Part shown: in pieces, positions 1-64,000 of the stretch | Position numbering within the stretch: the stretch's first letter is position 1 | Layout: each line of letters begins with the position of its first letter | Assembly (NCBI GenBank): GCA_963725865.1 | Contig: CAVSAC010000014.1 | Coordinates: 908,378 to 972,377 of the forward strand | Length of the DNA: 64,000 nucleotides | Source: Candidatus Eiseniibacteriota bacterium | GTDB taxonomy: Bacteria > Eisenbacteria > RBG-16-71-46 | Direction: 5' to 3' | Notes under the pieces: model-generated | Databases searched by the model: none | The model's input: the letters and a program-made list of their open reading frames with translations, nothing else | Told to the model about the DNA's origin: nothing | Program-made: the position numbers and the translations under genes

Positions 1-476
1 CCGGCTGCCTGTTCGAGGCGATCGGCCCGCGCGGGCCCGAGTCGGGGCTGTCGCCCTCGCAGGTGCTGGCGGCCGCACTCGCGCCGCCGCTGCTCACGCC
101 CGAGCGCGCGCGGCGGCTGATGGCGCGGGTCGAGCGCGAGCTGTTCACCCCCTGGGGGCTGCGCGCGGCGCCCGGCGAGCGCGCGGTGTCCACCGCCTGG
201 CTGGGCGGGTTCTTCACCGCGTGGCTGCGCGCCCACGAGCGCTCGGCCGCGGCCGAGGCGCGGGCGCGCGGCTGGTTGGCGACGCTGCACGGCGCGATGG
301 AGCGCTGCGGTGGGCACCTGCCCGAGCGCTTCGAGCTGGAGCCCCGCGGGCCGCACGCGCCGCGGCCGCGCTCCGCCGGCGACGGCGCCAGCATGCTGGC
401 CGCCGCCGAGCTGCTGCGCGCGTGGATCGAGGAGTTCGATCACGCGGGCGAGCCGCTCGTCACCGCCCCGCGCTGA
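1..476 (+). CDS. Glycogen debranching enzyme (amylo-alpha-1,6-glucosidase family), C-terminal fragment; the 5' end lies outside the window
   Basis: The frame of ORF 63..476 stays open to the window edge. The C-terminal motifs TAWLGGFFTAWLR and HAPRPRS...AAAELLRAW resemble the conserved GDE_C end (GTVWPWL...AWLR...ISEIFDGDAPHAPRG...AELLRAW). Confidence 0.6.
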   Translation, partial: GCLFEAIGPRGPESGLSPSQVLAAALAPPLLTPERARRLMARVERELFTPWGLRAAPGERAVSTAWLGGFFTAWLRAHERSAAAEARARGWLATLHGAMERCGGHLPERFELEPRGPHAPRPRSAGDGASMLAAAELLRAWIEEFDHAGEPLVTAPR

Positions 477-504
477 AGCGCTGCGGGCGCGTCTCCCGCG
501 CCGC

Positions 505-3144
505 CTACTTCTGCGTGGTGTCCGCCGGCGGCGGCGGTGGTGTCGCGGGCGGCGGTGACACCGGCACCGGCGGCGTGGCGGGCGCGGGTGCCGGGGCCGG
601 CGCGGGCGTGAAGCCGCCGAAGAATCCCTTCAACACGTCGGTGCCCCGCTTGCGCAGGCTGTCGATGCTCACCGCGCGCACCTGAGCGAGCGCCTTCTGC
701 GCCGAGTCCTGCGCCACCTCGGCGAGGCGCTGGCGCGCGGCCTCGCGCAGGTCGGTCTCGAGCCGGGCGCGCTGCTCGGCGATCGCGTCGGACACCTTGC
801 CGGCCACCCGGTCGCGCATCGCGCGCGGATCCCACGCCACCCTCGGCGACTTCGCGGTGCCGCCCACGTGCAGGTCGATCAGCATGCGGCCCTGCGCATC
901 GCTGAGCGCGCCCGCCGCGAGCGCGGCGCTGGCGCCCAGCCGCGCCACCTGCTCCGGCGGCAGCGTGATGCTGACCGCGTAGTCGAGCGCGCCGTCGAAG
1001 CCCACCGCGCCGGCGATCTTCCAGTCGCCCACGCTGGAGTGCAGGTCGACCTCGCGGGTCGCCACGCGCCCGCGCTCGACCTGGAACGGCAGCTGAAGGT
1101 CCTTGAAGCGCGCTTCCTTCAAGGCCGGAATCCGGGTCGCGGCCGCGATCGCCTCGAGCGCCGGGCCGGGTCCGATCTGCCCGTCGAACAGCGCGGCCAG
1201 TCCGATCGCGGTGAGCGAGCGCTGGAGCTGCTCGGGGCGGGTGCCGTCGCCGGCCAGGCTCAGGTCGGTGTTCATCACGCCGCGCAGCAGGCCCCGGGCG
1301 GGCGTCCATGCCGACAGCAGCGCGTCGGCCGAGACGCTGTCCACCTTCGCCTTCACGTCGAAGCCGGGGCTCGCGGGATCGCGCAGGTCGAACACGGCGC
1401 TGCCGTGCACGCGGCCCTGGTAGCCGCGCAGCGCGTACGCCGGCACGGTGAGCGAGGTCGGCGTCATCTGCACGTCGGCGCTCACGTCGGTGACGTCGAG
1501 CTTCTGGCTGATGAGCCGCCCGATATGCGCGCGCCCGCTGCCGGTGGCGTTCGGCAGCACCGCGGGACCCGGCGTCGGCGGCAGCAGCTCCGCGAGGTCG
1601 AGGTAGGGCGAGTCGAGCGAGAATCCCACGTTCGCCGGCGCCACCTTGCCGACTGGCGCCATCAGCGCGAGCGGCCGCGTGACGTTGGCGTTCAGCGTGA
1701 ACGACGAGCGTCCCGCCCTGGCGGTGAGGCCGGCGATCGCGGCGGACTGCTGCGAGAAGCGCACCTCGCCGTTCACCTCCTCCACCGCCTTGGGCAGCAT
1801 CGGCGCCGCGACGCTCACGCGCGCCAGTCGCGCGGAGCCCTCGAGCGCCAGACTGCCGGGATCCTTCGCGCGACCGCGGCCGCGCACGTCGACGTTCGCG
1901 CGTCCGCCGAGCCGCACGTCCTTGGGCGCCGCCAGCGGTCCGACCGCGGCCAGGTCGAGGTCGCCCTGCAGCGCGAACGCCACCAGCGGATCGGCGAAGC
2001 GCGTGACGATCAGGTTCGCGCGCACCGGCTGCTCTGCGACGCGCGCGCGCAGGTCGCCGATCCCGAGCGAATCGGGCGCGAAGCGCGCGGTGAACGCGAG
2101 GTCCTTGACCGACGCCGGCGCGTCCGGGTAGCGGAACGCGCCGTTGGCCAGCGACAGGGTGCCGGTCACCGCAGGCAGCCGCCCGGGCGCCAGCGCCCCG
2201 GCCACGCGCAGGTCGAAGTCGAGCCGCCCGGCGCCGGTGATGCCGTGCAGCATCCGCGCGTCGGCGACCGCCAGCATCGCGAGCACCTCCTTGAGGTCCA
2301 CCGCGGCGCCACGGGCGCGGAAGTCGATCCGCGCGCGCGGCCCCGGGTCGTCCACGACGCCGTTGAACGCCAGCTCGGTGCGCCCGAACGCGAGCGCCAG
2401 CTTCTCGAGCGCCAGGCGCTTCCGCGCGCCGTCGTACTTGCCCTGGTGGCGGAGCGTCCAGCGCACCTTGGCGAGCGACTGGTTCAGGTCGCTCATGCGC
2501 GCGGCCGAGAGCGGCCCGAGCGCCAGTCCGCTGACCGTCGTGGTGCCACCGGTCGCGATCCGCTGGCCGCCCTCGACCGCGAGCGCGGTGCGCGTCTCGA
2601 TCCCGAACGCGGTGCGGCGCTGGGCGCGCAGGTCGTCGACCAGCACCTGGCCGTCCGCGATCTCGAACGCGCGCACCGCGAGGTCCATCCCGACGCCCTG
2701 CGACGGCGGCGCACCCGCCGGCTGCGGCTTCGCGAGCCCGTCGAAGTTGGTGGTGCCGTCGGCGCGCAGCAGCAGGTGCACGGCCGGATGGTCGAGCGCC
2801 AGCCGCCGCACCACCACCTTGCGACCGAGCAGCGCGAACGGATCGAGGTCGAGGTGCAGCGCGCGCGCCTGGAGCGCCGCGCCGTCGCGGAAGCCGCCGG
2901 GCTCGGCGAGCGCGGGATTCGTCACGGTCAGGCGCACGGGCGGGAACAGTCCGAGCGCCACGCCGTCGAAGCGCACCTCGCGCGTGAGCGCCTGGGCGGC
3001 CTGTGCCTGCACGAGCGCGCGCAGCTTCGCGGGCGGGAACAGCACCGCGAGCACGCCCCACGCGATCAGCACCAGCGCCACCACGACGCCGAGCGCCACG
3101 AGCACGATCCGGGAGCGGCCCGGAGCCCTGCGAGTGTCGGTCAT
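505..3144 (-). CDS. AsmA-family outer-membrane assembly protein with a Pro-rich C-terminal tail
   Basis: It has an N-terminal TM/signal (IVLVALGVVVALVLIAWGVLAVLF), a long beta-rich body typical of AsmA/TamB-like proteins, and a C-terminal APAPAPAPAP...PPPPP tail. The likely ATG is at 3144; the tracked ORF begins at a TTG at 3180. The opposite-strand ORFs 868..3399 and 2144.. are low-complexity. Confidence 0.65.
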   Translation of the reverse strand: MTDTRRAPGRSRIVLVALGVVVALVLIAWGVLAVLFPPAKLRALVQAQAAQALTREVRFDGVALGLFPPVRLTVTNPALAEPGGFRDGAALQARALHLDLDPFALLGRKVVVRRLALDHPAVHLLLRADGTTNFDGLAKPQPAGAPPSQGVGMDLAVRAFEIADGQVLVDDLRAQRRTAFGIETRTALAVEGGQRIATGGTTTVSGLALGPLSAARMSDLNQSLAKVRWTLRHQGKYDGARKRLALEKLALAFGRTELAFNGVVDDPGPRARIDFRARGAAVDLKEVLAMLAVADARMLHGITGAGRLDFDLRVAGALAPGRLPAVTGTLSLANGAFRYPDAPASVKDLAFTARFAPDSLGIGDLRARVAEQPVRANLIVTRFADPLVAFALQGDLDLAAVGPLAAPKDVRLGGRANVDVRGRGRAKDPGSLALEGSARLARVSVAAPMLPKAVEEVNGEVRFSQQSAAIAGLTARAGRSSFTLNANVTRPLALMAPVGKVAPANVGFSLDSPYLDLAELLPPTPGPAVLPNATGSGRAHIGRLISQKLDVTDVSADVQMTPTSLTVPAYALRGYQGRVHGSAVFDLRDPASPGFDVKAKVDSVSADALLSAWTPARGLLRGVMNTDLSLAGDGTRPEQLQRSLTAIGLAALFDGQIGPGPALEAIAAATRIPALKEARFKDLQLPFQVERGRVATREVDLHSSVGDWKIAGAVGFDGALDYAVSITLPPEQVARLGASAALAAGALSDAQGRMLIDLHVGGTAKSPRVAWDPRAMRDRVAGKVSDAIAEQRARLETDLREAARQRLAEVAQDSAQKALAQVRAVSIDSLRKRGTDVLKGFFGGFTPAPAPAPAPATPPVPVSPPPATPPPPPADTTQK

Positions 3145-3239
3145 GGCGCGGATTCTGGAACGGCCCCGGCGCGGGCGCAAACGCCTTGTCGCTCCGTTCC
3201 GCGCGCGGGTACAGTCCGCGCCCGAAGGAGCCTGCCGCC

Positions 3240-3902
3240 ATGGAACCCACCGCCCTCGCGACCCTGCGCGCCCAGCGCCTGGTCGCCGTCATCCGCGCCG
3301 CGAACCCCGAGGCCGCGGTGGGCGCCGCGCGCGCGGTCGCCGCCGGCGGGCTCGCGCTGCTCGAGATCACGTTCACCGTGCCCGAGGCGCCGCGCGTGAT
3401 CGCCGCGCTGCGCGATCTGCCGGGCGCGGTCGTCGGGGCGGGCACCGTGCTCACCCGCGAACAGTGCCGCGCCGCGCTGGACGCCGGCGCGCGCTTCGTG
3501 ATCGCGCCCAACGCCTCCGCGGAGGTGGCGCGCGAGGCGCTCGCCGCCGGGGCGCTGTACTGCCCGGGCGCCTACACCACGTCCGAGATCCTTGCCGCGC
3601 GCGCGCTGGGGGCCCACGTCGTGAAGGTCTACCCGGTCGGGGTCGCGGGCGGCCCCGCCTACATCCAGGTCATCCGCGATCCGCTGCCCGACATCCCGAT
3701 GCTCGCCGCCGGCGGCACGAACCTCGAGAACGTGGTGCCGTTCCTCGACGCCGGCTGCATCGGCTGCGGGCTGGGGGCGGCGCTCGCCGATCCGGCGCTG
3801 GCGCTCGCCGGGCGCTTCGACGTGATCACCGCGCGGGCCCGCGCCTTCGCCGACCGCGTGGCGGCGTGGACCGCCGCGCGCGGCGCGGCGACCTCGGCGT
3901 GA
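3240..3902 (+). CDS. eda: KDPG / 4-hydroxy-2-oxoglutarate aldolase (Eda family)
   Basis: About 220 aa. It shows the LALLEITFTVPEA (Glu) and HVVKVYPVG (Schiff-base Lys) motifs typical of KDPG aldolase. It is divergent from the AsmA gene. Confidence 0.75.
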   Translation: MEPTALATLRAQRLVAVIRAANPEAAVGAARAVAAGGLALLEITFTVPEAPRVIAALRDLPGAVVGAGTVLTREQCRAALDAGARFVIAPNASAEVAREALAAGALYCPGAYTTSEILAARALGAHVVKVYPVGVAGGPAYIQVIRDPLPDIPMLAAGGTNLENVVPFLDAGCIGCGLGAALADPALALAGRFDVITARARAFADRVAAWTAARGAATSA

Positions 3903-5176
3903 GCCGTCCGCGCACGCGCCGCCGGGCGGGCGCACCCGCGGCGGCGCTCGCGGCCGGTCTGGCCGCGCTCGCGCTGCTCGCGCTCGCGCCGCGCGCGGCC
4001 CGCGCGACGCTCGAGCAGTACAACACCTTCGATCTCCTCGCGGAGGAGGAGGACGACGAGAGCCTGCTCGATCACGTGCTGACGCGGCCGCCCTCCGAGT
4101 GGCGCGAGGAGTGGGAACGCGCGCCGCAGGCGTTCCGCACCGCGCAGGGCTGTCTGACCAGCAGCCAGTGGATGCTCGTGAACCAGCTCAAGACCGGCGC
4201 GCCGCTCGGCAGCCGCGCGCGCTTCGATCTCGACCTCGACCAGACGCACACCAACGAGGTGGACGTCGACGTGCTGACGCTGGGGTTCCGGTTCCCGACC
4301 CCGCTGGGGACCGCGGCCGCCGAGTTCCAGCCCTCGTACGACAAGAGCCGTCAGGATCTCGTGCTCGCCTACGAGCTGGGCGCCGACACCACCGGCTTCT
4401 CCCTGCAGGCCGCGTGGGGGCTCGAGGACGTGTTCAACAACCTGTGGGCGTTCCGCCAGAGTCGCGTCGGCGAGCGCTCCGAGCCGTATACGCGCCACCC
4501 ATACGAGCCGCGGCTGCGCCTCGGGGCGCGTGGGACGGACTGGCGGGCCACGATCGGCGGCCGCTGGATGACGCCGTCCGAGAAGCGCCTGGTGGGGGGC
4601 GCGGATCCGGCCAGCGACCACCTCCAGCGCCTGTGGGGCACGCTCGCCTGGGCCGAGGTGGCGGCGCGCGCGCTCGGCACCGACTGGACGCTGTCCTCCT
4701 CCCAGCAGCAGGTCGCCACCGACGACACGCCGGTGAGCGGGCCGCCGCTCGACGGCCGCGAGTTCCGGCGCAAGTGGAGCGTCGAGTTCGCCGCCCGCCG
4801 CGCGCTGACGCGGCGCGTGGCGGCCGAGCTGCGCACGATCTACCAGTCGCGCACTCAGACCTACGGCGCGGTGTACGGTCCCGCCGCGTTCGGCGCGCTC
4901 GACCGCCTCGCGCAGCTCGACCTCGCGTGGGCCGCCACACCCCGGCTCACCTACCGGCTCGGCGCGCTCTACGACCGCATCTCGATCGGCCAGCAGGGCG
5001 CGGCCGCGCAGGGCGGCTACGGCTCGCGCAAGGAGTCGCGCGCCTACCTCGGGCTGATGGCGCGCTTCGGGCGCGTGGTCGTGCAGGGCGTCGAGGGCAT
5101 CGAGTTGGACCGCGAGCCGTACGACGTCTGGCTGGTGCACGACAAGGGGTTCGTCCAGCTGCAGACCACGTTCTGA
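3899..5176 (+). CDS. Hypothetical secreted / outer-membrane protein
   Basis: A GTG start overlaps the eda stop (GTGA). It has a signal peptide (AAALAAGLAALALLALAPRAARA), aromatic-rich diverse composition, and a C-terminal ...VQLQTTF ending in Phe, which is OMP-like. The opposite-strand ORF 3659..5242 is Arg/Ala low-complexity. Confidence 0.5.
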   Translation: MSRPRTRRRAGAPAAALAAGLAALALLALAPRAARATLEQYNTFDLLAEEEDDESLLDHVLTRPPSEWREEWERAPQAFRTAQGCLTSSQWMLVNQLKTGAPLGSRARFDLDLDQTHTNEVDVDVLTLGFRFPTPLGTAAAEFQPSYDKSRQDLVLAYELGADTTGFSLQAAWGLEDVFNNLWAFRQSRVGERSEPYTRHPYEPRLRLGARGTDWRATIGGRWMTPSEKRLVGGADPASDHLQRLWGTLAWAEVAARALGTDWTLSSSQQQVATDDTPVSGPPLDGREFRRKWSVEFAARRALTRRVAAELRTIYQSRTQTYGAVYGPAAFGALDRLAQLDLAWAATPRLTYRLGALYDRISIGQQGAAAQGGYGSRKESRAYLGLMARFGRVVVQGVEGIELDREPYDVWLVHDKGFVQLQTTF

Positions 5177-5298
5177 CGCGCCCGGTGGCGCCTTGCGTAC
5201 CGCCGACGTGGCGGCTATCGTCCGGTCCTCGGAACCCCCCAACCGAGCTTGGGATCGTCCGCGTCTCCTCGGGACGCCCTTAACAAGGAGGTTGCAGC

Positions 5299-6789
5299 AT
5301 GCGCCTGAGTCTCCGAATCGCCGCGCTGGGCCTCGCCGCGATGGCTGCGGCGGGAGTGGTCCAAGCGGAGCCGACTGGCCGCTACTTCACGATCACGCCG
5401 TTCGGCGGCTACCGGGTGTTCGACGGTGACCACACCTTCCCCGGCACGAACACCATCCAGGACAATCTCTACGTCGGCGGGCGGCTCGGCTACCAACTGC
5501 TGCCGTGGCTCGGAATCGAGGGCGCCGGCGGCCTCACGCCGACCTCCGAGGACATCTCGGGCGGCCGCGACCTCGACATCTGGCACGCCTCCGGCAACCT
5601 GATGCTGACGCCGGCCAACGGCCGCTGGGGCGGTCCGTTCGTGTTCGGCGGCATGGGGTACGACAAGTACAAGCTGTCCTCCGGCGACCTCGAAGCGCAC
5701 TACGTCACGATCGAGGGCGGCGGCGGGCTGCGCTTCTGGCTCACCGACGCCATCGGGCTGCGGCTCGAGGCGCGCGACCTCATGCTCACCGCCAATTCGC
5801 CCAAGAAGGAGCTCAACGCCTTCAACGACCTCGTGTTCGGCGCCGGCCTCGAGCTGGCGCTCGGCGGCGTGCCGCGCGACGGCGACGGCGACGGCGTGGC
5901 CGACCGCAAGGATCGCTGCCCCGACACGCCGAAGGGTGCGACAGTCGACGCGCGTGGGTGCCCGATCGACACCGACGGCGACGGCGTGTTCGACGGTCTC
6001 GACAAGTGCCCGAACACCCCGAAGGGCTGCAAGGTCGACGCGACCGGCTGCCCGATCGACAGCGACGGCGACGGCGTGTGCGACGGCGTCGACGTGTGCG
6101 CGGACACGCCCAAGGGCGCGACCGTGGGGGCCACCGGCTGCCCGAGCGACGCGGATGGCGACTTCGTGCCCGACGGCATCGACAAGTGCGCGGACACGCC
6201 GAAGGGCGCGACCGTGGACGCGACCGGCTGCCCGAAGGACACTGACGGCGACGGCGTGTGGGACGGCCTCGACAAGTGCGCGGACACCCCGGCCGGCGCC
6301 AAGGTCGACAAGGACGGCTGCCCGGTGGAGTTGATCGAGCGCGAGACCGAGCTGCTCGACACCGGCATGATCCGTCTGCAGAACATCAACTTCGAGACCG
6401 CGAAGGCCGAGCTGCTGCCCGACGCGTTCCCGACCCTCGACGTGGTGGGCCAGGTGCTCAGCAAGTGGCCGGAGCTGCGCATCGAGGTCGGTGGCCACAC
6501 CGATTCGCGCGGTTCGAACGTTTACAACCAGAAGCTCAGCGAGGCGCGCGCCACGTCGGTGTTGACTTACCTGACCACGAAGTTCCCGGGCCTCAAGCCC
6601 GAGCAGTTCACGTCCAAGGGCTACGGCGAGTCCAAGCCGATCGCGCCCAACACCGACCAGCTCGGCATGGCGAAGAACCGCCGCGTCGAGTTCGTGGTGC
6701 TCAACAAGGACGTGCTCAAGCGCGAGAGCGAGCGCCGTCGTCTGCTGCAGAAGGACGAGACGGCGCCCACGCCGAGCGAGAACAAGTAG
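5299..6789 (+). CDS. OmpA-family protein: N-terminal beta-barrel, five thrombospondin type-3 (TSP3) Ca-binding repeats, and a C-terminal OmpA peptidoglycan-binding domain
   Basis: It has a signal peptide. The repeats follow DxDGDGVxDxxDxCPDTPKGAxVDAxGCP. The C-terminus reads NFETAKAELLP...GHTDSRGSNVYNQKLSEARA...NRRVEF, which is the OmpA_C motif. Confidence 0.85.
   Translation: MRLSLRIAALGLAAMAAAGVVQAEPTGRYFTITPFGGYRVFDGDHTFPGTNTIQDNLYVGGRLGYQLLPWLGIEGAGGLTPTSEDISGGRDLDIWHASGNLMLTPANGRWGGPFVFGGMGYDKYKLSSGDLEAHYVTIEGGGGLRFWLTDAIGLRLEARDLMLTANSPKKELNAFNDLVFGAGLELALGGVPRDGDGDGVADRKDRCPDTPKGATVDARGCPIDTDGDGVFDGLDKCPNTPKGCKVDATGCPIDSDGDGVCDGVDVCADTPKGATVGATGCPSDADGDFVPDGIDKCADTPKGATVDATGCPKDTDGDGVWDGLDKCADTPAGAKVDKDGCPVELIERETELLDTGMIRLQNINFETAKAELLPDAFPTLDVVGQVLSKWPELRIEVGGHTDSRGSNVYNQKLSEARATSVLTYLTTKFPGLKPEQFTSKGYGESKPIAPNTDQLGMAKNRRVEFVVLNKDVLKRESERRRLLQKDETAPTPSENK
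5875..6320 (+). repeat. In-frame tandem TSP3-like repeats of about 90 bp (5 copies) inside the OmpA-family gene
   Basis: The protein motif DGDGV.D..D.C.DTPKGA.VDA.GCP recurs five times, and the DNA shows the repeated block gacggcgacggcgtg...gacacgccgaagggcgcgacc. Confidence 0.7.
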
Positions 6790-6802
6790 TCCCGGCTCCA
6801 AC

Positions 6803-6841
6803 CGCGCGGCCCGGGTGCCTCGGCATCCGGGCCGCGCGGCG
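6803..6841 (+). terminator. GC-rich hairpin downstream of the OmpA-family gene (candidate intrinsic terminator)
   Basis: Perfect 13-bp inverted repeat ccgcgcggcccgg / ccgggccgcgcgg with a 12-nt loop. No U-tract follows. Confidence 0.3.
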
Positions 6842-6977
6842 TCCGGGCCGCGGTGCGCCCCGGCGCCCCGCTCGTGCTGACCGCGGCCTGAGCCGCGCGC
6901 GCGCCGCCGTGCTACTCTGCGCGGCGCTCGCGTCACGACCACCGCGCGCCGCCGCTCCCCAGGCCCCGAGGGACACC

Positions 6978-8156
6978 ATGAGCACCCGCAGCCCCGCGTT
7001 CAGCGACGCCGACCGCCAGGAGATGGTGGCCGTGCGGCGCGACCTGCACGCGCATCCCGAGACCGCGTTCGAGGAGGTGCGCACGTCGGCGCTGGTGGCC
7101 GAACGCCTGCGCGCGCTGGGGCTCGCGCCGCGCACCGGAGTCGGCCGCACCGGCGTGCTGGCCACGGTGAAGGGCGCGCGGGCCGGCCGCACGGTGCTGC
7201 TGCGCGCGGACATGGACGCGCTCCCGATCCAGGAGGAGAACGACGTCCCCTACCGCTCGACGACGGCCGGCAAGATGCACGCGTGCGGGCACGACTGCCA
7301 CACCTCGATCCTGCTCGGGGTCGCGCGCCGCCTGGTGGCGGACCCCACCGCGCTCGCCGGCGACGTGCGACTGTGCTTCCAGCCCGCCGAGGAGCAGGGC
7401 GGCGGCGCGAACGCCATGATCGCCGACGGCGCGCTGCGCGACCCGCGCCCCGACGGCGCGTTCGGGCTGCACGTGTGGCAGGACCTCGACCTCGGGACGG
7501 TGGGCGTCACCGACGGGCCGTGGATGGCGGCGGTGGACGAGTTCACGGTCACCGTGCACGGCAAGGGCGCGCACGCCGCGATGCCGCACGTCGGCACCGA
7601 TCCGGTGGTGTGCCTGGCGCACCTGGTCACCGCGCTGCAGACCATCGCCAGTCGCGGCGTGAGCCCGTTCCAGGAGGTGGTGGTGAGCGTGACCCAGCTG
7701 CGCGCGGGCACGGCGTTCAACATCATCCCCGGCAGCGCGTGGATGAACGGCACCGTGCGGGTGTTCGACCCCGATCTGTGGGCCGAGCTGCCGGCGCGCT
7801 TCGAGCGTATCTGCAAGGGCGTCGCCGAGGCGTTCGGCTGCCGCGTCGAGGTCAAGTACGACCGCTTCAATCGGCCCACCATCAACGATCCCGCGATGGC
7901 CGCCCTCGCCCGCGAGGTCGCCGCCGAGGTGGTGGGGCGCGAAAACGTGCGCGACGACATCCGCACCATGGGGGGCGAGGACTTCTCCGCGTTCCTCGCC
8001 GAGGTGCCCGGATGCTTCATCGCGATCGGGTCCCGCAATGCCTCGAAGGGCCTGCACTGGGACCACCACCATCCCCGCTTCGACGTGGACGAGAGCTGCC
8101 TCGGCATCGGCGCCGAGATCCTGCTCCGCACGGCGAAGCGCTTCCTGGAGCGCTGA
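6978..8156 (+). CDS. M20-family amidohydrolase (M20D hippurate hydrolase / N-acyl-amino-acid amidohydrolase type)
   Basis: It carries the metal-binding motifs MHACGHDCH and the conserved M20D core (FQPAEE, GKGAHAAMPH). The ATG is at 6978. The upstream part of ORF 6258.. is low-complexity. Confidence 0.8.
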   Translation: MSTRSPAFSDADRQEMVAVRRDLHAHPETAFEEVRTSALVAERLRALGLAPRTGVGRTGVLATVKGARAGRTVLLRADMDALPIQEENDVPYRSTTAGKMHACGHDCHTSILLGVARRLVADPTALAGDVRLCFQPAEEQGGGANAMIADGALRDPRPDGAFGLHVWQDLDLGTVGVTDGPWMAAVDEFTVTVHGKGAHAAMPHVGTDPVVCLAHLVTALQTIASRGVSPFQEVVVSVTQLRAGTAFNIIPGSAWMNGTVRVFDPDLWAELPARFERICKGVAEAFGCRVEVKYDRFNRPTINDPAMAALAREVAAEVVGRENVRDDIRTMGGEDFSAFLAEVPGCFIAIGSRNASKGLHWDHHHPRFDVDESCLGIGAEILLRTAKRFLER

Positions 8157-8160
8157 TCGC

Positions 8161-9531
8161 ATGCACCTGGACCGATTCCGCACCCGTCTCACCCTGCTCG
8201 CGGCCGCCTGCGGCGTCCTGCTCGGAGCGGCGCCGGCGCCGGCGCGCGCCGAGCTGATGCAGCCCGACCCGTCGATCCGCGAGGCCCAGATGTCGCTGCG
8301 CCTCGCCGCGCGCGACACCGTCGGCTTCTCCGACCACGTGGGTCGTCTCGACACGCTCGCCGTCGCGGCGCTGCGGCTCGGCCGCTACGACGACGCGCGC
8401 AAGGTGTTCGACCACGTGCTGGCGCTGGCGCCGGACGACGACGCGGCGCATGCGGGGCTCGGCAAGCTGGCGCTGTTCCACGACGACCTCGTGGCCGCCG
8501 AGAGCCTGCTCGCCGCTCCGGCCCGCGCGGGCGACATCGACGCGATCAGCGACCTGCTCGCCGCCCGGGTGCGCGCGGGCCACTACGCCGCGGCCGCCGA
8601 CCTGTGCGAGGACGCCGGCCAGCCGGGTCGCGCCGACCTGCTGCGGCAGATGGCCGAGCAGGGCGCCTACCAGCTCGTGAGCGGCCCGGAGCAGGGCGAG
8701 GCGCTGTTCGCGCGCAGCTGGCCGACGCCGCTGGTGAAGGTCATGCTCGGCAAGCAGGTGGTGCTGATGGCGGTCGACACCGGCACCGAGGACCTGATCG
8801 TCGACGAGGCCGCGGCGCGGGTGAACGGCGTGACGACGAGCGGCTCGCAGCGGATGGTGTTCTGGAACGGCACCCGCAACGCGGTCAAGAACGCCTGGGT
8901 GCCGAAGCTCACGATCGCGGGCTTCACGCTCGAGCATCTGCCGGCCGGCGTCGCCAATCTGCGCAAGTGGAGCCTCGAGGTGAACCCGCAGGGCGAGCGC
9001 GTGGCCGGGGTGATCGGACTCGGCGTGCTGCGGCGCTTCACGCCCACGCTCGACTACGACCGGCTGCGCCTGGTGCTGCGCCGTCCGGGCACCGCGTTCA
9101 CGCCCGCCGCGGGTGCCCAGCGCATCCCGTTCGAGCTGTGGGGCGAGGACGAGCTGATGGTGTGGGGCTCGATCTCGGGCGGCCGCCGGCTGGCGATGGT
9201 GGTGCAGACCGGCGTTCCCGGCTGCGGCATCGGCGCGCCGCAGTCGGTGTTCGACGAGTTCGGCATCCGCGCCGGCATGGTCGCGCGCGCGATGAAGGGC
9301 GCCGGCACCTGGATGGGCGGCCGGCCCTGGATCCCGGTCACGGTGCCGGCCGTGAACGCCGGGCGCATCGCCACCGACAAGGTGCCCGGCTGGATCGGGG
9401 CGCTCGACGAGTCGGAGCTGTGGCGGCACGGCGTGCGCCGAGATGCGCTGCTGTCGCACGCGTTCTTCCGCGGCCGGCGCGTCACGATCGACTGGCCGGC
9501 CCACGAGCTCGTGGTCGAGGAGAAGCCGTAG
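8161..9531 (+). CDS. Secreted protein with N-terminal TPR-like helical repeats and a retropepsin-like aspartic protease domain
   Basis: The ATG at 8161 lies 4 nt after the M20 stop. It has a signal peptide (LTLLAAACGVLLGAAPAPARA), a helical Ala/Leu-rich region, and LMAVDTGTEDLIVD, which is the D-T/S-G active-site signature of clan AA proteases. Confidence 0.55.
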   Translation: MHLDRFRTRLTLLAAACGVLLGAAPAPARAELMQPDPSIREAQMSLRLAARDTVGFSDHVGRLDTLAVAALRLGRYDDARKVFDHVLALAPDDDAAHAGLGKLALFHDDLVAAESLLAAPARAGDIDAISDLLAARVRAGHYAAAADLCEDAGQPGRADLLRQMAEQGAYQLVSGPEQGEALFARSWPTPLVKVMLGKQVVLMAVDTGTEDLIVDEAAARVNGVTTSGSQRMVFWNGTRNAVKNAWVPKLTIAGFTLEHLPAGVANLRKWSLEVNPQGERVAGVIGLGVLRRFTPTLDYDRLRLVLRRPGTAFTPAAGAQRIPFELWGEDELMVWGSISGGRRLAMVVQTGVPGCGIGAPQSVFDEFGIRAGMVARAMKGAGTWMGGRPWIPVTVPAVNAGRIATDKVPGWIGALDESELWRHGVRRDALLSHAFFRGRRVTIDWPAHELVVEEKP

Positions 9532-9584
9532 GCGCGCGCGCAGCACCGCATGACGCCCCACGACCAAGGGGCTAGACTCGCCGC

Positions 9585-10283
9585 GTGATGGCTCCCCCGT
9601 CGCGCATTCCCCTCTCGCCGGTGGCCGCGCTCGGCGCGGCGCTGCTGATCGCCGGCATCGAGGCGGCACTGCTCGCGCTCGGCCTCGGCGGCGTGCGGGC
9701 GCTGCTGGCGAGCCCGCCCGCGCTGGGGTTGATCGCCACCTGGGCCACGAGCGGCGCGGTGCTGGCCGCGCTGCGCCCGCTGCGCGGCCAGGACGTCACC
9801 GAGCGCCCGCCGGGGCAGGCGTTCCTGCTGGCGGCGCTGCTGGTGATCCCGCTGTTCACGCCCGCGCTGTGCGCGTGGGCGGCCCGGCTCGGCGTCTGGC
9901 CGCTGCCCGGCGGCGCGGCGCGCGCCTGGAGCGGCGTCGCGCTGGCGGCCGCCGGGCTCGCGCTCCGCATCGCCGCGATGGCCCGGCTGGGGCCGCGCTT
10001 CGCGCCGACGGTGGCGCTGCAGCGCGACCACGCGCTCGAGATGCGCGGCCTCTACGCGCTCATCCGCCATCCCGGCTACCTCGGCTCGTGGCTCGCGAAC
10101 CTCGGTGCGGTGCTGGCGCTCGGCAGCGCCGTGGGGCTGGCGAGTGTTCTGCTGTTCGGCCTCGCGCTCGAGGCCCGCATGCGGCGCGAGGAGACGCTGC
10201 TCGCGCGCCGCTTCGGCGCCGACTGGACTGCCTACGCCGCGCGAGTCGGCCGCTGGCTGCCGCGGCCGTGGAGCGGACGCTAG
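9585..10283 (+). CDS. Isoprenylcysteine carboxyl methyltransferase (ICMT/PEMT) family membrane methyltransferase
   Basis: It is multi-TM and shows IRHPGYLG and EE..L...FG..W..Y motifs near the C-terminus. Confidence 0.6.
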   Translation: MMAPPSRIPLSPVAALGAALLIAGIEAALLALGLGGVRALLASPPALGLIATWATSGAVLAALRPLRGQDVTERPPGQAFLLAALLVIPLFTPALCAWAARLGVWPLPGGAARAWSGVALAAAGLALRIAAMARLGPRFAPTVALQRDHALEMRGLYALIRHPGYLGSWLANLGAVLALGSAVGLASVLLFGLALEARMRREETLLARRFGADWTAYAARVGRWLPRPWSGR

Positions 10284-10349
10284 CCGCCTGCGAATGCCCG
10301 GGTGCGGTCCGCAGTTGGCGCGCCCGCGGTCGTCCGCTATCCTGCCGCC

Positions 10350-11021
10350 GTGCGTCTCTACTACCACGTCATGTCGGCCCCCGCACCGCTGGGCCTGCTG
10401 TTCCTGGCGCTCGGGGAGCGCGGGCTGCGCCACCTGGTGTTCATGGAGCGCAAGAGCCTCAAGCGCGTGATCGCCGCACTCTCGCCGGCCAACCCGGGCG
10501 CCGAGTGGCAACCCTCGCTGCTGGAGCTCAAGCCGGTCGTCGATCAGCTCGACGGCTATTTCTGCGGCACGCTCTCGCGTTTCGACCTGCGACTCGATCC
10601 GCAGGGCTCGGAGTTCCAGCTCGCGGTGTGGAAGGAGCTGCGCCGCATCCCCCACGCCGAGACGCGCTCGTACGGCGACATCGCGAAGGCGATCGGCCAG
10701 CCCAAGGCGGCGCGCGCGGTGGGGTTGGCGAACAACCAGAACCCGCTCCCGATCATCGTGCCCTGCCACCGCGTGATCGGCGCCGACGGCAGCCTGACCG
10801 GCTACGGCGGCGGGTTGCCCAGGAAGCGCTGGCTGCTCGCGCACGAGCATCGCTTCGCGGAGCTGACCGCGCGCAGCGAGCCGATCCTGGTGGCCTCCTC
10901 GCGCCCCGCACCGCTGCCCGGCCCGCTCGCGGCCGCGAAGAAGAAGCCCCCGCGCCGCCGCACCGTGCGCACGATCGAGAGCGTCGTGCGGCCCGCGAAG
11001 AGCGCCAAGCCCGCGCGCTGA
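10350..11021 (+). CDS. ogt: Methylated-DNA--protein-cysteine methyltransferase (Ogt/MGMT) with a Lys/Arg-rich C-terminal extension
   Basis: It has the IIVPCHRVIGADGSLTGYGGGL active-site PCHR motif. The tail is AAAKKKPPRRRTVRTIESVVRPAKSAKPAR. The start is GTG at 10350, or ATG at 10371. Confidence 0.8.
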   Translation: MRLYYHVMSAPAPLGLLFLALGERGLRHLVFMERKSLKRVIAALSPANPGAEWQPSLLELKPVVDQLDGYFCGTLSRFDLRLDPQGSEFQLAVWKELRRIPHAETRSYGDIAKAIGQPKAARAVGLANNQNPLPIIVPCHRVIGADGSLTGYGGGLPRKRWLLAHEHRFAELTARSEPILVASSRPAPLPGPLAAAKKKPPRRRTVRTIESVVRPAKSAKPAR

Positions 11022-11061
11022 ACACCGCTGGCCGCGTGGCTCGCGCGCTACCGCTCCGCAC

Positions 11062-12072
11062 TCACCCCGCGAAGTGGTCGAACCCGGCACCCGGCAGCGG
11101 GCGGCGTCGGCCGTCCGGCTCGAGCAGCGTCAGCACTCCCGGCGCATCCGTGAGCCGGCCGAGGATGTGGAACGGCACCGCGGCCTCGGCGGCCACCGCC
11201 TCGGCGTCGGCGCGCTTGGCGGGATCGAGCGCCAGCAGCAGCTCGTAGTCGTCGCTGGGCCCGTAGCGCAGCGCCTCGAGCGGGAGCCCGAGCGCCTCGG
11301 CCGCACGCTCGAGCGCGTCGTCGCGCGGCCACTCCTCGGCCAGCACGGTCGCGCCGGTGCCGCTCGCCTCGCATAGGTGCGCGAGGTCGCCGGCGAAGCC
11401 ATCTGAGAGATCCACGCACGCGGTCACCGCCTCGCGCGCCGCCAGCGCGAGCGCGAAGCCGACCCGCGCCTGCGGCGCGCACCACGCCTCGATCAGCGGC
11501 GCGAAGCCGCCGTTGCGGGCGCCCTCGCCCTGCGCGAGTGCGAGCCGCAGCCCGGCGCCGGCGCGGCCGGGATGGCCGGTCACCGCGAGCAGGTCGCCGG
11601 GGCGCCCGCCGTGGCGCGTCCACACCTTCCCGCGCGGGGCGGTGCCGAGCAGCGTGAGGCTCATCCACTCCGCGCCCTCGACCGCGGTCAGGTTGCCGCC
11701 GACCACCGCGGCCTGGTGCGCGGCGAGGGATTCGACCAGGCCGTCCTGCAGCTCGACCAGCGCGTCCACGTCGTGCTCGCGGCGCACGCCGAGCGACAGC
11801 AGCGCCCAGCGCGGTGTAGCCGCCATCGCGGCGAGGTCGCTCAGGTTGGCGTGCGCGAGCCGCGCGCCGATCACGCGCGGGCTCATCCACGCCGCCAGCA
11901 CGTGGCGGCCCTCGACGAACGCGTCGGTGGTGGCGACGATGTCGTCGCGCGAGGTGACGCGCAGCACCGCGGCGTCGTCGCCGGCGCCCACGATCACGCC
12001 GGCGACCGGGATCCGCCGCGCGGTGAGCCGGCGGATGACCTCGAACTCCCCGACGTCAGCGAGCCGTGGCAT
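11062..12072 (-). CDS. thiL: Thiamine-monophosphate kinase
   Basis: It starts [16 protein letters not shown], matching the ThiL N-terminus (xxGEFxLI), and has the AIR synthase-related PurM-like fold signature DDAAVL...TTD. It is 336 aa. Confidence 0.75.
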
Positions 12073-13281
12073 CGGCGATGTCTCCTCGTCCGGAGTGGCG
12101 CCGGCAGCAGCACGACGAACACCAGCGCCGCGATCAGCGCCAGCGCGGCGCCGACCCCGAACGTGGCGCGCGCCCCGTGATGGTCCCACAGCCACCCCGC
12201 GAGCACGCTCGCCGGCAGCAGCGCGAGCCCGACCACGGTGTGGTAGATGCCGTACACGGTGCCGCGGCGGTCGGCGTCGACCAGGTCGGCGAGCAGGCTG
12301 CGCTGCGACACCTCGATCAGCGCGCTGTGCACGCCGTACACCACCAGCGCCGCCAGCACCAGCGCGGGGGCCGCGCTCCAGGCGAACAGGCCGTACACGA
12401 CGGCGTACAGCAGGTACGCCGCGAGCAGCAGCGGACGGCGTCCGATGCGGTCGGACAGCGCGCCGGCCGGCAGGCTGAGCCCGGCGTACACCAGGTTGTA
12501 GAGCAGGTACGCCAGCGGCACCGCGGCGACCGCCATGCCGCCCTCGCGCGCCCGCAGCATCACGAACGCGATGCTGCTGTTGCCGAGCTGGAACAGCCCG
12601 TCGGCGATCAGGAAGCGCTTCACGGTCGCCGGCAGCGCGCGGAACTCCAGATGCAGCGCGCGGGTCTCGGACCTCGGCACGCGGCGCGGCGCGCGCACGA
12701 ACATCGCGAGCACCACGAGCGAGAGCGCGGCCGGGATCGCGGAGCACCAGGAAGATGCGCCGGAACCCGTCCGGCCACCGCGCCAGCAGCGCGAACGCCA
12801 CCAGCGGCCCGATCGCGGCGCCCAGCGTGTCGAGCCCGCGGTGCAGCCCGAACGCGCGCCCGCGCCACGCCGGGGCGACCGAATCGGCCAGCAGGGCGTC
12901 GCGCGGCGGGCTGCGCAGTCCCTTGCCGACGCGGTCGGCGAAGCGCAGGCCCAGCACGCTGGCCCACGAGCCGGCGAGCGCGAACAGCGTCTTCGCCACG
13001 CCCGAGAGCCCATAGCCGAACACGAGGAACGGCTTGCGGCGGCCGATGCGGTCCGACAGCCAGCCGGAGGTGAGCCGCAGCAGCGACGCGGTGCTCTCGG
13101 CGACGCCCTCGATGATGCCGAGGCTCGCGACCGAGGCGTGCAGCACGCCGGTCACGAACAGCGGCAGCACCGGCACGATCATCTCGGACGACACGTCGGT
13201 CAGCAGCGACGTGACGCCGAGCGCCCACACGTTGCGGGTGAGGCCGGGCTGCGGCGCGGGCTCGGGGTCGATGGTCGCCAT
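11994..13281 (-). pseudogene. MFS transporter gene interrupted by a 1-nt frameshift near 12741. The N-terminal 180 aa are in one frame and the C-terminal half, from ...[14 protein letters not shown], is in the +1 frame
   Basis: The N-terminal part [10 protein letters not shown]...[10 protein letters not shown] reads cleanly to about 12742 and then becomes Arg-rich junk. A second ORF, 11994..13013, begins with junk and becomes a clean MFS C-terminal half (TM helices; SDRIGRRP...). The two halves join at ttcctggtgctc|c|gcgatcccg. The C-terminus overlaps the thiL start by 79 nt. Confidence 0.55.
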
Positions 13282-13460
13282 GGGCGCGCGAGCCTAGCAC
13301 GGATGCGCGCGCCGTCCGCCCATCGCGGCCATTGACAGCCCCGCTGACGGGGCGGATGCTCCTCGGGTCGGCGGTGGCACCATCCGGGCGCCCCGAGCCT
13401 CAGCGGTGGCCCCCACCGACGCCGTCGCCCCTCCGGGGCCGCACCCGCGAGGAGGGCGCC

Positions 13461-15833
13461 ATGCGCTCGCCCCTCACCTCCCGCCGCGTCTCACCGTTCG
13501 ACCTCCTCGTCCTCGCCGGCGCGATCGCCATCGCCGGCACCCTCGCACCCGTCCGCGCCCACGCCGAAGGCGTGTGGCAGCAACTCCTCGTCCCGGGCCC
13601 CCGCACCGCCCTCTCGGCGATCCGCGAGTCCTCCACCGGGCGCATCATCGTGTTCTCGCTCGGCCAGGCCTGGGCGCTGGCGCCCGGCCCGAGCAGCGTC
13701 TGGGTCCAGCTCCAGCCCACGGGCGGCGGTCCCGGGACCCGCGGTGGATGCAGCGTCATCTACGACTCGCCGCGCAATCGCCTGGTCGTGTTCGGCGGAC
13801 AGACCAAGCTCGCGCGCTCCAACGAGGCCTGGGCGCTCTCGCTCGCCGATCCACCGGCGTGGACGCTGCTCGCCCCCACCGGCACGCCACCCTCGGGGCG
13901 CACCGGGCACTCCGCGATCCTCGACGCGCCGCGCCAGCGCATGATCGTGTTCGGTGGCAACGACGGCTCGGTCAAGAACGACGTGTGGTCGCTCACGCTC
14001 TCGGGCACGCCGGCGTGGACCCAGCTGTCGCCGGCGGGAGTCGGTCCGCCGGTGGCGCGCGAGCTGCACAGCGCGGTCTACATGAGCGCCAGTCAGCTCA
14101 TGCTGGTCTTCGGCGGCCGCAACTCGGCCGGCACCCCGCGCAACGACACCTGGGCGCTCTCGCTCTCGGGCACGGTGGCCTGGGGCACGCCCGGCGGACT
14201 GATCGGTCCCGCGACGCGCTACGGCCACAGCGCGGTGATGGACCCCGATGGCACCCGCATGCTCGTCTACGGCGGCACCGGCTCCGCGGGCACGCCGCTC
14301 GGCGACGTGCAGTCGCTGCACTGGAGCCCGTCCTACGCGTGGTCCGAGCTCACCCCCTCGCAGCCGCCGCCCGAGGCGCGGTCGCGTCACGCGGCGGTGG
14401 CCGATCCCGGCACCGGGATGATGGTGCTCATCGGCGGCACCGGGGCCTCGGGTACTGCGCTCGGGGACGTGTGGGCGATGCGGTTCGTGACCCCGTACTG
14501 GGCGCGCTGGTGGGTGGAGGAGAACTCCGTGCTCCCGCGCCGCTCGGGTCACTCGGCGGTGCTCGACGCCGCGCGCCAGCGCATCCTGGTGTTCGGCGGC
14601 TTCCACTACCTCTTCCCGTCGGATTCGGCGTACAACGACGTCTGGGCGTTCTCGCTCGGCGCCACGCCGGGGTGGACCAAGCTGACCCCCGCGGGCACGC
14701 CGCCCGCTCCGCGCGCGTTCCACACCGCGATCATGGACCCGCTACGCGATCGCATGATCGTCCATGGCGGGAACTGCTACTCCACGATCGGGTGGTACCT
14801 GACCGACGACGTCTGGCAACTCTCGCTCTCCGGCACGCCCACCTGGAGCGCGATCACGACCGGGGGCTCGAACAACCCGTGGCCGGCGATGCGGGAGCGC
14901 GCGGTCTACGATCCGGTCGGCGACTGCATGTGGGTGTATGGCGGTGACGACATCTGGACCACTCGCGAGTTCGTCTGGAATCTGCCGCTCGGTGGGGCTG
15001 CCAACTGGTCCCTGTTGGAGACCCCGAGCAGCTCGCCGCGGTTCCGGCGCGGGCATTCGGCGGTGTACGACCCCGAGAACCGTCGCATGCTGGTGTTCGG
15101 CGGGCTCGCCGATGGCTTCGACCACTACGGCAACCCGGTGAAGGTGTCGCTCGACGATGCCTGGCGGTTCCGCGCCGACGTCGTGGACACATCGTGGATC
15201 GAGGTCGGGCCCGCGAGCGCTTCGCCGACTCCGCGCTCGCGGCACGCGGCCGCCGTCGACGTGCCGCGGAACCGGATGCTGGTGTACGGCGGCATGGACT
15301 CGGTCGGCGGGACGATGGCGGACGTGGTCGCCATGCCGCTGCCCGCGCTCGCGCCGCCGAGCTGGCAGACGCTGGTCCCGTCCGGCGGCCCGCCGCTGGC
15401 CCGCTACGACCACACGCTGGTCTACGACCCGATGAACGACCGGATGCTCGTGATCGGGGGCATTGGCGCCTCGCTGTACAACGACGAGCTGTGCGACGTC
15501 TGGCAGCTGTCGTTGGCCGGGATCGCGGGAGTCGAGCCCGCGCCCGCGGTGCCGCGACGCTTCGCATTCGCCGCGGCGCGGCCCAATCCGGCGCGCGGCG
15601 AGGTCGCGTTCGAGCTCGTGCTTCCGACGGATGGCCCGGTGACGCTGCGCATGTTCGACGTCGCCGGCCGCGCGGTGCGCACCCTGGCGGCGCGTCCATT
15701 CACGGCCGGTCGCGTCAGCCTGAGCTGGGATGGCCGCGACGACGGTGGAGCGGCGGTGGCGCCCGGCGTCTACCTGTGCGAGGCGCGCGCCGGCACCGAG
15801 CGCGCTACCCGGCGCGTGGTGATGCTGCGTTAG
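13461..15833 (+). CDS. Secreted Kelch-repeat beta-propeller protein with a C-terminal T9SS type-A / FlgD-Ig-like sorting domain
   Basis: A GGAGGG RBS sits 5 nt upstream. It has a signal peptide ending AHAEG. Many Kelch-like repeats recur (xRxxHSAVxDxxxxRMxVFGG...DVWxLSL). The C-terminus reads PNPARGEVAFELVLPTDGPVTLRMFDVAGRAVRTL...GVYLCEARAGT...RRVVMLR. Confidence 0.75.
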   Translation: MRSPLTSRRVSPFDLLVLAGAIAIAGTLAPVRAHAEGVWQQLLVPGPRTALSAIRESSTGRIIVFSLGQAWALAPGPSSVWVQLQPTGGGPGTRGGCSVIYDSPRNRLVVFGGQTKLARSNEAWALSLADPPAWTLLAPTGTPPSGRTGHSAILDAPRQRMIVFGGNDGSVKNDVWSLTLSGTPAWTQLSPAGVGPPVARELHSAVYMSASQLMLVFGGRNSAGTPRNDTWALSLSGTVAWGTPGGLIGPATRYGHSAVMDPDGTRMLVYGGTGSAGTPLGDVQSLHWSPSYAWSELTPSQPPPEARSRHAAVADPGTGMMVLIGGTGASGTALGDVWAMRFVTPYWARWWVEENSVLPRRSGHSAVLDAARQRILVFGGFHYLFPSDSAYNDVWAFSLGATPGWTKLTPAGTPPAPRAFHTAIMDPLRDRMIVHGGNCYSTIGWYLTDDVWQLSLSGTPTWSAITTGGSNNPWPAMRERAVYDPVGDCMWVYGGDDIWTTREFVWNLPLGGAANWSLLETPSSSPRFRRGHSAVYDPENRRMLVFGGLADGFDHYGNPVKVSLDDAWRFRADVVDTSWIEVGPASASPTPRSRHAAAVDVPRNRMLVYGGMDSVGGTMADVVAMPLPALAPPSWQTLVPSGGPPLARYDHTLVYDPMNDRMLVIGGIGASLYNDELCDVWQLSLAGIAGVEPAPAVPRRFAFAAARPNPARGEVAFELVLPTDGPVTLRMFDVAGRAVRTLAARPFTAGRVSLSWDGRDDGGAAVAPGVYLCEARAGTERATRRVVMLR

Positions 15834-15920
15834 GGCGGGCTCCGGGCGGCTCGGCGGGGATGTCGAGCGGGGCGCAGCGCGTCTGTTGAGCCGGCCGCGC
15901 CCCGCCCCTATGCTGCGCCC

Positions 15921-16262
15921 ATGTCGCTTCCGGAGCCGCTGGCGCGGCTCGCGCGCGAGTGCGAGATCACGCCCTACAAGTCCTCCGGGCCCGGGGGACA
16001 GAAGAAGAACAAGACCGAATCGAGCGTGCGCGTGCGCCACCTGCCGACCGGGATCGTGCGCATCGCGACCGAAAGCCGGTCCCAGATCGCCAACCGCGAG
16101 ACCGCGCTCGAGCGAGTGTGGCTCGAGCTGCGCCGGCGCGCCCGGCGCCCGAAGCCGCGGGTGAAGACCAGGCCCACGCGCGGCGCGGTCGAGAAGCGGC
16201 TGACCGAGAAGAAGCGCCTCGCGGAACGCAAGCGCGCCCGCGCCACCCGCGACCAGGACTGA
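15921..16262 (+). CDS. arfB: Alternative ribosome-rescue factor / peptidyl-tRNA hydrolase (ArfB/YaeJ-like)
   Basis: It has the SGPGGQKKNKTES GGQ motif and a basic C-terminal tail. It is 113 aa. Confidence 0.85.
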   Translation: MSLPEPLARLARECEITPYKSSGPGGQKKNKTESSVRVRHLPTGIVRIATESRSQIANRETALERVWLELRRRARRPKPRVKTRPTRGAVEKRLTEKKRLAERKRARATRDQD

Positions 16263-16289
16263 AGCCGGCCCGGGGCCGGGATACGACGA

Positions 16290-16321
16290 GGGCCCGGCCA
16301 CCAGGGCCGGGCCCCCTTCGC
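16290..16321. terminator. GC hairpin between the convergent arfB and phoU genes
   Basis: Inverted repeat gggcccggcc acca ggccgggccc. There is no clear U-tract. Confidence 0.25.
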
Positions 16322-16384
16322 GCTCCCCTCTCGCCGAGGGGTCGGCCATACCGGCATCGCGCCGGGGAGCGGCGCGCCGCGGGC

Positions 16385-17083
16385 TCAGGAACGCCCGAAA
16401 TCCTCGTCCTGCGCACCCCGCTCCGCATCCTCGGCGTGGTGCTTGATGACTCGCGCCTCGGCGATGAACACCACCTCCTCGGCCACGTTGGTGGCGAGGT
16501 CGGCGACCCGCTCGAGGTTCCGTGAGACCAGGATGAGTTCCATACCCCGCGAGATGGTCGCCGGGTCCTCGATCATGTAAGTCAATACCTCGCGGAAGAT
16601 CTGGCGGTTGAGGGCGTCCACCTCGTCGTCCCGGCGGACCAGCCGCCGGGCGGTCTCGGCGTCGCGCCGCACGAAGGCATCGAGCGCCTCGTGGAGCATG
16701 CCGCCCGACAGCTCCGCCATCCGCGGGATGTCCACCAGCGGCTTGAGCATGGGCTGCTCCGCGAGCCGCAGCGCGCCGCCGGCGATGTTCACCGCGTGGT
16801 CGCCCACCCGCTCGAGGTCGTTCGAGATCTTGAGCGCCGAGGTGATGAATCGCAGGTCGGTCGCCAGCGGCTGCTGGAGCGCCAGCAGCGACACGCAGCG
16901 CTCCTCGATGTCGAGCTCGTGCCGGTCGATGACCTTGTCCGCCGCGATCACCGCGCGGGCCAGCTCGGGGTCCTGGCGCCGGAGCGCCTCGATCGACTGC
17001 TGGACGATGCTCTCGGCGCGCCCGCCCATGAGGAGCAACTGCTCCTTGAGCGCGTCGAGCTCCTGCACGAAGTGGCGTTCCAC
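16385..17083 (-). CDS. phoU: Phosphate signalling complex protein PhoU
   Basis: It has two PhoU repeats (DLRFITSALKISNDLERVGDHAVNIA and LILVSRNLERVADLATNVAE). The GTG start VERHFVQELDALKEQ matches the PhoU N-terminus. It is the last gene of the pst operon. Confidence 0.85.
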   Translation of the reverse strand: MERHFVQELDALKEQLLLMGGRAESIVQQSIEALRRQDPELARAVIAADKVIDRHELDIEERCVSLLALQQPLATDLRFITSALKISNDLERVGDHAVNIAGGALRLAEQPMLKPLVDIPRMAELSGGMLHEALDAFVRRDAETARRLVRRDDEVDALNRQIFREVLTYMIEDPATISRGMELILVSRNLERVADLATNVAEEVVFIAEARVIKHHAEDAERGAQDEDFGRS

Positions 17084-17106
17084 GGTCCTCCGGTGCCGCG
17101 TTCGGA

Positions 17107-18015
17107 TCAGCCGAAGCGGCCGGTGATGTAGTCCTCGGTCAGCTTGCGCGAGGGGCGCGTGAACAGCGCGGGGGTGAGCCCGTACTCGACCAGCTCGCCG
17201 CTCAGCATGAAGGCCGTGCGATCCGAGACGCGCGCCGCCTGCTGCATGTTGTGGGTGACGACCACCACGGTATAGCGCGCCCGCAGCTCGAGCACCAGCT
17301 CCTCGATGCGGGCGGTCGCGGTGGGGTCGAGCGCCGACGCCGGCTCGTCCATCAGCAGCACCTCGGGCTCCACCGCCAGGCAACGGGCGATGCACAACCG
17401 CTGCTGCTGTCCCCCCGAGAGGGTGAGCGCCGAGCGCTGGAGGCGGTCCTTGACCTCGTCCCACAGCGCCGCGCGGCGCAGGCTGTCCTCGACCCGCCAC
17501 TCGATCGCCGCGCGGTCGGTGACCCCGAGCATGCGAAGGCCGAACGCCACGTTCTCGGCGATCGCCTTGGGGAACGGGTTGGGCCGCTGGAACACCATGC
17601 CGACGCGCCGGCGCAGCTCCACCACGTCGGTGCCGGGAGCCAGCGCTTCCTGGCCCGAGACCCGGATCGCGCCTTCGGTGCGCACGCCCGGGATCAGGTC
17701 GTTCATACGGTTGAACGCGCGCAGCAGCGTGCTCTTGCCACAGCCGGACGGGCCGATGATGGCGGTCACGCTGTTCGCCGGGATCGCGAGCGAGATCGAC
17801 TTCAGCGCCTGGAGCGCGCCGTAGTAGAGGCTGAACTCCCGCGCCTCGAGCCGCGGAGGGGCGCCCGGCGCCGGCGGCGCCGCGTCGGGGCGGGCGGCGG
17901 GCGGCACCGGCGCCGCCAGGCGCGGGCCGCGCTCGCGATCTCGGGTCTCGTCGGGCACCGTCGTGGCCTCCGGGGAATCGACCGGCACGTCAGCTCCTGC
18001 CAGCGAGCCGCGCAC
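17107..18015 (-). CDS. pstB: Phosphate ABC transporter ATP-binding protein PstB with a Pro-rich N-terminal extension
   Basis: It has Walker [10 protein letters not shown], signature LSGGQQQRL, and [16 protein letters not shown], which are PstB hallmarks. An alternative GTG start at 17988 would remove the 26-nt overlap with pstA. Confidence 0.85.
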
Positions 18016-18937
18016 GCAGGCGCGAGCGGATCAGGATGGCGGTCAGATTGAGAAGGAGCGTGAGCAGCAGCAGCACCAGCACGGTGCCGTAGAGCAGGGG
18101 CCGGGTGGCGTCGACGTCGGGGGACTGGGTGGCCATCACGAACACGTGGTAGCCCAGCTCCATGAACTGGTCGGTCGGCGAGGTGGGCAGGTAGGGCAGG
18201 AAGTACGCGGCGCCGGTGAACAGGATCGGCGCCACCTCACCCGCTCCGCGCGCCACCGACAGGATGGCGCCGGTGAGGATGCCGGGCAGCGCCTGCGGCA
18301 GCAGCACGTGCCACAGCGTCTGCCAGCGCGAGGCGCCGAGCGCGAGCGCGGCCTCGCGCTGCTCGCGCGGCACGGTGCGCAGCGCCTCCTCGGTGGTCAC
18401 GATCACGACCGGCAGGTTCAGCAGCGCGAGCGTCATCGCCGCCCACATCAGGCACGGCTGGCCCCAGACCACGTCGAGCCCGAGCGCGCGGTCCATCCCG
18501 CGACCCACGAACTGGACGAAGAAACCAAGGCCGAACAATCCGAACACGATGCTCGGCACCCCCGCGAGGTTGTTCACCGCGAAGCGCACCAGTCGCGTGA
18601 ACCACGCGTCGGCCCGCGCGTATTCGTGCAGGTAGAGGGCGGCACCCACGCCGAACGGCACCAGCGCCACCACCATGAGCAGCACCAGTGCGGCGGTGCC
18701 GAACAGCGCCGGGAAGATGCCGCCCTGCGTCATGCCCGCGCGCGGCGCCGCGGTGAGGAACTCCCACGTCACGGTCCGCCAGCCGAACCACAGGATGTTC
18801 GCCAGGATCACCGCCACCATCACCACGATCAGCAGCGCGGCCAGGCCCGACAGCCCGCTGAGCCCGCGCCCGGCGAGGTCGGCGCGCCGGGCGCGGGGCA
18901 GCGGTGCGAGCGCGGGGCGCAGCGACGCGGTGCTCAT
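17990..18937 (-). CDS. pstA: Phosphate ABC transporter permease PstA
   Basis: It is a multi-TM protein with the [13 protein letters not shown] permease motif and a GGGAGG RBS. Its ATG overlaps the pstC stop (ATGA). Confidence 0.85.
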
Positions 18938-19893
18938 GCGCCTCCCAGGCTCCTGCGCAGGCGGTCCACGAACAACCCGGCGGCGACGTTGATCACGAAC
19001 GTGATGGCGAACAGGAGCGCGCCAAGGAAGAAGAGCACGGAGTAGTGCGCGCTCCCGAACACCACCTCGGCCAGCTCCGCGGCGATGCTGGCCGACAGCG
19101 TGCGGACCGAGTCGAAGGGGCTGCCCGAGACGATGGCCGCGTTGCCCGAGGCCATCAGCACGATCATGGTCTCGCCGACCGCGCGCGCCAGCCCGAGCAG
19201 CACGCCCGCCGCCACGCCGGCCGAGGCTGCGGGCAGCACCACGTGCCACGCCGTCTGCCACGGCGTCGCCCCGAGCGCGAGCGACGCCTCGCGGTAGGAC
19301 TTCGGCACCGCGCGCAGGGCGTCCTCGGCGATCGTGAACAGCGTCGGCAGCACGCCGAGCCCGAGCGCGATCCCGGCGACCACGGCATTGAGGCGCGAGG
19401 TCGCGCCGGTCACCGACTGCACCCAGGTCGCGAGCACCATCAGTCCGAAGAAGCCGAGCACCACCGACGGGATCCCCGCCAGCAGCTCGACCGCCGGCTT
19501 CAGCGCCTCGCGCACGCGGGGAGGCGCGAACTCCGACGCGAACAGCGCCGCGAGCACCCCGACCGGAGTGGCGAACAGCATCGCCACCACCACGACCTTG
19601 AAGGTCCCGACCAGGAGCGGCAGCAGCCCGTACTTGGGCACCGTGCCCACCGGCTGCCACACGTCGGTGGCGACCAGCCGCGACAGCCCGGCCTCCGCGC
19701 GGATCGCGGGATCGGTGAGCACCGGCAGCGCCTCGCGCAGCACGAACACCACGATCAAGGCCAGCCCCGCGACGGCGCCGAACGCGCACACCCGCAGCAG
19801 CCCCGCGAGCACCGCCTCCTGCACCCGGCGCGCCCGGCGCGCGACGGCGCCGGGGACCAGCAGCGCGGGAGCGGGGCGCAGGGCGTCGGACAT
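18934..19893 (-). CDS. pstC: Phosphate ABC transporter permease PstC
   Basis: It is a multi-TM protein with the EASLALGATPWQT permease motif. Its start overlaps the pstS stop (TGATG). Confidence 0.85.
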   Translation of the reverse strand: MSDALRPAPALLVPGAVARRARRVQEAVLAGLLRVCAFGAVAGLALIVVFVLREALPVLTDPAIRAEAGLSRLVATDVWQPVGTVPKYGLLPLLVGTFKVVVVAMLFATPVGVLAALFASEFAPPRVREALKPAVELLAGIPSVVLGFFGLMVLATWVQSVTGATSRLNAVVAGIALGLGVLPTLFTIAEDALRAVPKSYREASLALGATPWQTAWHVVLPAASAGVAAGVLLGLARAVGETMIVLMASGNAAIVSGSPFDSVRTLSASIAAELAEVVFGSAHYSVLFFLGALLFAITFVINVAAGLFVDRLRRSLGGA

Positions 19894-20747
19894 CAGTGGA
19901 CCGGGAAGTAGCCGACCGCGGTCACGACCGCCTGGCCGGAATCCGAGAGCGCGTAGTCGGTGAAGCTCGCCATCAGTCCCGCGGGCGCCGTCCGCGCGTA
20001 GAAGTACAGCGCGCGCGCCAGCGGGTACGAGCCGTCGTTGACGCTCGCCAGGCTGGGCAGCACCGCGGGGCCGGACGCGTCGGTCCGCAGCGCGAGGTCG
20101 CGCACGCCCGTCGCGTACGCGGCGCCCCCGTAGCCGATGCCGCTCGGGTCCTGCGCGACCGCGTTGACCACCGCAGCGGTGCCCGGCAGCGTCTGCATGG
20201 CGGCGGTGTAGTCGGCGCCCTTGAGCACGTGCTCCTTGAAGAACACGTACGTGCCCGAGCTGTTCTCGCGTCCGTAGAGCGTGATGTGGCCGGACGTGCC
20301 GCCGAGTTCCGTCCAGTCGGTGATGGAGCCGACGTAGATGCCGCGCAGCTGGTCGAGCGTGACCGCCTTCACCGGATTGGCGTCGTTCACGTAGATCGAG
20401 ATGCCGTCCCGTGCGACCACGATCACGTGGGCGCGGGCGCCGAACTTGCTCTGGATGGTCGAGTCCTCGCGCGGCTCGATCGGCCGGGAGGCCATGCAGA
20501 GGTCGGTGGTGCCGTTGATGAGCGCGGCGATGCCGGTGCCCGAGCCGCCGCCGGTGACCTGGACGCGCTCGCCGGGGTGGGTGGCCATGTAGCGTTCGGC
20601 CCAGCGCTGCACCAGCAGCACCATGGTGTCGGAGCCCTTGATGGTGAGGTCCTCCACGCGCGGGTGGCGCGCGCACTGCGTGAGCACGAGCGCGGCGAAC
20701 AAGCCGAGCGCCAGCAGCCCGAGGCGGATGGTGGTGCGGGACGACAT
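19893..20747 (-). CDS. pstS: Phosphate-binding protein PstS, copy 2, proximal to pstC
   Basis: It has a signal peptide and lipobox-like LTQC, the TIKGSDTM...VTGGGSGTGIAALINGTTDL motif, and LYGRENSSGTY. Confidence 0.85.
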   Translation of the reverse strand: MSSRTTIRLGLLALGLFAALVLTQCARHPRVEDLTIKGSDTMVLLVQRWAERYMATHPGERVQVTGGGSGTGIAALINGTTDLCMASRPIEPREDSTIQSKFGARAHVIVVARDGISIYVNDANPVKAVTLDQLRGIYVGSITDWTELGGTSGHITLYGRENSSGTYVFFKEHVLKGADYTAAMQTLPGTAAVVNAVAQDPSGIGYGGAAYATGVRDLALRTDASGPAVLPSLASVNDGSYPLARALYFYARTAPAGLMASFTDYALSDSGQAVVTAVGYFPVH

Positions 20748-20756
20748 GACAGCCTC

Positions 20757-21605
20757 CTAGTGCAGCGGGAAGTACCCGACCTCGGTCGCGAGCGATTGGC
20801 CGGCGGGCGAGAGCACCCAGTCCACGAATGCCTTCGCGGGCCCGGCCGGCTTGACGCGGGCGTAGAGGTAGAGCGAGCGGGTGATGGGATACGAGCCGTC
20901 GCGCACGGTGGCGGCGCTGGGCGCGACGGCGGGCGTGGCGGCGTCCACCTTCACGCCCAGCTCGCGCACGCCCCGGGCGTAGGCGGCGCCGCCGTAGCCG
21001 ATGCCGTTGGGGTCGTTCGCCACCGCGTTCACCACCGCGGCGGTGCCGGGCAGGGTCTGTGTGCGCGCCGCGTAGTCGCGGCCGAGCAGCACGTTGTCCT
21101 TGAAGTACACGTAGGTGCCCGAGCTGTTCTCGCGCCCGTAGAGCACGATGATCGCGTCGCGGCCGCCGACCTGCTTCCAGTTCGTGAACTGGCCGGTGTA
21201 GATCGCGCGCAGCTGCTCGATGGAGAGCGCCTGCACCGGATTCGCCTCGTTCACGTAGACCGAGAGGCCGTCCTTGGCGACCGCGATCTCGACGCCCATC
21301 GACTGGAAACGGTCCCGGAGCTTCATCCGCTCGTCGGGCTTCATCGGGCGCGAGGCCATGCAGAGATCGGTGGTGCCGTTGATGAGCGCCGCGATCCCGG
21401 TGCCCGAGCCGCCGCCCGTGACCTGCACGATCGCGCCGGGGTGCTCGTTCATGTAGGTCTCGGCCCAGCGCTGCACCAGGATCACCATGGTGTCCGAGCC
21501 CTTGATCGTGAGTCCGCGGCCCGCGTGGGCCACCGGGGCGAGCGCCACGACTGCGGTGAGTCCGGCGAGCGCGCATGCGAAGGCGAACGGGCGGAACGGC
21601 GTCAT
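20757..21605 (-). CDS. pstS: Phosphate-binding protein PstS, copy 1, tandem paralog
   Basis: About 60% identical to copy 2 and shares the same motifs. It has a signal peptide ending AHAG and an AGGAG RBS. Confidence 0.85.
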   Translation of the reverse strand: MTPFRPFAFACALAGLTAVVALAPVAHAGRGLTIKGSDTMVILVQRWAETYMNEHPGAIVQVTGGGSGTGIAALINGTTDLCMASRPMKPDERMKLRDRFQSMGVEIAVAKDGLSVYVNEANPVQALSIEQLRAIYTGQFTNWKQVGGRDAIIVLYGRENSSGTYVYFKDNVLLGRDYAARTQTLPGTAAVVNAVANDPNGIGYGGAAYARGVRELGVKVDAATPAVAPSAATVRDGSYPITRSLYLYARVKPAGPAKAFVDWVLSPAGQSLATEVGYFPLH

Positions 21606-21616
21606 GAGTCGGGCTC

Positions 21617-22864
21617 CTAGTACTTGTGCTGGACCTGGACGGTCCAGAGGTTGTCGTGCGGATCGACGGAGCGGCCCGCCACCGGCGCTTCGGTGCGGGG
21701 CGCGTCGTAGGACGCGGTGACGCGGGTGAGCCCGCCCCAGAACCAGCTCGCGCCGGCGCCGATCCGCTCGTACTGGTCGTGCGCCGCGTCCGTGTTCGGG
21801 TCGTACCAGTCGTAGCGCCCGGCGAGCTGGAACTGCTCGCCGAGGTTCTGCACCCACATCACGTAGCCGCCCTGCGCGTCGGTGGCGAAGTGATCGAGTC
21901 GCGCGCCCGCGGCGAGCAGCCGGCCGGCGGAGCTGGTGGCCGTGAACGCCTTCACCGAGTCCGGGTTGACCTCCTGGCCGGCGTAGTACTCGCCCTTCAG
22001 GCTGCCCCCGCCCACCACCGGCAGCTGGTAGTAGCCCTGGACGTCGAACCCGATGCGCGTCTTGTCGGACTCCACATCGGGTCCGGTGAGCGCGGTGAGC
22101 TGGCGTCCGCGGTACCAGGACACCGCGCCGTCGAGCTGGCCCTGCGCGTAGCGGATCCGCGCGACGAAGTCCTTCGCGCGGGTCGGATCGGTGTTCGGGA
22201 AGTCGGCGCTGTTGATCCCACCGCCGTTGAGGATCCCGACCACGGTCTCGAGCCGGGGGGTCCACTGGCTGACCAGCTTCACGCCGCGGTCGCGCTCGCC
22301 GGAGAACAGCACGTTCTCGGCGCGCGAGCGTTCGGGCAGCTCGCGCACGCTCGAGGAGCGCTCGATCTCGTAGCCGAACGGCACGTTCATCTGGCCGATC
22401 GTCACCCGGTGCGCGTGCAGGGGCGTCCACGGATCGAGCAGCGTGACGTACGCCTCGAGCAGGCGGACCGTGCGGTCCTGCCCGCCGTCGACGTACACCA
22501 CCGCCTCGCTGTACGGCCCGCCGTCGTAGGTGAGCTTCAGGCGCGCGCGGCGGATGTAGAACCGTGCGACGTTCGCCGGCGTGATCACCGCCGGGTCGCC
22601 CTTCACCTTCACCGAGTCGCGCTGGTTCTCGGACGACTCCCAGCGGCTCTGGACGTAGCCCGAGAGCCTGAACTTCTTGAGCTTGTCGAGGTCGGCCTGC
22701 AGCGACTGGAACTGCTCGGTCATGCCGTCGAGATCGCCGCGCAGCAGGGCCAGGCGCCCGCGTAACGCCGCGAGCGAATCGGCGCCGGCGTCCTGCGCGA
22801 ACGCCGCCGCGGGCAGCAGCACGAGCCCGAGCGCCGTGGCGGCGACGGTGGATCGGATGTTCAC
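21617..22864 (-). CDS. Phosphate-selective porin O/P family outer-membrane porin with an N-terminal coiled coil
   Basis: It has a GTG start with a GGAGGA RBS and a signal peptide AAFAQ. A coiled-coil region (LDKLKK) precedes a beta-barrel with Trp/Tyr-rich strands ending ...VQVQHKY. It lies directly upstream of pstS. Confidence 0.7.
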   Translation of the reverse strand: MNIRSTVAATALGLVLLPAAAFAQDAGADSLAALRGRLALLRGDLDGMTEQFQSLQADLDKLKKFRLSGYVQSRWESSENQRDSVKVKGDPAVITPANVARFYIRRARLKLTYDGGPYSEAVVYVDGGQDRTVRLLEAYVTLLDPWTPLHAHRVTIGQMNVPFGYEIERSSSVRELPERSRAENVLFSGERDRGVKLVSQWTPRLETVVGILNGGGINSADFPNTDPTRAKDFVARIRYAQGQLDGAVSWYRGRQLTALTGPDVESDKTRIGFDVQGYYQLPVVGGGSLKGEYYAGQEVNPDSVKAFTATSSAGRLLAAGARLDHFATDAQGGYVMWVQNLGEQFQLAGRYDWYDPNTDAAHDQYERIGAGASWFWGGLTRVTASYDAPRTEAPVAGRSVDPHDNLWTVQVQHKY

Positions 22865-23009
22865 GTGCGCGGGTCCTCCGTTCGCGGGCCCCCGCTGGGA
22901 CGGCGGATCGGGGCGCGGGGCGCTACGAGTGGGGTTGACGGTATCCGTCCCGGGTTGCCGGAACGTGGCCGCGGTGTTTCCGCGGCGTGAACGTCGCGGG
23001 CGAGCGGTC

Positions 23010-23366
23010 TCACTCGGCGAGGTGGAGGCCGCGGCCTGCGCGAGGCACGCGCTGGCGCCGCGTGCGCAGCGACCGCCGGCGCGCGGCCATCACGATCTCG
23101 GCGTAGTCGATCCCGGCGGTGGCGACCGCGGCTCGCCACGATCCGAACATGCGGCGGGCGCGGGCGTAGAGCGCGCTGTGCCGCTCGTGGATGCGGAACA
23201 GCCCGTCGTCGCGCCGGGCGAGGTCGCGGATGCGTTGCAGCACCGCCTCGGGGGTCATGAGCGCGGGCCGGCCCGGCGCACGGCGCGACGCCGCCCCGAC
23301 CCGAGAAGCCGCCCGCGGATCGCGGCCCACGGTGCGGAATGACGGCGTCTCGGAAGCGAGGGACAT
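23010..23366 (-). CDS. Hypothetical small basic protein
   Basis: An ATG at 23366 is preceded by an AGGAGA RBS. It is 118 aa. The C-terminal segment (RIRDLARRDDGLFRIHERHSALYARARRMFGSWRAAVATAGIDYAEI) has no family I recognise. Confidence 0.35.
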   Translation of the reverse strand: MSLASETPSFRTVGRDPRAASRVGAASRRAPGRPALMTPEAVLQRIRDLARRDDGLFRIHERHSALYARARRMFGSWRAAVATAGIDYAEIVMAARRRSLRTRRQRVPRAGRGLHLAE

Positions 23367-23546
23367 CGGCGTCTCCTGGTCGTCCGGTCGGGGGGCCCGG
23401 CACGTGCAGCAGGAGATCATGCCGGACGTGACCGCGGAGTTACGGCAACGTGGCCGGAAGGAAAACTTCGTCAACCTCGTGATCGCGCCGTCGCGCGGCC
23501 GACGGCGTCGCGAGGCCGGCCCCCCTCGCTCCGCGGGAGGCGGCGC

Positions 23547-24242
23547 TCAGTCCTTCACGCTGTAGATCTTGAACGCGCCTTTGCGCTCGGCGATGGAGCG
23601 GATCCAATCGAGCCGCTCGAGCTGGCCGAGCTCGTTCCGCGCGATCAGCGTGACGCGGTCGTGGAGGGCGAAATTCCGATAGCGCGTCGCGGGTGCGATC
23701 GCCTCGAAGCGCACGTACTCCAGGAAGCGCCCTCCGTGATCGCGGAGCGCAATGCCGCACCCGCCGCGGAGCCGCGCCCCGAGGATCCTCCACCCATCCT
23801 GCCACTCCAGCCCGGTGGCCGGACGGCTCTGCGGGAACTCGCGCCACAGGATGTCCCGGAACTCGCTGTCGGCGACGCAGAGGGCGAGCAGCGAGTCGCG
23901 CTGCTGGTGATGCAGTGCGCGACAGACCCGGCGCCCGAGCTCGTCGAGGCTACGCGCCCCGCCGTGGAAGCGTTGGCGCACCAGCGGCGAGCCGGTCCGC
24001 CGCCCGAGGACCACGGCGAGGGATTCGGGGTCGTGTGCGGGGCGATAGCCCGGCGAGTCCTTCACCGAGGGCCGCCGCGCGGTGGCCGCCGTGGCGGGTG
24101 CGGCGGGCGTGGCGGGCGTGGGGTTCGAGCCCTGCGCCCACGCCACCGCGACGACCAGCAGGCTGGCGGCGGCCAACCCCAGCGTGGCCCGGGCGCCGTC
24201 CCGAACGCGCGCGCCGGCGCGAGACGTCCGATGCGCGCTCAT
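23547..24242 (-). CDS. Hypothetical secreted protein, translationally coupled to the TonB-dependent receptor gene
   Basis: Its ATG overlaps the TBDR stop (ATGA). It has a signal peptide LGLAAASLLVVAVAWAQG and a Pro/Thr/Ala linker. It is 231 aa and unknown. Confidence 0.5.
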   Translation of the reverse strand: MSAHRTSRAGARVRDGARATLGLAAASLLVVAVAWAQGSNPTPATPAAPATAATARRPSVKDSPGYRPAHDPESLAVVLGRRTGSPLVRQRFHGGARSLDELGRRVCRALHHQQRDSLLALCVADSEFRDILWREFPQSRPATGLEWQDGWRILGARLRGGCGIALRDHGGRFLEYVRFEAIAPATRYRNFALHDRVTLIARNELGQLERLDWIRSIAERKGAFKIYSVKD

Positions 24243-27085
24243 GAGCCGAAGGAGAACGCCAGCGAGTAGGTGCGGCCGCTGCGGTAGCCGGTGACCTCGC
24301 GCCCGCCCTGGAGTCGCTGGATGCGCGGGTCGAGCAGGTTGCGCGCCGACAGCTTCAGGCGGGTGCCGCGGACGGGCGCGACACCCAGCGTTGCGTCGAG
24401 GCTGGCGCTCGGCCGCTCGTAGACGTCCCCGATCGCCTTCAGCCCGAGCGCCTCGAGGCGCTTGCCCACCGCGCTCATCAGCACGGACGCGTCCACGCGC
24501 CCGCTCGCCGAGGTGTAGCCCAGCGCGCCGTTCACGACGTAGGCGGCCTGGCCCTGGAGCGGGTGCTGCTGCGAGCCGTATGCCGTGAGCTGCGGCTTGA
24601 GACGAATCCGGGTGGAGATGAAGGACGCGTTCGTGTTGAGCGAGAAGCGGCTCAGCGCGGGCGCCAGGCGGCCGAGTCCGGTGCGCGCTTCGAGCTCCAC
24701 GCCGAGGTTGCGGCCGCGGTCCGAGTTGTACGGCTTGAGCCCCATCGGGGTGGACGCTTCGAGCACCTGCTCGATCGGCTCGCTCAGGCGCTTGTAGAAG
24801 AAGCCCGCGGCCAGCACCTCCGAGAGCGATGGGAACGCTTCGATCCTCATGTCGTAATTCTCGATCAGCGTGCGGCTCAGGTGAGGATTCCCCATTTGCT
24901 GGAAGCCGCCGATGTACTCGAACGCGGGGCTCGTGGAGAGCTCGTTGAGGTCCGGGCGCGACAGCGTCCGACTCGCCGCGACGCGCAGGTTGACGTCGTG
25001 CCTCACCGCCCAGGTCAGGTTGGCCGAGGGCAGCCAATCGGTGCGCGCGTAGCCGCCCTGGTCGACGATGCGAGTCGGGTTGAACAGGTCGAAGCTGCGG
25101 ACTTCCTGGGTGCCGCGCTCGGCGCGCACCCCGAGGGTCGCGCGCAGCGCTCCACCGAGCGGCACGTCTGCGCTCAGGTAGCCCGCGCGGACCATCTGTC
25201 GCGCGTGGTAGTTGTCCTGGGGCAGCGTGGCCTCGTCCACGTAGGCGCTGCCGGGCGTGCCGTCGAAGGCCCCGGGACCGAACAGCGTCTCGGGCGGCGC
25301 GCCGGGATCGGCGTTGGCGTTCGGGTAGAAGTTGAACCGCCGGTAGAAGTTCTCGCGCCGCTTGCTCTGGCGGTCGTATCCGACCACCCACTTGCCGCGC
25401 CCGAGGCCGCCGAGGCGATAGGGGACGGCGGTGCTGGCGCTCGCGCCCCACCCGTCGTCGCGCAGGTCGCCGAACTCGCGCCGGCCGGTCGAGCCCGACC
25501 AGTTGTCCACGAGATTCCCGGTGCCGTCGTCGTAGGGGTGATAGCTGTAGGAGGTCTCGCGCCGGTCGGGTTGCTGCCGTCGCGCGCGCGAGCGGCTCAG
25601 CTGCCAGTCGACGGTCGCCCCCAGCACGTGCTCGAATTCGTGCTTGCCCCCGAGGTTGGCCGAGAGCACGTCGCGCTCGATGTACATCAGGCGGGTATCG
25701 CGGTGGACCAGCCACGTCCCCGTCGTGGCTTCCACCTGGTTGTGGTCCTGCCCCTCGTAGGTGCGGACCTCGTCGTCCGCGCTGTGGGTCCAGAGCCCGC
25801 GCAGATGGAGGGTGTGCTGCGGCGAGAGCCGGTAGCTGAGGCCGGTCACCCCGCCGAGCTGCGCCGACTCCTTCGACCAGTGGACCGCGTAGTCCGTGAG
25901 CGTGTCGCGTTCGTTCGGGAACAGACGCTGGGACTCGTCCTGCGCGTCGAAGGAGCGCGACAGGCTGCCGGACGCGATCACGCCCAGGGAGCGGCCGAGC
26001 AGCTGGTACTCGTCGCCGAAGGCGGCGGAGTAGCCGGCATTGGGGATGGCTCGGGCCGTGGTCGGCGACCACACGTCGTGGAACGCGCCCGCGATGGCCG
26101 CGAGCGTGCCGCGGGTGAAGAAGCCGCGCGCCGGGTTGCCTTCGCGCAGCTGCCGGTCGCCGGCGAGGTCGAACACCGCATCGGGGATCTTCCGCGCGCC
26201 GCTACCGAAGCCGAACAGGTCGGAGCGCGAACCGCGGTAGGTGCGCACGCGCTGGAACGTGACGCCCTCGGCGTAGCCCTGCGAGACCGAGAACGACCAG
26301 GTGCGCTCGCCGGGGAAGTCCTTGGTGTGGACCTGGACGTCTCCCCCGCCGAACTCGCCCGGCCGGTCGGCGGTGTAGGTCTTCTGCACCACGATGTTGT
26401 CGAGCAGGCTGGCGGGGAAGAGATCGAGCGGCACGACGCGCTTGTTCTGCTCCGGGCTCGCGATGCGCACGCCGTCCACCTCGGTCGAGCTGTAGCGCTC
26501 GCCGAGCCCGCGCACGAACACGAACTTCCCGCTCGAGACGGACAGCCCCGTGACGCGGCGCAGCACTTCGCCGGCGTCCTTGTCGGGGGAGCGGCGCACC
26601 TGCTCGGCGCTGACGGCGTCCCCCACCGCGACGGCCTTCCGGCGGACCGCGAGCAGGGCGCTCTCCGTGTTCTGCCGCAGGGCCGCCTCGACCACGACCT
26701 CCTGCTGCTGGATCGCCGCCGGGTCGAGCGCGGCGCTGATGGGCAGCAGCTGGCCGGGCTCGATGCGGATCCCCTCGATGCGCTTGCGGGCGTAGGACAT
26801 GGCGCGGAACTCGAGCGCGTACAGGCCCGGCGCGGCCTCGATCAGGAACGTGCCGTCGCCATTCGTCATCGCGCCGATGCGGCGCAGCGTGGTGTCGGTC
26901 GGGACCAGTCGCACGTCTGCGAAGCCGAGCGGCTCGCCGGTGTCGGTCGCGACGAGCCGGCCTTGGACCTTGCCGATCGGGGCGGCGGCCGCCGCGCGGG
27001 CGCCGGGGCATCCGACCAAGAACGCGAGGGCGATGACGAACGACCACGTGGAGAGAGCGAGCAGCGGGTCTGCCTTGCGACGCAT
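24239..27085 (-). CDS. TonB-dependent outer-membrane receptor with an N-terminal carboxypeptidase-regulatory-like domain
   Basis: It has a GGAGGA RBS and a signal peptide. The CarbopepD_reg-like N-terminus reads GKVQGRLVATDTGEPLGFADVRLV. The plug and barrel follow, with the TonB-box/plug motif EVLRRVTGLSVS...FVFVRGLGERYS, and the protein ends ...SLAFSFGS. Confidence 0.85.
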   Translation of the reverse strand: MRRKADPLLALSTWSFVIALAFLVGCPGARAAAAAPIGKVQGRLVATDTGEPLGFADVRLVPTDTTLRRIGAMTNGDGTFLIEAAPGLYALEFRAMSYARKRIEGIRIEPGQLLPISAALDPAAIQQQEVVVEAALRQNTESALLAVRRKAVAVGDAVSAEQVRRSPDKDAGEVLRRVTGLSVSSGKFVFVRGLGERYSSTEVDGVRIASPEQNKRVVPLDLFPASLLDNIVVQKTYTADRPGEFGGGDVQVHTKDFPGERTWSFSVSQGYAEGVTFQRVRTYRGSRSDLFGFGSGARKIPDAVFDLAGDRQLREGNPARGFFTRGTLAAIAGAFHDVWSPTTARAIPNAGYSAAFGDEYQLLGRSLGVIASGSLSRSFDAQDESQRLFPNERDTLTDYAVHWSKESAQLGGVTGLSYRLSPQHTLHLRGLWTHSADDEVRTYEGQDHNQVEATTGTWLVHRDTRLMYIERDVLSANLGGKHEFEHVLGATVDWQLSRSRARRQQPDRRETSYSYHPYDDGTGNLVDNWSGSTGRREFGDLRDDGWGASASTAVPYRLGGLGRGKWVVGYDRQSKRRENFYRRFNFYPNANADPGAPPETLFGPGAFDGTPGSAYVDEATLPQDNYHARQMVRAGYLSADVPLGGALRATLGVRAERGTQEVRSFDLFNPTRIVDQGGYARTDWLPSANLTWAVRHDVNLRVAASRTLSRPDLNELSTSPAFEYIGGFQQMGNPHLSRTLIENYDMRIEAFPSLSEVLAAGFFYKRLSEPIEQVLEASTPMGLKPYNSDRGRNLGVELEARTGLGRLAPALSRFSLNTNASFISTRIRLKPQLTAYGSQQHPLQGQAAYVVNGALGYTSASGRVDASVLMSAVGKRLEALGLKAIGDVYERPSASLDATLGVAPVRGTRLKLSARNLLDPRIQRLQGGREVTGYRSGRTYSLAFSFGS

Positions 27086-27202
27086 CGGTTCATCCTCCGG
27101 GGAAGGGAAGGTGCTCAGTTCCTCGGGTTCGATTTGCGGCCTCCGCGCCGAGACCCGGCCGCGACGCGGCTCGCGACCGGGTCGGCCCGGAACCGCCGGG
27201 TT

Positions 27203-28951
27203 TCAGTCCACTCGGACGATCTTGCCGGTGGCCGTCGCTCCGTCGGCGAACACCTTGTAGAAGTACACGCCCCCCGGGGTGGCGCGGTCCGCCTGCCATG
27301 CCAGCGAGTGCGCGCCGGGCGACATCAGGCCGGGCTCGAGCGACGCGACGCGGCGGCCCGCCGCCGAGAAGATGTCCACCCGCACGGTCGCCGTCTTCGC
27401 GAGCGTGAAGTTGAAGTTCGTCCGGCTGCGGAACGGGTTCGGCGCGCCGTAGGCAACGAACACGTTGCCGGTCGCGATCGGCGCGGACGCGACGTTGCAG
27501 AACAGCGCCGGCGCCGCGGGCGGAGCCGCGCAGTGCGCCTCGAAGGTCGCGTTGTCGTCCACCTTCAGCGCCGCGGTCTTGAAGTCGTAGATGACCGAGT
27601 TCAGCACCTGGCCGCCGGTGCCGCGGCGCCAGTTGACGCCCGCGGTGGGGCCGGGAAACGTCGGCCCGACGCGCCTGTCGCCGATCATGGTCATGTTCGA
27701 GATGGTCGGGTTGGAGCGGCCCGAGCACACCGTCGCATCGAAATCGAACTCGTTGTCGTCGGCCTCGATGCCCTTGTCGCCGTTCTGGGTGCCCGAGGGT
27801 GCGAAGCGCGGGCTCTGGCGCACGATCACGAACTGCGAGCGACCGGTGTAGCCCATCTGCCAGTCGTAGCCGTCGTCGGTGCCGTCGATGCCGATCAGGT
27901 ACTTGCTGTCCATCGCGCCGCCGAACCACTCGAACGAGTCGTCGGCGCCCAGGAAGGCCTCGAGGTGGTCAGCGGTGGTGCCGCGGCCCACCGCGCAGAA
28001 CGTGAACGAGTTGAGCTCGTTGTTGGGCGTGATCTCCTTGCCCGAGAACTCCACGCGGACGTACTGGAGGACGCCGGAGTCGTCGTTGTCGTCGTTGCCG
28101 CCGTAGTAACCGATCGCGCCACCCTCGGCGGCGGCGGAGTCGCCGGCGCACGAGTTGGCGAGGTTGGTCTTGCCGTAGCCGTTGATGATCAGCCCGCCGC
28201 CGGCGCCGGTGTGCATCGTGCCCGGGGCGTCGTCGGACGTGATGACGATCGGCGCGGTCCGTGTGCCGGTCGCGAAGATCTTGGCGCCGCGCTCGACGAT
28301 GATGGTCCCGAGCGTGGCGCGCTCCTCGAAGATCACCACGCCGGCCGGGATGGTGAGCGAGGCCTGGCTCTTGACGCGCAGCTGTCCGCGGAGGAGGTAG
28401 TTGCTGTCCGCGGCCCAGGTCTGGCTCGCGTACAGATTGATGTTCTCGTAGACCGCGAGCGGGCGCGGATCGGGCATGCCGACCAGGTGCAGGTCCTGGC
28501 GGCCGGCGCCGGTCGAGTCGTAGTAGGTCCAGCCCTGGGTCCAATCCTCCGCGGGGTCCGGCGACAACGCGCCGGCGTAGCAGGTCTGGGTGAAGAAGCC
28601 GTCGTTGGGGACGGTCACCGCGTGGCCGTAAGCCGGGCTGCCGAGCGCCGGGCGGAAGTCGGGCACCACGTTCGCCTGGTACACGGCGTTCGGGAGCAGC
28701 GGATCCGCGTAGAGGTTGTGGGTGTAGGTCACGGTGCCGAGGTCGGCGGCCGTGAACGGCAACACGCAGGCCGGCCCGGCGGCGGTGCCGGAGAACTGGC
28801 CGCGGAACGTGCCGGTGACGTTGTTGTTGAAGACGACGTTGCCGTCGAAGACCAGCTGCGCGGCGGCGCTGCCCGCGCTCAGAGCGAGCAGCCCGAGCGC
28901 GACCAGGCCGCGGCGCAGGCGCGAGAGTCCGTCGTGGTGTGCGTTTCGCAT
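27203..28951 (-). CDS. Large secreted protein of unknown function with a C-terminal T9SS type-A / FlgD-Ig-like sorting domain
   Basis: The ATG has a GGGAGG RBS. It has a signal peptide LVALGLLALSAGSAAAQ and an Asp/Gly/Asn-rich body with no motifs I recognise. The C-terminus reads YGAPNPFRSRTNFNFTLAKTATVRVDIFSAAGRRVASL...GGVYFYKV...GKIVRVD. Confidence 0.6.
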   Translation of the reverse strand: MRNAHHDGLSRLRRGLVALGLLALSAGSAAAQLVFDGNVVFNNNVTGTFRGQFSGTAAGPACVLPFTAADLGTVTYTHNLYADPLLPNAVYQANVVPDFRPALGSPAYGHAVTVPNDGFFTQTCYAGALSPDPAEDWTQGWTYYDSTGAGRQDLHLVGMPDPRPLAVYENINLYASQTWAADSNYLLRGQLRVKSQASLTIPAGVVIFEERATLGTIIVERGAKIFATGTRTAPIVITSDDAPGTMHTGAGGGLIINGYGKTNLANSCAGDSAAAEGGAIGYYGGNDDNDDSGVLQYVRVEFSGKEITPNNELNSFTFCAVGRGTTADHLEAFLGADDSFEWFGGAMDSKYLIGIDGTDDGYDWQMGYTGRSQFVIVRQSPRFAPSGTQNGDKGIEADDNEFDFDATVCSGRSNPTISNMTMIGDRRVGPTFPGPTAGVNWRRGTGGQVLNSVIYDFKTAALKVDDNATFEAHCAAPPAAPALFCNVASAPIATGNVFVAYGAPNPFRSRTNFNFTLAKTATVRVDIFSAAGRRVASLEPGLMSPGAHSLAWQADRATPGGVYFYKVFADGATATGKIVRVD

Positions 28952-29225
28952 GTTGCCTCCCGGGGCTGGACGAGTGGACGAGGTCGGCGGAACGGTCCCG
29001 GAGGGTCCGGGGTCTCGCGCCAGGGAGCCAGCCTGCGCGCGCGATCCGGATCCTCTCCAGGCAGATGGGGAGCGGCGTTGACGAGCGGATGGGACCGGGC
29101 TCGCAGCAGCCGATGACGACGCACCTTCCCAGTGACGGCGACCCCTGTGCTGCGGCCGCTCCCCGACGACCGGCACGCTATCGGGCGCACCCGCGCGATG
29201 ACGTGACCGGGAGGTGACGCGGCGG

Positions 29226-29270
29226 TAAAAGGCGAGCGCCCCCGGCGTGAACGAAACCGGGGGCGCTCGC
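29226..29270 (-). terminator. Rho-independent terminator downstream of phoR
   Basis: Perfect 14-bp stem gcgagcgcccccgg / ccgggggcgctcgc with an 11-nt loop. On the minus-strand transcript it is followed by UUUUACC (plus-strand ggtaaaa at 29224..29230). Confidence 0.6.
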
Positions 29271-29285
29271 GGCGCGGCCCGACGG

Positions 29286-31064
29286 TCAGGCGAGGAGGAT
29301 CGCGGGCGTGCCGCCGCGCGGGATCTCGAAGCGGAACGCGCTGCCCGGGCCGGCGCCACTGCGCACCGACACCTCCCCACCGTGGAGCGTGACGATGTGC
29401 TTCACGATCGACAGGCCGAGCCCGGTGCCGCCCCTGTCGCGCGAGCGTGCCTTGTCGACCCGGTAGAAGCGCTCGAAGATCCGCGGCTGATCGTCCTCGG
29501 GGATGCCGCAGCCGGTGTCGCGCACCTCGCACCACGCGCGTACCTCGTCGCCCCCGAGGGCGACCCGCACCTCGCCCTGCTCGGTGTACTTGACCGCGTT
29601 GTCGAGCAGGTTGGCGAACACTTGCTCCAGGCGCGCGCGGTCGGCGGTGACCGGCTGCGTCTCGCCGGGCTCGAGCGTCAGCGCCAGACCGCCCTGCTCG
29701 GCGCGGCGGCGGAACGCGGTCAGCTGCGCCGCCGCCAGCTCGCGCAGGTCGAAGCGCTCCACCCGCAGGCGAGTGCCGGGCCGTTCGAGCTCGGCCAGCG
29801 AGAGCAGGTCGTCGACCAGCGCCTCGAGCCGTGCCGCCTGGTCGCGGATCACGCGCACGAAGGCCTCGCGGTTCGCGGTGTCCTCGAGCCCGCCGTCGAG
29901 CAGCGTCTCGGCGTAGCCGCGCAGCGACGTGAGCGGCGTGCGCAGCTCATGCGAGACGTTCGCGACGAAGTCCTGCCGCACGCGGTCGAGCCGCTCCACC
30001 TCGGTGAGGTCGTGCACCACCAGCAGCACCGGCGCGCGTCCCGGACCGCCGAGCGGGGTGCCGGTGGCGCGCAGGGAATGCTGGCCGGGCGACCACAGCC
30101 GGACGTCGCGCTCCACCGTGTGGCCCTCGGCGCGAGCCGCCTTGAGCAGCTCGTCGAGCTCGGGAGCACGCGCGAACTCGGCCAGCGGCGTCCCCGGCGG
30201 CGGCGGCAACGGCGAGCCCAGCAGCTCCGCGAGCGCGTGGTTCATGTGCACCACGCGACCGTCGCCGTCGATCAGCGCCACCCCGTCGGTCATGTGGGCG
30301 AGGATGCGCTCCCGCTCGTCGCGTTCGCTCTCGAGCGCCTCGAGCCGCGCGCGCAGCACGCCCGCGGTCCGGTTGAGCGCGGCGCCGAGCCGGCCCAGCT
30401 CGTCGGCGGGCTGCTCCTGCGCACGCACCGCGGGATCGCCGGCGCCGATGGCGTGCGCCACCGACTCCAGCGCGCGCACGCGCTCGGCCTGCTGGTGCGC
30501 GACCCGGAACACCACCGCGAGCGCGACCAGCAGCGTGGCGACCGCGGCCAGCACCAGCAGTCCGAGCAGCGCGGTCGTCAGGCGCGTGAGGTCGGCGAGC
30601 GGCTCCGAGACACGCACGACCCTGACCGCGCCGGCGCGGGCCGGGAACGCGACGTACAGCAGGTCGGCGCCGAGCGTCGCGCTGTGCCGCACCGCGACGC
30701 CCTCGCGGCCCTGCAGCGCGGCGTGGATCTCGAGGCGGCTGGCGTGGTTGTCGAGCGTGGCGAGCCGCGACTGCGGCACGGAGGCATCGCCGAGCACGCG
30801 CCCGGTCGAGTCGATCAGTGTCACCCGGCAGGCGAGCGCCTTGCCCATCTCGGCGGCGAAGCCGGGCCAATCGGAGGCGAGCGCGAACGGGTCGCGGCGC
30901 AGCTCGCGCGCGGTGGTACGCGCCGAGCGTTCGAGCGCCTGGGTGCTGAGGCGCAGTACCCACGCGCGCTGCTCGCGCACCGCGACCAGGGTGACGGCCG
31001 CGAGCGCGAGCGCCACGACGAGGCCGTAGGCCACGAACAGCCGCGTGCGGATGGGAAGCGCCAC
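29286..31064 (-). CDS. phoR: Sensor histidine kinase, PhoR-like (TM, PAS, HisKA, HATPase)
   Basis: It has a GTG start, two TM segments, and a PAS region (ERILAHMTDGVALIDGDGRVVHMNHA). The H-box is VANVSHELRTPLTSLRGY and the ATPase box is GGTGLGLSIVKHIV. It lies directly downstream of an OmpR/PhoB-type regulator and beside the pst locus. Confidence 0.75.
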   Translation of the reverse strand: MALPIRTRLFVAYGLVVALALAAVTLVAVREQRAWVLRLSTQALERSARTTARELRRDPFALASDWPGFAAEMGKALACRVTLIDSTGRVLGDASVPQSRLATLDNHASRLEIHAALQGREGVAVRHSATLGADLLYVAFPARAGAVRVVRVSEPLADLTRLTTALLGLLVLAAVATLLVALAVVFRVAHQQAERVRALESVAHAIGAGDPAVRAQEQPADELGRLGAALNRTAGVLRARLEALESERDERERILAHMTDGVALIDGDGRVVHMNHALAELLGSPLPPPPGTPLAEFARAPELDELLKAARAEGHTVERDVRLWSPGQHSLRATGTPLGGPGRAPVLLVVHDLTEVERLDRVRQDFVANVSHELRTPLTSLRGYAETLLDGGLEDTANREAFVRVIRDQAARLEALVDDLLSLAELERPGTRLRVERFDLRELAAAQLTAFRRRAEQGGLALTLEPGETQPVTADRARLEQVFANLLDNAVKYTEQGEVRVALGGDEVRAWCEVRDTGCGIPEDDQPRIFERFYRVDKARSRDRGGTGLGLSIVKHIVTLHGGEVSVRSGAGPGSAFRFEIPRGGTPAILLA

Positions 31065-31083
31065 CGTCGGCCGCCGTGCCGGG

Positions 31084-31782
31084 TCAGCGCCCGGGAGTCT
31101 TGGCCGGAGCGACGAGCTTGTAGCCCGCTCCGGTCACGGTCTCGATCACGTGGTGCTCGTCGCCCAGCTTGGCGCGCAGGCGGCGCACGTGGACGTCGAC
31201 CGTGCGGGTCTCTCCCACGTAGTCATAGCCCCACACCTTGCGCAGCAGCTCCTCGCGCGAGAACACGCGACCCGGATGGCGGGCGAGGAACGCCAGCAGC
31301 TCGAACTCGCGCGGCGTGAGCTCGAGCGCGCGACCGCGGAACCCGATCTCGTGCGCGAGCGTGTCCACGCGCAACGAGCCGGCCTCGAGCACGCCCTCCT
31401 CCCGCGACGGGCGGGCACGGCGCAGGAGGGCCTGCAGGCGCGCCGTCAGCTCGCGCGGGCTGAATGGCTTGGTCATGTAGTCGTCGGCGCCGCGCTCGAA
31501 GCCGAGCAGCTTGTCCATCTCGGCGCCGCGCGCGGTCAGCACCACGACCGGCAGATCGCGGGTGGCCGGTTCCTCGCGCACCTCGCGCAGGATCTCGAGC
31601 CCGCTGCGCCCCGGGAGCATGAGATCGAGGACCAGCGCGTCGGGGCGCGACGCGAAGAGGCGTTCGGTCGCCTCCTCGCCGTCCGCGAACGCGGCCACGC
31701 GGAATCCGGCTCGCTCGAGGTTGTACTTCAGGAGGTCGCGGATCTCCTTCTCGTCCTCGACCACCATCACCAGGTCCGCCAT
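31084..31782 (-). CDS. phoB: OmpR/PhoB-family response regulator
   Basis: The receiver reads MVVEDEKEIR...LDLMLPGRSG...TARG. The winged-helix domain reads LTPREFELLAFLARHPGRVFSREELL...TRTVDVHVRRLRAKL. It has a GGAGGA RBS. Confidence 0.8.
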   Translation of the reverse strand: MADLVMVVEDEKEIRDLLKYNLERAGFRVAAFADGEEATERLFASRPDALVLDLMLPGRSGLEILREVREEPATRDLPVVVLTARGAEMDKLLGFERGADDYMTKPFSPRELTARLQALLRRARPSREEGVLEAGSLRVDTLAHEIGFRGRALELTPREFELLAFLARHPGRVFSREELLRKVWGYDYVGETRTVDVHVRRLRAKLGDEHHVIETVTGAGYKLVAPAKTPGR

Positions 31783-31963
31783 GCGCTCCTCCGATCGGCG
31801 GCGATGCTACGCGTGGCCTCGGTGAAGGGCAATCGTCGGGGTGTTTCCGGGTTGTGACATCCGCGAGCGGCAGGCTAGATTGCGGGCCGACCCTGCAGGA
31901 TCCCGCGTCCGCCCGCGCCTCAGCGGTCGCGGCCGCGACCCACGTTGTCCCGGGAAGGCTCCC

Positions 31964-33664
31964 ATGACCGAGACCCGCCAGGTGCCGCGTTGGCTCCCGC
32001 TGCTCGTCGTCGCGGTCCTGCTCGCGCTCGCGGCGCTCTCGCACGGCCCCGAGCAGGTGCTGCAGCTTGCGCGCACGGCGCCATGGCGGGGACACGGCTT
32101 CGGCCAGCTGCCCGCCGCCGCCGGGTGGTCGGTGTTTCGCATGGTCGCGTCGATGATGTTCTCCCTGGTGTTCGCGTGGGTCGTGGGCTACCGGGCCGCC
32201 CTGGATCCGCGCGCCGCGCGCGTGCTGTTGCCGCTCCTCGACGTGGGGCAGTCGGTGCCGGTGCTGGGGTTCTTCCCGGCCGCCATCTTCGTGTTCATCT
32301 CGCTGTTCGGCGGTGGCCGGCCCGCGCTCGAGATGGCCTCGATCTTCCTCATCTTCACCAGCCAGGCCTGGAACATGGCCTTCGCGGTCTACGAGGGGAT
32401 CTCCACGATCCCGCTCGAGACCCGCGCCGCCGTCGACAGCCTCGGCGTGCGCGGCGTGCTGCGCATGCGTTCCCTGCTGATGCCGGCGTGCGTGCCGCCG
32501 CTCCTGTTCAACACGATCCTCTCGTGGACCAACGGGTGGTACTTCCTGATCGCGTGCGAGATCATCGTCGCCGGCCGCGCCCAGTACGAACTGCCTGGGC
32601 TCGGCAGCACGCTCTCGCACGCGCTCGCGACCGGGGACATCCGGCTCGCGGTGGCGGCACTCGTCATCCTGCTGCTGATCGTGGTCGCGCTGGAGATGGT
32701 GGTGTGGCGGCCGTTGCGCGCGTGGGCCGCCCGGTTCCGTTACGAGGCCACGCGCGAGGATGCCGCCGAGGAGGCCGCGCCGGCGTGGGTGAGCGTCGGA
32801 TTGCCCCTGCTGGTGCGCCCGCTGCGCGTGCTGGGCCGCTGGGTGTGGCGCCGCGTGTCGGTGCCGCGCGTGGATGCCTGGCTGCCGGCCGCCGGGAAGT
32901 TCGCGCGTCGCGGGTGGCGCGTGCTGCGGTGGCCCGTCGGGCTCGCCGCGCTGGCGGCGACGATCCTGGCGCTGGTGGCGACCGCGCGCGCGCTCGCCCC
33001 ACCCTGGCCCCGGGAGGCCGCCAGCGTGCCGCTGGCGCTGCTGTTCTCGTTCCTGCGCATCAACGCGGCGTACGTGCTGGCGCTCGCGTGGATCCTCCCC
33101 GCGGTGTTGTGGGCGAGCGACCATCCGCGTGGCGCCCGTGCGCTCTCACTGGTTGCGCAGGTCGGGGCGTCGATTCCCGCCACGGCGTTCTTCCCGGTGC
33201 TGGTGGCGCTGTTCGTCCAGCACTTCGGCGGGATGGAGATGATCTCGGTGGCGCTGGCGCTGACGGGCATGCAGTGGTATCTGCTCTTCAATCTGCTCGC
33301 CGGGGTACAGCGCGTCCCCGGCGACCTGCGCGAGTCGCTGCGCGCGCTGGGGCTGTCGCGCTGGCAGATCCATCGCCGGCTGGTGCTGCCGGCCTGCATG
33401 CCGTCCCTCGTCACCGGCAGCGTGGTGGCGTGGGGCGGCACGTGGAACGCACTGATCCTGTCCGAGTACGTGGTGTACAAGGAGCACACGTACTCCGTGC
33501 TGGGCGTGGGCGCGCTGCTGAACCGCGCGACCTTCGTGACGGGGAGCCGCACGCTGCTGTTCCTGTCGCTGGCGGCGCTCGTCATCACCGTGGTGTCGTT
33601 CAACCACCTGGTGTGGCGGCGCCTGTACGAGCATGTGACCGCACGGTACCGCCTGGAGGGCTGA
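31964..33664 (+). CDS. ABC transporter permease with two fused transmembrane domains (NitT/TauT-family-like)
   Basis: It is 566 aa with about 12 predicted TM helices and two copies of the EAA-like loop (AAVDSLGVRGVLRMRSLLMPA and ESLRALGLSRWQIHRRLVLPA). It is divergent from phoB. Confidence 0.7.
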   Translation: MTETRQVPRWLPLLVVAVLLALAALSHGPEQVLQLARTAPWRGHGFGQLPAAAGWSVFRMVASMMFSLVFAWVVGYRAALDPRAARVLLPLLDVGQSVPVLGFFPAAIFVFISLFGGGRPALEMASIFLIFTSQAWNMAFAVYEGISTIPLETRAAVDSLGVRGVLRMRSLLMPACVPPLLFNTILSWTNGWYFLIACEIIVAGRAQYELPGLGSTLSHALATGDIRLAVAALVILLLIVVALEMVVWRPLRAWAARFRYEATREDAAEEAAPAWVSVGLPLLVRPLRVLGRWVWRRVSVPRVDAWLPAAGKFARRGWRVLRWPVGLAALAATILALVATARALAPPWPREAASVPLALLFSFLRINAAYVLALAWILPAVLWASDHPRGARALSLVAQVGASIPATAFFPVLVALFVQHFGGMEMISVALALTGMQWYLLFNLLAGVQRVPGDLRESLRALGLSRWQIHRRLVLPACMPSLVTGSVVAWGGTWNALILSEYVVYKEHTYSVLGVGALLNRATFVTGSRTLLFLSLAALVITVVSFNHLVWRRLYEHVTARYRLEG

Positions 33665-33667
33665 GCG

Positions 33668-34411
33668 TTGCTCGAGCTGCGACACGTCACCCGCACCTTC
33701 ACCGACCGGGGTCGCGAGATCCCGGCGGTCGAGGACATCAGCTTGCAGGTGCCGGACCGTGAGTTCCTGTGCATCGTCGGGCCCTCGGGGTGCGGCAAGT
33801 CCACGATGCTGCGCCTCATGATGGGGCTGCTCCCCCCGACGCGCGGCCAGGTGCTCTACGAGGGTGCCGCGCTCGCGGGCGTGAACCTGCGGGCCGCGAT
33901 GGTGTTCCAGTCGTTCGCGCTGCTGCCCTGGCTGACGGTGCAGGGCAATGTCGAGCTGGGGCTCAAGGCGCGCGAACTGCCCGAGGACGCGGTGCGCCGC
34001 CGGGCGGCCCACTACCTCGACAAGGTCGGCCTCGACGGATACGAAGAAGCCTACCCGCGCGAACTCTCCGGCGGGATGAAGCAGCGGGCGGGCCTCGCGC
34101 GCGCCCTCGCTGTGGAGCCGGAGCTGCTGTTCATGGACGAGCCGTTCGCCGGCCTCGACGCCCTCACCTCCGCCAACCTGCGCGAAGAGGTGCTCACCCT
34201 GTGGGCCGACCACGCGATGCCGGTGAACACGGTCGTGATGGTGACCCACATCATCGAGGAGGCCGTGCTGATGGCGGACCGCGTGGTCGTGCTCACCCCC
34301 CACCCGGGGCGCATCGCCGCCGACGTCCCGATCGCGCTCGAGCGCCCGCGCAACAAGCGCGACCCCGGTTTCGACCAGGTCGTGGACTCGATCTTCGAGA
34401 AGATCGTGTGA
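33668..34411 (+). CDS. ABC transporter ATP-binding protein (NitT/TauT-family-like)
   Basis: It has Walker [10 protein letters not shown], signature LSGGMKQR and Walker B LLFMDEP. The start is TTG, 3 nt after the permease stop. Confidence 0.85.
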
Positions 34412-34421
34412 GCGCCGCCCG

Positions 34422-35309
34422 ATGACGCTCTCTCACGACGCAGGAGCGGTGACGGTGGAGCGGCTCGGACCGGCCGATCTGGTCGAGGCGTTCGGGTTCC
34501 TCGACGATGACCCGGTGCTCAACGTGTACGTGCTGGCGCTCCTGCTGCGTGACGGATTGCGCACCACGCGCGACGAGTACTGGGCCGCCCGGCGCGCCGG
34601 CCGCCTGGTCGCGCTGCTGCACCTGGGCGGGCACTCGGGCGCGGTCCTGCCGGTCGGCGACGACGCGCAGGCCAGCGCCGCGCTCGCGGACCGCTTCGTC
34701 GAGCGCCGCTCGTTCGTGCCGCGTCGGTTCCAGGTCATCGGTCCCGCGAGCGCCGTGGCGGCCCTCGCCACCCGCCTGGCCGAGGCGGGACTCGAGCCCC
34801 GCCTGCTCCGCCGCCAGCTCTACATGTCGCTCCGACCACGGGACCTCCCGGAGTTCGAGCGTGTCCCTGAACTGCGCCCGGCGCGTCCCGAGGACTACGC
34901 GCTCATCTTCGAGAGCGGAGCCGCCTTGCGCGCCGAGGAGCTCGAGGAGGATCCGCGCCTCGCGGATCCGCTCGGTTACGCACGGCGGGTCGAGGAGGAA
35001 TGCCGCGACGGCTACACCCGGGTGTGGCTCGACGATGAAGGGCTGTGCTTTCGCGCGAGCGTCAGCGCACGCACCGCCGACGCCGCCCAGATCTCGGGGG
35101 TCTACGTGCCGCCCCACCGGCGAGGGCGCGGCCTCGCGACGCGCGGGATGGCAGAGCTCTGCACGCGTCTGGCCGAGCAGTCGCGCGCGCTGTGTCTGTT
35201 CGTCAACGACGTCAACGCGCCCGCCATCGCCGTCTACCGGCGCATCGGCTTCCGCGACCACGCCGCGTGGGCCTCGGCGTTCTACGGTCTCGCGCACCCT
35301 TCGGGCTGA
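34422..35309 (+). CDS. GNAT-family N-acetyltransferase (two-domain type)
   Basis: The C-terminal GNAT core reads QISGVYVPPHRRGRGLATRGMAELCTRL. Confidence 0.55.
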   Translation: MTLSHDAGAVTVERLGPADLVEAFGFLDDDPVLNVYVLALLLRDGLRTTRDEYWAARRAGRLVALLHLGGHSGAVLPVGDDAQASAALADRFVERRSFVPRRFQVIGPASAVAALATRLAEAGLEPRLLRRQLYMSLRPRDLPEFERVPELRPARPEDYALIFESGAALRAEELEEDPRLADPLGYARRVEEECRDGYTRVWLDDEGLCFRASVSARTADAAQISGVYVPPHRRGRGLATRGMAELCTRLAEQSRALCLFVNDVNAPAIAVYRRIGFRDHAAWASAFYGLAHPSG

Positions 35310-35411
35310 GCCGGCGAGCGATTCGCCGCGGCTTGACCGCCATGGCGCGATTCTGCGACGTTCGGCGATCGACGCGCCCCGCGATTGCAGCACGACCACC
35401 GGAGGTTTGAT

Positions 35412-36053
35412 GTGAGCTCCTTGCGGAATGCCGCGCTCGTCGCGGCCCTGTCGCTCGTCGCCGCGCCGGCCGCGCGCGCGCAGGTGTTCGGCCAGTACTG
35501 CGGCGCCGCCACCCTGCCGATGAATGGGCACCTGTTCGGGGGCTACCTGAACGCGAGCAAAAACGTCGTGGGATTGTCCGCCCAACTGCGCCTGAGCTTC
35601 TATCCGAACGTGGATTTCGGCTTCCAGGGTGGCCTCAGTCGAATCAACTACCCGGGCCATGCCGATCGGACCGTGCTGCGGCTCGGCACCGATGTGAAGT
35701 TCGCCGTCGCGAAGGCCAACGATCGCGTGCCGTTCGATCTCGCGCTCGACGGCGGCCTGGGCGTGGAGTCGGGCGACAACTACCAGGTGATCGCCCTCGG
35801 TCCCTCACTCGTGGGCAGCCGTGACTACGGGACATCGGAGCGCGGGGTCACGCCTTTTGCGAGCGTCGGGCTCCTGTTCTCGAACATCGATGTCGGAGAC
35901 AACAGCTCGACCGATGTGTCGATGCCGCTGCGCGGCGGCGCCGAGTGGCGCGTCGCCCCGGACGTGCGCATCACCGGGGAGCTCCAGCTACGGCTAGGAG
36001 ACGAGTTCAACGACGATGTCGGATTCCAGGTGGGCGTGCATCTGCCCTTCTGA
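35412..36053 (+). CDS. Small outer-membrane beta-barrel protein (OmpW/OmpA-like fold)
   Basis: The GTG start follows a GGAGG RBS. It has a signal peptide ALSLVAAPAARAQ and alternating hydrophobic strands, and ends ...VGVHLPF. Confidence 0.5.
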   Translation: MSSLRNAALVAALSLVAAPAARAQVFGQYCGAATLPMNGHLFGGYLNASKNVVGLSAQLRLSFYPNVDFGFQGGLSRINYPGHADRTVLRLGTDVKFAVAKANDRVPFDLALDGGLGVESGDNYQVIALGPSLVGSRDYGTSERGVTPFASVGLLFSNIDVGDNSSTDVSMPLRGGAEWRVAPDVRITGELQLRLGDEFNDDVGFQVGVHLPF

Positions 36054-36582
36054 GCCCCTCCCGGGGGCCTCCGACGGCCAGCCTAGCGCCAAATCAGGTC
36101 GCGGCCGCCGTGCACGCCCGAGCAGGGTGGTGCGAGATCCAATAAACGATTGTCATACAATGAATTGGGTAGCAGTCACCAAGCCCAGAATGAGGCTTGT
36201 ACGCCCCCTAGCCCGGTGCTAGCCTACCGCTCCCCCCACCAATGCCCCTCGCTTAGGGCGCATTCGATGGGCGGACCATGACCTATCAACCTCAATCATC
36301 AAAACGCTTTAGACCAGGCTTGCGGGTTCTTGCGCGAGGCCTGGATCGTGATTCGCTTCAGTCTGTTCGGCGATTTGTGGAAACGGTGTGGAAGAAGGGA
36401 GGCGCGACGCTGGACAAGCGGCTTTACCGCTTGGACTTATGCCAGCCCACATGAATGTTGATAAGTCGCCCATCAGATTTTCACACTCGTCTCCCCCACC
36501 TGGCCCCCGACCGCAGCCCAAGGGCACTTCGCGGTCCCGCCTTGTGTGGAAAAGTTGCGACCTTTCAGCAAGGACCGTTGAA
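36054..36582. promoter_or_regulatory. Candidate oriC / dnaA promoter region: AT-richer stretch with several DnaA-box-like 9-mers
   Basis: This is the least GC-rich 0.5 kb in the window (for example aataaacgattgtcatacaatgaattgg at 36141..36168). Matches to TGTGGATAA: TGTGGAAAC at 36376, TGTGGAAGA at 36386, TGTTGATAA at 36457 (8/9), TGTGGAAAA at 36546 (8/9). It lies immediately upstream of dnaA. Confidence 0.45.
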
Positions 36583-37965
36583 ATGGCCGTCCACCCCGTG
36601 CTGTCGGACGAGTCCATCCGTCTCTGGGAACAAGTCCTCCTGTCCATCCGCGACAGGCTCGGGAGCCCTCAGGCTTTCGAGACTTGGTTCAAGCCCATCG
36701 TGCCTCGTGAGATGAGCGCCGGATCGGTGGAGCTCGAAGTCCCCAATGCCTTCTTCGTGGACTGGATCCACGAACACCATCTACCGGCACTGCGCCAGTG
36801 CCTCACCGAAACGCTTGGCGCGACCCCTGCGATCCACTTCTCGTCGCGCGAGAGCGCGGCCGTCCTGGAGCCGCCCGCAACATCAGCGGCCCCCTCGACT
36901 CCAACCCCTGCGCAACGGCCGAATCGCGCCTGGCTCGAGAGCCAGCTCCACCCGCGGCTCACGTTCGACGGATTCGTGGTCGGCGGCAGCAACCGTTTCA
37001 CGCACGCCGCCTGTCTCGCGGTCGCGGGCGCTCCGGGGCAGGTGTACAACCCATTGTTCATCTTCGGAGGCTGCGGTCTCGGCAAGACCCACCTGCTTCA
37101 CGCGGTCGGTCACGCGGTGCGTCAGAAGCGTCCCGAGGCCCGCGTGTACTACGTGCCTGCGGAGCGATTCACGAACGAGATGATCTACGCGATCCAGCAC
37201 GCCCAGACGCTGGCGTTCCGGAACAAGTACCGCAACGTCGACGTTCTGCTGATCGACGACATTCAATTCCTCGCGGGAAAGGAGAGTACTCAGGAGGAGT
37301 TCTTCTATACCTTCAATGCGCTCCGCGACGCCCACAAGCAGGTCGTGGTCACGGCCGACAAGCCTCCGAAGGACATCCCGATGCTGGAGGAGCGGCTCAC
37401 GTCGCGGTTCAATCAGGGACTGGTTACGGACATCCAGCAGCCGGATCTCGAGACGCGCATCGCGATCCTCCGCAATCGGAGTGCGCAGGAGGGCGGTGGT
37501 GTTCACCTGCCCGACGACGTCCTGCTGCTGATTGCAGACCGCATCCGCAACAATATCCGTGACCTCGAGGGATGTCTCGTGAGGCTCATCGCGGTGGCGT
37601 CCCTGACGCATCGCGAGATCTCGACCGAGCTCGCCGAGGAAGTACTGCAGCATTACGTCAATCCCGAGCCCGACCATCTGACACCGGAACGCATCCTCAC
37701 CGCGGTCGCGGACCGCTTCGGGGTGCGCGTCGACGCGATGTGCGGGGCCCGTCGGACGCGAACGGTGGTGCTGCCGCGACAGGTCTCGATGTACCTCCTT
37801 CGACAGCTCACTGAGCTGTCCTTGGTGGAGATCGGTCGCGCGTTCGGTGGTCGCGATCACACGACCGTGATCTACGCCTGCGATCGGGTGGCCGATCTGA
37901 TCGCGCGCGACAACGCGTTCGCGGAGCGCATCAACGGGTTGATCTCCACGATCGCGTCGGGATGA
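36583..37965 (+). CDS. dnaA: Chromosomal replication initiator protein DnaA
   Basis: It has the AAA+ Walker A GGCGLGKTHLLHAVG, the sensor/box VII region, and the C-terminal DNA-binding domain RRTRTVVLPRQVSMYLLRQLTELSLVEIGRAFGGRDHTTVIYA. Confidence 0.95.
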   Translation: MAVHPVLSDESIRLWEQVLLSIRDRLGSPQAFETWFKPIVPREMSAGSVELEVPNAFFVDWIHEHHLPALRQCLTETLGATPAIHFSSRESAAVLEPPATSAAPSTPTPAQRPNRAWLESQLHPRLTFDGFVVGGSNRFTHAACLAVAGAPGQVYNPLFIFGGCGLGKTHLLHAVGHAVRQKRPEARVYYVPAERFTNEMIYAIQHAQTLAFRNKYRNVDVLLIDDIQFLAGKESTQEEFFYTFNALRDAHKQVVVTADKPPKDIPMLEERLTSRFNQGLVTDIQQPDLETRIAILRNRSAQEGGGVHLPDDVLLLIADRIRNNIRDLEGCLVRLIAVASLTHREISTELAEEVLQHYVNPEPDHLTPERILTAVADRFGVRVDAMCGARRTRTVVLPRQVSMYLLRQLTELSLVEIGRAFGGRDHTTVIYACDRVADLIARDNAFAERINGLISTIASG

Positions 37966-38327
37966 GTGGTGGAATCTCGGTGGAGAGTTGGGGAGGAATC
38001 GGGTGTTCGAGTGGCAGGTGTGACCATGTCGTCGAGAACCGCTCGCTTCTCCCCAGCTCGCTGTCTCGCCGCATCCCGTTGCTCGCAAACATGTTGCATG
38101 GCTGTCGCGGCGCTTCTCCACGAAGCTCACAGTGCCTACGATGACTAGCTTCTTTCTTATTACATCACAACAGATTAGAAGACCTATGAGCGGCCTCAAA
38201 TCACTTGCGCGAGTCGAGGGGCGCGCCTAATATGCCGGGCGATGCCGTACGTGCCCCCATCAGCACACATCAGGCCCCCGGAACCGTAAACGGGACTTCG
38301 ACTTCCCCCCAGGTAGGGAGTGATCAG
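37966..38327. promoter_or_regulatory. dnaA-dnaN intergenic region with an AT-rich block; possible second oriC half or DNA-unwinding element
   Basis: The 360-bp gap contains ctagcttctttcttattacatcacaacagattagaagacctatg (38146..38190) and a weak DnaA-box-like TTCTCCACG at about 38111. Confidence 0.3.
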
Positions 38328-39476
38328 ATGGAGCTGACCATCCAGCAGGGCGACCTGGCCTTCGGTGTGGCCCGCGCCCTGGGATCGGTTTCGACCAAGA
38401 GCCCTCTTCCGCTTCTGAGCTGCATCCTGCTCGAGGCCGAGAAGGGCGGGTTGCGGATCACCGGTACCGACCTCGATGTGACCACCTCGGTGGTGGTGCC
38501 GTGCACCGTCGCATCGCCGGGCAAGACGGCCATCTCGGCCCGCCACTTCAACGACGTCGTACGTAAGATCCCGAAGGGTGTGCTCGCGATCGCGATCGCA
38601 GGCCAGCAGTGCGAGGTGCGCTACGGAGATGGCAAGGGCTGGTCCAAGTTCCCGACCCAGGACCCCGCCGACTTCCCGCGCATTCCGGAACTGCGGGGTG
38701 AGGCGAAAGTCTCGCTGCCGGGTGACGTGCTCTCGCGCCTCGTCACGCGGAGTCTCTACGCGACGTCGTCCGAGGAGACCCGCCCTCAGCTGAACGGCGT
38801 GCTCGTCCATGGCACCGACAAGCAGGTCGCGTTCGTCGCGACCGACGGTCATCGGCTCTCGAAGGCGACGCGCAAGGGCGGGTTCGCGGGTCTCTCGAAG
38901 GAGGGCGTGATCGTTCCGGGGCGTGCGCTCCAGGCCGTCAGCCGGGTCGCCGAGGAAGCCACCAGCCCGGTCGAGTTCGAAGTCGCGGGATCCAAGAACC
39001 AGGCGGCATTCGCGGCCCAGGTCGGCGAGTATCGCGTCCAGATCCTGACGCGGCTGCTGGAGGGACCGTATCCGAACTACGAGCAGGTGATCCCGCGCGA
39101 CAACCCGAAGGAACTCAAGGTGCGGCGCGCCGACCTGATGGAGGCGGTCGACATCGTCTCCTCGCACGCGGACAACATCACGCGCCAGGTCCGGTTCTCG
39201 GTACGCGCCGGAAAGCTGGGGATCTCGTCGGCCACCGAGCTGGGGGCAGGCGAACATCTGATCGCGGCCGAGTACGCGGGCGACGATCTCGAGATCGGAT
39301 ACAACGCGACCTACGTCCTCGACATGCTGAAATCGGTTCCGACCGAGCACGTGATGTTCCGCCTCAAGACCGCCCTCGCAGCCGGGGTGGTCGAACCGGT
39401 CGGTGCGCTGCCGCAAGCCGACGAGGATCTGTTGTGTCTCATCATGCCGCTGCGACTCCCGGACGCGGCGGGCTGA
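38328..39476 (+). CDS. dnaN: DNA polymerase III beta sliding clamp
   Basis: It starts MELTIQQGDLAFGVARALGSV, which is the typical beta-clamp N-terminus, and has a three-domain length of 382 aa. A GGGAG RBS is present. Confidence 0.9.
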   Translation: MELTIQQGDLAFGVARALGSVSTKSPLPLLSCILLEAEKGGLRITGTDLDVTTSVVVPCTVASPGKTAISARHFNDVVRKIPKGVLAIAIAGQQCEVRYGDGKGWSKFPTQDPADFPRIPELRGEAKVSLPGDVLSRLVTRSLYATSSEETRPQLNGVLVHGTDKQVAFVATDGHRLSKATRKGGFAGLSKEGVIVPGRALQAVSRVAEEATSPVEFEVAGSKNQAAFAAQVGEYRVQILTRLLEGPYPNYEQVIPRDNPKELKVRRADLMEAVDIVSSHADNITRQVRFSVRAGKLGISSATELGAGEHLIAAEYAGDDLEIGYNATYVLDMLKSVPTEHVMFRLKTALAAGVVEPVGALPQADEDLLCLIMPLRLPDAAG

Positions 39477-39478
39477 GC

Positions 39479-41721
<2,243 letters not shown>

Positions 41722-41723
41722 CG

Positions 41724-42308
41724 ATGCCGATGCTTCGACGGATCCTGATCGTGGCGGCCGCGTTCGTCGTGGCGGCGGCGCCCGCGCACGCGATGCAACG
41801 CCCGGAGCTCCTGATGAGCGCCGGCGCGACCACGCTGGTGAACGGAGATCCCGGGGATGGCGGGGTGTCCCTGTCCATCAGCTCCATGTGGCCGGCCGAC
41901 CCGCCATTCACGTTCGGCCTGATGCTGTTCGCCGACGACTGTGGCACCGACCTCGGCCGCCTCTACGATCAGCACGATGGCGTCGATCTCGGCACGGTCG
42001 AGACCCGACATCGATTCGCCTATGGCGCCGCCTGGAGAGCCGACGCGGCATTGCCCGGTGTGGGACGCTGGGCGCCGTTCGCGAGCGCGACCTGGGGCGC
42101 GTATCGACTGCAGGACGATGCCCGCGGCGACGTGCTCGACGCCAAGACCTCGACCGGCTTCAGCATCGGGGCCGGCGTGCGCCGGCCGTTCCTCGGCAGC
42201 GGAGCGCTCGGGGTGTCGGCGCGCTGGCACGCGGTGGAACGCGGCCCGAGCACCGGCTGGCTGAGCGCGGGACTGGACTGGCAGTGGTATCTCGGCCGGC
42301 GCCCCTGA
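41724..42308 (+). CDS. Hypothetical secreted protein inserted between gyrB and gyrA
   Basis: The ATG is 3 nt after the gyrB stop. It has a signal peptide RRILIVAAAFVVAAAPAHA and a 194-aa Gly/Trp-rich beta-type composition. Confidence 0.5.
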   Translation: MPMLRRILIVAAAFVVAAAPAHAMQRPELLMSAGATTLVNGDPGDGGVSLSISSMWPADPPFTFGLMLFADDCGTDLGRLYDQHDGVDLGTVETRHRFAYGAAWRADAALPGVGRWAPFASATWGAYRLQDDARGDVLDAKTSTGFSIGAGVRRPFLGSGALGVSARWHAVERGPSTGWLSAGLDWQWYLGRRP

Positions 42309-42427
42309 GGCACGACAAGGCGCGCGGCGTTCGGCTCGGCTCCACGCGCGCGGACAGGAGGTCCGCGGCGCACGACCTCAACGCGAGCCGCGTCCGGCGA
42401 CGGACGCGGTGAGGCAGGACGGAAACG

Positions 42428-44959
42428 ATGGCACTCAACGATCGCTCGAAGGTCGTCGACACGAACATCGAAGAGGAGATGAAGACCTCGTACATCGACT
42501 ATTCGATGTCGGTCATCGTCTCTCGCGCCCTTCCCGATGTCCGCGACGGCCTCAAGCCGTCGCAGCGGCGCATCCTGGTCGCGATGAACGACCTCAACCT
42601 GGCGCCCGGCCGACCCTACCGCAAGTGCGCGAAGATCGCCGGCGACACGTCGGGCAACTACCACCCTCACGGTGAGCAGGTCGTCTATCCGACGCTCGTG
42701 CGGCTCGCGCAGGAATGGGTGATGCGCTATCCGCTCGTCGACGGCCAGGGCAACTTCGGCTCGATCGACGGCGACGCGCCCGCGGCCATGCGCTACACGG
42801 AGGCGCGGCTGACCCCGCTCGCGGTCGAGATGCTGAACGACCTCGAGAAGAACACCGTCGACTTCCGCCCGAACTACGACGAGACCCGCGAGGAGCCCAC
42901 CGTCCTTCCGGGCGTGGTGCCGAACCTGCTCGTCAACGGCTGCTCCGGCATCGCCGTGGGCATGGCGACCGAGGTCCCGCCGCACAACCTCGGAGAGATC
43001 TGCGACGCGATCGTGCACGTCATCGACCACCCGGAGTCCGAGCTCGTCGATCTGCTGAAGATCGTGAAGGGCCCCGACTTCCCGACCGGCGGGATCATCT
43101 ACGGCACGCAGGGCATTCGCGACTGCTACCTGACCGGTCGCGGCCTGATGAGGATGCGGGCGCGCGTGCAGGTGGAGGAGGGGCGCCAGGGACGCATGAG
43201 TCTCGTGGCGACCGAAATCCCTTTCCAGGTCAACAAGGCGGCGCTGCTGGAGCGCATCGCCGACATGGTGCGCGACGGCAAGATCACGGGCATCAGCGAC
43301 CTGCGCGACGAATCCGATCGCGAGGGCATGCGCATCGTGATCGAGCTCAAGAAGGACGCGAATCCGAAGGTCGTGCTCAACCAGTTGTTCGTGCACTCCC
43401 CGCTGCAGAGCACGTTCGGGGCGATCATGCTCGCGCTGGTCGACAACCGTCCGCAGGTGATGAACCTGCGCACGCTGATCGACCAGTACGTCGCGCATCG
43501 TCGCATCGTGGTCCGCCGCCGGACGGAATACGATCTCGCCGAGGCGGAGCGCCGGGCGCACATCCTCGAAGGACTCAAGATCGCCCTCGACCATCTCGAC
43601 GCGGTGATCGCCCTGATCCGTGCGTCGAAGGACGTCGAGTCCGCGCGCCAGGGCCTGATGTCGCAGTTCAAGCTCAGCGAGATCCAGGCGAACGCGATCC
43701 TCGAGATGCGGCTCCAGCGGCTCACCGCGCTGGAGCGTTCCAAGATCGAGGCCGAGTACCTCGAGGTCATCCAGCTCATCGAGCAGCTGCGGTCGATCCT
43801 CGCGAGCGAGCAGAAGATGCTTGCGATCATCCAGGACGAGGTGCGGCGCCTGAAGGAGCGGTTCGGCGACGAGCGGCGCACGCAGATCGTGACCGAAGAG
43901 GGCGAGATCGGCTACGAGGACACCATCGAGCAGAAGGACATGGTGATCACGATCTCGCACGCCGGCTACATCAAGCGCCAGGAGATCACCGCGTACCGCT
44001 CGCAGCGCCGCGGCGGAAAGGGAGTGATCGGGGCGCGGACCAAGGACGAGGACTACATCGAGCACCTGTTCGTCGCGAACACCCACGCCTACCTGCTGTT
44101 CCTCACCGACCGCGGGCGCTGCTACTGGCTCAAGGTCCACGAGGTCGAACAGGCGGGCCGGATGGCGCGAGGGCGCCCGCTCGTGAACCACCTCGAGGGC
44201 CTGAGTCGCGAGGAGCGCGTGCAGGCGGTCGTGGCGGTGAAGGAGTTCGACGAGCAGCACTTCCTCGTCTGTGCGACCCGCAAGGGGCTCATCAAGAAGA
44301 CGGTGCTGTCGGCCTACGGCAATCCGCGCAAGGGCGGCATCAACGCGGTGCTGCTCGAGGAGGGCGACGGCGTCATCGAGGCGATCCTCACCGATGGAAC
44401 GCAGGATCTCATCCTCGCGAAGAAGAAGGGCCTCGCGATCCGCTTCCACGAAAGCGAGGTGCGGGCCATGGGCCGCACCGCGTATGGCGTGAAGGCGGTC
44501 ACGCTCGACGACGACCAGGACGAGGTCGTCAGTATGGTGAGCGTCAAGCGCCAGGCGACGCTGCTGGCGGTCACCGAGAACGGCTACGGCAAGCGCAGCG
44601 AGATCTCGGACTACCGGGTCTCGCACCGCGGCGGCAAGGGGATCATCACCATCAAGACCACGGAGCGGAACGGCTACGTGGTCGCCGTCAAGGAAGTCGT
44701 GGACGGTGACGAGCTCATGATCGTGACCCGTTCCGGGCAGCTGATCCGCATGCCGGTGAAGGGCATCTCGGTGATGGGCCGGAACACGCAGGGCGTGCGC
44801 CTGGTGAACCTGCACGCCGAGGAAGGCCAGTTGCTCCCGGACACCGTCGCCGGGGTGACGCGCGTGGTGTCCGAGGAAGAGGACGACGCCGGTGGCGATG
44901 CCGGCGATGCCGGGAGCACCGGCGACACCGTTCCGGAAGGAGAGAGCACCGAGTCGTGA
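42428..44959 (+). CDS. gyrA: DNA gyrase subunit A
   Basis: It has [27 protein letters not shown], the active-site region [10 protein letters not shown], GyrA-box-like beta-pinwheel repeats, and an acidic C-terminal tail. Confidence 0.95.
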
Positions 44960-45048
44960 GCGAGCGGGAGCGGGCCCCGATGACCCGCTCTCGGCGCCCG
45001 CCCCGCGCCGACGCGGGGCTCGCCCATGGCGACCGGGCCGCCCAACCC

Positions 45049-45696
45049 ATGATCCACATCTCCGATTCGACCGTCCGTCGTCTCTCGCACTACTACCGCG
45101 TGCTCGGGGAGCTCGAAGCCGAGGGCCGGCGCGTGGTCTCCTCCCACCGGCTCGCCGAGAGCGAAGGCATCACGTCCGCCCAGGTGCGCAAGGATCTGTC
45201 GTACTTCGGCTCGTTCGGCCGCCGCGGGCTCGGGTACAACGTCGCCCATCTGCGGACCGAGATCCGCTCGATCCTCGGGCTCGATCGGCGCTGGCGGGTC
45301 GCGCTGGTCGGAGCGGGGCACATCGGGGCGGCGCTCGCCAACTACCGCGGCTTCGAGCGCCAGGGATTCGACATCGTCGGGGTGTTCGACTCCGATCCCG
45401 CTCGTGCCGGTCAGACCCTGGCCGGGCAGGTCGTGCGGCCGTTCGCGGCGTTGACCCCCGCCACTGGCGAGCCGGACTACGACATCGGCGTCATCGCGAC
45501 CCCGATGTCCTCCGCCCAGGAGGTCGCCGACGCGCTGGTCGCGACCGGCGTTCGCGCCATCTTGAACTTCGCCCCGCGGAAGCTACAGGTGCCCGTCCAC
45601 GTGGTGGTGAGCACGGTGGACATGACGATGGAGCTGGAGGGGCTGTCGTTCGCGTTGACGCGTGAGCGGGCGCCGCGTCGGCGCGGCCGCGCATGA
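45049..45696 (+). CDS. rex: Redox-sensing transcriptional repressor Rex
   Basis: The N-terminal winged helix reads ISDSTVRRLSHYYRVL, as in the Rex family. The Rossmann NADH-binding motif is RVALVGAGHIGAALA. Confidence 0.75.
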   Translation: MIHISDSTVRRLSHYYRVLGELEAEGRRVVSSHRLAESEGITSAQVRKDLSYFGSFGRRGLGYNVAHLRTEIRSILGLDRRWRVALVGAGHIGAALANYRGFERQGFDIVGVFDSDPARAGQTLAGQVVRPFAALTPATGEPDYDIGVIATPMSSAQEVADALVATGVRAILNFAPRKLQVPVHVVVSTVDMTMELEGLSFALTRERAPRRRGRA

Positions 45697-46592
45697 GCGC
45701 CGCGAGCGCGCAGGTCACCGCGCGCCACGCGACGCTGTCGATGGTCCTCGCGACGCTCCTGTGGGGCGCCACGTTCGTCGTCCTGCGGGACATCCTCGTG
45801 CGGGTCTCCCCGTACGCGCTCGTGTTCACGCGTTTCGCCGCGGCGGCGGTCGCGCTCGCGCTGGTGCTCGCCGTACGACGCCGATGGCCCTCGCGGACGG
45901 ATCTGGTCGGCGGCGTGGTCACCGGAACGCTTACCGCGGGCGGCTACCTGTTCCAGGCGATCGGGCTCCGCACGGCCTCGGCCGGCACCTCCGCGTTCCT
46001 GACCTGCACCGGCACGCTGTTCGCCGCGCTGTTCGCGTGGCCGCTGTTGCGGCAGCGCCCCAGCGGCACGCTGGCGCTCGGGCTCGGGATCGCCGCGGCC
46101 GGATCGGCTCTGCTGTCGTCCCACCGCGACCTGCGCCTGGGCCCGGGCGAGCTGTGGACCCTGCTCGGGGCCCTCGCGTACGCGCTCCAGATCGTCGCGG
46201 TCGCGCGGATCGCGGTCCGAGCCGACGCGGTCACGCTCGCGATGGGACAGGCGGCGACCGTGGCGCTGCTGGCGTGGCCGTTCGCCGGCTTCCCGCGCCC
46301 GCTGATGCCGGCGCTGGCGGGCGCCGACGTCGCGCGGCTCGGCTACCTCGTGCTCGCGGGATCGGTGCTGGCGCCGATGCTGCAGATCCGGGCGCAGCGC
46401 GCGCTGCCGGCCGGCCGTATCGGCCTGCTGTTCGCCCTCGAGCCGGTGTTCGCGCTCGCGTTCGCGCTCACGGTGGGAGGGGAGCGCTTCGTGGGGCAGT
46501 GGTGGCTCGGGGCGGCGCTCATCCTCGCCGCCGTCGTGCTGGTGGAGTGGCGTTCGGGGCGGCAGGAAGCGGCTCGGACAGCCAGCGCGTGA
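45693..46592 (+). CDS. DMT-superfamily (EamA-like) transporter
   Basis: It is a 10-TM protein with two EamA-type halves. Its ATG overlaps the rex stop. Confidence 0.65.
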   Translation: MSAASAQVTARHATLSMVLATLLWGATFVVLRDILVRVSPYALVFTRFAAAAVALALVLAVRRRWPSRTDLVGGVVTGTLTAGGYLFQAIGLRTASAGTSAFLTCTGTLFAALFAWPLLRQRPSGTLALGLGIAAAGSALLSSHRDLRLGPGELWTLLGALAYALQIVAVARIAVRADAVTLAMGQAATVALLAWPFAGFPRPLMPALAGADVARLGYLVLAGSVLAPMLQIRAQRALPAGRIGLLFALEPVFALAFALTVGGERFVGQWWLGAALILAAVVLVEWRSGRQEAARTASA

Positions 46593-47967
46593 GCCGTTCG
46601 CGACACGCCGCATCCGCCCGCCACTGCTCGAGGCCGGTGGGCGCGAGCTGCGTCTCGGAGAGGCGTGCGTGTCCGGCGGCGCCGACCCGGAACAGCGCGT
46701 CGGAGAAGTCATAGGCGCCGAGGTAGTCCTCGGGCGCGATCTGCACGAACACGGCGGCCTGGCGGCCGGCGAGCTCCGCGAGCGCGGGCGCGCGCATCTC
46801 GTCGGGCCCCGCGGGACTGGTGAGCACGACCGCGCGCACCCGGGCGTCGCGCGCCGCCGCACGCGCGGCGATCGCGACCGAGCTGCCATCCGCCGCGAGC
46901 AGCACCCGCGTCGTGTCGCAGCCGCGGGCGCGCGCGAGGACGCGCACCGCCACCGCGACGTCGCCCGCGCCCGCGGTGGTCCAGGCCTCGGGGCGCTCCT
47001 CGACCGCCCAGGTTCCCGGCCACTCGGGGCTGACCGAGTGACCCGATCCGCGCGGCTGGAGGGTCATGACCGCGTATCCGGCCCCCGCCAGTCGCTCCGC
47101 CAGCGAGTCGGCGGCGACCAGCGCTTCACCGGGGGCCAGGATCACCACCGCCGCGCGCGCGAGCCCGGCGCCCGCCGCGGGTCGGGTCGCGCCCACGAGC
47201 GCCACGCCGTCGGTGCCCGCGAAGGTGATCGGCGCGGCGCCGCGCGCGGACAGCTCGCGGAGCTCGGCGGCGTCGGCGACGTGCGACTGGCGGCCGATCG
47301 CGTCGCGCACGCGCGACTCCTCGATCAATCCCCCGAGCAACGCCTGGAGCACCTCGACATCGTGTCCGCGCGACGAGCTCGCGAGCCGCAACAGGACATC
47401 GCGCGCAGCCGCCCGATCGGAGAGCTCGCTCGAGCGCGCGAGCGCCAGCGCCTGCCGCCGGCGCGCGCCGGGAGCATCGCCGCGGGGCTGATAGTCGCGC
47501 CACACGACGAGCGCGCTGTCGGCACGCCCGAGCCGCTCGAGCGCCCGCGCGAGCCACGGCGACAGCGCCGCCCGATCCGCGGGGGCCTCCGTGCCCGCGA
47601 GCGTGGTCACGAGGCAGGCGCGCGCGGCCAACGCATCGCCCGGGCGTCCCCGCTCCAGCAGCGCCTGTGCCAGCGATGCCGCGGCCTCGACCGAGGCCTG
47701 GGTCGCGAACGAACGGGAGAGCGCCTCCACCGCACTGTCGGCGAGCCCGGCGCGCAGCGCGCTGCGCCCCAGCACCGTGAGGGCACGGGCGGCCTGATCG
47801 GGATCCTTGGCCGCGATGCTGCCGGCGTGCGCGGCGAGTCGCGCGCGCAGCTCGGCAGCGCGCTGCGGCTCGAGCAGCAGGCGGTCGAGCGCGGTGATGG
47901 GCGCGGCCGTCGCCACGGTGGTCAGGAGCGTGGCGAGGGCGAGGGCGCACCAGCGGACGGGTCTCAT
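46519..47967 (-). CDS. Secreted protein with an N-terminal helical (TPR-like) region and a C-terminal alpha/beta-hydrolase-like domain
   Basis: Its ATG overlaps the stop of the upstream ABC ATPase (ATGA). It has a signal peptide LALATLLTTVATAAP. The C-terminal region reads AVVILAPGE...GYAVMTLQPRGSGHS.... Confidence 0.5.
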   Translation of the reverse strand: MRPVRWCALALATLLTTVATAAPITALDRLLLEPQRAAELRARLAAHAGSIAAKDPDQAARALTVLGRSALRAGLADSAVEALSRSFATQASVEAAASLAQALLERGRPGDALAARACLVTTLAGTEAPADRAALSPWLARALERLGRADSALVVWRDYQPRGDAPGARRRQALALARSSELSDRAAARDVLLRLASSSRGHDVEVLQALLGGLIEESRVRDAIGRQSHVADAAELRELSARGAAPITFAGTDGVALVGATRPAAGAGLARAAVVILAPGEALVAADSLAERLAGAGYAVMTLQPRGSGHSVSPEWPGTWAVEERPEAWTTAGAGDVAVAVRVLARARGCDTTRVLLAADGSSVAIAARAAARDARVRAVVLTSPAGPDEMRAPALAELAGRQAAVFVQIAPEDYLGAYDFSDALFRVGAAGHARLSETQLAPTGLEQWRADAACRERLTRWLSEPLPAAPNATPPARRRRG

Positions 47968-48704
47968 CGGATCTCCGAGGTGGGTGCGGGACGGGCGATG
48001 GCGAGGTAGGCCTGTTCGAGGGGCGAGAGCCCGGGCTCGCGTCCGCCCCACTCGGAGCGGTCCAGCGTGCGCGCCACCCGGCCCTCGTGCAGCACCACGA
48101 CGCGGTCGCACAGCCGCTCGATGGTCTCGGTGACGTGGCTCGAGAACAGCACGGCGGTCCCCGCCGCCGCGAGGTCGCGCAGCTCCTGTTTGGCGGCCAG
48201 CGCCGCCGAGGCGTCGAGCCCCTCGAGGGCCTCGTCACACAGCAGCACCGCGGGGCGGTGGAGCACCGCGGCGACCAGCGAGAGCTTCTTGCGCATGCCG
48301 TGCGAGAAGCGTCGCACCGGTTCGTCGGTGCGGCCTGCGAGGCCGAACGCGCCGGCCAGCGCGCGGACACGCGTCTCGGCCGCGGCGGGCTCGAGCCCGC
48401 GGACCGACGCGACGAACGCGAGGTACTCGTCCGCAGAGAGCTCCTCGTAGAACGTGGGCTCCTCGGCGGCGTAGCCGAGGAGCCGCTTGGCCGCGGGCGG
48501 ATCCGCCCACAGGTCGACGCCGGCCACGCGCACCTGCCCATCGTCGGGCGGCTGGAGGCCGGCCGCGGTGCGCAGCAGGGTGCTCTTGCCGGCGCCGTTC
48601 GCGCCGAGCAGTCCGACGATCGACCCTGGCGCGACCACGAACGACACCGCATCGAGGGCCCGCAAGGCCCCATAGGAGCGCGTGAGGTCGCGGATCTCGA
48701 GCAT
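47964..48704 (-). CDS. ABC transporter ATP-binding protein (ABC-2-type exporter ATPase)
   Basis: It has Walker A GANGAGKST, signature FSHGMRKKL and Walker B LLCDEA. Confidence 0.85.
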   Translation of the reverse strand: MLEIRDLTRSYGALRALDAVSFVVAPGSIVGLLGANGAGKSTLLRTAAGLQPPDDGQVRVAGVDLWADPPAAKRLLGYAAEEPTFYEELSADEYLAFVASVRGLEPAAAETRVRALAGAFGLAGRTDEPVRRFSHGMRKKLSLVAAVLHRPAVLLCDEALEGLDASAALAAKQELRDLAAAGTAVLFSSHVTETIERLCDRVVVLHEGRVARTLDRSEWGGREPGLSPLEQAYLAIARPAPTSEIR

Positions 48705-49930
48705 CAGGCCGTCTCCTCGAGCCGCGACCAGCGTCGCAGCCGGCGCGACGAATGGATGACGCCGGTCAGCAGCAGGGCCCAGCCGGTGAGCGGGATCATC
48801 AGGCTCGCGACCATCGCCAGGCCGAGCGTCAGCATGAGCAGTCGCCGCGCGAGATCGGCGCGTGGGAACATCGTCACCCCGTAGTTCACCCCGAGCGCGG
48901 CGATCGCGGCGCCGGCGACGCCGGTCCAGACCGCGAACACTCGTGCGGCGACGGGCGAGAGGTCGCGCGCCGCGGCCGCGTGCGCCAGCAACAGGACGGC
49001 CAGCACCAGCGACGCGGATGCGGCGCGCGCGGTCCACAGCGCGCGCGCGTCCACCGGCAGGACCCGCAGCACCGCAAAGGGGTCGCTCCCCGACAACGCC
49101 ACCAGCCAGTCCGCGAGCGTGCCGGCGGCCAGCAACGCGAGCGCGAACGCGAGCGCGCGCCGGAGCGCGAGCGGCTCGATCGGCAGCGACCACGCCGCCA
49201 GCGAGGCGATCACGCAGGCGGTCAGCGGCAGCAGGCGCATGCGGGCGGCCGACGGGGCGAGCGTGATCCGCACGTCCTTCCGCCACAGCGCGCGCCACGT
49301 TCCCTCGCGGCGGTAACGCGGCGCCGGGCGCCGCCCCGCCGCGCTGCCGCGGGCGACCCGCTCGAGCACTCGCGTGACCCGATCGAGCCCGGGGCGGCGG
49401 CGGGTGCGGAGCGCGGCGAGTCGGAACGCGAGCGCGCTGGCGAGCCAGGTGGCGAGTGCCAGTGTCCCCGCGAACGCCGCCAGCAGGCCGAGCAGCGCCC
49501 AGGGCGATACGAGCGCCCACGCCGCGGAGAGCATCGCGAGCGCGGGCGGCACCATCAGCCAGGCGGGCGCCGACGCCTCCCAGGTCAGATGGGCCGCGAG
49601 GGTGCTCGGAGCAATGGGTAACGCGAGCCACTCGGGGCCCGGCACCGTGCGCGTGAGGAGCGCGAACTGGCGCCCGGCCACCGCGAGCGCGCCCGCTCCC
49701 ACGAGCAGTCCGAGATGGAGCCCGAGGCGCCGCGCCACCGCGGGAGCGCCCGCCGTGTAGGCGAGCCCGTCGAGCGGGACGCGCTCCTGCCAGAACAGGA
49801 ACGCAAGCACCAGCGCGGCCAGCGCCAGCAGCTCGAGCCGCAGGACGGGGTCGAGCTGACGCACACGGCGCACCAGCAGCGCGCGCCGCAGGGCGCCGAA
49901 AGCGGGGACGGATCGGGTGGGTCGGGTCAT
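48704..49930 (-). CDS. Polytopic membrane protein, putative permease partner of the adjacent ABC ATPase
   Basis: It is 408 aa with at least 8 hydrophobic helices. Its stop overlaps the ATPase start. It belongs to no family I recognise. Confidence 0.45.
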   Translation of the reverse strand: MTRPTRSVPAFGALRRALLVRRVRQLDPVLRLELLALAALVLAFLFWQERVPLDGLAYTAGAPAVARRLGLHLGLLVGAGALAVAGRQFALLTRTVPGPEWLALPIAPSTLAAHLTWEASAPAWLMVPPALAMLSAAWALVSPWALLGLLAAFAGTLALATWLASALAFRLAALRTRRRPGLDRVTRVLERVARGSAAGRRPAPRYRREGTWRALWRKDVRITLAPSAARMRLLPLTACVIASLAAWSLPIEPLALRRALAFALALLAAGTLADWLVALSGSDPFAVLRVLPVDARALWTARAASASLVLAVLLLAHAAAARDLSPVAARVFAVWTGVAGAAIAALGVNYGVTMFPRADLARRLLMLTLGLAMVASLMIPLTGWALLLTGVIHSSRRLRRWSRLEETA

Positions 49931-50016
49931 GACGAGCGCGTGGATTCTAGCCGAGTCCCTGCCGCGCGCGCAGCGGCCTTTGCGTGGCCAGGCCCCCGTG
50001 GCACCATGCGGGCGCC

Positions 50017-50931
50017 ATGGCCGATCCAGCGCTTGCCCTCTGGTCCCCCGCATACGCGTGCGACATCGGTCCTCACGTGTTCCCCACCGAGAAGTACGCG
50101 CGAGTCCGCGATGAGTTGCTCGCGGCCGGCGTGCTGCGATCGGACGAGGTGGTCGAGCCGGGCCCGATCGCGCGAGCGGAGCTCGAGCGCGCGCACACCG
50201 CCGCCTACCTCGACGACCTCGAGACGCTGCGCTGGACCCCGCGGACGATGGCGTCGGAGCTGCCGCTGGACGCGGGCGTGGTCGCGGCGTACCGGCTGGC
50301 GGCGAGCGGCACGCTCGCGGCCGCCCGCATCGCGCTCGCCCGCGGCGCGGGCGTGCACATCGGCGGGGGCTTCCATCACGCCTTCGCGGACCGGGCCGAG
50401 GGCTTCTGCTACCTGAACGACCTCGCGATCGCGGCTCGCGTCGTACTGGCCGAGGGCCCGGCGCGCCGGGTGGCCATCGTCGACCTCGACGTACACCAGG
50501 GCAACGGCACCGCGCGCATCTTCGAGGGCGACCCGGCCGTGTTCACGCTCTCCGTCCATCAGGAGGACAACTACCCCGTGCCCAAGCAACGCAGCACGCT
50601 CGACGTCGGACTCGCGAACGGCACCGGCGACGACGCCTACCTGGCGCGACTCGACGACGCCTTGGACGCGGTCTGGGCCTTCGCACCGGACCTGGTGCTG
50701 TATCAGGCGGGCGCGGATCCGTTCCACGAGGATCAGCTGGGCGGTCTCGCGCTCACGCACGCGGGACTGGCGGCCCGCGACGACCGCGTCATCGCGGGCG
50801 CCGCGACGCGCGGGATCCCGCTCGCGGTCACGCTGGGCGGCGGCTACGCACGCCGTCTCGAGGACACGGTCGCGATCCATGTCGCGACCTGCACCGCGGC
50901 GTTGCGGACGGTGCGCGGAGGTGGGCGATGA
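50017..50931 (+). CDS. Histone-deacetylase-superfamily protein (acetoin-utilisation AcuC / acetylpolyamine amidohydrolase-like)
   Basis: It has the HDAC motifs IGGGFHHA and DLDVHQGNGT. Confidence 0.8.
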   Translation: MADPALALWSPAYACDIGPHVFPTEKYARVRDELLAAGVLRSDEVVEPGPIARAELERAHTAAYLDDLETLRWTPRTMASELPLDAGVVAAYRLAASGTLAAARIALARGAGVHIGGGFHHAFADRAEGFCYLNDLAIAARVVLAEGPARRVAIVDLDVHQGNGTARIFEGDPAVFTLSVHQEDNYPVPKQRSTLDVGLANGTGDDAYLARLDDALDAVWAFAPDLVLYQAGADPFHEDQLGGLALTHAGLAARDDRVIAGAATRGIPLAVTLGGGYARRLEDTVAIHVATCTAALRTVRGGGR

Positions 50932-51881
50932 TTCGCGCCTGGGTGACCGTGGCGGAGACGGTCCGCGAGGCCAGCGCCGACGAGGCGGCGCGCCTGGCAC
51001 GGGAGGGCCGCGCGCATGCGTGGATCGACATCGAGGGCGAGAGCGTGGACGCCGGCCGGGCGCTGCTCCAGGATCTCGGGGTGCATCCCCTGGCGATCGA
51101 CGACATGCTGGCCGAGCTCAACCGCCCCAAGGTCGACAACTACGGCGAGTATTGTTACCTCGTGGTGCACTCGGCGCGCTGGGACCAGGATCGGCCCAGC
51201 CTGCGCGAGATCGACATCCTGCTGTCCCCGCGACTGCTGGTGACCTACCACGATGGCGCCACGCGCTCGGTGGACGCCGCCGCGAACGCCCTCGGCCGGC
51301 GCCCGGTACTGCTGACGCGCGGACCGTCGGTCCTGCTCCATTTCCTCCTCGACGTCATGGTCGACGGATACCTGCCGATCATGGATCGCGTCGGTGAGGA
51401 GATCGACACGTTGCAGGAGCAGCTGTTCGAGAGCGCCGGGCGCGCGATGCAGATGAGGATCATCCACCTCAAGCGCGGCATGTCGGCGCTGAGGCGGGTC
51501 GTGGGACCGCAGCGCGACACGATGCTCGCGCTCACCCGCGACGAGCTGCCGGGGATCGGCGCGGAGATGCGGCCGTACTACCGCGACGTCTACGACCGTC
51601 TGGCGCGGGTCAGCGACCTGCTCGATTCGTTCCGCGAGGAGGCGGGAGCGCTGCTCGACCTGCGACAGTCCATCGTCTCGAACCGCCTGAACGACATCAT
51701 CAAGCGACTGACGGTGATCGCGACGGTGGGCCTGCCGCTGACGGTGATCACGAGCTACTACGGGATGAACTTCAGGCTCCCGGAGTACGGCTTCCGGCAC
51801 GCCCACCTCTACGTGCTGGGACTGCTCGCGGCGAGCGGCCTGGTCACCTGGTTGATGTTGCGCCGTCGACGGTGGATGTAA
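50928..51881 (+). CDS. corA: Magnesium/cobalt transporter CorA
   Basis: It has the YGMNF (GMN) motif and two C-terminal TM helices. Its ATG overlaps the HDAC-like gene stop (ATGA). Confidence 0.85.
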   Translation: MIRAWVTVAETVREASADEAARLAREGRAHAWIDIEGESVDAGRALLQDLGVHPLAIDDMLAELNRPKVDNYGEYCYLVVHSARWDQDRPSLREIDILLSPRLLVTYHDGATRSVDAAANALGRRPVLLTRGPSVLLHFLLDVMVDGYLPIMDRVGEEIDTLQEQLFESAGRAMQMRIIHLKRGMSALRRVVGPQRDTMLALTRDELPGIGAEMRPYYRDVYDRLARVSDLLDSFREEAGALLDLRQSIVSNRLNDIIKRLTVIATVGLPLTVITSYYGMNFRLPEYGFRHAHLYVLGLLAASGLVTWLMLRRRRWM

Positions 51882-52206
51882 CGGGGACGGGGCGTCACAC
51901 AAGGGAGGGGGGGCCCATCCCTGCATTCTCGAGGACTCCACTTCGGGCTTGTGGCTCGAGTCCGCATGCAGCCCCGGCCCGCGCGGCGTGCACCCATGTC
52001 CACCGACTCACCTCGCTCGGCTCGTCGGCGACCTCCTGGGCATCCGCGGGTCTCGTGCAGCGAACGAAACCCCGGTCCGGCCCGGAAGCTCCCTGCCAAG
52101 GAGTTCTTCCTGCCCGGCTGCAACCAGAACATGTGTCCGCGGCGGCGCCGGTGTCAAGGGCGACAAGCGTCCGTTCGACCCCACGCGTCCGCGCGCCCGG
52201 GGTGCC

Positions 52207-53385
52207 TCATCGTCGGCCAGCGCGCGGGGGCTTCGACGCCGGGCCGAGCACCTCGAACGTGCAGTCGTCGTAGTACAGGCGCCCCTCGGCGGGGGCGTTG
52301 TAGACGAACCACACCCATACCTCGTAGGCGTCCTCGGGGATGTCCATCTCGGAGGTGGCGAGCTCCCAGGGTGTGTTCGAGGAGTACTGTTTTCCAGGTT
52401 GCAGTTCGCCGCCGTGCAGGGTGTGGACGTAGATCTGGATGTAGGCCAGTCCGCGCAGGCTGTCGGTGCGGATATACGTGGTCGCGCGCACGCGCTTGCC
52501 GGCGAGGTCGTGGCGCGGGAACGCCTGCCCGATGCCGGTCTTCACCTTGATCATGCCGTCGAGTCCGCCCTCCATGCGGACCGAAGCTCGCCCGGTGTGG
52601 GCGACGGTGGAGTCGCGTACGACCTGCATGTTCGCGAACGGCGGCAGCGAGTACTCCCAGTCGTTCCCGTCGCCTTCGAACCCCGGGTCCTTGAGCAGAT
52701 TCGTGCCGATCGGGAGCGGGGCCGGACGCTCCGGCGCCTCGAGGGTCAGGCTGGCGTCGTCGAACAGCACCTGGCCCGTTCCGAGGATGCCGAGGCGCAC
52801 CCAGATGACGTCGACGGTGGGCGGCACGAACACTCGGACGGTGCGCTTCACCCAGCCGGTCTCGGACTCGGAGAAGTACTGGCGCCGCCAGCCGAAGTCG
52901 ATCAGCGGATCGTCGACCGGATTCACGCGCATCCGCTTCGCGGCCTCCAGGCGAGGCACCTTCCAGATGAGGGACATCCGCGTGACGGTGTCGCGATAGG
53001 CCTGCAGCAGCAGGAAGCCCCGACCCTGGAGACCGTTCGAGCGCGTCCACGCCGTGAACACCGCGTCCTTGCCCCACGCTTCCTTGCCCACGCGGATCGC
53101 CTGGCTCCAGTTGTGCGCCATCGGATAGAGCATGCTCACGTTGGCGAGGCCGACCGCGTAACGCCCGTGCTCCACGAGGAACGTGTCGCGCCCGAAGAAC
53201 GCTCCGCCGACCTCCGCCGCAGAGGTATCCCACCCGGTCGGCATCCACGGGTGGCCGTCGAGCGACTGCTCGAAGTCGGGGTTCGCGAGCAGATTGGTGC
53301 TTCGAGGTGCGGCGACTACCGTGGCGGCGGCGAGCAGGATCGCGACGACGGGCACGACCACCTGCGCGAACGGATGGCGCATCAT
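52207..53385 (-). CDS. Secreted protein with two tandem CBM_4_9-like carbohydrate-binding (jelly-roll) domains and no catalytic domain
   Basis: It has a signal peptide VVPVVAILLAAATVVAAP. The two domains each begin NLL.NPDFE / NLLKDPGFE. The overlapping same-strand ORF 52154..53248 is low-complexity. Confidence 0.5.
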   Translation of the reverse strand: MMRHPFAQVVVPVVAILLAAATVVAAPRSTNLLANPDFEQSLDGHPWMPTGWDTSAAEVGGAFFGRDTFLVEHGRYAVGLANVSMLYPMAHNWSQAIRVGKEAWGKDAVFTAWTRSNGLQGRGFLLLQAYRDTVTRMSLIWKVPRLEAAKRMRVNPVDDPLIDFGWRRQYFSESETGWVKRTVRVFVPPTVDVIWVRLGILGTGQVLFDDASLTLEAPERPAPLPIGTNLLKDPGFEGDGNDWEYSLPPFANMQVVRDSTVAHTGRASVRMEGGLDGMIKVKTGIGQAFPRHDLAGKRVRATTYIRTDSLRGLAYIQIYVHTLHGGELQPGKQYSSNTPWELATSEMDIPEDAYEVWVWFVYNAPAEGRLYYDDCTFEVLGPASKPPRAGRR

Positions 53386-53594
53386 GGGGATCCTCTCGAG
53401 GTGTTCGGGGAGTCGCTCCATCCCGGAGCGCGAGCGAAAAGTATCGTGAGCACGCGCTGCGCGGGTCAAGCGGAATCCCCTGCAGGCGCCGACGTCAGGC
53501 GCGTGTGAAGCCGGTGCGCGGTTTGCGACTCGCGCGCGGGGACGACTATCGTCGGCCCGATCCGCGCACGCCGCGCGGTCGCGGAGGCACTTCC

Positions 53595-54440
53595 GTGTCC
53601 GAGTGGTTCTTCACCAACGACCTCCACGGTCAGTCCACCCACTACGAGCAGTTGGTCGCGATCGCCGCGGCTCACCGACCTCGCGTGGTGATCCTGGGGG
53701 GCGATCTCTGCCCGCACGAGAGTGGCGATGCCGGGGTGCGCCGGCAGCGCGTCTTCCTGCAGGGATTCCTCGTCGAGTTCGCACGCCGCGTCCGCGAGGC
53801 ATCCGGCGGAACCGCCCTCCTCCTGTTGATGGGCAACGACGACTGGAGCATCAACCACGACGTACTCGCGGCGCACGATGGGACGCTCTGGCACCTGATC
53901 CACGAGCGTCTCGTGCGCGTCGACGACGTGCCGGTCGTTGGCTCCTCGTGGGTGCCCATCACGCCGTTCACCATCAAGGACTGGGAGCGCTGGGAGGACG
54001 GGAGGGAGGAGTCCCCGCCGCGGCTCGACGGGTGGCGCAGTACGGCCTCGGGCCTGCAGGCGTTCGCGTTCGATCCACTGAGGCGTACTCCCACCATCGC
54101 CGAGGCGCTCGCCGGGCTCGCCGGATTGTCCCCGCCCCGCGAGACGGTGCTGGTATCGCACTCGCCGCCGCGGGACACCCGCTGCGACATGGTCCAGGGC
54201 GGGGCGCACGTGGGCTCGCGGGCATTGCGGGAATGGATCGAGGCCCAACAGCCACGGCTGGTGCTCAGCGGGCACATCCACGAATCGCCGCGGGCGTCCG
54301 GGGCGTGGCGCGACCGCATCGGGCCGACGGAGATCGTGAACCCGGGCCAGTTCGGCACCGTGCGGCTCTGCGGCGTGTGGTTCGACCCGGCCGCCCCGGC
54401 CGAGACCCTGCGGCACACCGTGCACACCGGCCTGCGCTGA
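53595..54440 (+). CDS. Calcineurin-like metallophosphoesterase
   Basis: It has a GTG start after a GGAGG RBS. The motifs are DLHGQ, GGDL, GNDD and SGHIHE. Confidence 0.7.
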   Translation: MSEWFFTNDLHGQSTHYEQLVAIAAAHRPRVVILGGDLCPHESGDAGVRRQRVFLQGFLVEFARRVREASGGTALLLLMGNDDWSINHDVLAAHDGTLWHLIHERLVRVDDVPVVGSSWVPITPFTIKDWERWEDGREESPPRLDGWRSTASGLQAFAFDPLRRTPTIAEALAGLAGLSPPRETVLVSHSPPRDTRCDMVQGGAHVGSRALREWIEAQQPRLVLSGHIHESPRASGAWRDRIGPTEIVNPGQFGTVRLCGVWFDPAAPAETLRHTVHTGLR

Positions 54441-54565
54441 GTCGGACCCGGATCCTCGGGCCCGGTCTCGCGCTCCCAGCCCGCGCAACCCATGAAGCCG
54501 CTCGGCGCGCCGCCGGCGTGCTAGACTCGCCACCTCCCTGGACCCCCGTGCTCGAGGCTCGATCC

Positions 54566-55072
54566 ATGATCCGACGCTGCATCGCTCCGCTGCTGGTACT
54601 CCTCGCCGCGACCCTTGCACCCGCCGGCGCACGCGCCGCGGGCGAACTCCGCTGGCGCGGATTCGACGCCGGGCTGCGCGAAGCCAGGAGCACCGGCCGA
54701 CCGGTGCTGGTGGACGTGGTCACGGACTGGTGCCGCTACTGCAAGATGATGGATCGCGACGTGTACTCGCGCGCCGACGTGCGCGAGTACCTGTCCCAGC
54801 GATTCATCCCGGTGAGGCTCGATGCCGAGGGGGCGCAGGTCGTGTCCTATGAAGGACGGAGCTTCACGGGCCGCACGCTGTCGCAGCGCTTCCGGGTAAA
54901 CGGCTATCCCACCACGATCTTCCTGAAGGCCGACGGCGGACACCTCGTAAACGTGCCCGGCTACCTGCCGGCGGATCAGTTCCTGGTGCTCATGCGCTAC
55001 GTCGCCGAGGGGGCGCTCGAGCGCGGCGAGGACTGGGAGGCGTACGCCCGCAAGGCGAGCGGGGCGCGCTGA
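54566..55072 (+). CDS. Periplasmic thioredoxin-fold protein (DUF255-like, CxxC)
   Basis: It has a signal peptide. VLVDVVTDWCRYCKMMD is the thioredoxin-like CxxC active site. The fold continues with GYPTTIFL. Confidence 0.7.
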   Translation: MIRRCIAPLLVLLAATLAPAGARAAGELRWRGFDAGLREARSTGRPVLVDVVTDWCRYCKMMDRDVYSRADVREYLSQRFIPVRLDAEGAQVVSYEGRSFTGRTLSQRFRVNGYPTTIFLKADGGHLVNVPGYLPADQFLVLMRYVAEGALERGEDWEAYARKASGAR

Positions 55073-55080
55073 GCCCCGCG

Positions 55081-55686
55081 ATGTCGCTGCTGACCGGTCA
55101 CGAGGTCGCGGTGGTCGACACCGAGACCACCGGCTTCTCGCCCGTGGATGGACACGTCCTGGTCGAGGTCGCGGTGGTCCGCGTGGTGGACGGCGCGATC
55201 CGCGAATCCGAGTCGTGGTCCTCGCTGATGCGGCCCGGCCGGCCCATCCCTCCCGACGCGACCGCGGTGCACGGGATCACCGACGCGATGGTGGCTGGGG
55301 CGCCGCCGCCGGCCGAAGTCGCGCGGCTCCTGCGCGAGGCCTGCGGGGCGCGGGTGCTCGCGTTCCACAACGCGCCGTTCGATCTGCCGTTCCTGGTGGC
55401 GCTGCTGAGCAGTGAGCGCCAGCCGCCCCTCACGGCCCCCGTCCTCGACACGCTGGGCCTCGCGCGCGGGCTCTACGGCTCCGGAGGCAACAGCCTCGGC
55501 GCCCTCGCCCGCCGTCTGCAGCTGCCGCCCGCGACCGCGCACCGTGCGCTCGGGGACGCGCTCACCACCGCGCACCTGCTGGTGCGGCTGGCCGCGGACT
55601 GGGCGAAGCGGGTGCCCTCGCTCGAGGAGTTGGCCGCCGCGAGCCAGGACCAGAATCGCTGGCGACCGACCGCGGCCGCGCGCTGA
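55081..55686 (+). CDS. DEDDh 3'-5' exonuclease (DNA polymerase III epsilon-like / DnaQ family)
   Basis: The Exo I-III motifs are VVDTETTG, FHNAPFD and HRALGDA. Confidence 0.75.
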   Translation: MSLLTGHEVAVVDTETTGFSPVDGHVLVEVAVVRVVDGAIRESESWSSLMRPGRPIPPDATAVHGITDAMVAGAPPPAEVARLLREACGARVLAFHNAPFDLPFLVALLSSERQPPLTAPVLDTLGLARGLYGSGGNSLGALARRLQLPPATAHRALGDALTTAHLLVRLAADWAKRVPSLEELAAASQDQNRWRPTAAAR

Positions 55687-55789
55687 CGCGCCGCGCCCCG
55701 GTCGATTGACACTCGACCGTGTGCTCCGGATGATGCACCGTCGACCTGCGACATCCCCCGCGTCGCCAGCGCCGATCCAGGAGGGCCCC

Positions 55790-56269
55790 ATGCCCGATCG
55801 CGTGAACCTCGAATTGGGCCAGCCGGCCCCGGACTTCCGATTGAAGGGACCCGGCGGCGCCTTCGTCACGCTCTCCGAGTATCGGGGCCAGAAGCACGTG
55901 GTGCTCGCGTTCTACCCCCTCGCGTTCTCCCCGGTCTGCGCGCATCAGCTTCCCACCATCCAGCGCGAGATGGGCGCGATCGAAGCGCTCGACGGGACCG
56001 TGCTCGGTATCAGCGTGGATAGCCACTACGCCAATCAGGCGTTCGCGGAGCGGCTGCGGCTCACGTTCCCGCTCCTCTCCGACTTCAATCGCGAGACCAG
56101 TGCCGCCTACGGCGTGCTGCTCGGCGAGCGGGGGATCAGCAATCGGGCCCTGTTCCTGATCGACAAGCAGGGACGCGTCGCTTACAAGGAGATCTCGGAG
56201 AACCCCGGGGACCTCGCGATGATCCCGAGCAATCCCCGGCTGCTCGCTGCGCTCGAGGCCCTTCAGTAG
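55790..56269 (+). CDS. Peroxiredoxin (AhpC/TSA-Bcp-like thiol peroxidase)
   Basis: It has a GGAGGG RBS. HVVLAFYPLAFSPVCAHQ is the peroxidatic Cys motif. Confidence 0.75.
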   Translation: MPDRVNLELGQPAPDFRLKGPGGAFVTLSEYRGQKHVVLAFYPLAFSPVCAHQLPTIQREMGAIEALDGTVLGISVDSHYANQAFAERLRLTFPLLSDFNRETSAAYGVLLGERGISNRALFLIDKQGRVAYKEISENPGDLAMIPSNPRLLAALEALQ

Positions 56270-56302
56270 CAGCGGCGCGGCCCGCCGCGCCACCGGGCGA
56301 CC

Positions 56303-57652
56303 ATGCCGAAGGATTCCGCCACCGTTCTGGTTGTTGGCCGCGAGAATGCGGCCACCCGCGAGACGATCGCGCGCCTGCGCGCACACGATTACGCTGCGAT
56401 ATGGGCGCGCGATGGCGAGAGCGCCCTCAATCTCCTCGATCGGCGCCGCGTCGATGCCCTGGTGGTCGAGGTGCGGGCCCCGCGCATCGACGGGCTCGCC
56501 GTGATGCAGCGGGCGCTCGCCCGCAACCCGGCGACGTGCACCGTGCTGATCGCGGCCGGCCCGCAGACCGAGGCGGCGATTGACGCGCTGCGACACGGAG
56601 CACACGACGTGCAGTCGCCGCCTCTGCACCTCGACCGGCTGATAGCCATGCTGGAGCGCGGCCTTGCGCAGCAGCGGCTCGGCGAGCGCCTCGACGCGAT
56701 GCAGGCGCGGCTCGATCAGCGTTTCGGGCTCGGGCGACTGGTCGCGCAATCGCGCGCCATGCGGCGGGTGATCGAGCAGGTGCGGCACACGGCTGCAACC
56801 CGAGCGACCGTGCTGATCGAGGGCGAGCCCGGCACCGGCAAAGGGTTGCTCGCCCAGGTGCTGCATCAGCACAGCCCGCGCAAGACCGGGCCCTTCGTCA
56901 TGGTGGACTGCGGTGCGGTGCCGGACGGGTTGATCGAGAGCGAGCTGTTCGGCGACGACTCGCTCGACGACGCATCGCGACGGGGCCGGTTCGAGCTGGC
57001 GGACGGGGGCACGCTGTTCCTCACCGATGTGGCGTCGATCCCGCTGTCGGCCCAGGTGCGCCTGCTGCGCGCGATCCAGGACCGCGGATTCGAGCGGGTC
57101 GGGGGCACGACGACCCGCCGCGCGGACGTGCGGCTGCTCGCCGCGAGCGAACGCGACCTCGCGGCGGAGGTCGCCGCGGGGCGGTTCCGCGACGATCTCG
57201 CGCGGCGCCTCGGAGTCGTGCGGCTCGTGCTCCCGCCCCTGCGCGAGCGCCGTGAGGACATCCCGGCGCTGGTCGAGCGCTTCATCCACGAAACGAACCG
57301 CGCCCATCGCCGGCGAGTCACCGGCATCACGCGCGGCGCTCTCGAGCGCCTGCTGGCGCACGCTTGGCCCGGTAACGTGCGCGAGCTGCGGGAAGCGGTG
57401 GAGCGGATGGTGGAGTCCACGCGCGGCCGGCGCGCGCTCGACCTCTCGGACCTGCCGTCGCCGCTGCGGCCGGACGTCCAGGGTGGTGAGCCGCTCGCGC
57501 TGGCGGTCGGCATGACGATCGACGAGGCCGAACGCCACCTGATCCTCGCGACACTGGAGCACGCCGGCGGAGACAAGGTTCGCGCCGCGCAGGTGCTGGG
57601 CATCGGCCTGCGTACGCTCTATCGGAAGCTCCAGCAGTACGCCATCCACTGA
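56303..57652 (+). CDS. NtrC-family AAA+ transcriptional regulator with a degenerate receiver domain and no GAFTGA motif
   Basis: The AAA+ core reads GEPGTGKG...ESELFG...GGTLFLTDV. The Arg finger is present, and the C-terminus is a Fis-type HTH (AAQVLGIGLRTLYRKLQQY). The GAFTGA loop is replaced by DDSLDDA. In the receiver domain ENA replaces the DDE acidic pocket and VVEVRAPRIDG stands where the phospho-acceptor should be, with no Asp. Confidence 0.8.
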   Translation: MPKDSATVLVVGRENAATRETIARLRAHDYAAIWARDGESALNLLDRRRVDALVVEVRAPRIDGLAVMQRALARNPATCTVLIAAGPQTEAAIDALRHGAHDVQSPPLHLDRLIAMLERGLAQQRLGERLDAMQARLDQRFGLGRLVAQSRAMRRVIEQVRHTAATRATVLIEGEPGTGKGLLAQVLHQHSPRKTGPFVMVDCGAVPDGLIESELFGDDSLDDASRRGRFELADGGTLFLTDVASIPLSAQVRLLRAIQDRGFERVGGTTTRRADVRLLAASERDLAAEVAAGRFRDDLARRLGVVRLVLPPLRERREDIPALVERFIHETNRAHRRRVTGITRGALERLLAHAWPGNVRELREAVERMVESTRGRRALDLSDLPSPLRPDVQGGEPLALAVGMTIDEAERHLILATLEHAGGDKVRAAQVLGIGLRTLYRKLQQYAIH

Positions 57653-57799
57653 CCCCGGACGCGGGGCGCCAGCCGCGGTTGGGCGGTGCCGGCCAGAATG
57701 GCCCGCATCCGCCCCGTACGGGGGGGCGGGAGCCCGGGCTAATCCCCGCGCGCCGGCCCGCCGATACCCGGGTCGGACCTGTTCCATGGAGAGGCGCGC

Positions 57800-58837
57800 A
57801 TGGGCGACATCGAACCGATCGAGCCGATCGAACCGTCGGACTCGACCGAATCGACCGTATCGAACGGAGAGCTCGAGACCGACGAGATGCGCGTGGCGGC
57901 CGAGCGCGCGCGTGCCGAGAGCACGGCCGCGGCGCGCCCGGACTGGCTGGTGGGTGCCGACGACGGTGTGGCGGCCGAGCACGAACGCGTGGCGCGCGAG
58001 GCGGTTGCCCCCACCGAATCGCCCACGCTCCGCCGCCCAGAAGCGCCGACTGACGACGCGCCGCGTCGCCTGGACACGGCGCCCCCGCGGGTGCTTCCCG
58101 GGTTGCCGCTGTCCACGAAATCCGCGCCGGCAGCCGAGAAGCGCGTCGCCTGGACCGCGGCGGCCAGCAGCCTGCCCACGCTGCGCGTGCTCAAGGGCGG
58201 CGTGCCCGAGTCCGCGGCGCCGCCCGACGCGCGGCTGGCGCCCGACGCGCGCCTGACGCCCGACGCGCGCCTGACGCCCGACGCGCGCCTGACGCCCCAG
58301 GTGCGCCTGGTCGAACCCGCGCGGGCCGCGGCCCCATTGCGCGTGATGCAGGTCGAGGAGGAAGACGAGCGCGCGTTCCCCGACAGCACCGGGCATTCCC
58401 CCGGCACGCCGGCAGGGACCGCCGTCCCCACCGTCACCGCGCGCCGCTCGGCTCCGCGCGAGGCCTGGTGGCTGATCGCCGTCGACACCCTGCGCTCCGA
58501 TCGGAGAGTGCAGTTGCTCGCCGCACTGATCGTGGTGCTCGCCACCGCGATCGCGTTCTGGCCGCACGCCGAGAAGACGATCTCGATCCATGAGATCCGT
58601 CGCAACCCACAGGCGTGGGACGGTCGCATGGTGCGCGTCAGCGGCCGCGTCGGCGAGGTCTTCCCGGTCGGGGGCGGCTACGCGTTCAATCTCCACCAAT
58701 CGCGCGACACGATGGTGGTGTTCACGCGCTCGCGCACCCCGCGCGCCCGCGAGCAGGTCACGGTCGCCGGCTCCATCAGCACTGGATGGCTCGATGGCGT
58801 ACCGCGCCAGGCGCTCTTCGAAGAAGTGACTCGCTAG
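57800..58837 (+). CDS. Membrane-anchored repeat protein: acidic N-terminus, PDARLT tandem repeats, one TM helix and a C-terminal OB-fold-like domain
   Basis: It contains IEPIEPIEP and PDARLAPDARLTPDARLTPDARLTP repeats, a TM helix WWLIAVDTL...LLAALIVVLATAIAFW, and a C-terminal domain reading VRVSGRVGEVFPVGGGYAFNL...VTVAGSIS. Confidence 0.45.
   Translation: MGDIEPIEPIEPSDSTESTVSNGELETDEMRVAAERARAESTAAARPDWLVGADDGVAAEHERVAREAVAPTESPTLRRPEAPTDDAPRRLDTAPPRVLPGLPLSTKSAPAAEKRVAWTAAASSLPTLRVLKGGVPESAAPPDARLAPDARLTPDARLTPDARLTPQVRLVEPARAAAPLRVMQVEEEDERAFPDSTGHSPGTPAGTAVPTVTARRSAPREAWWLIAVDTLRSDRRVQLLAALIVVLATAIAFWPHAEKTISIHEIRRNPQAWDGRMVRVSGRVGEVFPVGGGYAFNLHQSRDTMVVFTRSRTPRAREQVTVAGSISTGWLDGVPRQALFEEVTR
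58224..58295 (+). repeat. Perfect 18-bp tandem repeat (cccgacgcgcgcctgacg), 4 copies, in frame and encoding PDARLT
   Basis: The repeat is directly visible at 58224..58295. The first copy is degenerate and encodes LA rather than LT. Confidence 0.8.
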
Positions 58838-59228
58838 CGGCGCGCGTCCTCGCGTCGTGGCCAGACGGGCGCACTTCCCTGCGGAGCGCGCCCCTCGCCG
58901 CATGCGTCCCGGCGCTCGATGCTGGCGATGCCTCGACCCATCCGCCAGGCAACTCTTGCCATTCTGACAACCGCCCGGGCTTCTTTTGCCATTCTGGGAC
59001 ATCCTGCCAGAGTCACAATCATCTACTGACCAGCAGGTTACGCGGATGATCGCTGGCCGCGCCGGGCCGACCTGGAATTGCATTGCGGCTTCTCGTCCGC
59101 GTGGCCTATGTTCCGCGTCGCGCTCGGGGTGAGCGGCTCCCGCCGCACGATCAACGCGCCCAACGCCTCAGTCGACACATCATCCTTCAAACCGCGGCCT
59201 CGCAGGCCGTGCATCGAGGAGGAGCCAC

Positions 59229-61224
<1,996 letters not shown>

Positions 61225-61251
61225 TCCAGATCGACATACATCGCACACGAC

Positions 61252-61284
61252 GGCCCCGGGGGCGACCCCGGGGCCGTTCGCGTT
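61252..61284 (+). terminator. Candidate intrinsic terminator after groEL
   Basis: Stem ggccccgggg / ccccggggcc with loop gcga, followed by gttcgcgtt. Confidence 0.45.
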
Positions 61285-61441
61285 GAGGGGGGGGACTGCG
61301 GTAGTGCCACCGGGGGCCCGTTCGATCGCGCGGGGGCGAGGTTCGCGCATGTCCGGTCGCGTGCGGCTGCGGCGCCAATACCACGGCACGCATGTCACGG
61401 CCAGCCCGGCGGACCCCCGGGTGGCACTCCGGAGGACGACC

Positions 61442-63916
61442 ATGTCGCATCGACTCTTCGCTCGCCGTCCCGCGCTCCGCGCCCCGCGGAACGCCTCCCG
61501 GCCCCATCGCCCCGCGTCGCGCGCGTGGCGGACGGCCACGCTCCTCGCCACGCTCCTCCTGCCGTCCGCCGCGGCGGCCGAGACGGTCGAGTCCCAGCTC
61601 TGGGTCACGAACGGCCGGGTGAACACGAGCACGACTCTCGGCGGCACGCTGTACGTCGGCGGGCAATTCACGGTGGTCGGCCCCCAGACCGGCTCCGGCG
61701 TCGCGCTCGATGCCGCGACCGGCGCGTTGCTTCCGGGCACGCCGCCGGCGAACGGCGCCGTCAGCGCCGTGATCCCCGATGGCGCAGGCGGCTGGTTCAT
61801 CGGCGGCCAGTTCGACTCGGTGGGCAACCTCCCGCGCGCGGGTCTGGCGCACATCCGCGCCGATCTGTCCGTCGATCCCACGTGGAATCCCGGCGCCAAC
61901 GGCGCGGTCGCCGCGCTCGCGCTCGGGAACGGCGTGCTGTACGCCGGGGGCACGTTCACGACCGTCGGGGGAGCGTCGCACGTGGGCCTCGCCGCGATCC
62001 TCGCGGCCACCGGCAACCTCAAGCCGGGCTGGACCGGGACCGCCAACAGCAACGTGAACTGCCTGGCGTACTCCAACGGCATCGTCTACGTCGGCGGGCT
62101 CTTCAACTTCGCCGGCGGCCAGGCCCGCAGCTACGTCGCCGCGCTGGACAGCGCGACCGGAGCCGCCACGCCGTGGAATCCCGGCCCCAACAACCAGGTG
62201 CTGACGATCGTCGTGAAGGACTCCACGGTCTACCTGGGGGGCACGTTCACGAGTGTGGGGGCAACCACCCGCAATCGCGCCGCGGCGCTGCAGGCCACGA
62301 CCGCCGCCTTGCTCGCGTGGGACCCGGCGGCGACCGGATCGGTCAACGCGCTGCTCCTGGATGGAGCCGTGATCTACGCGGGCGGAGGCTTCTTCACCAT
62401 CGGCGGGCAGCTGCGCAGTCAGCTCGCGGCGCTCGACGCCACCACCGGACTCGCGACGCCGTGGATTGCCTCCGCCAGTCCCAACGGAGGCGTGGCCGCG
62501 CTGGCGACGGCCGGGGACACGCTCTATGTCGGCGGATCGTTCACGTCCTTCGGCACCACATCGCGCTTCTACCTCGCCGCGCTGAGCAAGCCCTCGGGCG
62601 CGATCGCGGCGTGGAACCCGGTGGCCGGCGCGTCCGTGAGCGCGCTGGCCGCCGCGGGCGGTACGGTGTTCGCCGGCGGCTCCTTCGTGTGCGCGGGCGG
62701 GGCGGCGCGCGGCAACCTGGCGGCGTTCGACCTCGCCACCGGCCGCGCCACCGCGTGGAATCCCGGAACGAACAGCAGCGTCAACGCCCTGGTCGCGATC
62801 AGCGGCACCATGTACGCGGGAGGGACGTTCCTCTCGGTGGGCAAGCCGAGCACGACGCGGCAGTACCTCGCTGCGTTCGACACCGCGACCGGCGCCGTGC
62901 TGCCCTGGAATCCCAACGGGGGGGGCACCGTGAACGCGCTCGTCACCGATGGAACCACTCTGTGGGCGGGCGGCAACTTCCTCAGCATCGGCGGCACCCT
63001 GCGCAACCGGCTGGCCGCGATCGACGTCGCGACCGGCGCGCTCCAATCCTGGAACCCCAACGTCAGTGGCGTCGTGAACGCGCTCGCCTACGCGAACGGC
63101 GTGATCTACGTGGGCGGAAACTTCGCGACCATCGGAGGCCTCGCGCGCCCGTGGATGGGCGCAGTCGACGCGGTCACGGCGGTACCGACCGCGTTCCTTC
63201 CCGCGCCGAACTCCGTCGTCCAGACCATCCTCCCGTCCGGGACGACGCTGTACGTCGGTGGATCGTTCACCTCGATCGGCGGCCAGCCACGGACCTACCT
63301 GGCCCAACTCGACGCGACGTCTGGCACCGCCAACGGTTGGACCACGACGCTCGACAATGGCGTGAACGCGCTGGCGCTCGCGGGCGCGACGCTGTACGTC
63401 GGCGGCGGATTCACCACGATCGGCGGGGTCGCGCGCAGCCGCCTCGCCTCGGTCGACGCGAACACGGCGATCACGTCGTCGTGGAACCCCAACGTCGCCG
63501 GACTGAGCGTGGTCACGGTAGCCGTCGGGTCGGGCCGCGTGATCGCCGGAGGCGACTTCTTCACCGTCAGCGCAGTTGCGCGCCGGAACCTCGCGAGCGT
63601 GCTTGATCCCGCGCTGCTCGCCGCGGTGCCCGTGCCGCGCGGCGCGGCGGTCGGACTGCAGCTCGAAGCCCCCGCTCCGAATCCGGCGCACGAACGCGGC
63701 GCGCTGCGCTTCACGACGGCGCGCGAGGGCCGCGTTCAGCTGGGGATCCTGGATGCCGCGGGACGGCGCGTGCGCACGCTGATCGACGGCACGCTGCTGG
63801 GATCCGGGCGCCACGTCGTGCCCTTTGCGCGCGGAGGCCTGCCGCCGGGCGTCTATCTGGTCGACCTGCGCCAGGGCGCGGCGCGCGCCACCCAGCGGCT
63901 GGTGTTCGTCGACTGA
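61442..63916 (+). CDS. Secreted protein with about 15 tandem 47-aa beta-propeller-type repeats and a C-terminal T9SS type-A / FlgD-Ig-like sorting domain
   Basis: It has a signal peptide TLLATLLLPSAAAAE. The repeat consensus is G.V.ALA..G.TLYVGG.FT.VGG..R..LAA.D..TGA...WNP. The C-terminus reads PAPNPAHERGALRFTTAREGRVQLGILDAAGRRVRTL...GVYLVDLRQG...QRLVFVD. Confidence 0.7.
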   Translation: MSHRLFARRPALRAPRNASRPHRPASRAWRTATLLATLLLPSAAAAETVESQLWVTNGRVNTSTTLGGTLYVGGQFTVVGPQTGSGVALDAATGALLPGTPPANGAVSAVIPDGAGGWFIGGQFDSVGNLPRAGLAHIRADLSVDPTWNPGANGAVAALALGNGVLYAGGTFTTVGGASHVGLAAILAATGNLKPGWTGTANSNVNCLAYSNGIVYVGGLFNFAGGQARSYVAALDSATGAATPWNPGPNNQVLTIVVKDSTVYLGGTFTSVGATTRNRAAALQATTAALLAWDPAATGSVNALLLDGAVIYAGGGFFTIGGQLRSQLAALDATTGLATPWIASASPNGGVAALATAGDTLYVGGSFTSFGTTSRFYLAALSKPSGAIAAWNPVAGASVSALAAAGGTVFAGGSFVCAGGAARGNLAAFDLATGRATAWNPGTNSSVNALVAISGTMYAGGTFLSVGKPSTTRQYLAAFDTATGAVLPWNPNGGGTVNALVTDGTTLWAGGNFLSIGGTLRNRLAAIDVATGALQSWNPNVSGVVNALAYANGVIYVGGNFATIGGLARPWMGAVDAVTAVPTAFLPAPNSVVQTILPSGTTLYVGGSFTSIGGQPRTYLAQLDATSGTANGWTTTLDNGVNALALAGATLYVGGGFTTIGGVARSRLASVDANTAITSSWNPNVAGLSVVTVAVGSGRVIAGGDFFTVSAVARRNLASVLDPALLAAVPVPRGAAVGLQLEAPAPNPAHERGALRFTTAREGRVQLGILDAAGRRVRTLIDGTLLGSGRHVVPFARGGLPPGVYLVDLRQGAARATQRLVFVD

Positions 63917-63970
63917 GTCCGCACGACCGCCGCGTGGCGACGCGCAGTGGGAGCGAGGCCCGCACATGCG

Positions 63971-64000
63971 ACGGCCCCGGGCGGCAGCCTCGGGGCCGTC
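63971..64000 (+). terminator. GC hairpin after the repeat-propeller gene, at the window edge
   Basis: gacggccccg ... cggggccgtc, a 10-bp inverted repeat with a 10-nt loop. Confidence 0.35.

Follow-up and report, generated by a model that had tools for sequence, protein, structure and literature searches.

A degenerate enhancer-binding protein homologue of the atypical class, encoded between ahpC and groESL in Candidatus Eiseniibacteriota

Results

The locus lies in a 64,000-nucleotide stretch of a contig from a Candidatus Eiseniibacteriota bacterium, which is hereafter referred to as the window. All features of the locus are on its forward strand. The regulator gene is a full-length open reading frame of 449 codons (56303..57652; GC3 of 0.88). 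It is preceded by a gene for an AhpC/TSA peroxiredoxin (55790..56269; Pfam AhpC-TSA, E-value 2.5e-34), which ends 33 nt upstream of it. This adjacency is repeated in all orthologous loci examined, and the two genes are probably co-transcribed. Upstream of both, there is a candidate sigma-70-type promoter, TTGACA-17-GATGAT (55706..55734), with 10/12 matches. It is the only match between positions 55000 and 59400, where 0.2 would be expected, and TTGACA-N17-AATAAT is found at the same place in two orthologous loci, L001 and L002. On the other side, a gene for a 345-residue protein (57800..58837) is always located between the regulator and groES. This protein has a conserved C-terminal domain and one hydrophobic segment, which is probably transmembrane. 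It has no Pfam match, is restricted to the lineage, where it has 107 homologues, and is a candidate target or partner of the regulator. The groES-groEL pair (59229..61224) follows, and Cpn10 and Cpn60 reading frames recur at this place in all orthologous loci that reach that far.

The local promoters look sigma-70-like. No RpoN box was found in the window, which says little on the whole genome, and the window has no second gene for an enhancer-binding protein (bEBP). Promoters of the -24/-12 type did not exceed chance, whether in the window or at the orthologous loci, and a literature search on sigma-54 in Eisenbacteria returned nothing. Scanning the window against Rfam gave no match to an RNA family. 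The leader of groES has elements at 58957-59002. No link to the regulator could be shown for a palindrome that is conserved upstream of groES and might have been its operator; the palindrome is present whatever the state of the GAFTGA motif and occurs nowhere else in the loci.

The regulator can be described as composed of a receiver domain (REC), an AAA+ domain with its lid and a Fis-type helix-turn-helix. The corresponding Pfam segments are Response_reg (8-117), Sigma54_activat (147-308, E-value 2.8e-51), AAA_lid_14 (314-393) and HTH_8 (406-446). The protein is collinear with its orthologues from end to end, with 55-64% identity over 97-100% of the length. In its AlphaFold2 (AF2) model, which has a pLDDT of 87.6, the receiver fold is complete and is followed by a long linker helix. 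This helix, α5/linker (aa 110-141; 56630..56725), was assigned with DSSP and is a coiled-coil linker of the NtrC1/DctD type, with structural matches to inactive NtrC1 (1ny5) and NtrC4 (3dzd). The α/β domain (aa 147-308; 56741..57226) is of the AAA+ type, scoring 174 bits against a cutoff of 20.2 for PF00158, and its matches in the PDB reach an E-value of 4e-72. The DNA-binding domain (57518..57640) was identified by PF02954 with an E-value of 8.4e-15. Over the full length, the best structural match is NtrX, followed by the inactive NtrC1 and NtrC4. When the query is compared with the canonical consensus at conserved columns, identity is 88% in the HTH, 70% in the receiver and 54% in the linker; the HTH is the best conserved part of the query and of all degenerate members of its family. 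An exact look-up did not find the protein in a collection of 15 billion proteins. When contigs were scanned with the query, all matches were paralogues in other phyla, with 31-44% identity, and the peptide patterns were too specific to the query.

The receiver domain (aa 7-120; 56321..56662) was recognized by Response_reg with 41.9 bits against a cutoff of 30.2 (E-value 1.3e-10). Its (βα)5 fold is complete in the AF2 model, with a block pLDDT of about 80-93; a structure prediction of this domain had been proposed in an earlier, sequence-only reading of this DNA. Alignment to NtrC and CheY places Glu56 (56468..56470; LVVEVRAPRIDG) at the phospho-acceptor position, which corresponds to NtrC D54 and CheY D57, and in the model this residue sits at the C-terminal end of strand β3 (52-56). 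The acidic pocket, D10-D11-D12 in NtrC, is replaced by G12-R13-E14 (56336..56344). In the family this pocket reads D-R-E, and the first column, which is Asp in 108 of the 121 members, is Gly in the query. Ala84 aligns with NtrC Thr82. Pro106 (56618..56620) is found at the position of the receiver Lys (NtrC K104), a residue conserved in at least 95% of canonical members. The acceptor Asp, the acidic pair, the β4 Thr/Ser and the β5 Lys of a phosphorylatable receiver are therefore all missing from an otherwise complete receiver fold, which makes the domain an aspartate-less receiver. The earlier reading had noted the missing acceptor Asp and proposed a pseudo-receiver, and both points are upheld by the alignment, by the fold with Glu56 at the end of β3 and by the lack of a kinase gene nearby. 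Histidine kinase genes are lacking within 8-10 kb at the query locus and at L001-L004 and L032, while a distant kinase is possible; the sole kinase in the window (29289-31133) pairs with an OmpR-type regulator. Glu is present at the acceptor position in 113 of 121 family members, canonical sigma-54-type ones included, and is a family-wide trait and no peculiarity of this gene. A pair of cysteines, Cys52 and Cys79, is conserved in the canonical orthologues. Glu is the commonest replacement of the phospho-acceptor Asp in aspartate-less receivers (ALRs), at 26% (PMC4395418), and D54E in NtrC is cited there as mimicking phosphorylation (Klose et al. 1993). Regulation by partner binding, for which the conserved downstream membrane protein is the only candidate, would be pure speculation.

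The sigma-54 contact loop L1 was aligned with HMMER to those of NtrC1 (4l4u/1ny5), ZraR (1ojl) and NifA (9qq6). A remnant loop, DDSLDDASRR (56954..56983), without GAFTGA, was found in the query, and it is four residues shorter than that of canonical orthologues. The query reads ESELFG-DDSLDDASRR-GRFE, compared with ESELFGHEKGAFTGA....GRFE in NtrC1, ZraR and NifA; two 2-residue gaps fall inside the loop and DDSLDDAS occupies the place of GAFTGA. The lesion corresponds to an in-frame deletion of 12 nt together with substitutions. The replacement of GAFTGA by DDSLDDA, as first read from the sequence, is thereby confirmed. A hidden or frame-shifted motif, intact but displaced by indels, was also considered. 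It was excluded since the lesion is in frame and no string resembling G[AS][FY][TS]G occurs in the whole protein or in the other two frames of the L1 DNA.

The ATPase motifs are a mixture of intact and substituted segments. The Walker A motif GEPGTGKG (56822..56845) is intact and follows the GxxGxGK pattern seen in nearly all sampled family members. The arginine-finger segment FRDDLARRL (57185..57211) is also intact; FRxDLxxRL is found in almost all members, and R296 and R302 are invariant in the orthologue alignment. So is sensor II, GNVREL (57371..57388). In contrast to these motifs expected of a sigma-54 activator, the GAFTGA, the hhhhDE of Walker B, the sensor-I Asn and the glutamate-switch Asn are missing. 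The canonical GGTLFLDEI of Walker B is GGTLFLTDV in the query (LFLTDV, 57014..57031), with substitutions D241T and E242D. A Walker B of the x-D pattern is also present in two relatives, P0062 (VD) and L032 (AD). Sensor I is AASERD (57140..57157) instead of AATNRD, with T282S and N283E, the latter common to P0062. The switch Asn is replaced by Asp202 (56906..56908; MVDCGA compared with WVNCGA in the family), at a position which we take to be the equivalent of PspF N64. The sequence-only reading had listed both Walker motifs as present. This holds for Walker A, but Walker B is degenerate, its DE being TD. With Walker B, sensor I and the switch Asn all substituted, the ATPase appears to be broken, a point absent from that reading. 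Because the deletion in L1 is accompanied by the loss of hydrolysis residues, sigma-54 coupling has very likely been lost.

The query is a positional orthologue in a family with the gene order ahpC-regulator-membrane protein-groESL, which is the same in six loci and is identical in orthologues with or without GAFTGA. The family is probably restricted to Eisenbacteria, a taxonomy that rests on three "Candidatus Eisenbacteria" labels (P0033, P0358 and P0365); two other labels conflict with it, Limnocylindria for P0106 and Sulfotelmatobacter for P0305. Contigs that carry orthologues include contig_2423 and contig_28175 of ERZ25039554, contig_2926 of ERZ25039492 and contig_9612 of ERZ25039462. All family counts are over 121 sampled orthologues. 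GAFTGA, the Walker B DE and the sensor-I Asn are all kept in 46 of the 121. Among the 49 members that keep GAFTGA, the DE is present in 49 and the sensor-I Asn in 46, while among the 72 without GAFTGA, 33 have the DE and 12 have the sensor-I Asn. The difference in DE (49/49 with the motif, 33/72 without) argues that the hydrolysis residues decay only after the sigma-54 contact has gone. Gross loss of the L1 motif occurred about 20 separate times in the family, and across it conservation is maintained in Walker A, the arginine fingers, sensor II and the HTH.

These counts bear on whether the protein could still be a sigma-54 activator that works through a non-canonical, acidic L1 loop. Its Sigma54_activat score is strong, the existence of canonical orthologues means that at least part of the lineage should have sigma-54, and a 2025 report suggests that Caulobacter NtrC mutants without GAFTGA can influence sigma-54 genes (PMC12421884). 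However, the central Phe-Thr of GAFTGA is essential for activation (PMC3162934 and references therein), and here the whole motif is deleted. Such an activator is very improbable, given that Walker B, sensor I and the switch Asn are lost as well, that across the family such residues decay only once L1 is lost, and that neither the window nor the orthologous loci have -24/-12 promoters above chance.

Of 48 derived residues in the query, 16 are also present in P0062, a relative of just 60% identity, and N202D, E242D and N283E are among the 16. The short length of L1 is also common to both, and a third relative, L032, combines a short L1 with its AD Walker B. Because lesions are common to two relatives of only about 60% identity, the degenerate form appears to have been maintained for a long time. 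A 16-member clade, that of P0044, is an example of a whole degenerate clade that persists in conserved synteny. At conserved columns, only one of the 121 sequences is more divergent than the query, which has 27 mismatches over 211 columns; this points to relaxed constraint on it. The dN/dS values are 0.39-0.56 for pairs with the query and 0.33-0.42 among other orthologues; calculated by NG86, they discriminate poorly, with dS of only 0.4-0.9 and a strong GC3 bias, and lend weak support. Since a GC content of 72% allows long reading frames by chance and codon bias compresses dS, the intact reading frame and a dN/dS below 1 are taken as moderate evidence of function.

This divergence raises the question of whether the gene is a functionless relic, or an early pseudogene, of a former sigma-54 activator, its reading frame surviving because stop codons are rare at this GC content. 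We consider this unlikely. It is true that independent lesions have piled up in the receiver, L1, Walker B, sensor I and the switch Asn, that the query ranks so high in divergence with a dN/dS slightly above that of other orthologues, and that loss of motifs is very frequent in the family. However, the protein is collinear over its full length, without a frameshift, and its sole indel in L1 is in frame. The HTH, the lid, Walker A, the arginine fingers and sensor II have been kept selectively, and substitutions at conserved sites are mostly conservative. The lesions shared at 60% identity speak for a long-kept degenerate form, and entire degenerate clades, such as that of P0044, persist in conserved synteny.

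Discussion

The regulator is a bEBP homologue with a defective GAFTGA, and it is a new example of the already known class of atypical enhancer-binding proteins, as defined in PMC3162934 and PMC6158489. Other members of this class are TyrR, HupR, HsfA, PhhR, NtrX and Caulobacter NtrC (PMC6158489, PMC3162934, bioRxiv 10.1101/2023.06.06.543975). The NCBIfam equivalogs that were tried scored below their cutoffs, namely AtoC (339 of 714 bits), NtrC (306 of 559), ZraR (305 of 760), NtrX (288 of 600) and TyrR (182 of 576).

The sequence-only reading had proposed a sigma-54-independent action as in Rhodobacter NtrC or HupR. The loss of sigma-54 coupling is indeed very likely, but the regulator is not related to either protein. 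Since 46 of 121 positional orthologues keep GAFTGA, DE and the sensor-I Asn, its loss of GAFTGA is independent. The NtrC proteins of Rhodobacter capsulatus and Caulobacter have the same REC-AAA+-HTH architecture, with L1 deletions that remove GAFTGA, and act at sigma-70 promoters (bioRxiv 10.1101/2023.06.06.543975; PMC12421884). However, both are nitrogen regulators that are partnered with NtrB and depend on phosphorylation of an Asp. ATP has to be bound by Rhodobacter NtrC, and for Caulobacter NtrC both binding and hydrolysis of ATP are predicted. In the query, the acceptor Asp and a catalytic Walker B are absent and no partner kinase is encoded nearby, and the degenerate Walker B means that the ATP-dependent, phosphorylated model of Rhodobacter NtrC does not fit.

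VpsR and NtrX are closer functional analogues of the regulator, again with an independent origin. VpsR from Vibrio cholerae is likewise a REC-AAA+-HTH protein without GAFTGA in which the Walker B DE is replaced (ND in VpsR, TD in the query), and it works with sigma-70 and needs no ATP (PMC6158489). Its structure, 7v2b, is among the structural matches, with 26% identity in the structural alignment. VpsR differs in that its receiver Asp is kept and used for phosphate sensing (bioRxiv 10.1101/2023.06.06.543975) and in that it is driven by c-di-GMP; the orthologues of the query are canonical, so its origin is independent of VpsR. NtrX from Brucella and Caulobacter is the best full-length structural match (5m7n/o/p, E-value 1e-37). 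Unlike the query, NtrX carries an Asp that can be phosphorylated and is paired with a cognate kinase, NtrY. It shares with the query a shortened L1 without GAFTGA (bioRxiv 10.1101/2023.06.06.543975), and it is reported to act as a repressor (PMC6158489). With 288 bits against the NtrX cutoff of 600, the query is not an NtrX.

HupR, TyrR, PhhR, DhaR, YplP and HsfA have a defective GAFTGA and a known or presumed action with sigma-70 (PMC3162934, PMC6158489). The N-terminal domains of TyrR, PhhR and DhaR are not receivers, unlike that of the query. A Glu pseudo-receiver combined with a dead ATPase is reported for none of the six. HsfA is a regulator that controls a heat-shock gene, and the query adjoins groESL. 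Proteins of the FleQ/FlrA type also have a receiver-like, unphosphorylated N-terminal domain, and the AAA+ domain of FleQ is a close structural match to that of the query (5exp, TM 0.93). FleQ, which works at sigma-70 promoters as well (PMC10723142), differs from the query in keeping GAFTGA and ATPase activity and in its control by FleN and c-di-GMP. The best-characterised ALRs in PMC4395418, ChxR and RitR, are not bEBPs. In the present case, an entire bEBP family has the Glu receiver as a fixed trait, and the query additionally lacks the pocket Asp and the Lys.

Since the parts that are kept include the arginine fingers, sensor II and the lid, which make the oligomer interface, as well as Walker A, while catalysis is lost, the protein might modulate other proteins and not regulate promoters itself. 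It could be a non-hydrolysing subunit that poisons or tunes the rings of other bEBPs, or a scaffold for the downstream membrane protein, with whose lineage-specific gene it is always paired. Such a role seems improbable. No other domain is as well conserved as the HTH, either in the query or in any of the degenerate members, and this speaks for DNA binding; the window also has no second bEBP gene.

We therefore favour, with a probability of roughly 0.6, a functional but degenerate descendant of a sigma-54-dependent bEBP, a predicted DNA-binding regulator that is independent of sigma-54 and of phosphorylation and does not hydrolyse ATP. The regulator keeps Walker A, sensor II and the arginine fingers, as well as the lid and, most clearly, the HTH, and the gene keeps its place in the probable ahpC-regulator operon, behind the sigma-70-type promoter candidate and beside the membrane protein gene and groESL. 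The protein would bind DNA through its Fis-type HTH, probably in dimeric form, with the receiver and the coiled-coil linker keeping the dimer together. Nucleotide may still be bound, and would not be hydrolysed. The regulator would repress or activate sigma-70 promoters, possibly those of the cluster of redox and chaperone genes around it, and its level would be set by expression of the operon or by a ligand or partner, not by a kinase.

For the family as a whole, we can only tentatively propose a syntenic bEBP, probably Eisenbacteria-wide, with a fixed Glu pseudo-receiver and about 20 losses of L1, after each of which the hydrolysis residues decayed, while the HTH and the residues for nucleotide binding and for the ring interface persisted. 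Its core function may need neither sigma-54 nor ATP hydrolysis and could be, for example, the binding of operators among the stress genes from ahpC to groESL; another possibility is that the losses of L1 follow losses of rpoN that recurred in the phylum. Either way, the family would be a natural replicated series of the passage from a sigma-54 activator to an ordinary transcription factor.

Homologues of bEBPs without GAFTGA are routinely annotated as "sigma-54-dependent" (PMC3162934), and this gene would be mis-annotated likewise; its presence must not count as evidence for a sigma-54 regulon. The gene has a fixed position next to those for peroxiredoxin, thioredoxin and GroESL, which points to a stress-related regulon in a phylum that is uncultured. 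The family offers many independent natural trials in which the sigma-54 contact is removed, and from which it can be read which parts of an AAA+ activator stay under selection. In these trials the catalytic residues go, and the P-loop, the arginine fingers, the lid and the HTH stay, which bears on the origin of atypical bEBPs such as VpsR, NtrX and HupR.

Results

The regulator gene (56303..57652, + strand) encodes a protein of 449 amino acids, and its GC3 of 0.88 is typical of the codon-position GC of real genes in this window, which is 72% GC. An antisense ORF of 1173 amino acids (55562-59083, - strand) crosses it; this ORF is spurious, of a type expected in DNA of such composition, and is a reminder that ORF length by itself is no proof of coding here. 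Pfam describes the regulator as composed of four domains, Response_reg (aa 8-117), Sigma54_activat (aa 147-308, E 2.8e-51), AAA_lid_14 (aa 314-393) and HTH_8 (aa 406-446). No NCBIfam equivalog cutoff was reached (score/cutoff: AtoC 339/714, NtrC 306/559, ZraR 305/760, NtrX 288/600, TyrR 182/576), which rules out membership of these five families and makes the protein an NtrC-class regulator outside the named families. The protein itself was not found in a collection of 15 billion proteins, and a scan of the genome collection matched paralogues only. Its nearest relatives, 55-64% identical over the full length, are metagenomic and mostly of 453 residues, four more than the regulator; the few that carry a name are assigned to Candidatus Eisenbacteria.

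L1, the AAA+ loop that normally bears the GAFTGA contact to sigma-54, reads ESELFG-DDSLDDASRR-GRFE in the regulator and ESELFGHEKGAFTGA in the references, with two 2-residue gaps in HMMER alignments to the structures of NtrC1, ZraR and NifA. Comparison with the orthologous genes shows that 12 nt were deleted in frame, with substitutions in addition. The sequence-only reading, that GAFTGA has been replaced, is thus borne out, and neither the rest of the protein nor the remaining frames of the L1 DNA contain a shifted but intact motif or a similar string. That reading also took both Walker motifs to be present; Walker A is indeed intact, as are the arginine fingers and sensor II, but Walker B is degenerate, with GGTLFLTDV for the canonical GGTLFLDEI. 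Furthermore, the sensor-I Asn is replaced by Glu283 and the switch Asn by Asp202.

The phosphorylatable Asp and the DD acidic pocket, both proposed to be missing from the receiver, are missing. Alignment with NtrC and CheY places Glu56 at the acceptor D54 of NtrC, G12/R13/E14 at D10/D11/D12, Ala84 at T82 and Pro106 at K104. In a confident AF2 model (pLDDT 87.6), made from an input alignment of 45 sequences, the (beta-alpha)5 fold of the receiver is complete and Glu56 lies where beta3 ends; residues 110-141 form one long helix that comprises alpha5 and the linker. Across an alignment of 121 family sequences, Glu occupies the acceptor position in 113, and beta1 is followed by D-R-E, not D-D, so the Glu pseudo-receiver is a family trait, canonical members included. 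Among aspartate-less receivers, Glu takes the place of the Asp most often, and D54E is a phosphomimic in NtrC (PMC4395418). Two receiver cysteines are nearly invariant in the family, C52 at the start of beta3 (111/121) and C79 at the start of beta4 (119/121). These positions correspond to 56456-56458 and 56537-56539 (+ strand), and the regulator carries Ala at position 52 instead of Cys.

In the same alignment, 46 of the 121 sequences are canonical in every motif, with HERGAFTGA, DE in Walker B and TN in sensor I. Strict GAFTGA is missing in 72, and 65 of these have also lost the Phe-Thr core. Walker B DE is found in all 49 members that keep GAFTGA and the sensor-I Asn in 46 of them; the corresponding numbers for the 72 without it are only 33 and 12. 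The family as a whole has kept Walker A, FRxDLxxRL, GNVREL and the HTH. On a tree built without the motif columns, Fitch parsimony gives at least 17 state changes, and gross loss forms 23 separate groups if loss is irreversible; both counts are approximate because the tree is neighbour-joining only. The lesions vary from deletions of 3-6 residues to insertions of 4-9 residues and replacements of equal length, a variety that is independent support for many distinct losses. The nearest representatives of 50%-identity clusters mostly lack GAFTGA too, and farther out lie ordinary Asp-containing NtrC-like proteins.

The genes stand in one order in six loci: metallophosphoesterase, DsbH-like thioredoxin, RNase T-type exonuclease, AhpC/TSA, regulator, membrane protein, groES and groEL. 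This order is the same with or without GAFTGA in the orthologue, which makes the regulator a positional orthologue. None of the loci compared has a histidine kinase near the regulator. The cysteines C52 and C79, together with the thioredoxin and peroxiredoxin neighbours, suggest a possible redox-sensing pseudo-receiver. A candidate sigma-70-type promoter, TTGACA-17-GATGAT (55706-55734), lies upstream of ahpC and is also found in the orthologous loci L001 and L002; 33 nt separate the ahpC stop from the regulator start. Searches of the window and the orthologous loci gave no -24/-12 promoter above chance, and neither rpoN nor a second bEBP (bacterial enhancer-binding protein) was found within the 64-kb window.

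The membrane protein gene (57800-58837, + strand), always located between the regulator and groES, encodes 345 amino acids here and 300-345 across the loci, without a Pfam match. The protein is lineage-restricted, with 107 homologues and Eisenbacteria labels among them. Conserved in it are the N-terminal motifs PDWL, PVLRRP and AWTAAASSVPTLRV and a C-terminal domain, and it contains a single hydrophobic, probably transmembrane segment; the window copy contains a fourfold PDARLT/A peptide repeat. The long groES leader holds a conserved palindrome-like element, (G/T)TGCCATTnnGGCAA, as two diverged tandem copies in the window (58957-58971 and 58987-59002) and at 10608, 10550 and 10551 in the orthologous loci L002, L003 and L004, respectively. 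A sigma-70-like TTGACA-N17 promoter precedes the element in L002 and L003, and the element has no other occurrence in the loci compared. The element is unlike the CIRCE operator consensus and may be either a lineage-specific heat-shock operator or an RNA element.

The regulator is the second most divergent family member at conserved columns (27/211). Its identity to the canonical consensus at these columns is uneven: highest in the HTH (88%) and the lid (80%), intermediate in the AAA+ core (75%) and the receiver (70%), and lowest in the linker (54%). The orthologue P0062, only 60% identical overall, has 16 of the 48 derived residues, including C52A, N202D, E242D and N283E, as well as the short L1. 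In a closer relative, L032, on a 1.23-Mb contig, Pro takes the acceptor position, L1 is short and lacks GAFTGA, Walker B reads LVLADV and sensor I reads ATA. In this locus (ENA ERZ25039554 contig_28175, 8000-13400), frameshifts split the regulator, ahpC and groEL. As groEL, normally essential, is split as well, the frameshifts probably stem from the assembly and are not pseudogene lesions, and caution is advisable with its gene calls. Pairs that include the regulator have dN/dS of 0.39-0.56, against 0.33-0.42 for pairs of the other orthologues; GC3 bias makes this weak evidence. Taken together, the uneven divergence, the lesions common to relatives and dN/dS favour a degenerate but functional protein, maintained long-term.

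The regulator is located about 18 kb downstream of dnaA. The genes dnaA, dnaN, gyrB and gyrA stand in a row (36388-44959, + strand), which marks an origin-proximal core region, with the chromosomal replication origin region at 36-44 kb, where GC falls to 0.63-0.67. At 29289-31806 (- strand), 31826-34411 (+ strand) and 19893-20756 (- strand), a PhoR-like histidine kinase (HAMP-PAS-HisKA-HATPase), accompanied by an OmpR-type response regulator, neighbours genes for a phosphate-type ABC transporter and binding protein and for a homologue of phosphate-selective porins; this is an ordinary two-component system with no relation to the regulator. Three large, probably secreted proteins (13242-15833, +; 27203-29401, -; 61193-63916, +), two of them with Kelch/beta-propeller or DUF5122 repeats, have C-terminal FlgD_ig-type or similar domains, the match in 27203-29401 being below the Pfam cutoff. 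Such C-termini may fit the tentative Eisenbacteria assignment.

Discussion

Homologues of bEBPs with a defective GAFTGA form an established class; a 2011 survey flagged ~110 of ~5,000, with TyrR, DhaR, HupR, VpsR and YplP as examples (PMC3162934). VpsR, without GAFTGA and with Walker B ND, drives sigma-70 RNA polymerase, and HsfA, PhhR and NtrX are also atypical (PMC6158489). The NtrC proteins of Rhodobacter and Caulobacter have L1 deletions, yet depend on Asp phosphorylation and ATP (bioRxiv 10.1101/2023.06.06.543975; PMC12421884). The regulator adds to this class an atypical bEBP with a pseudo-receiver. Its mode of action would be most like that of VpsR or NtrX, but it belongs to neither family, and its GAFTGA loss, independent of theirs, arose inside its own family.

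The regulator has lost the sigma-54 contact loop, catalytic residues and phosphorylation chemistry, and retains the P-loop, arginine fingers, lid and HTH. It would be a phosphorylation-independent DNA-binding regulator that acts at sigma-70 promoters without remodelling the sigma-54 holoenzyme. It is probably dimeric through the receiver and coiled-coil linker, in an NtrC1/NtrC4/NtrX-like architecture, and may use nucleotide binding allosterically. The earlier observation is confirmed, with Walker B corrected, and its interpretation partly supported.

The canonical members are ordinary sigma-54 activators in all respects but the Glu receiver. At the family level, the sigma-54 and ATPase apparatus has degenerated repeatedly, and in order, within a group of syntenic orthologues, which is a more interesting result than this gene alone.
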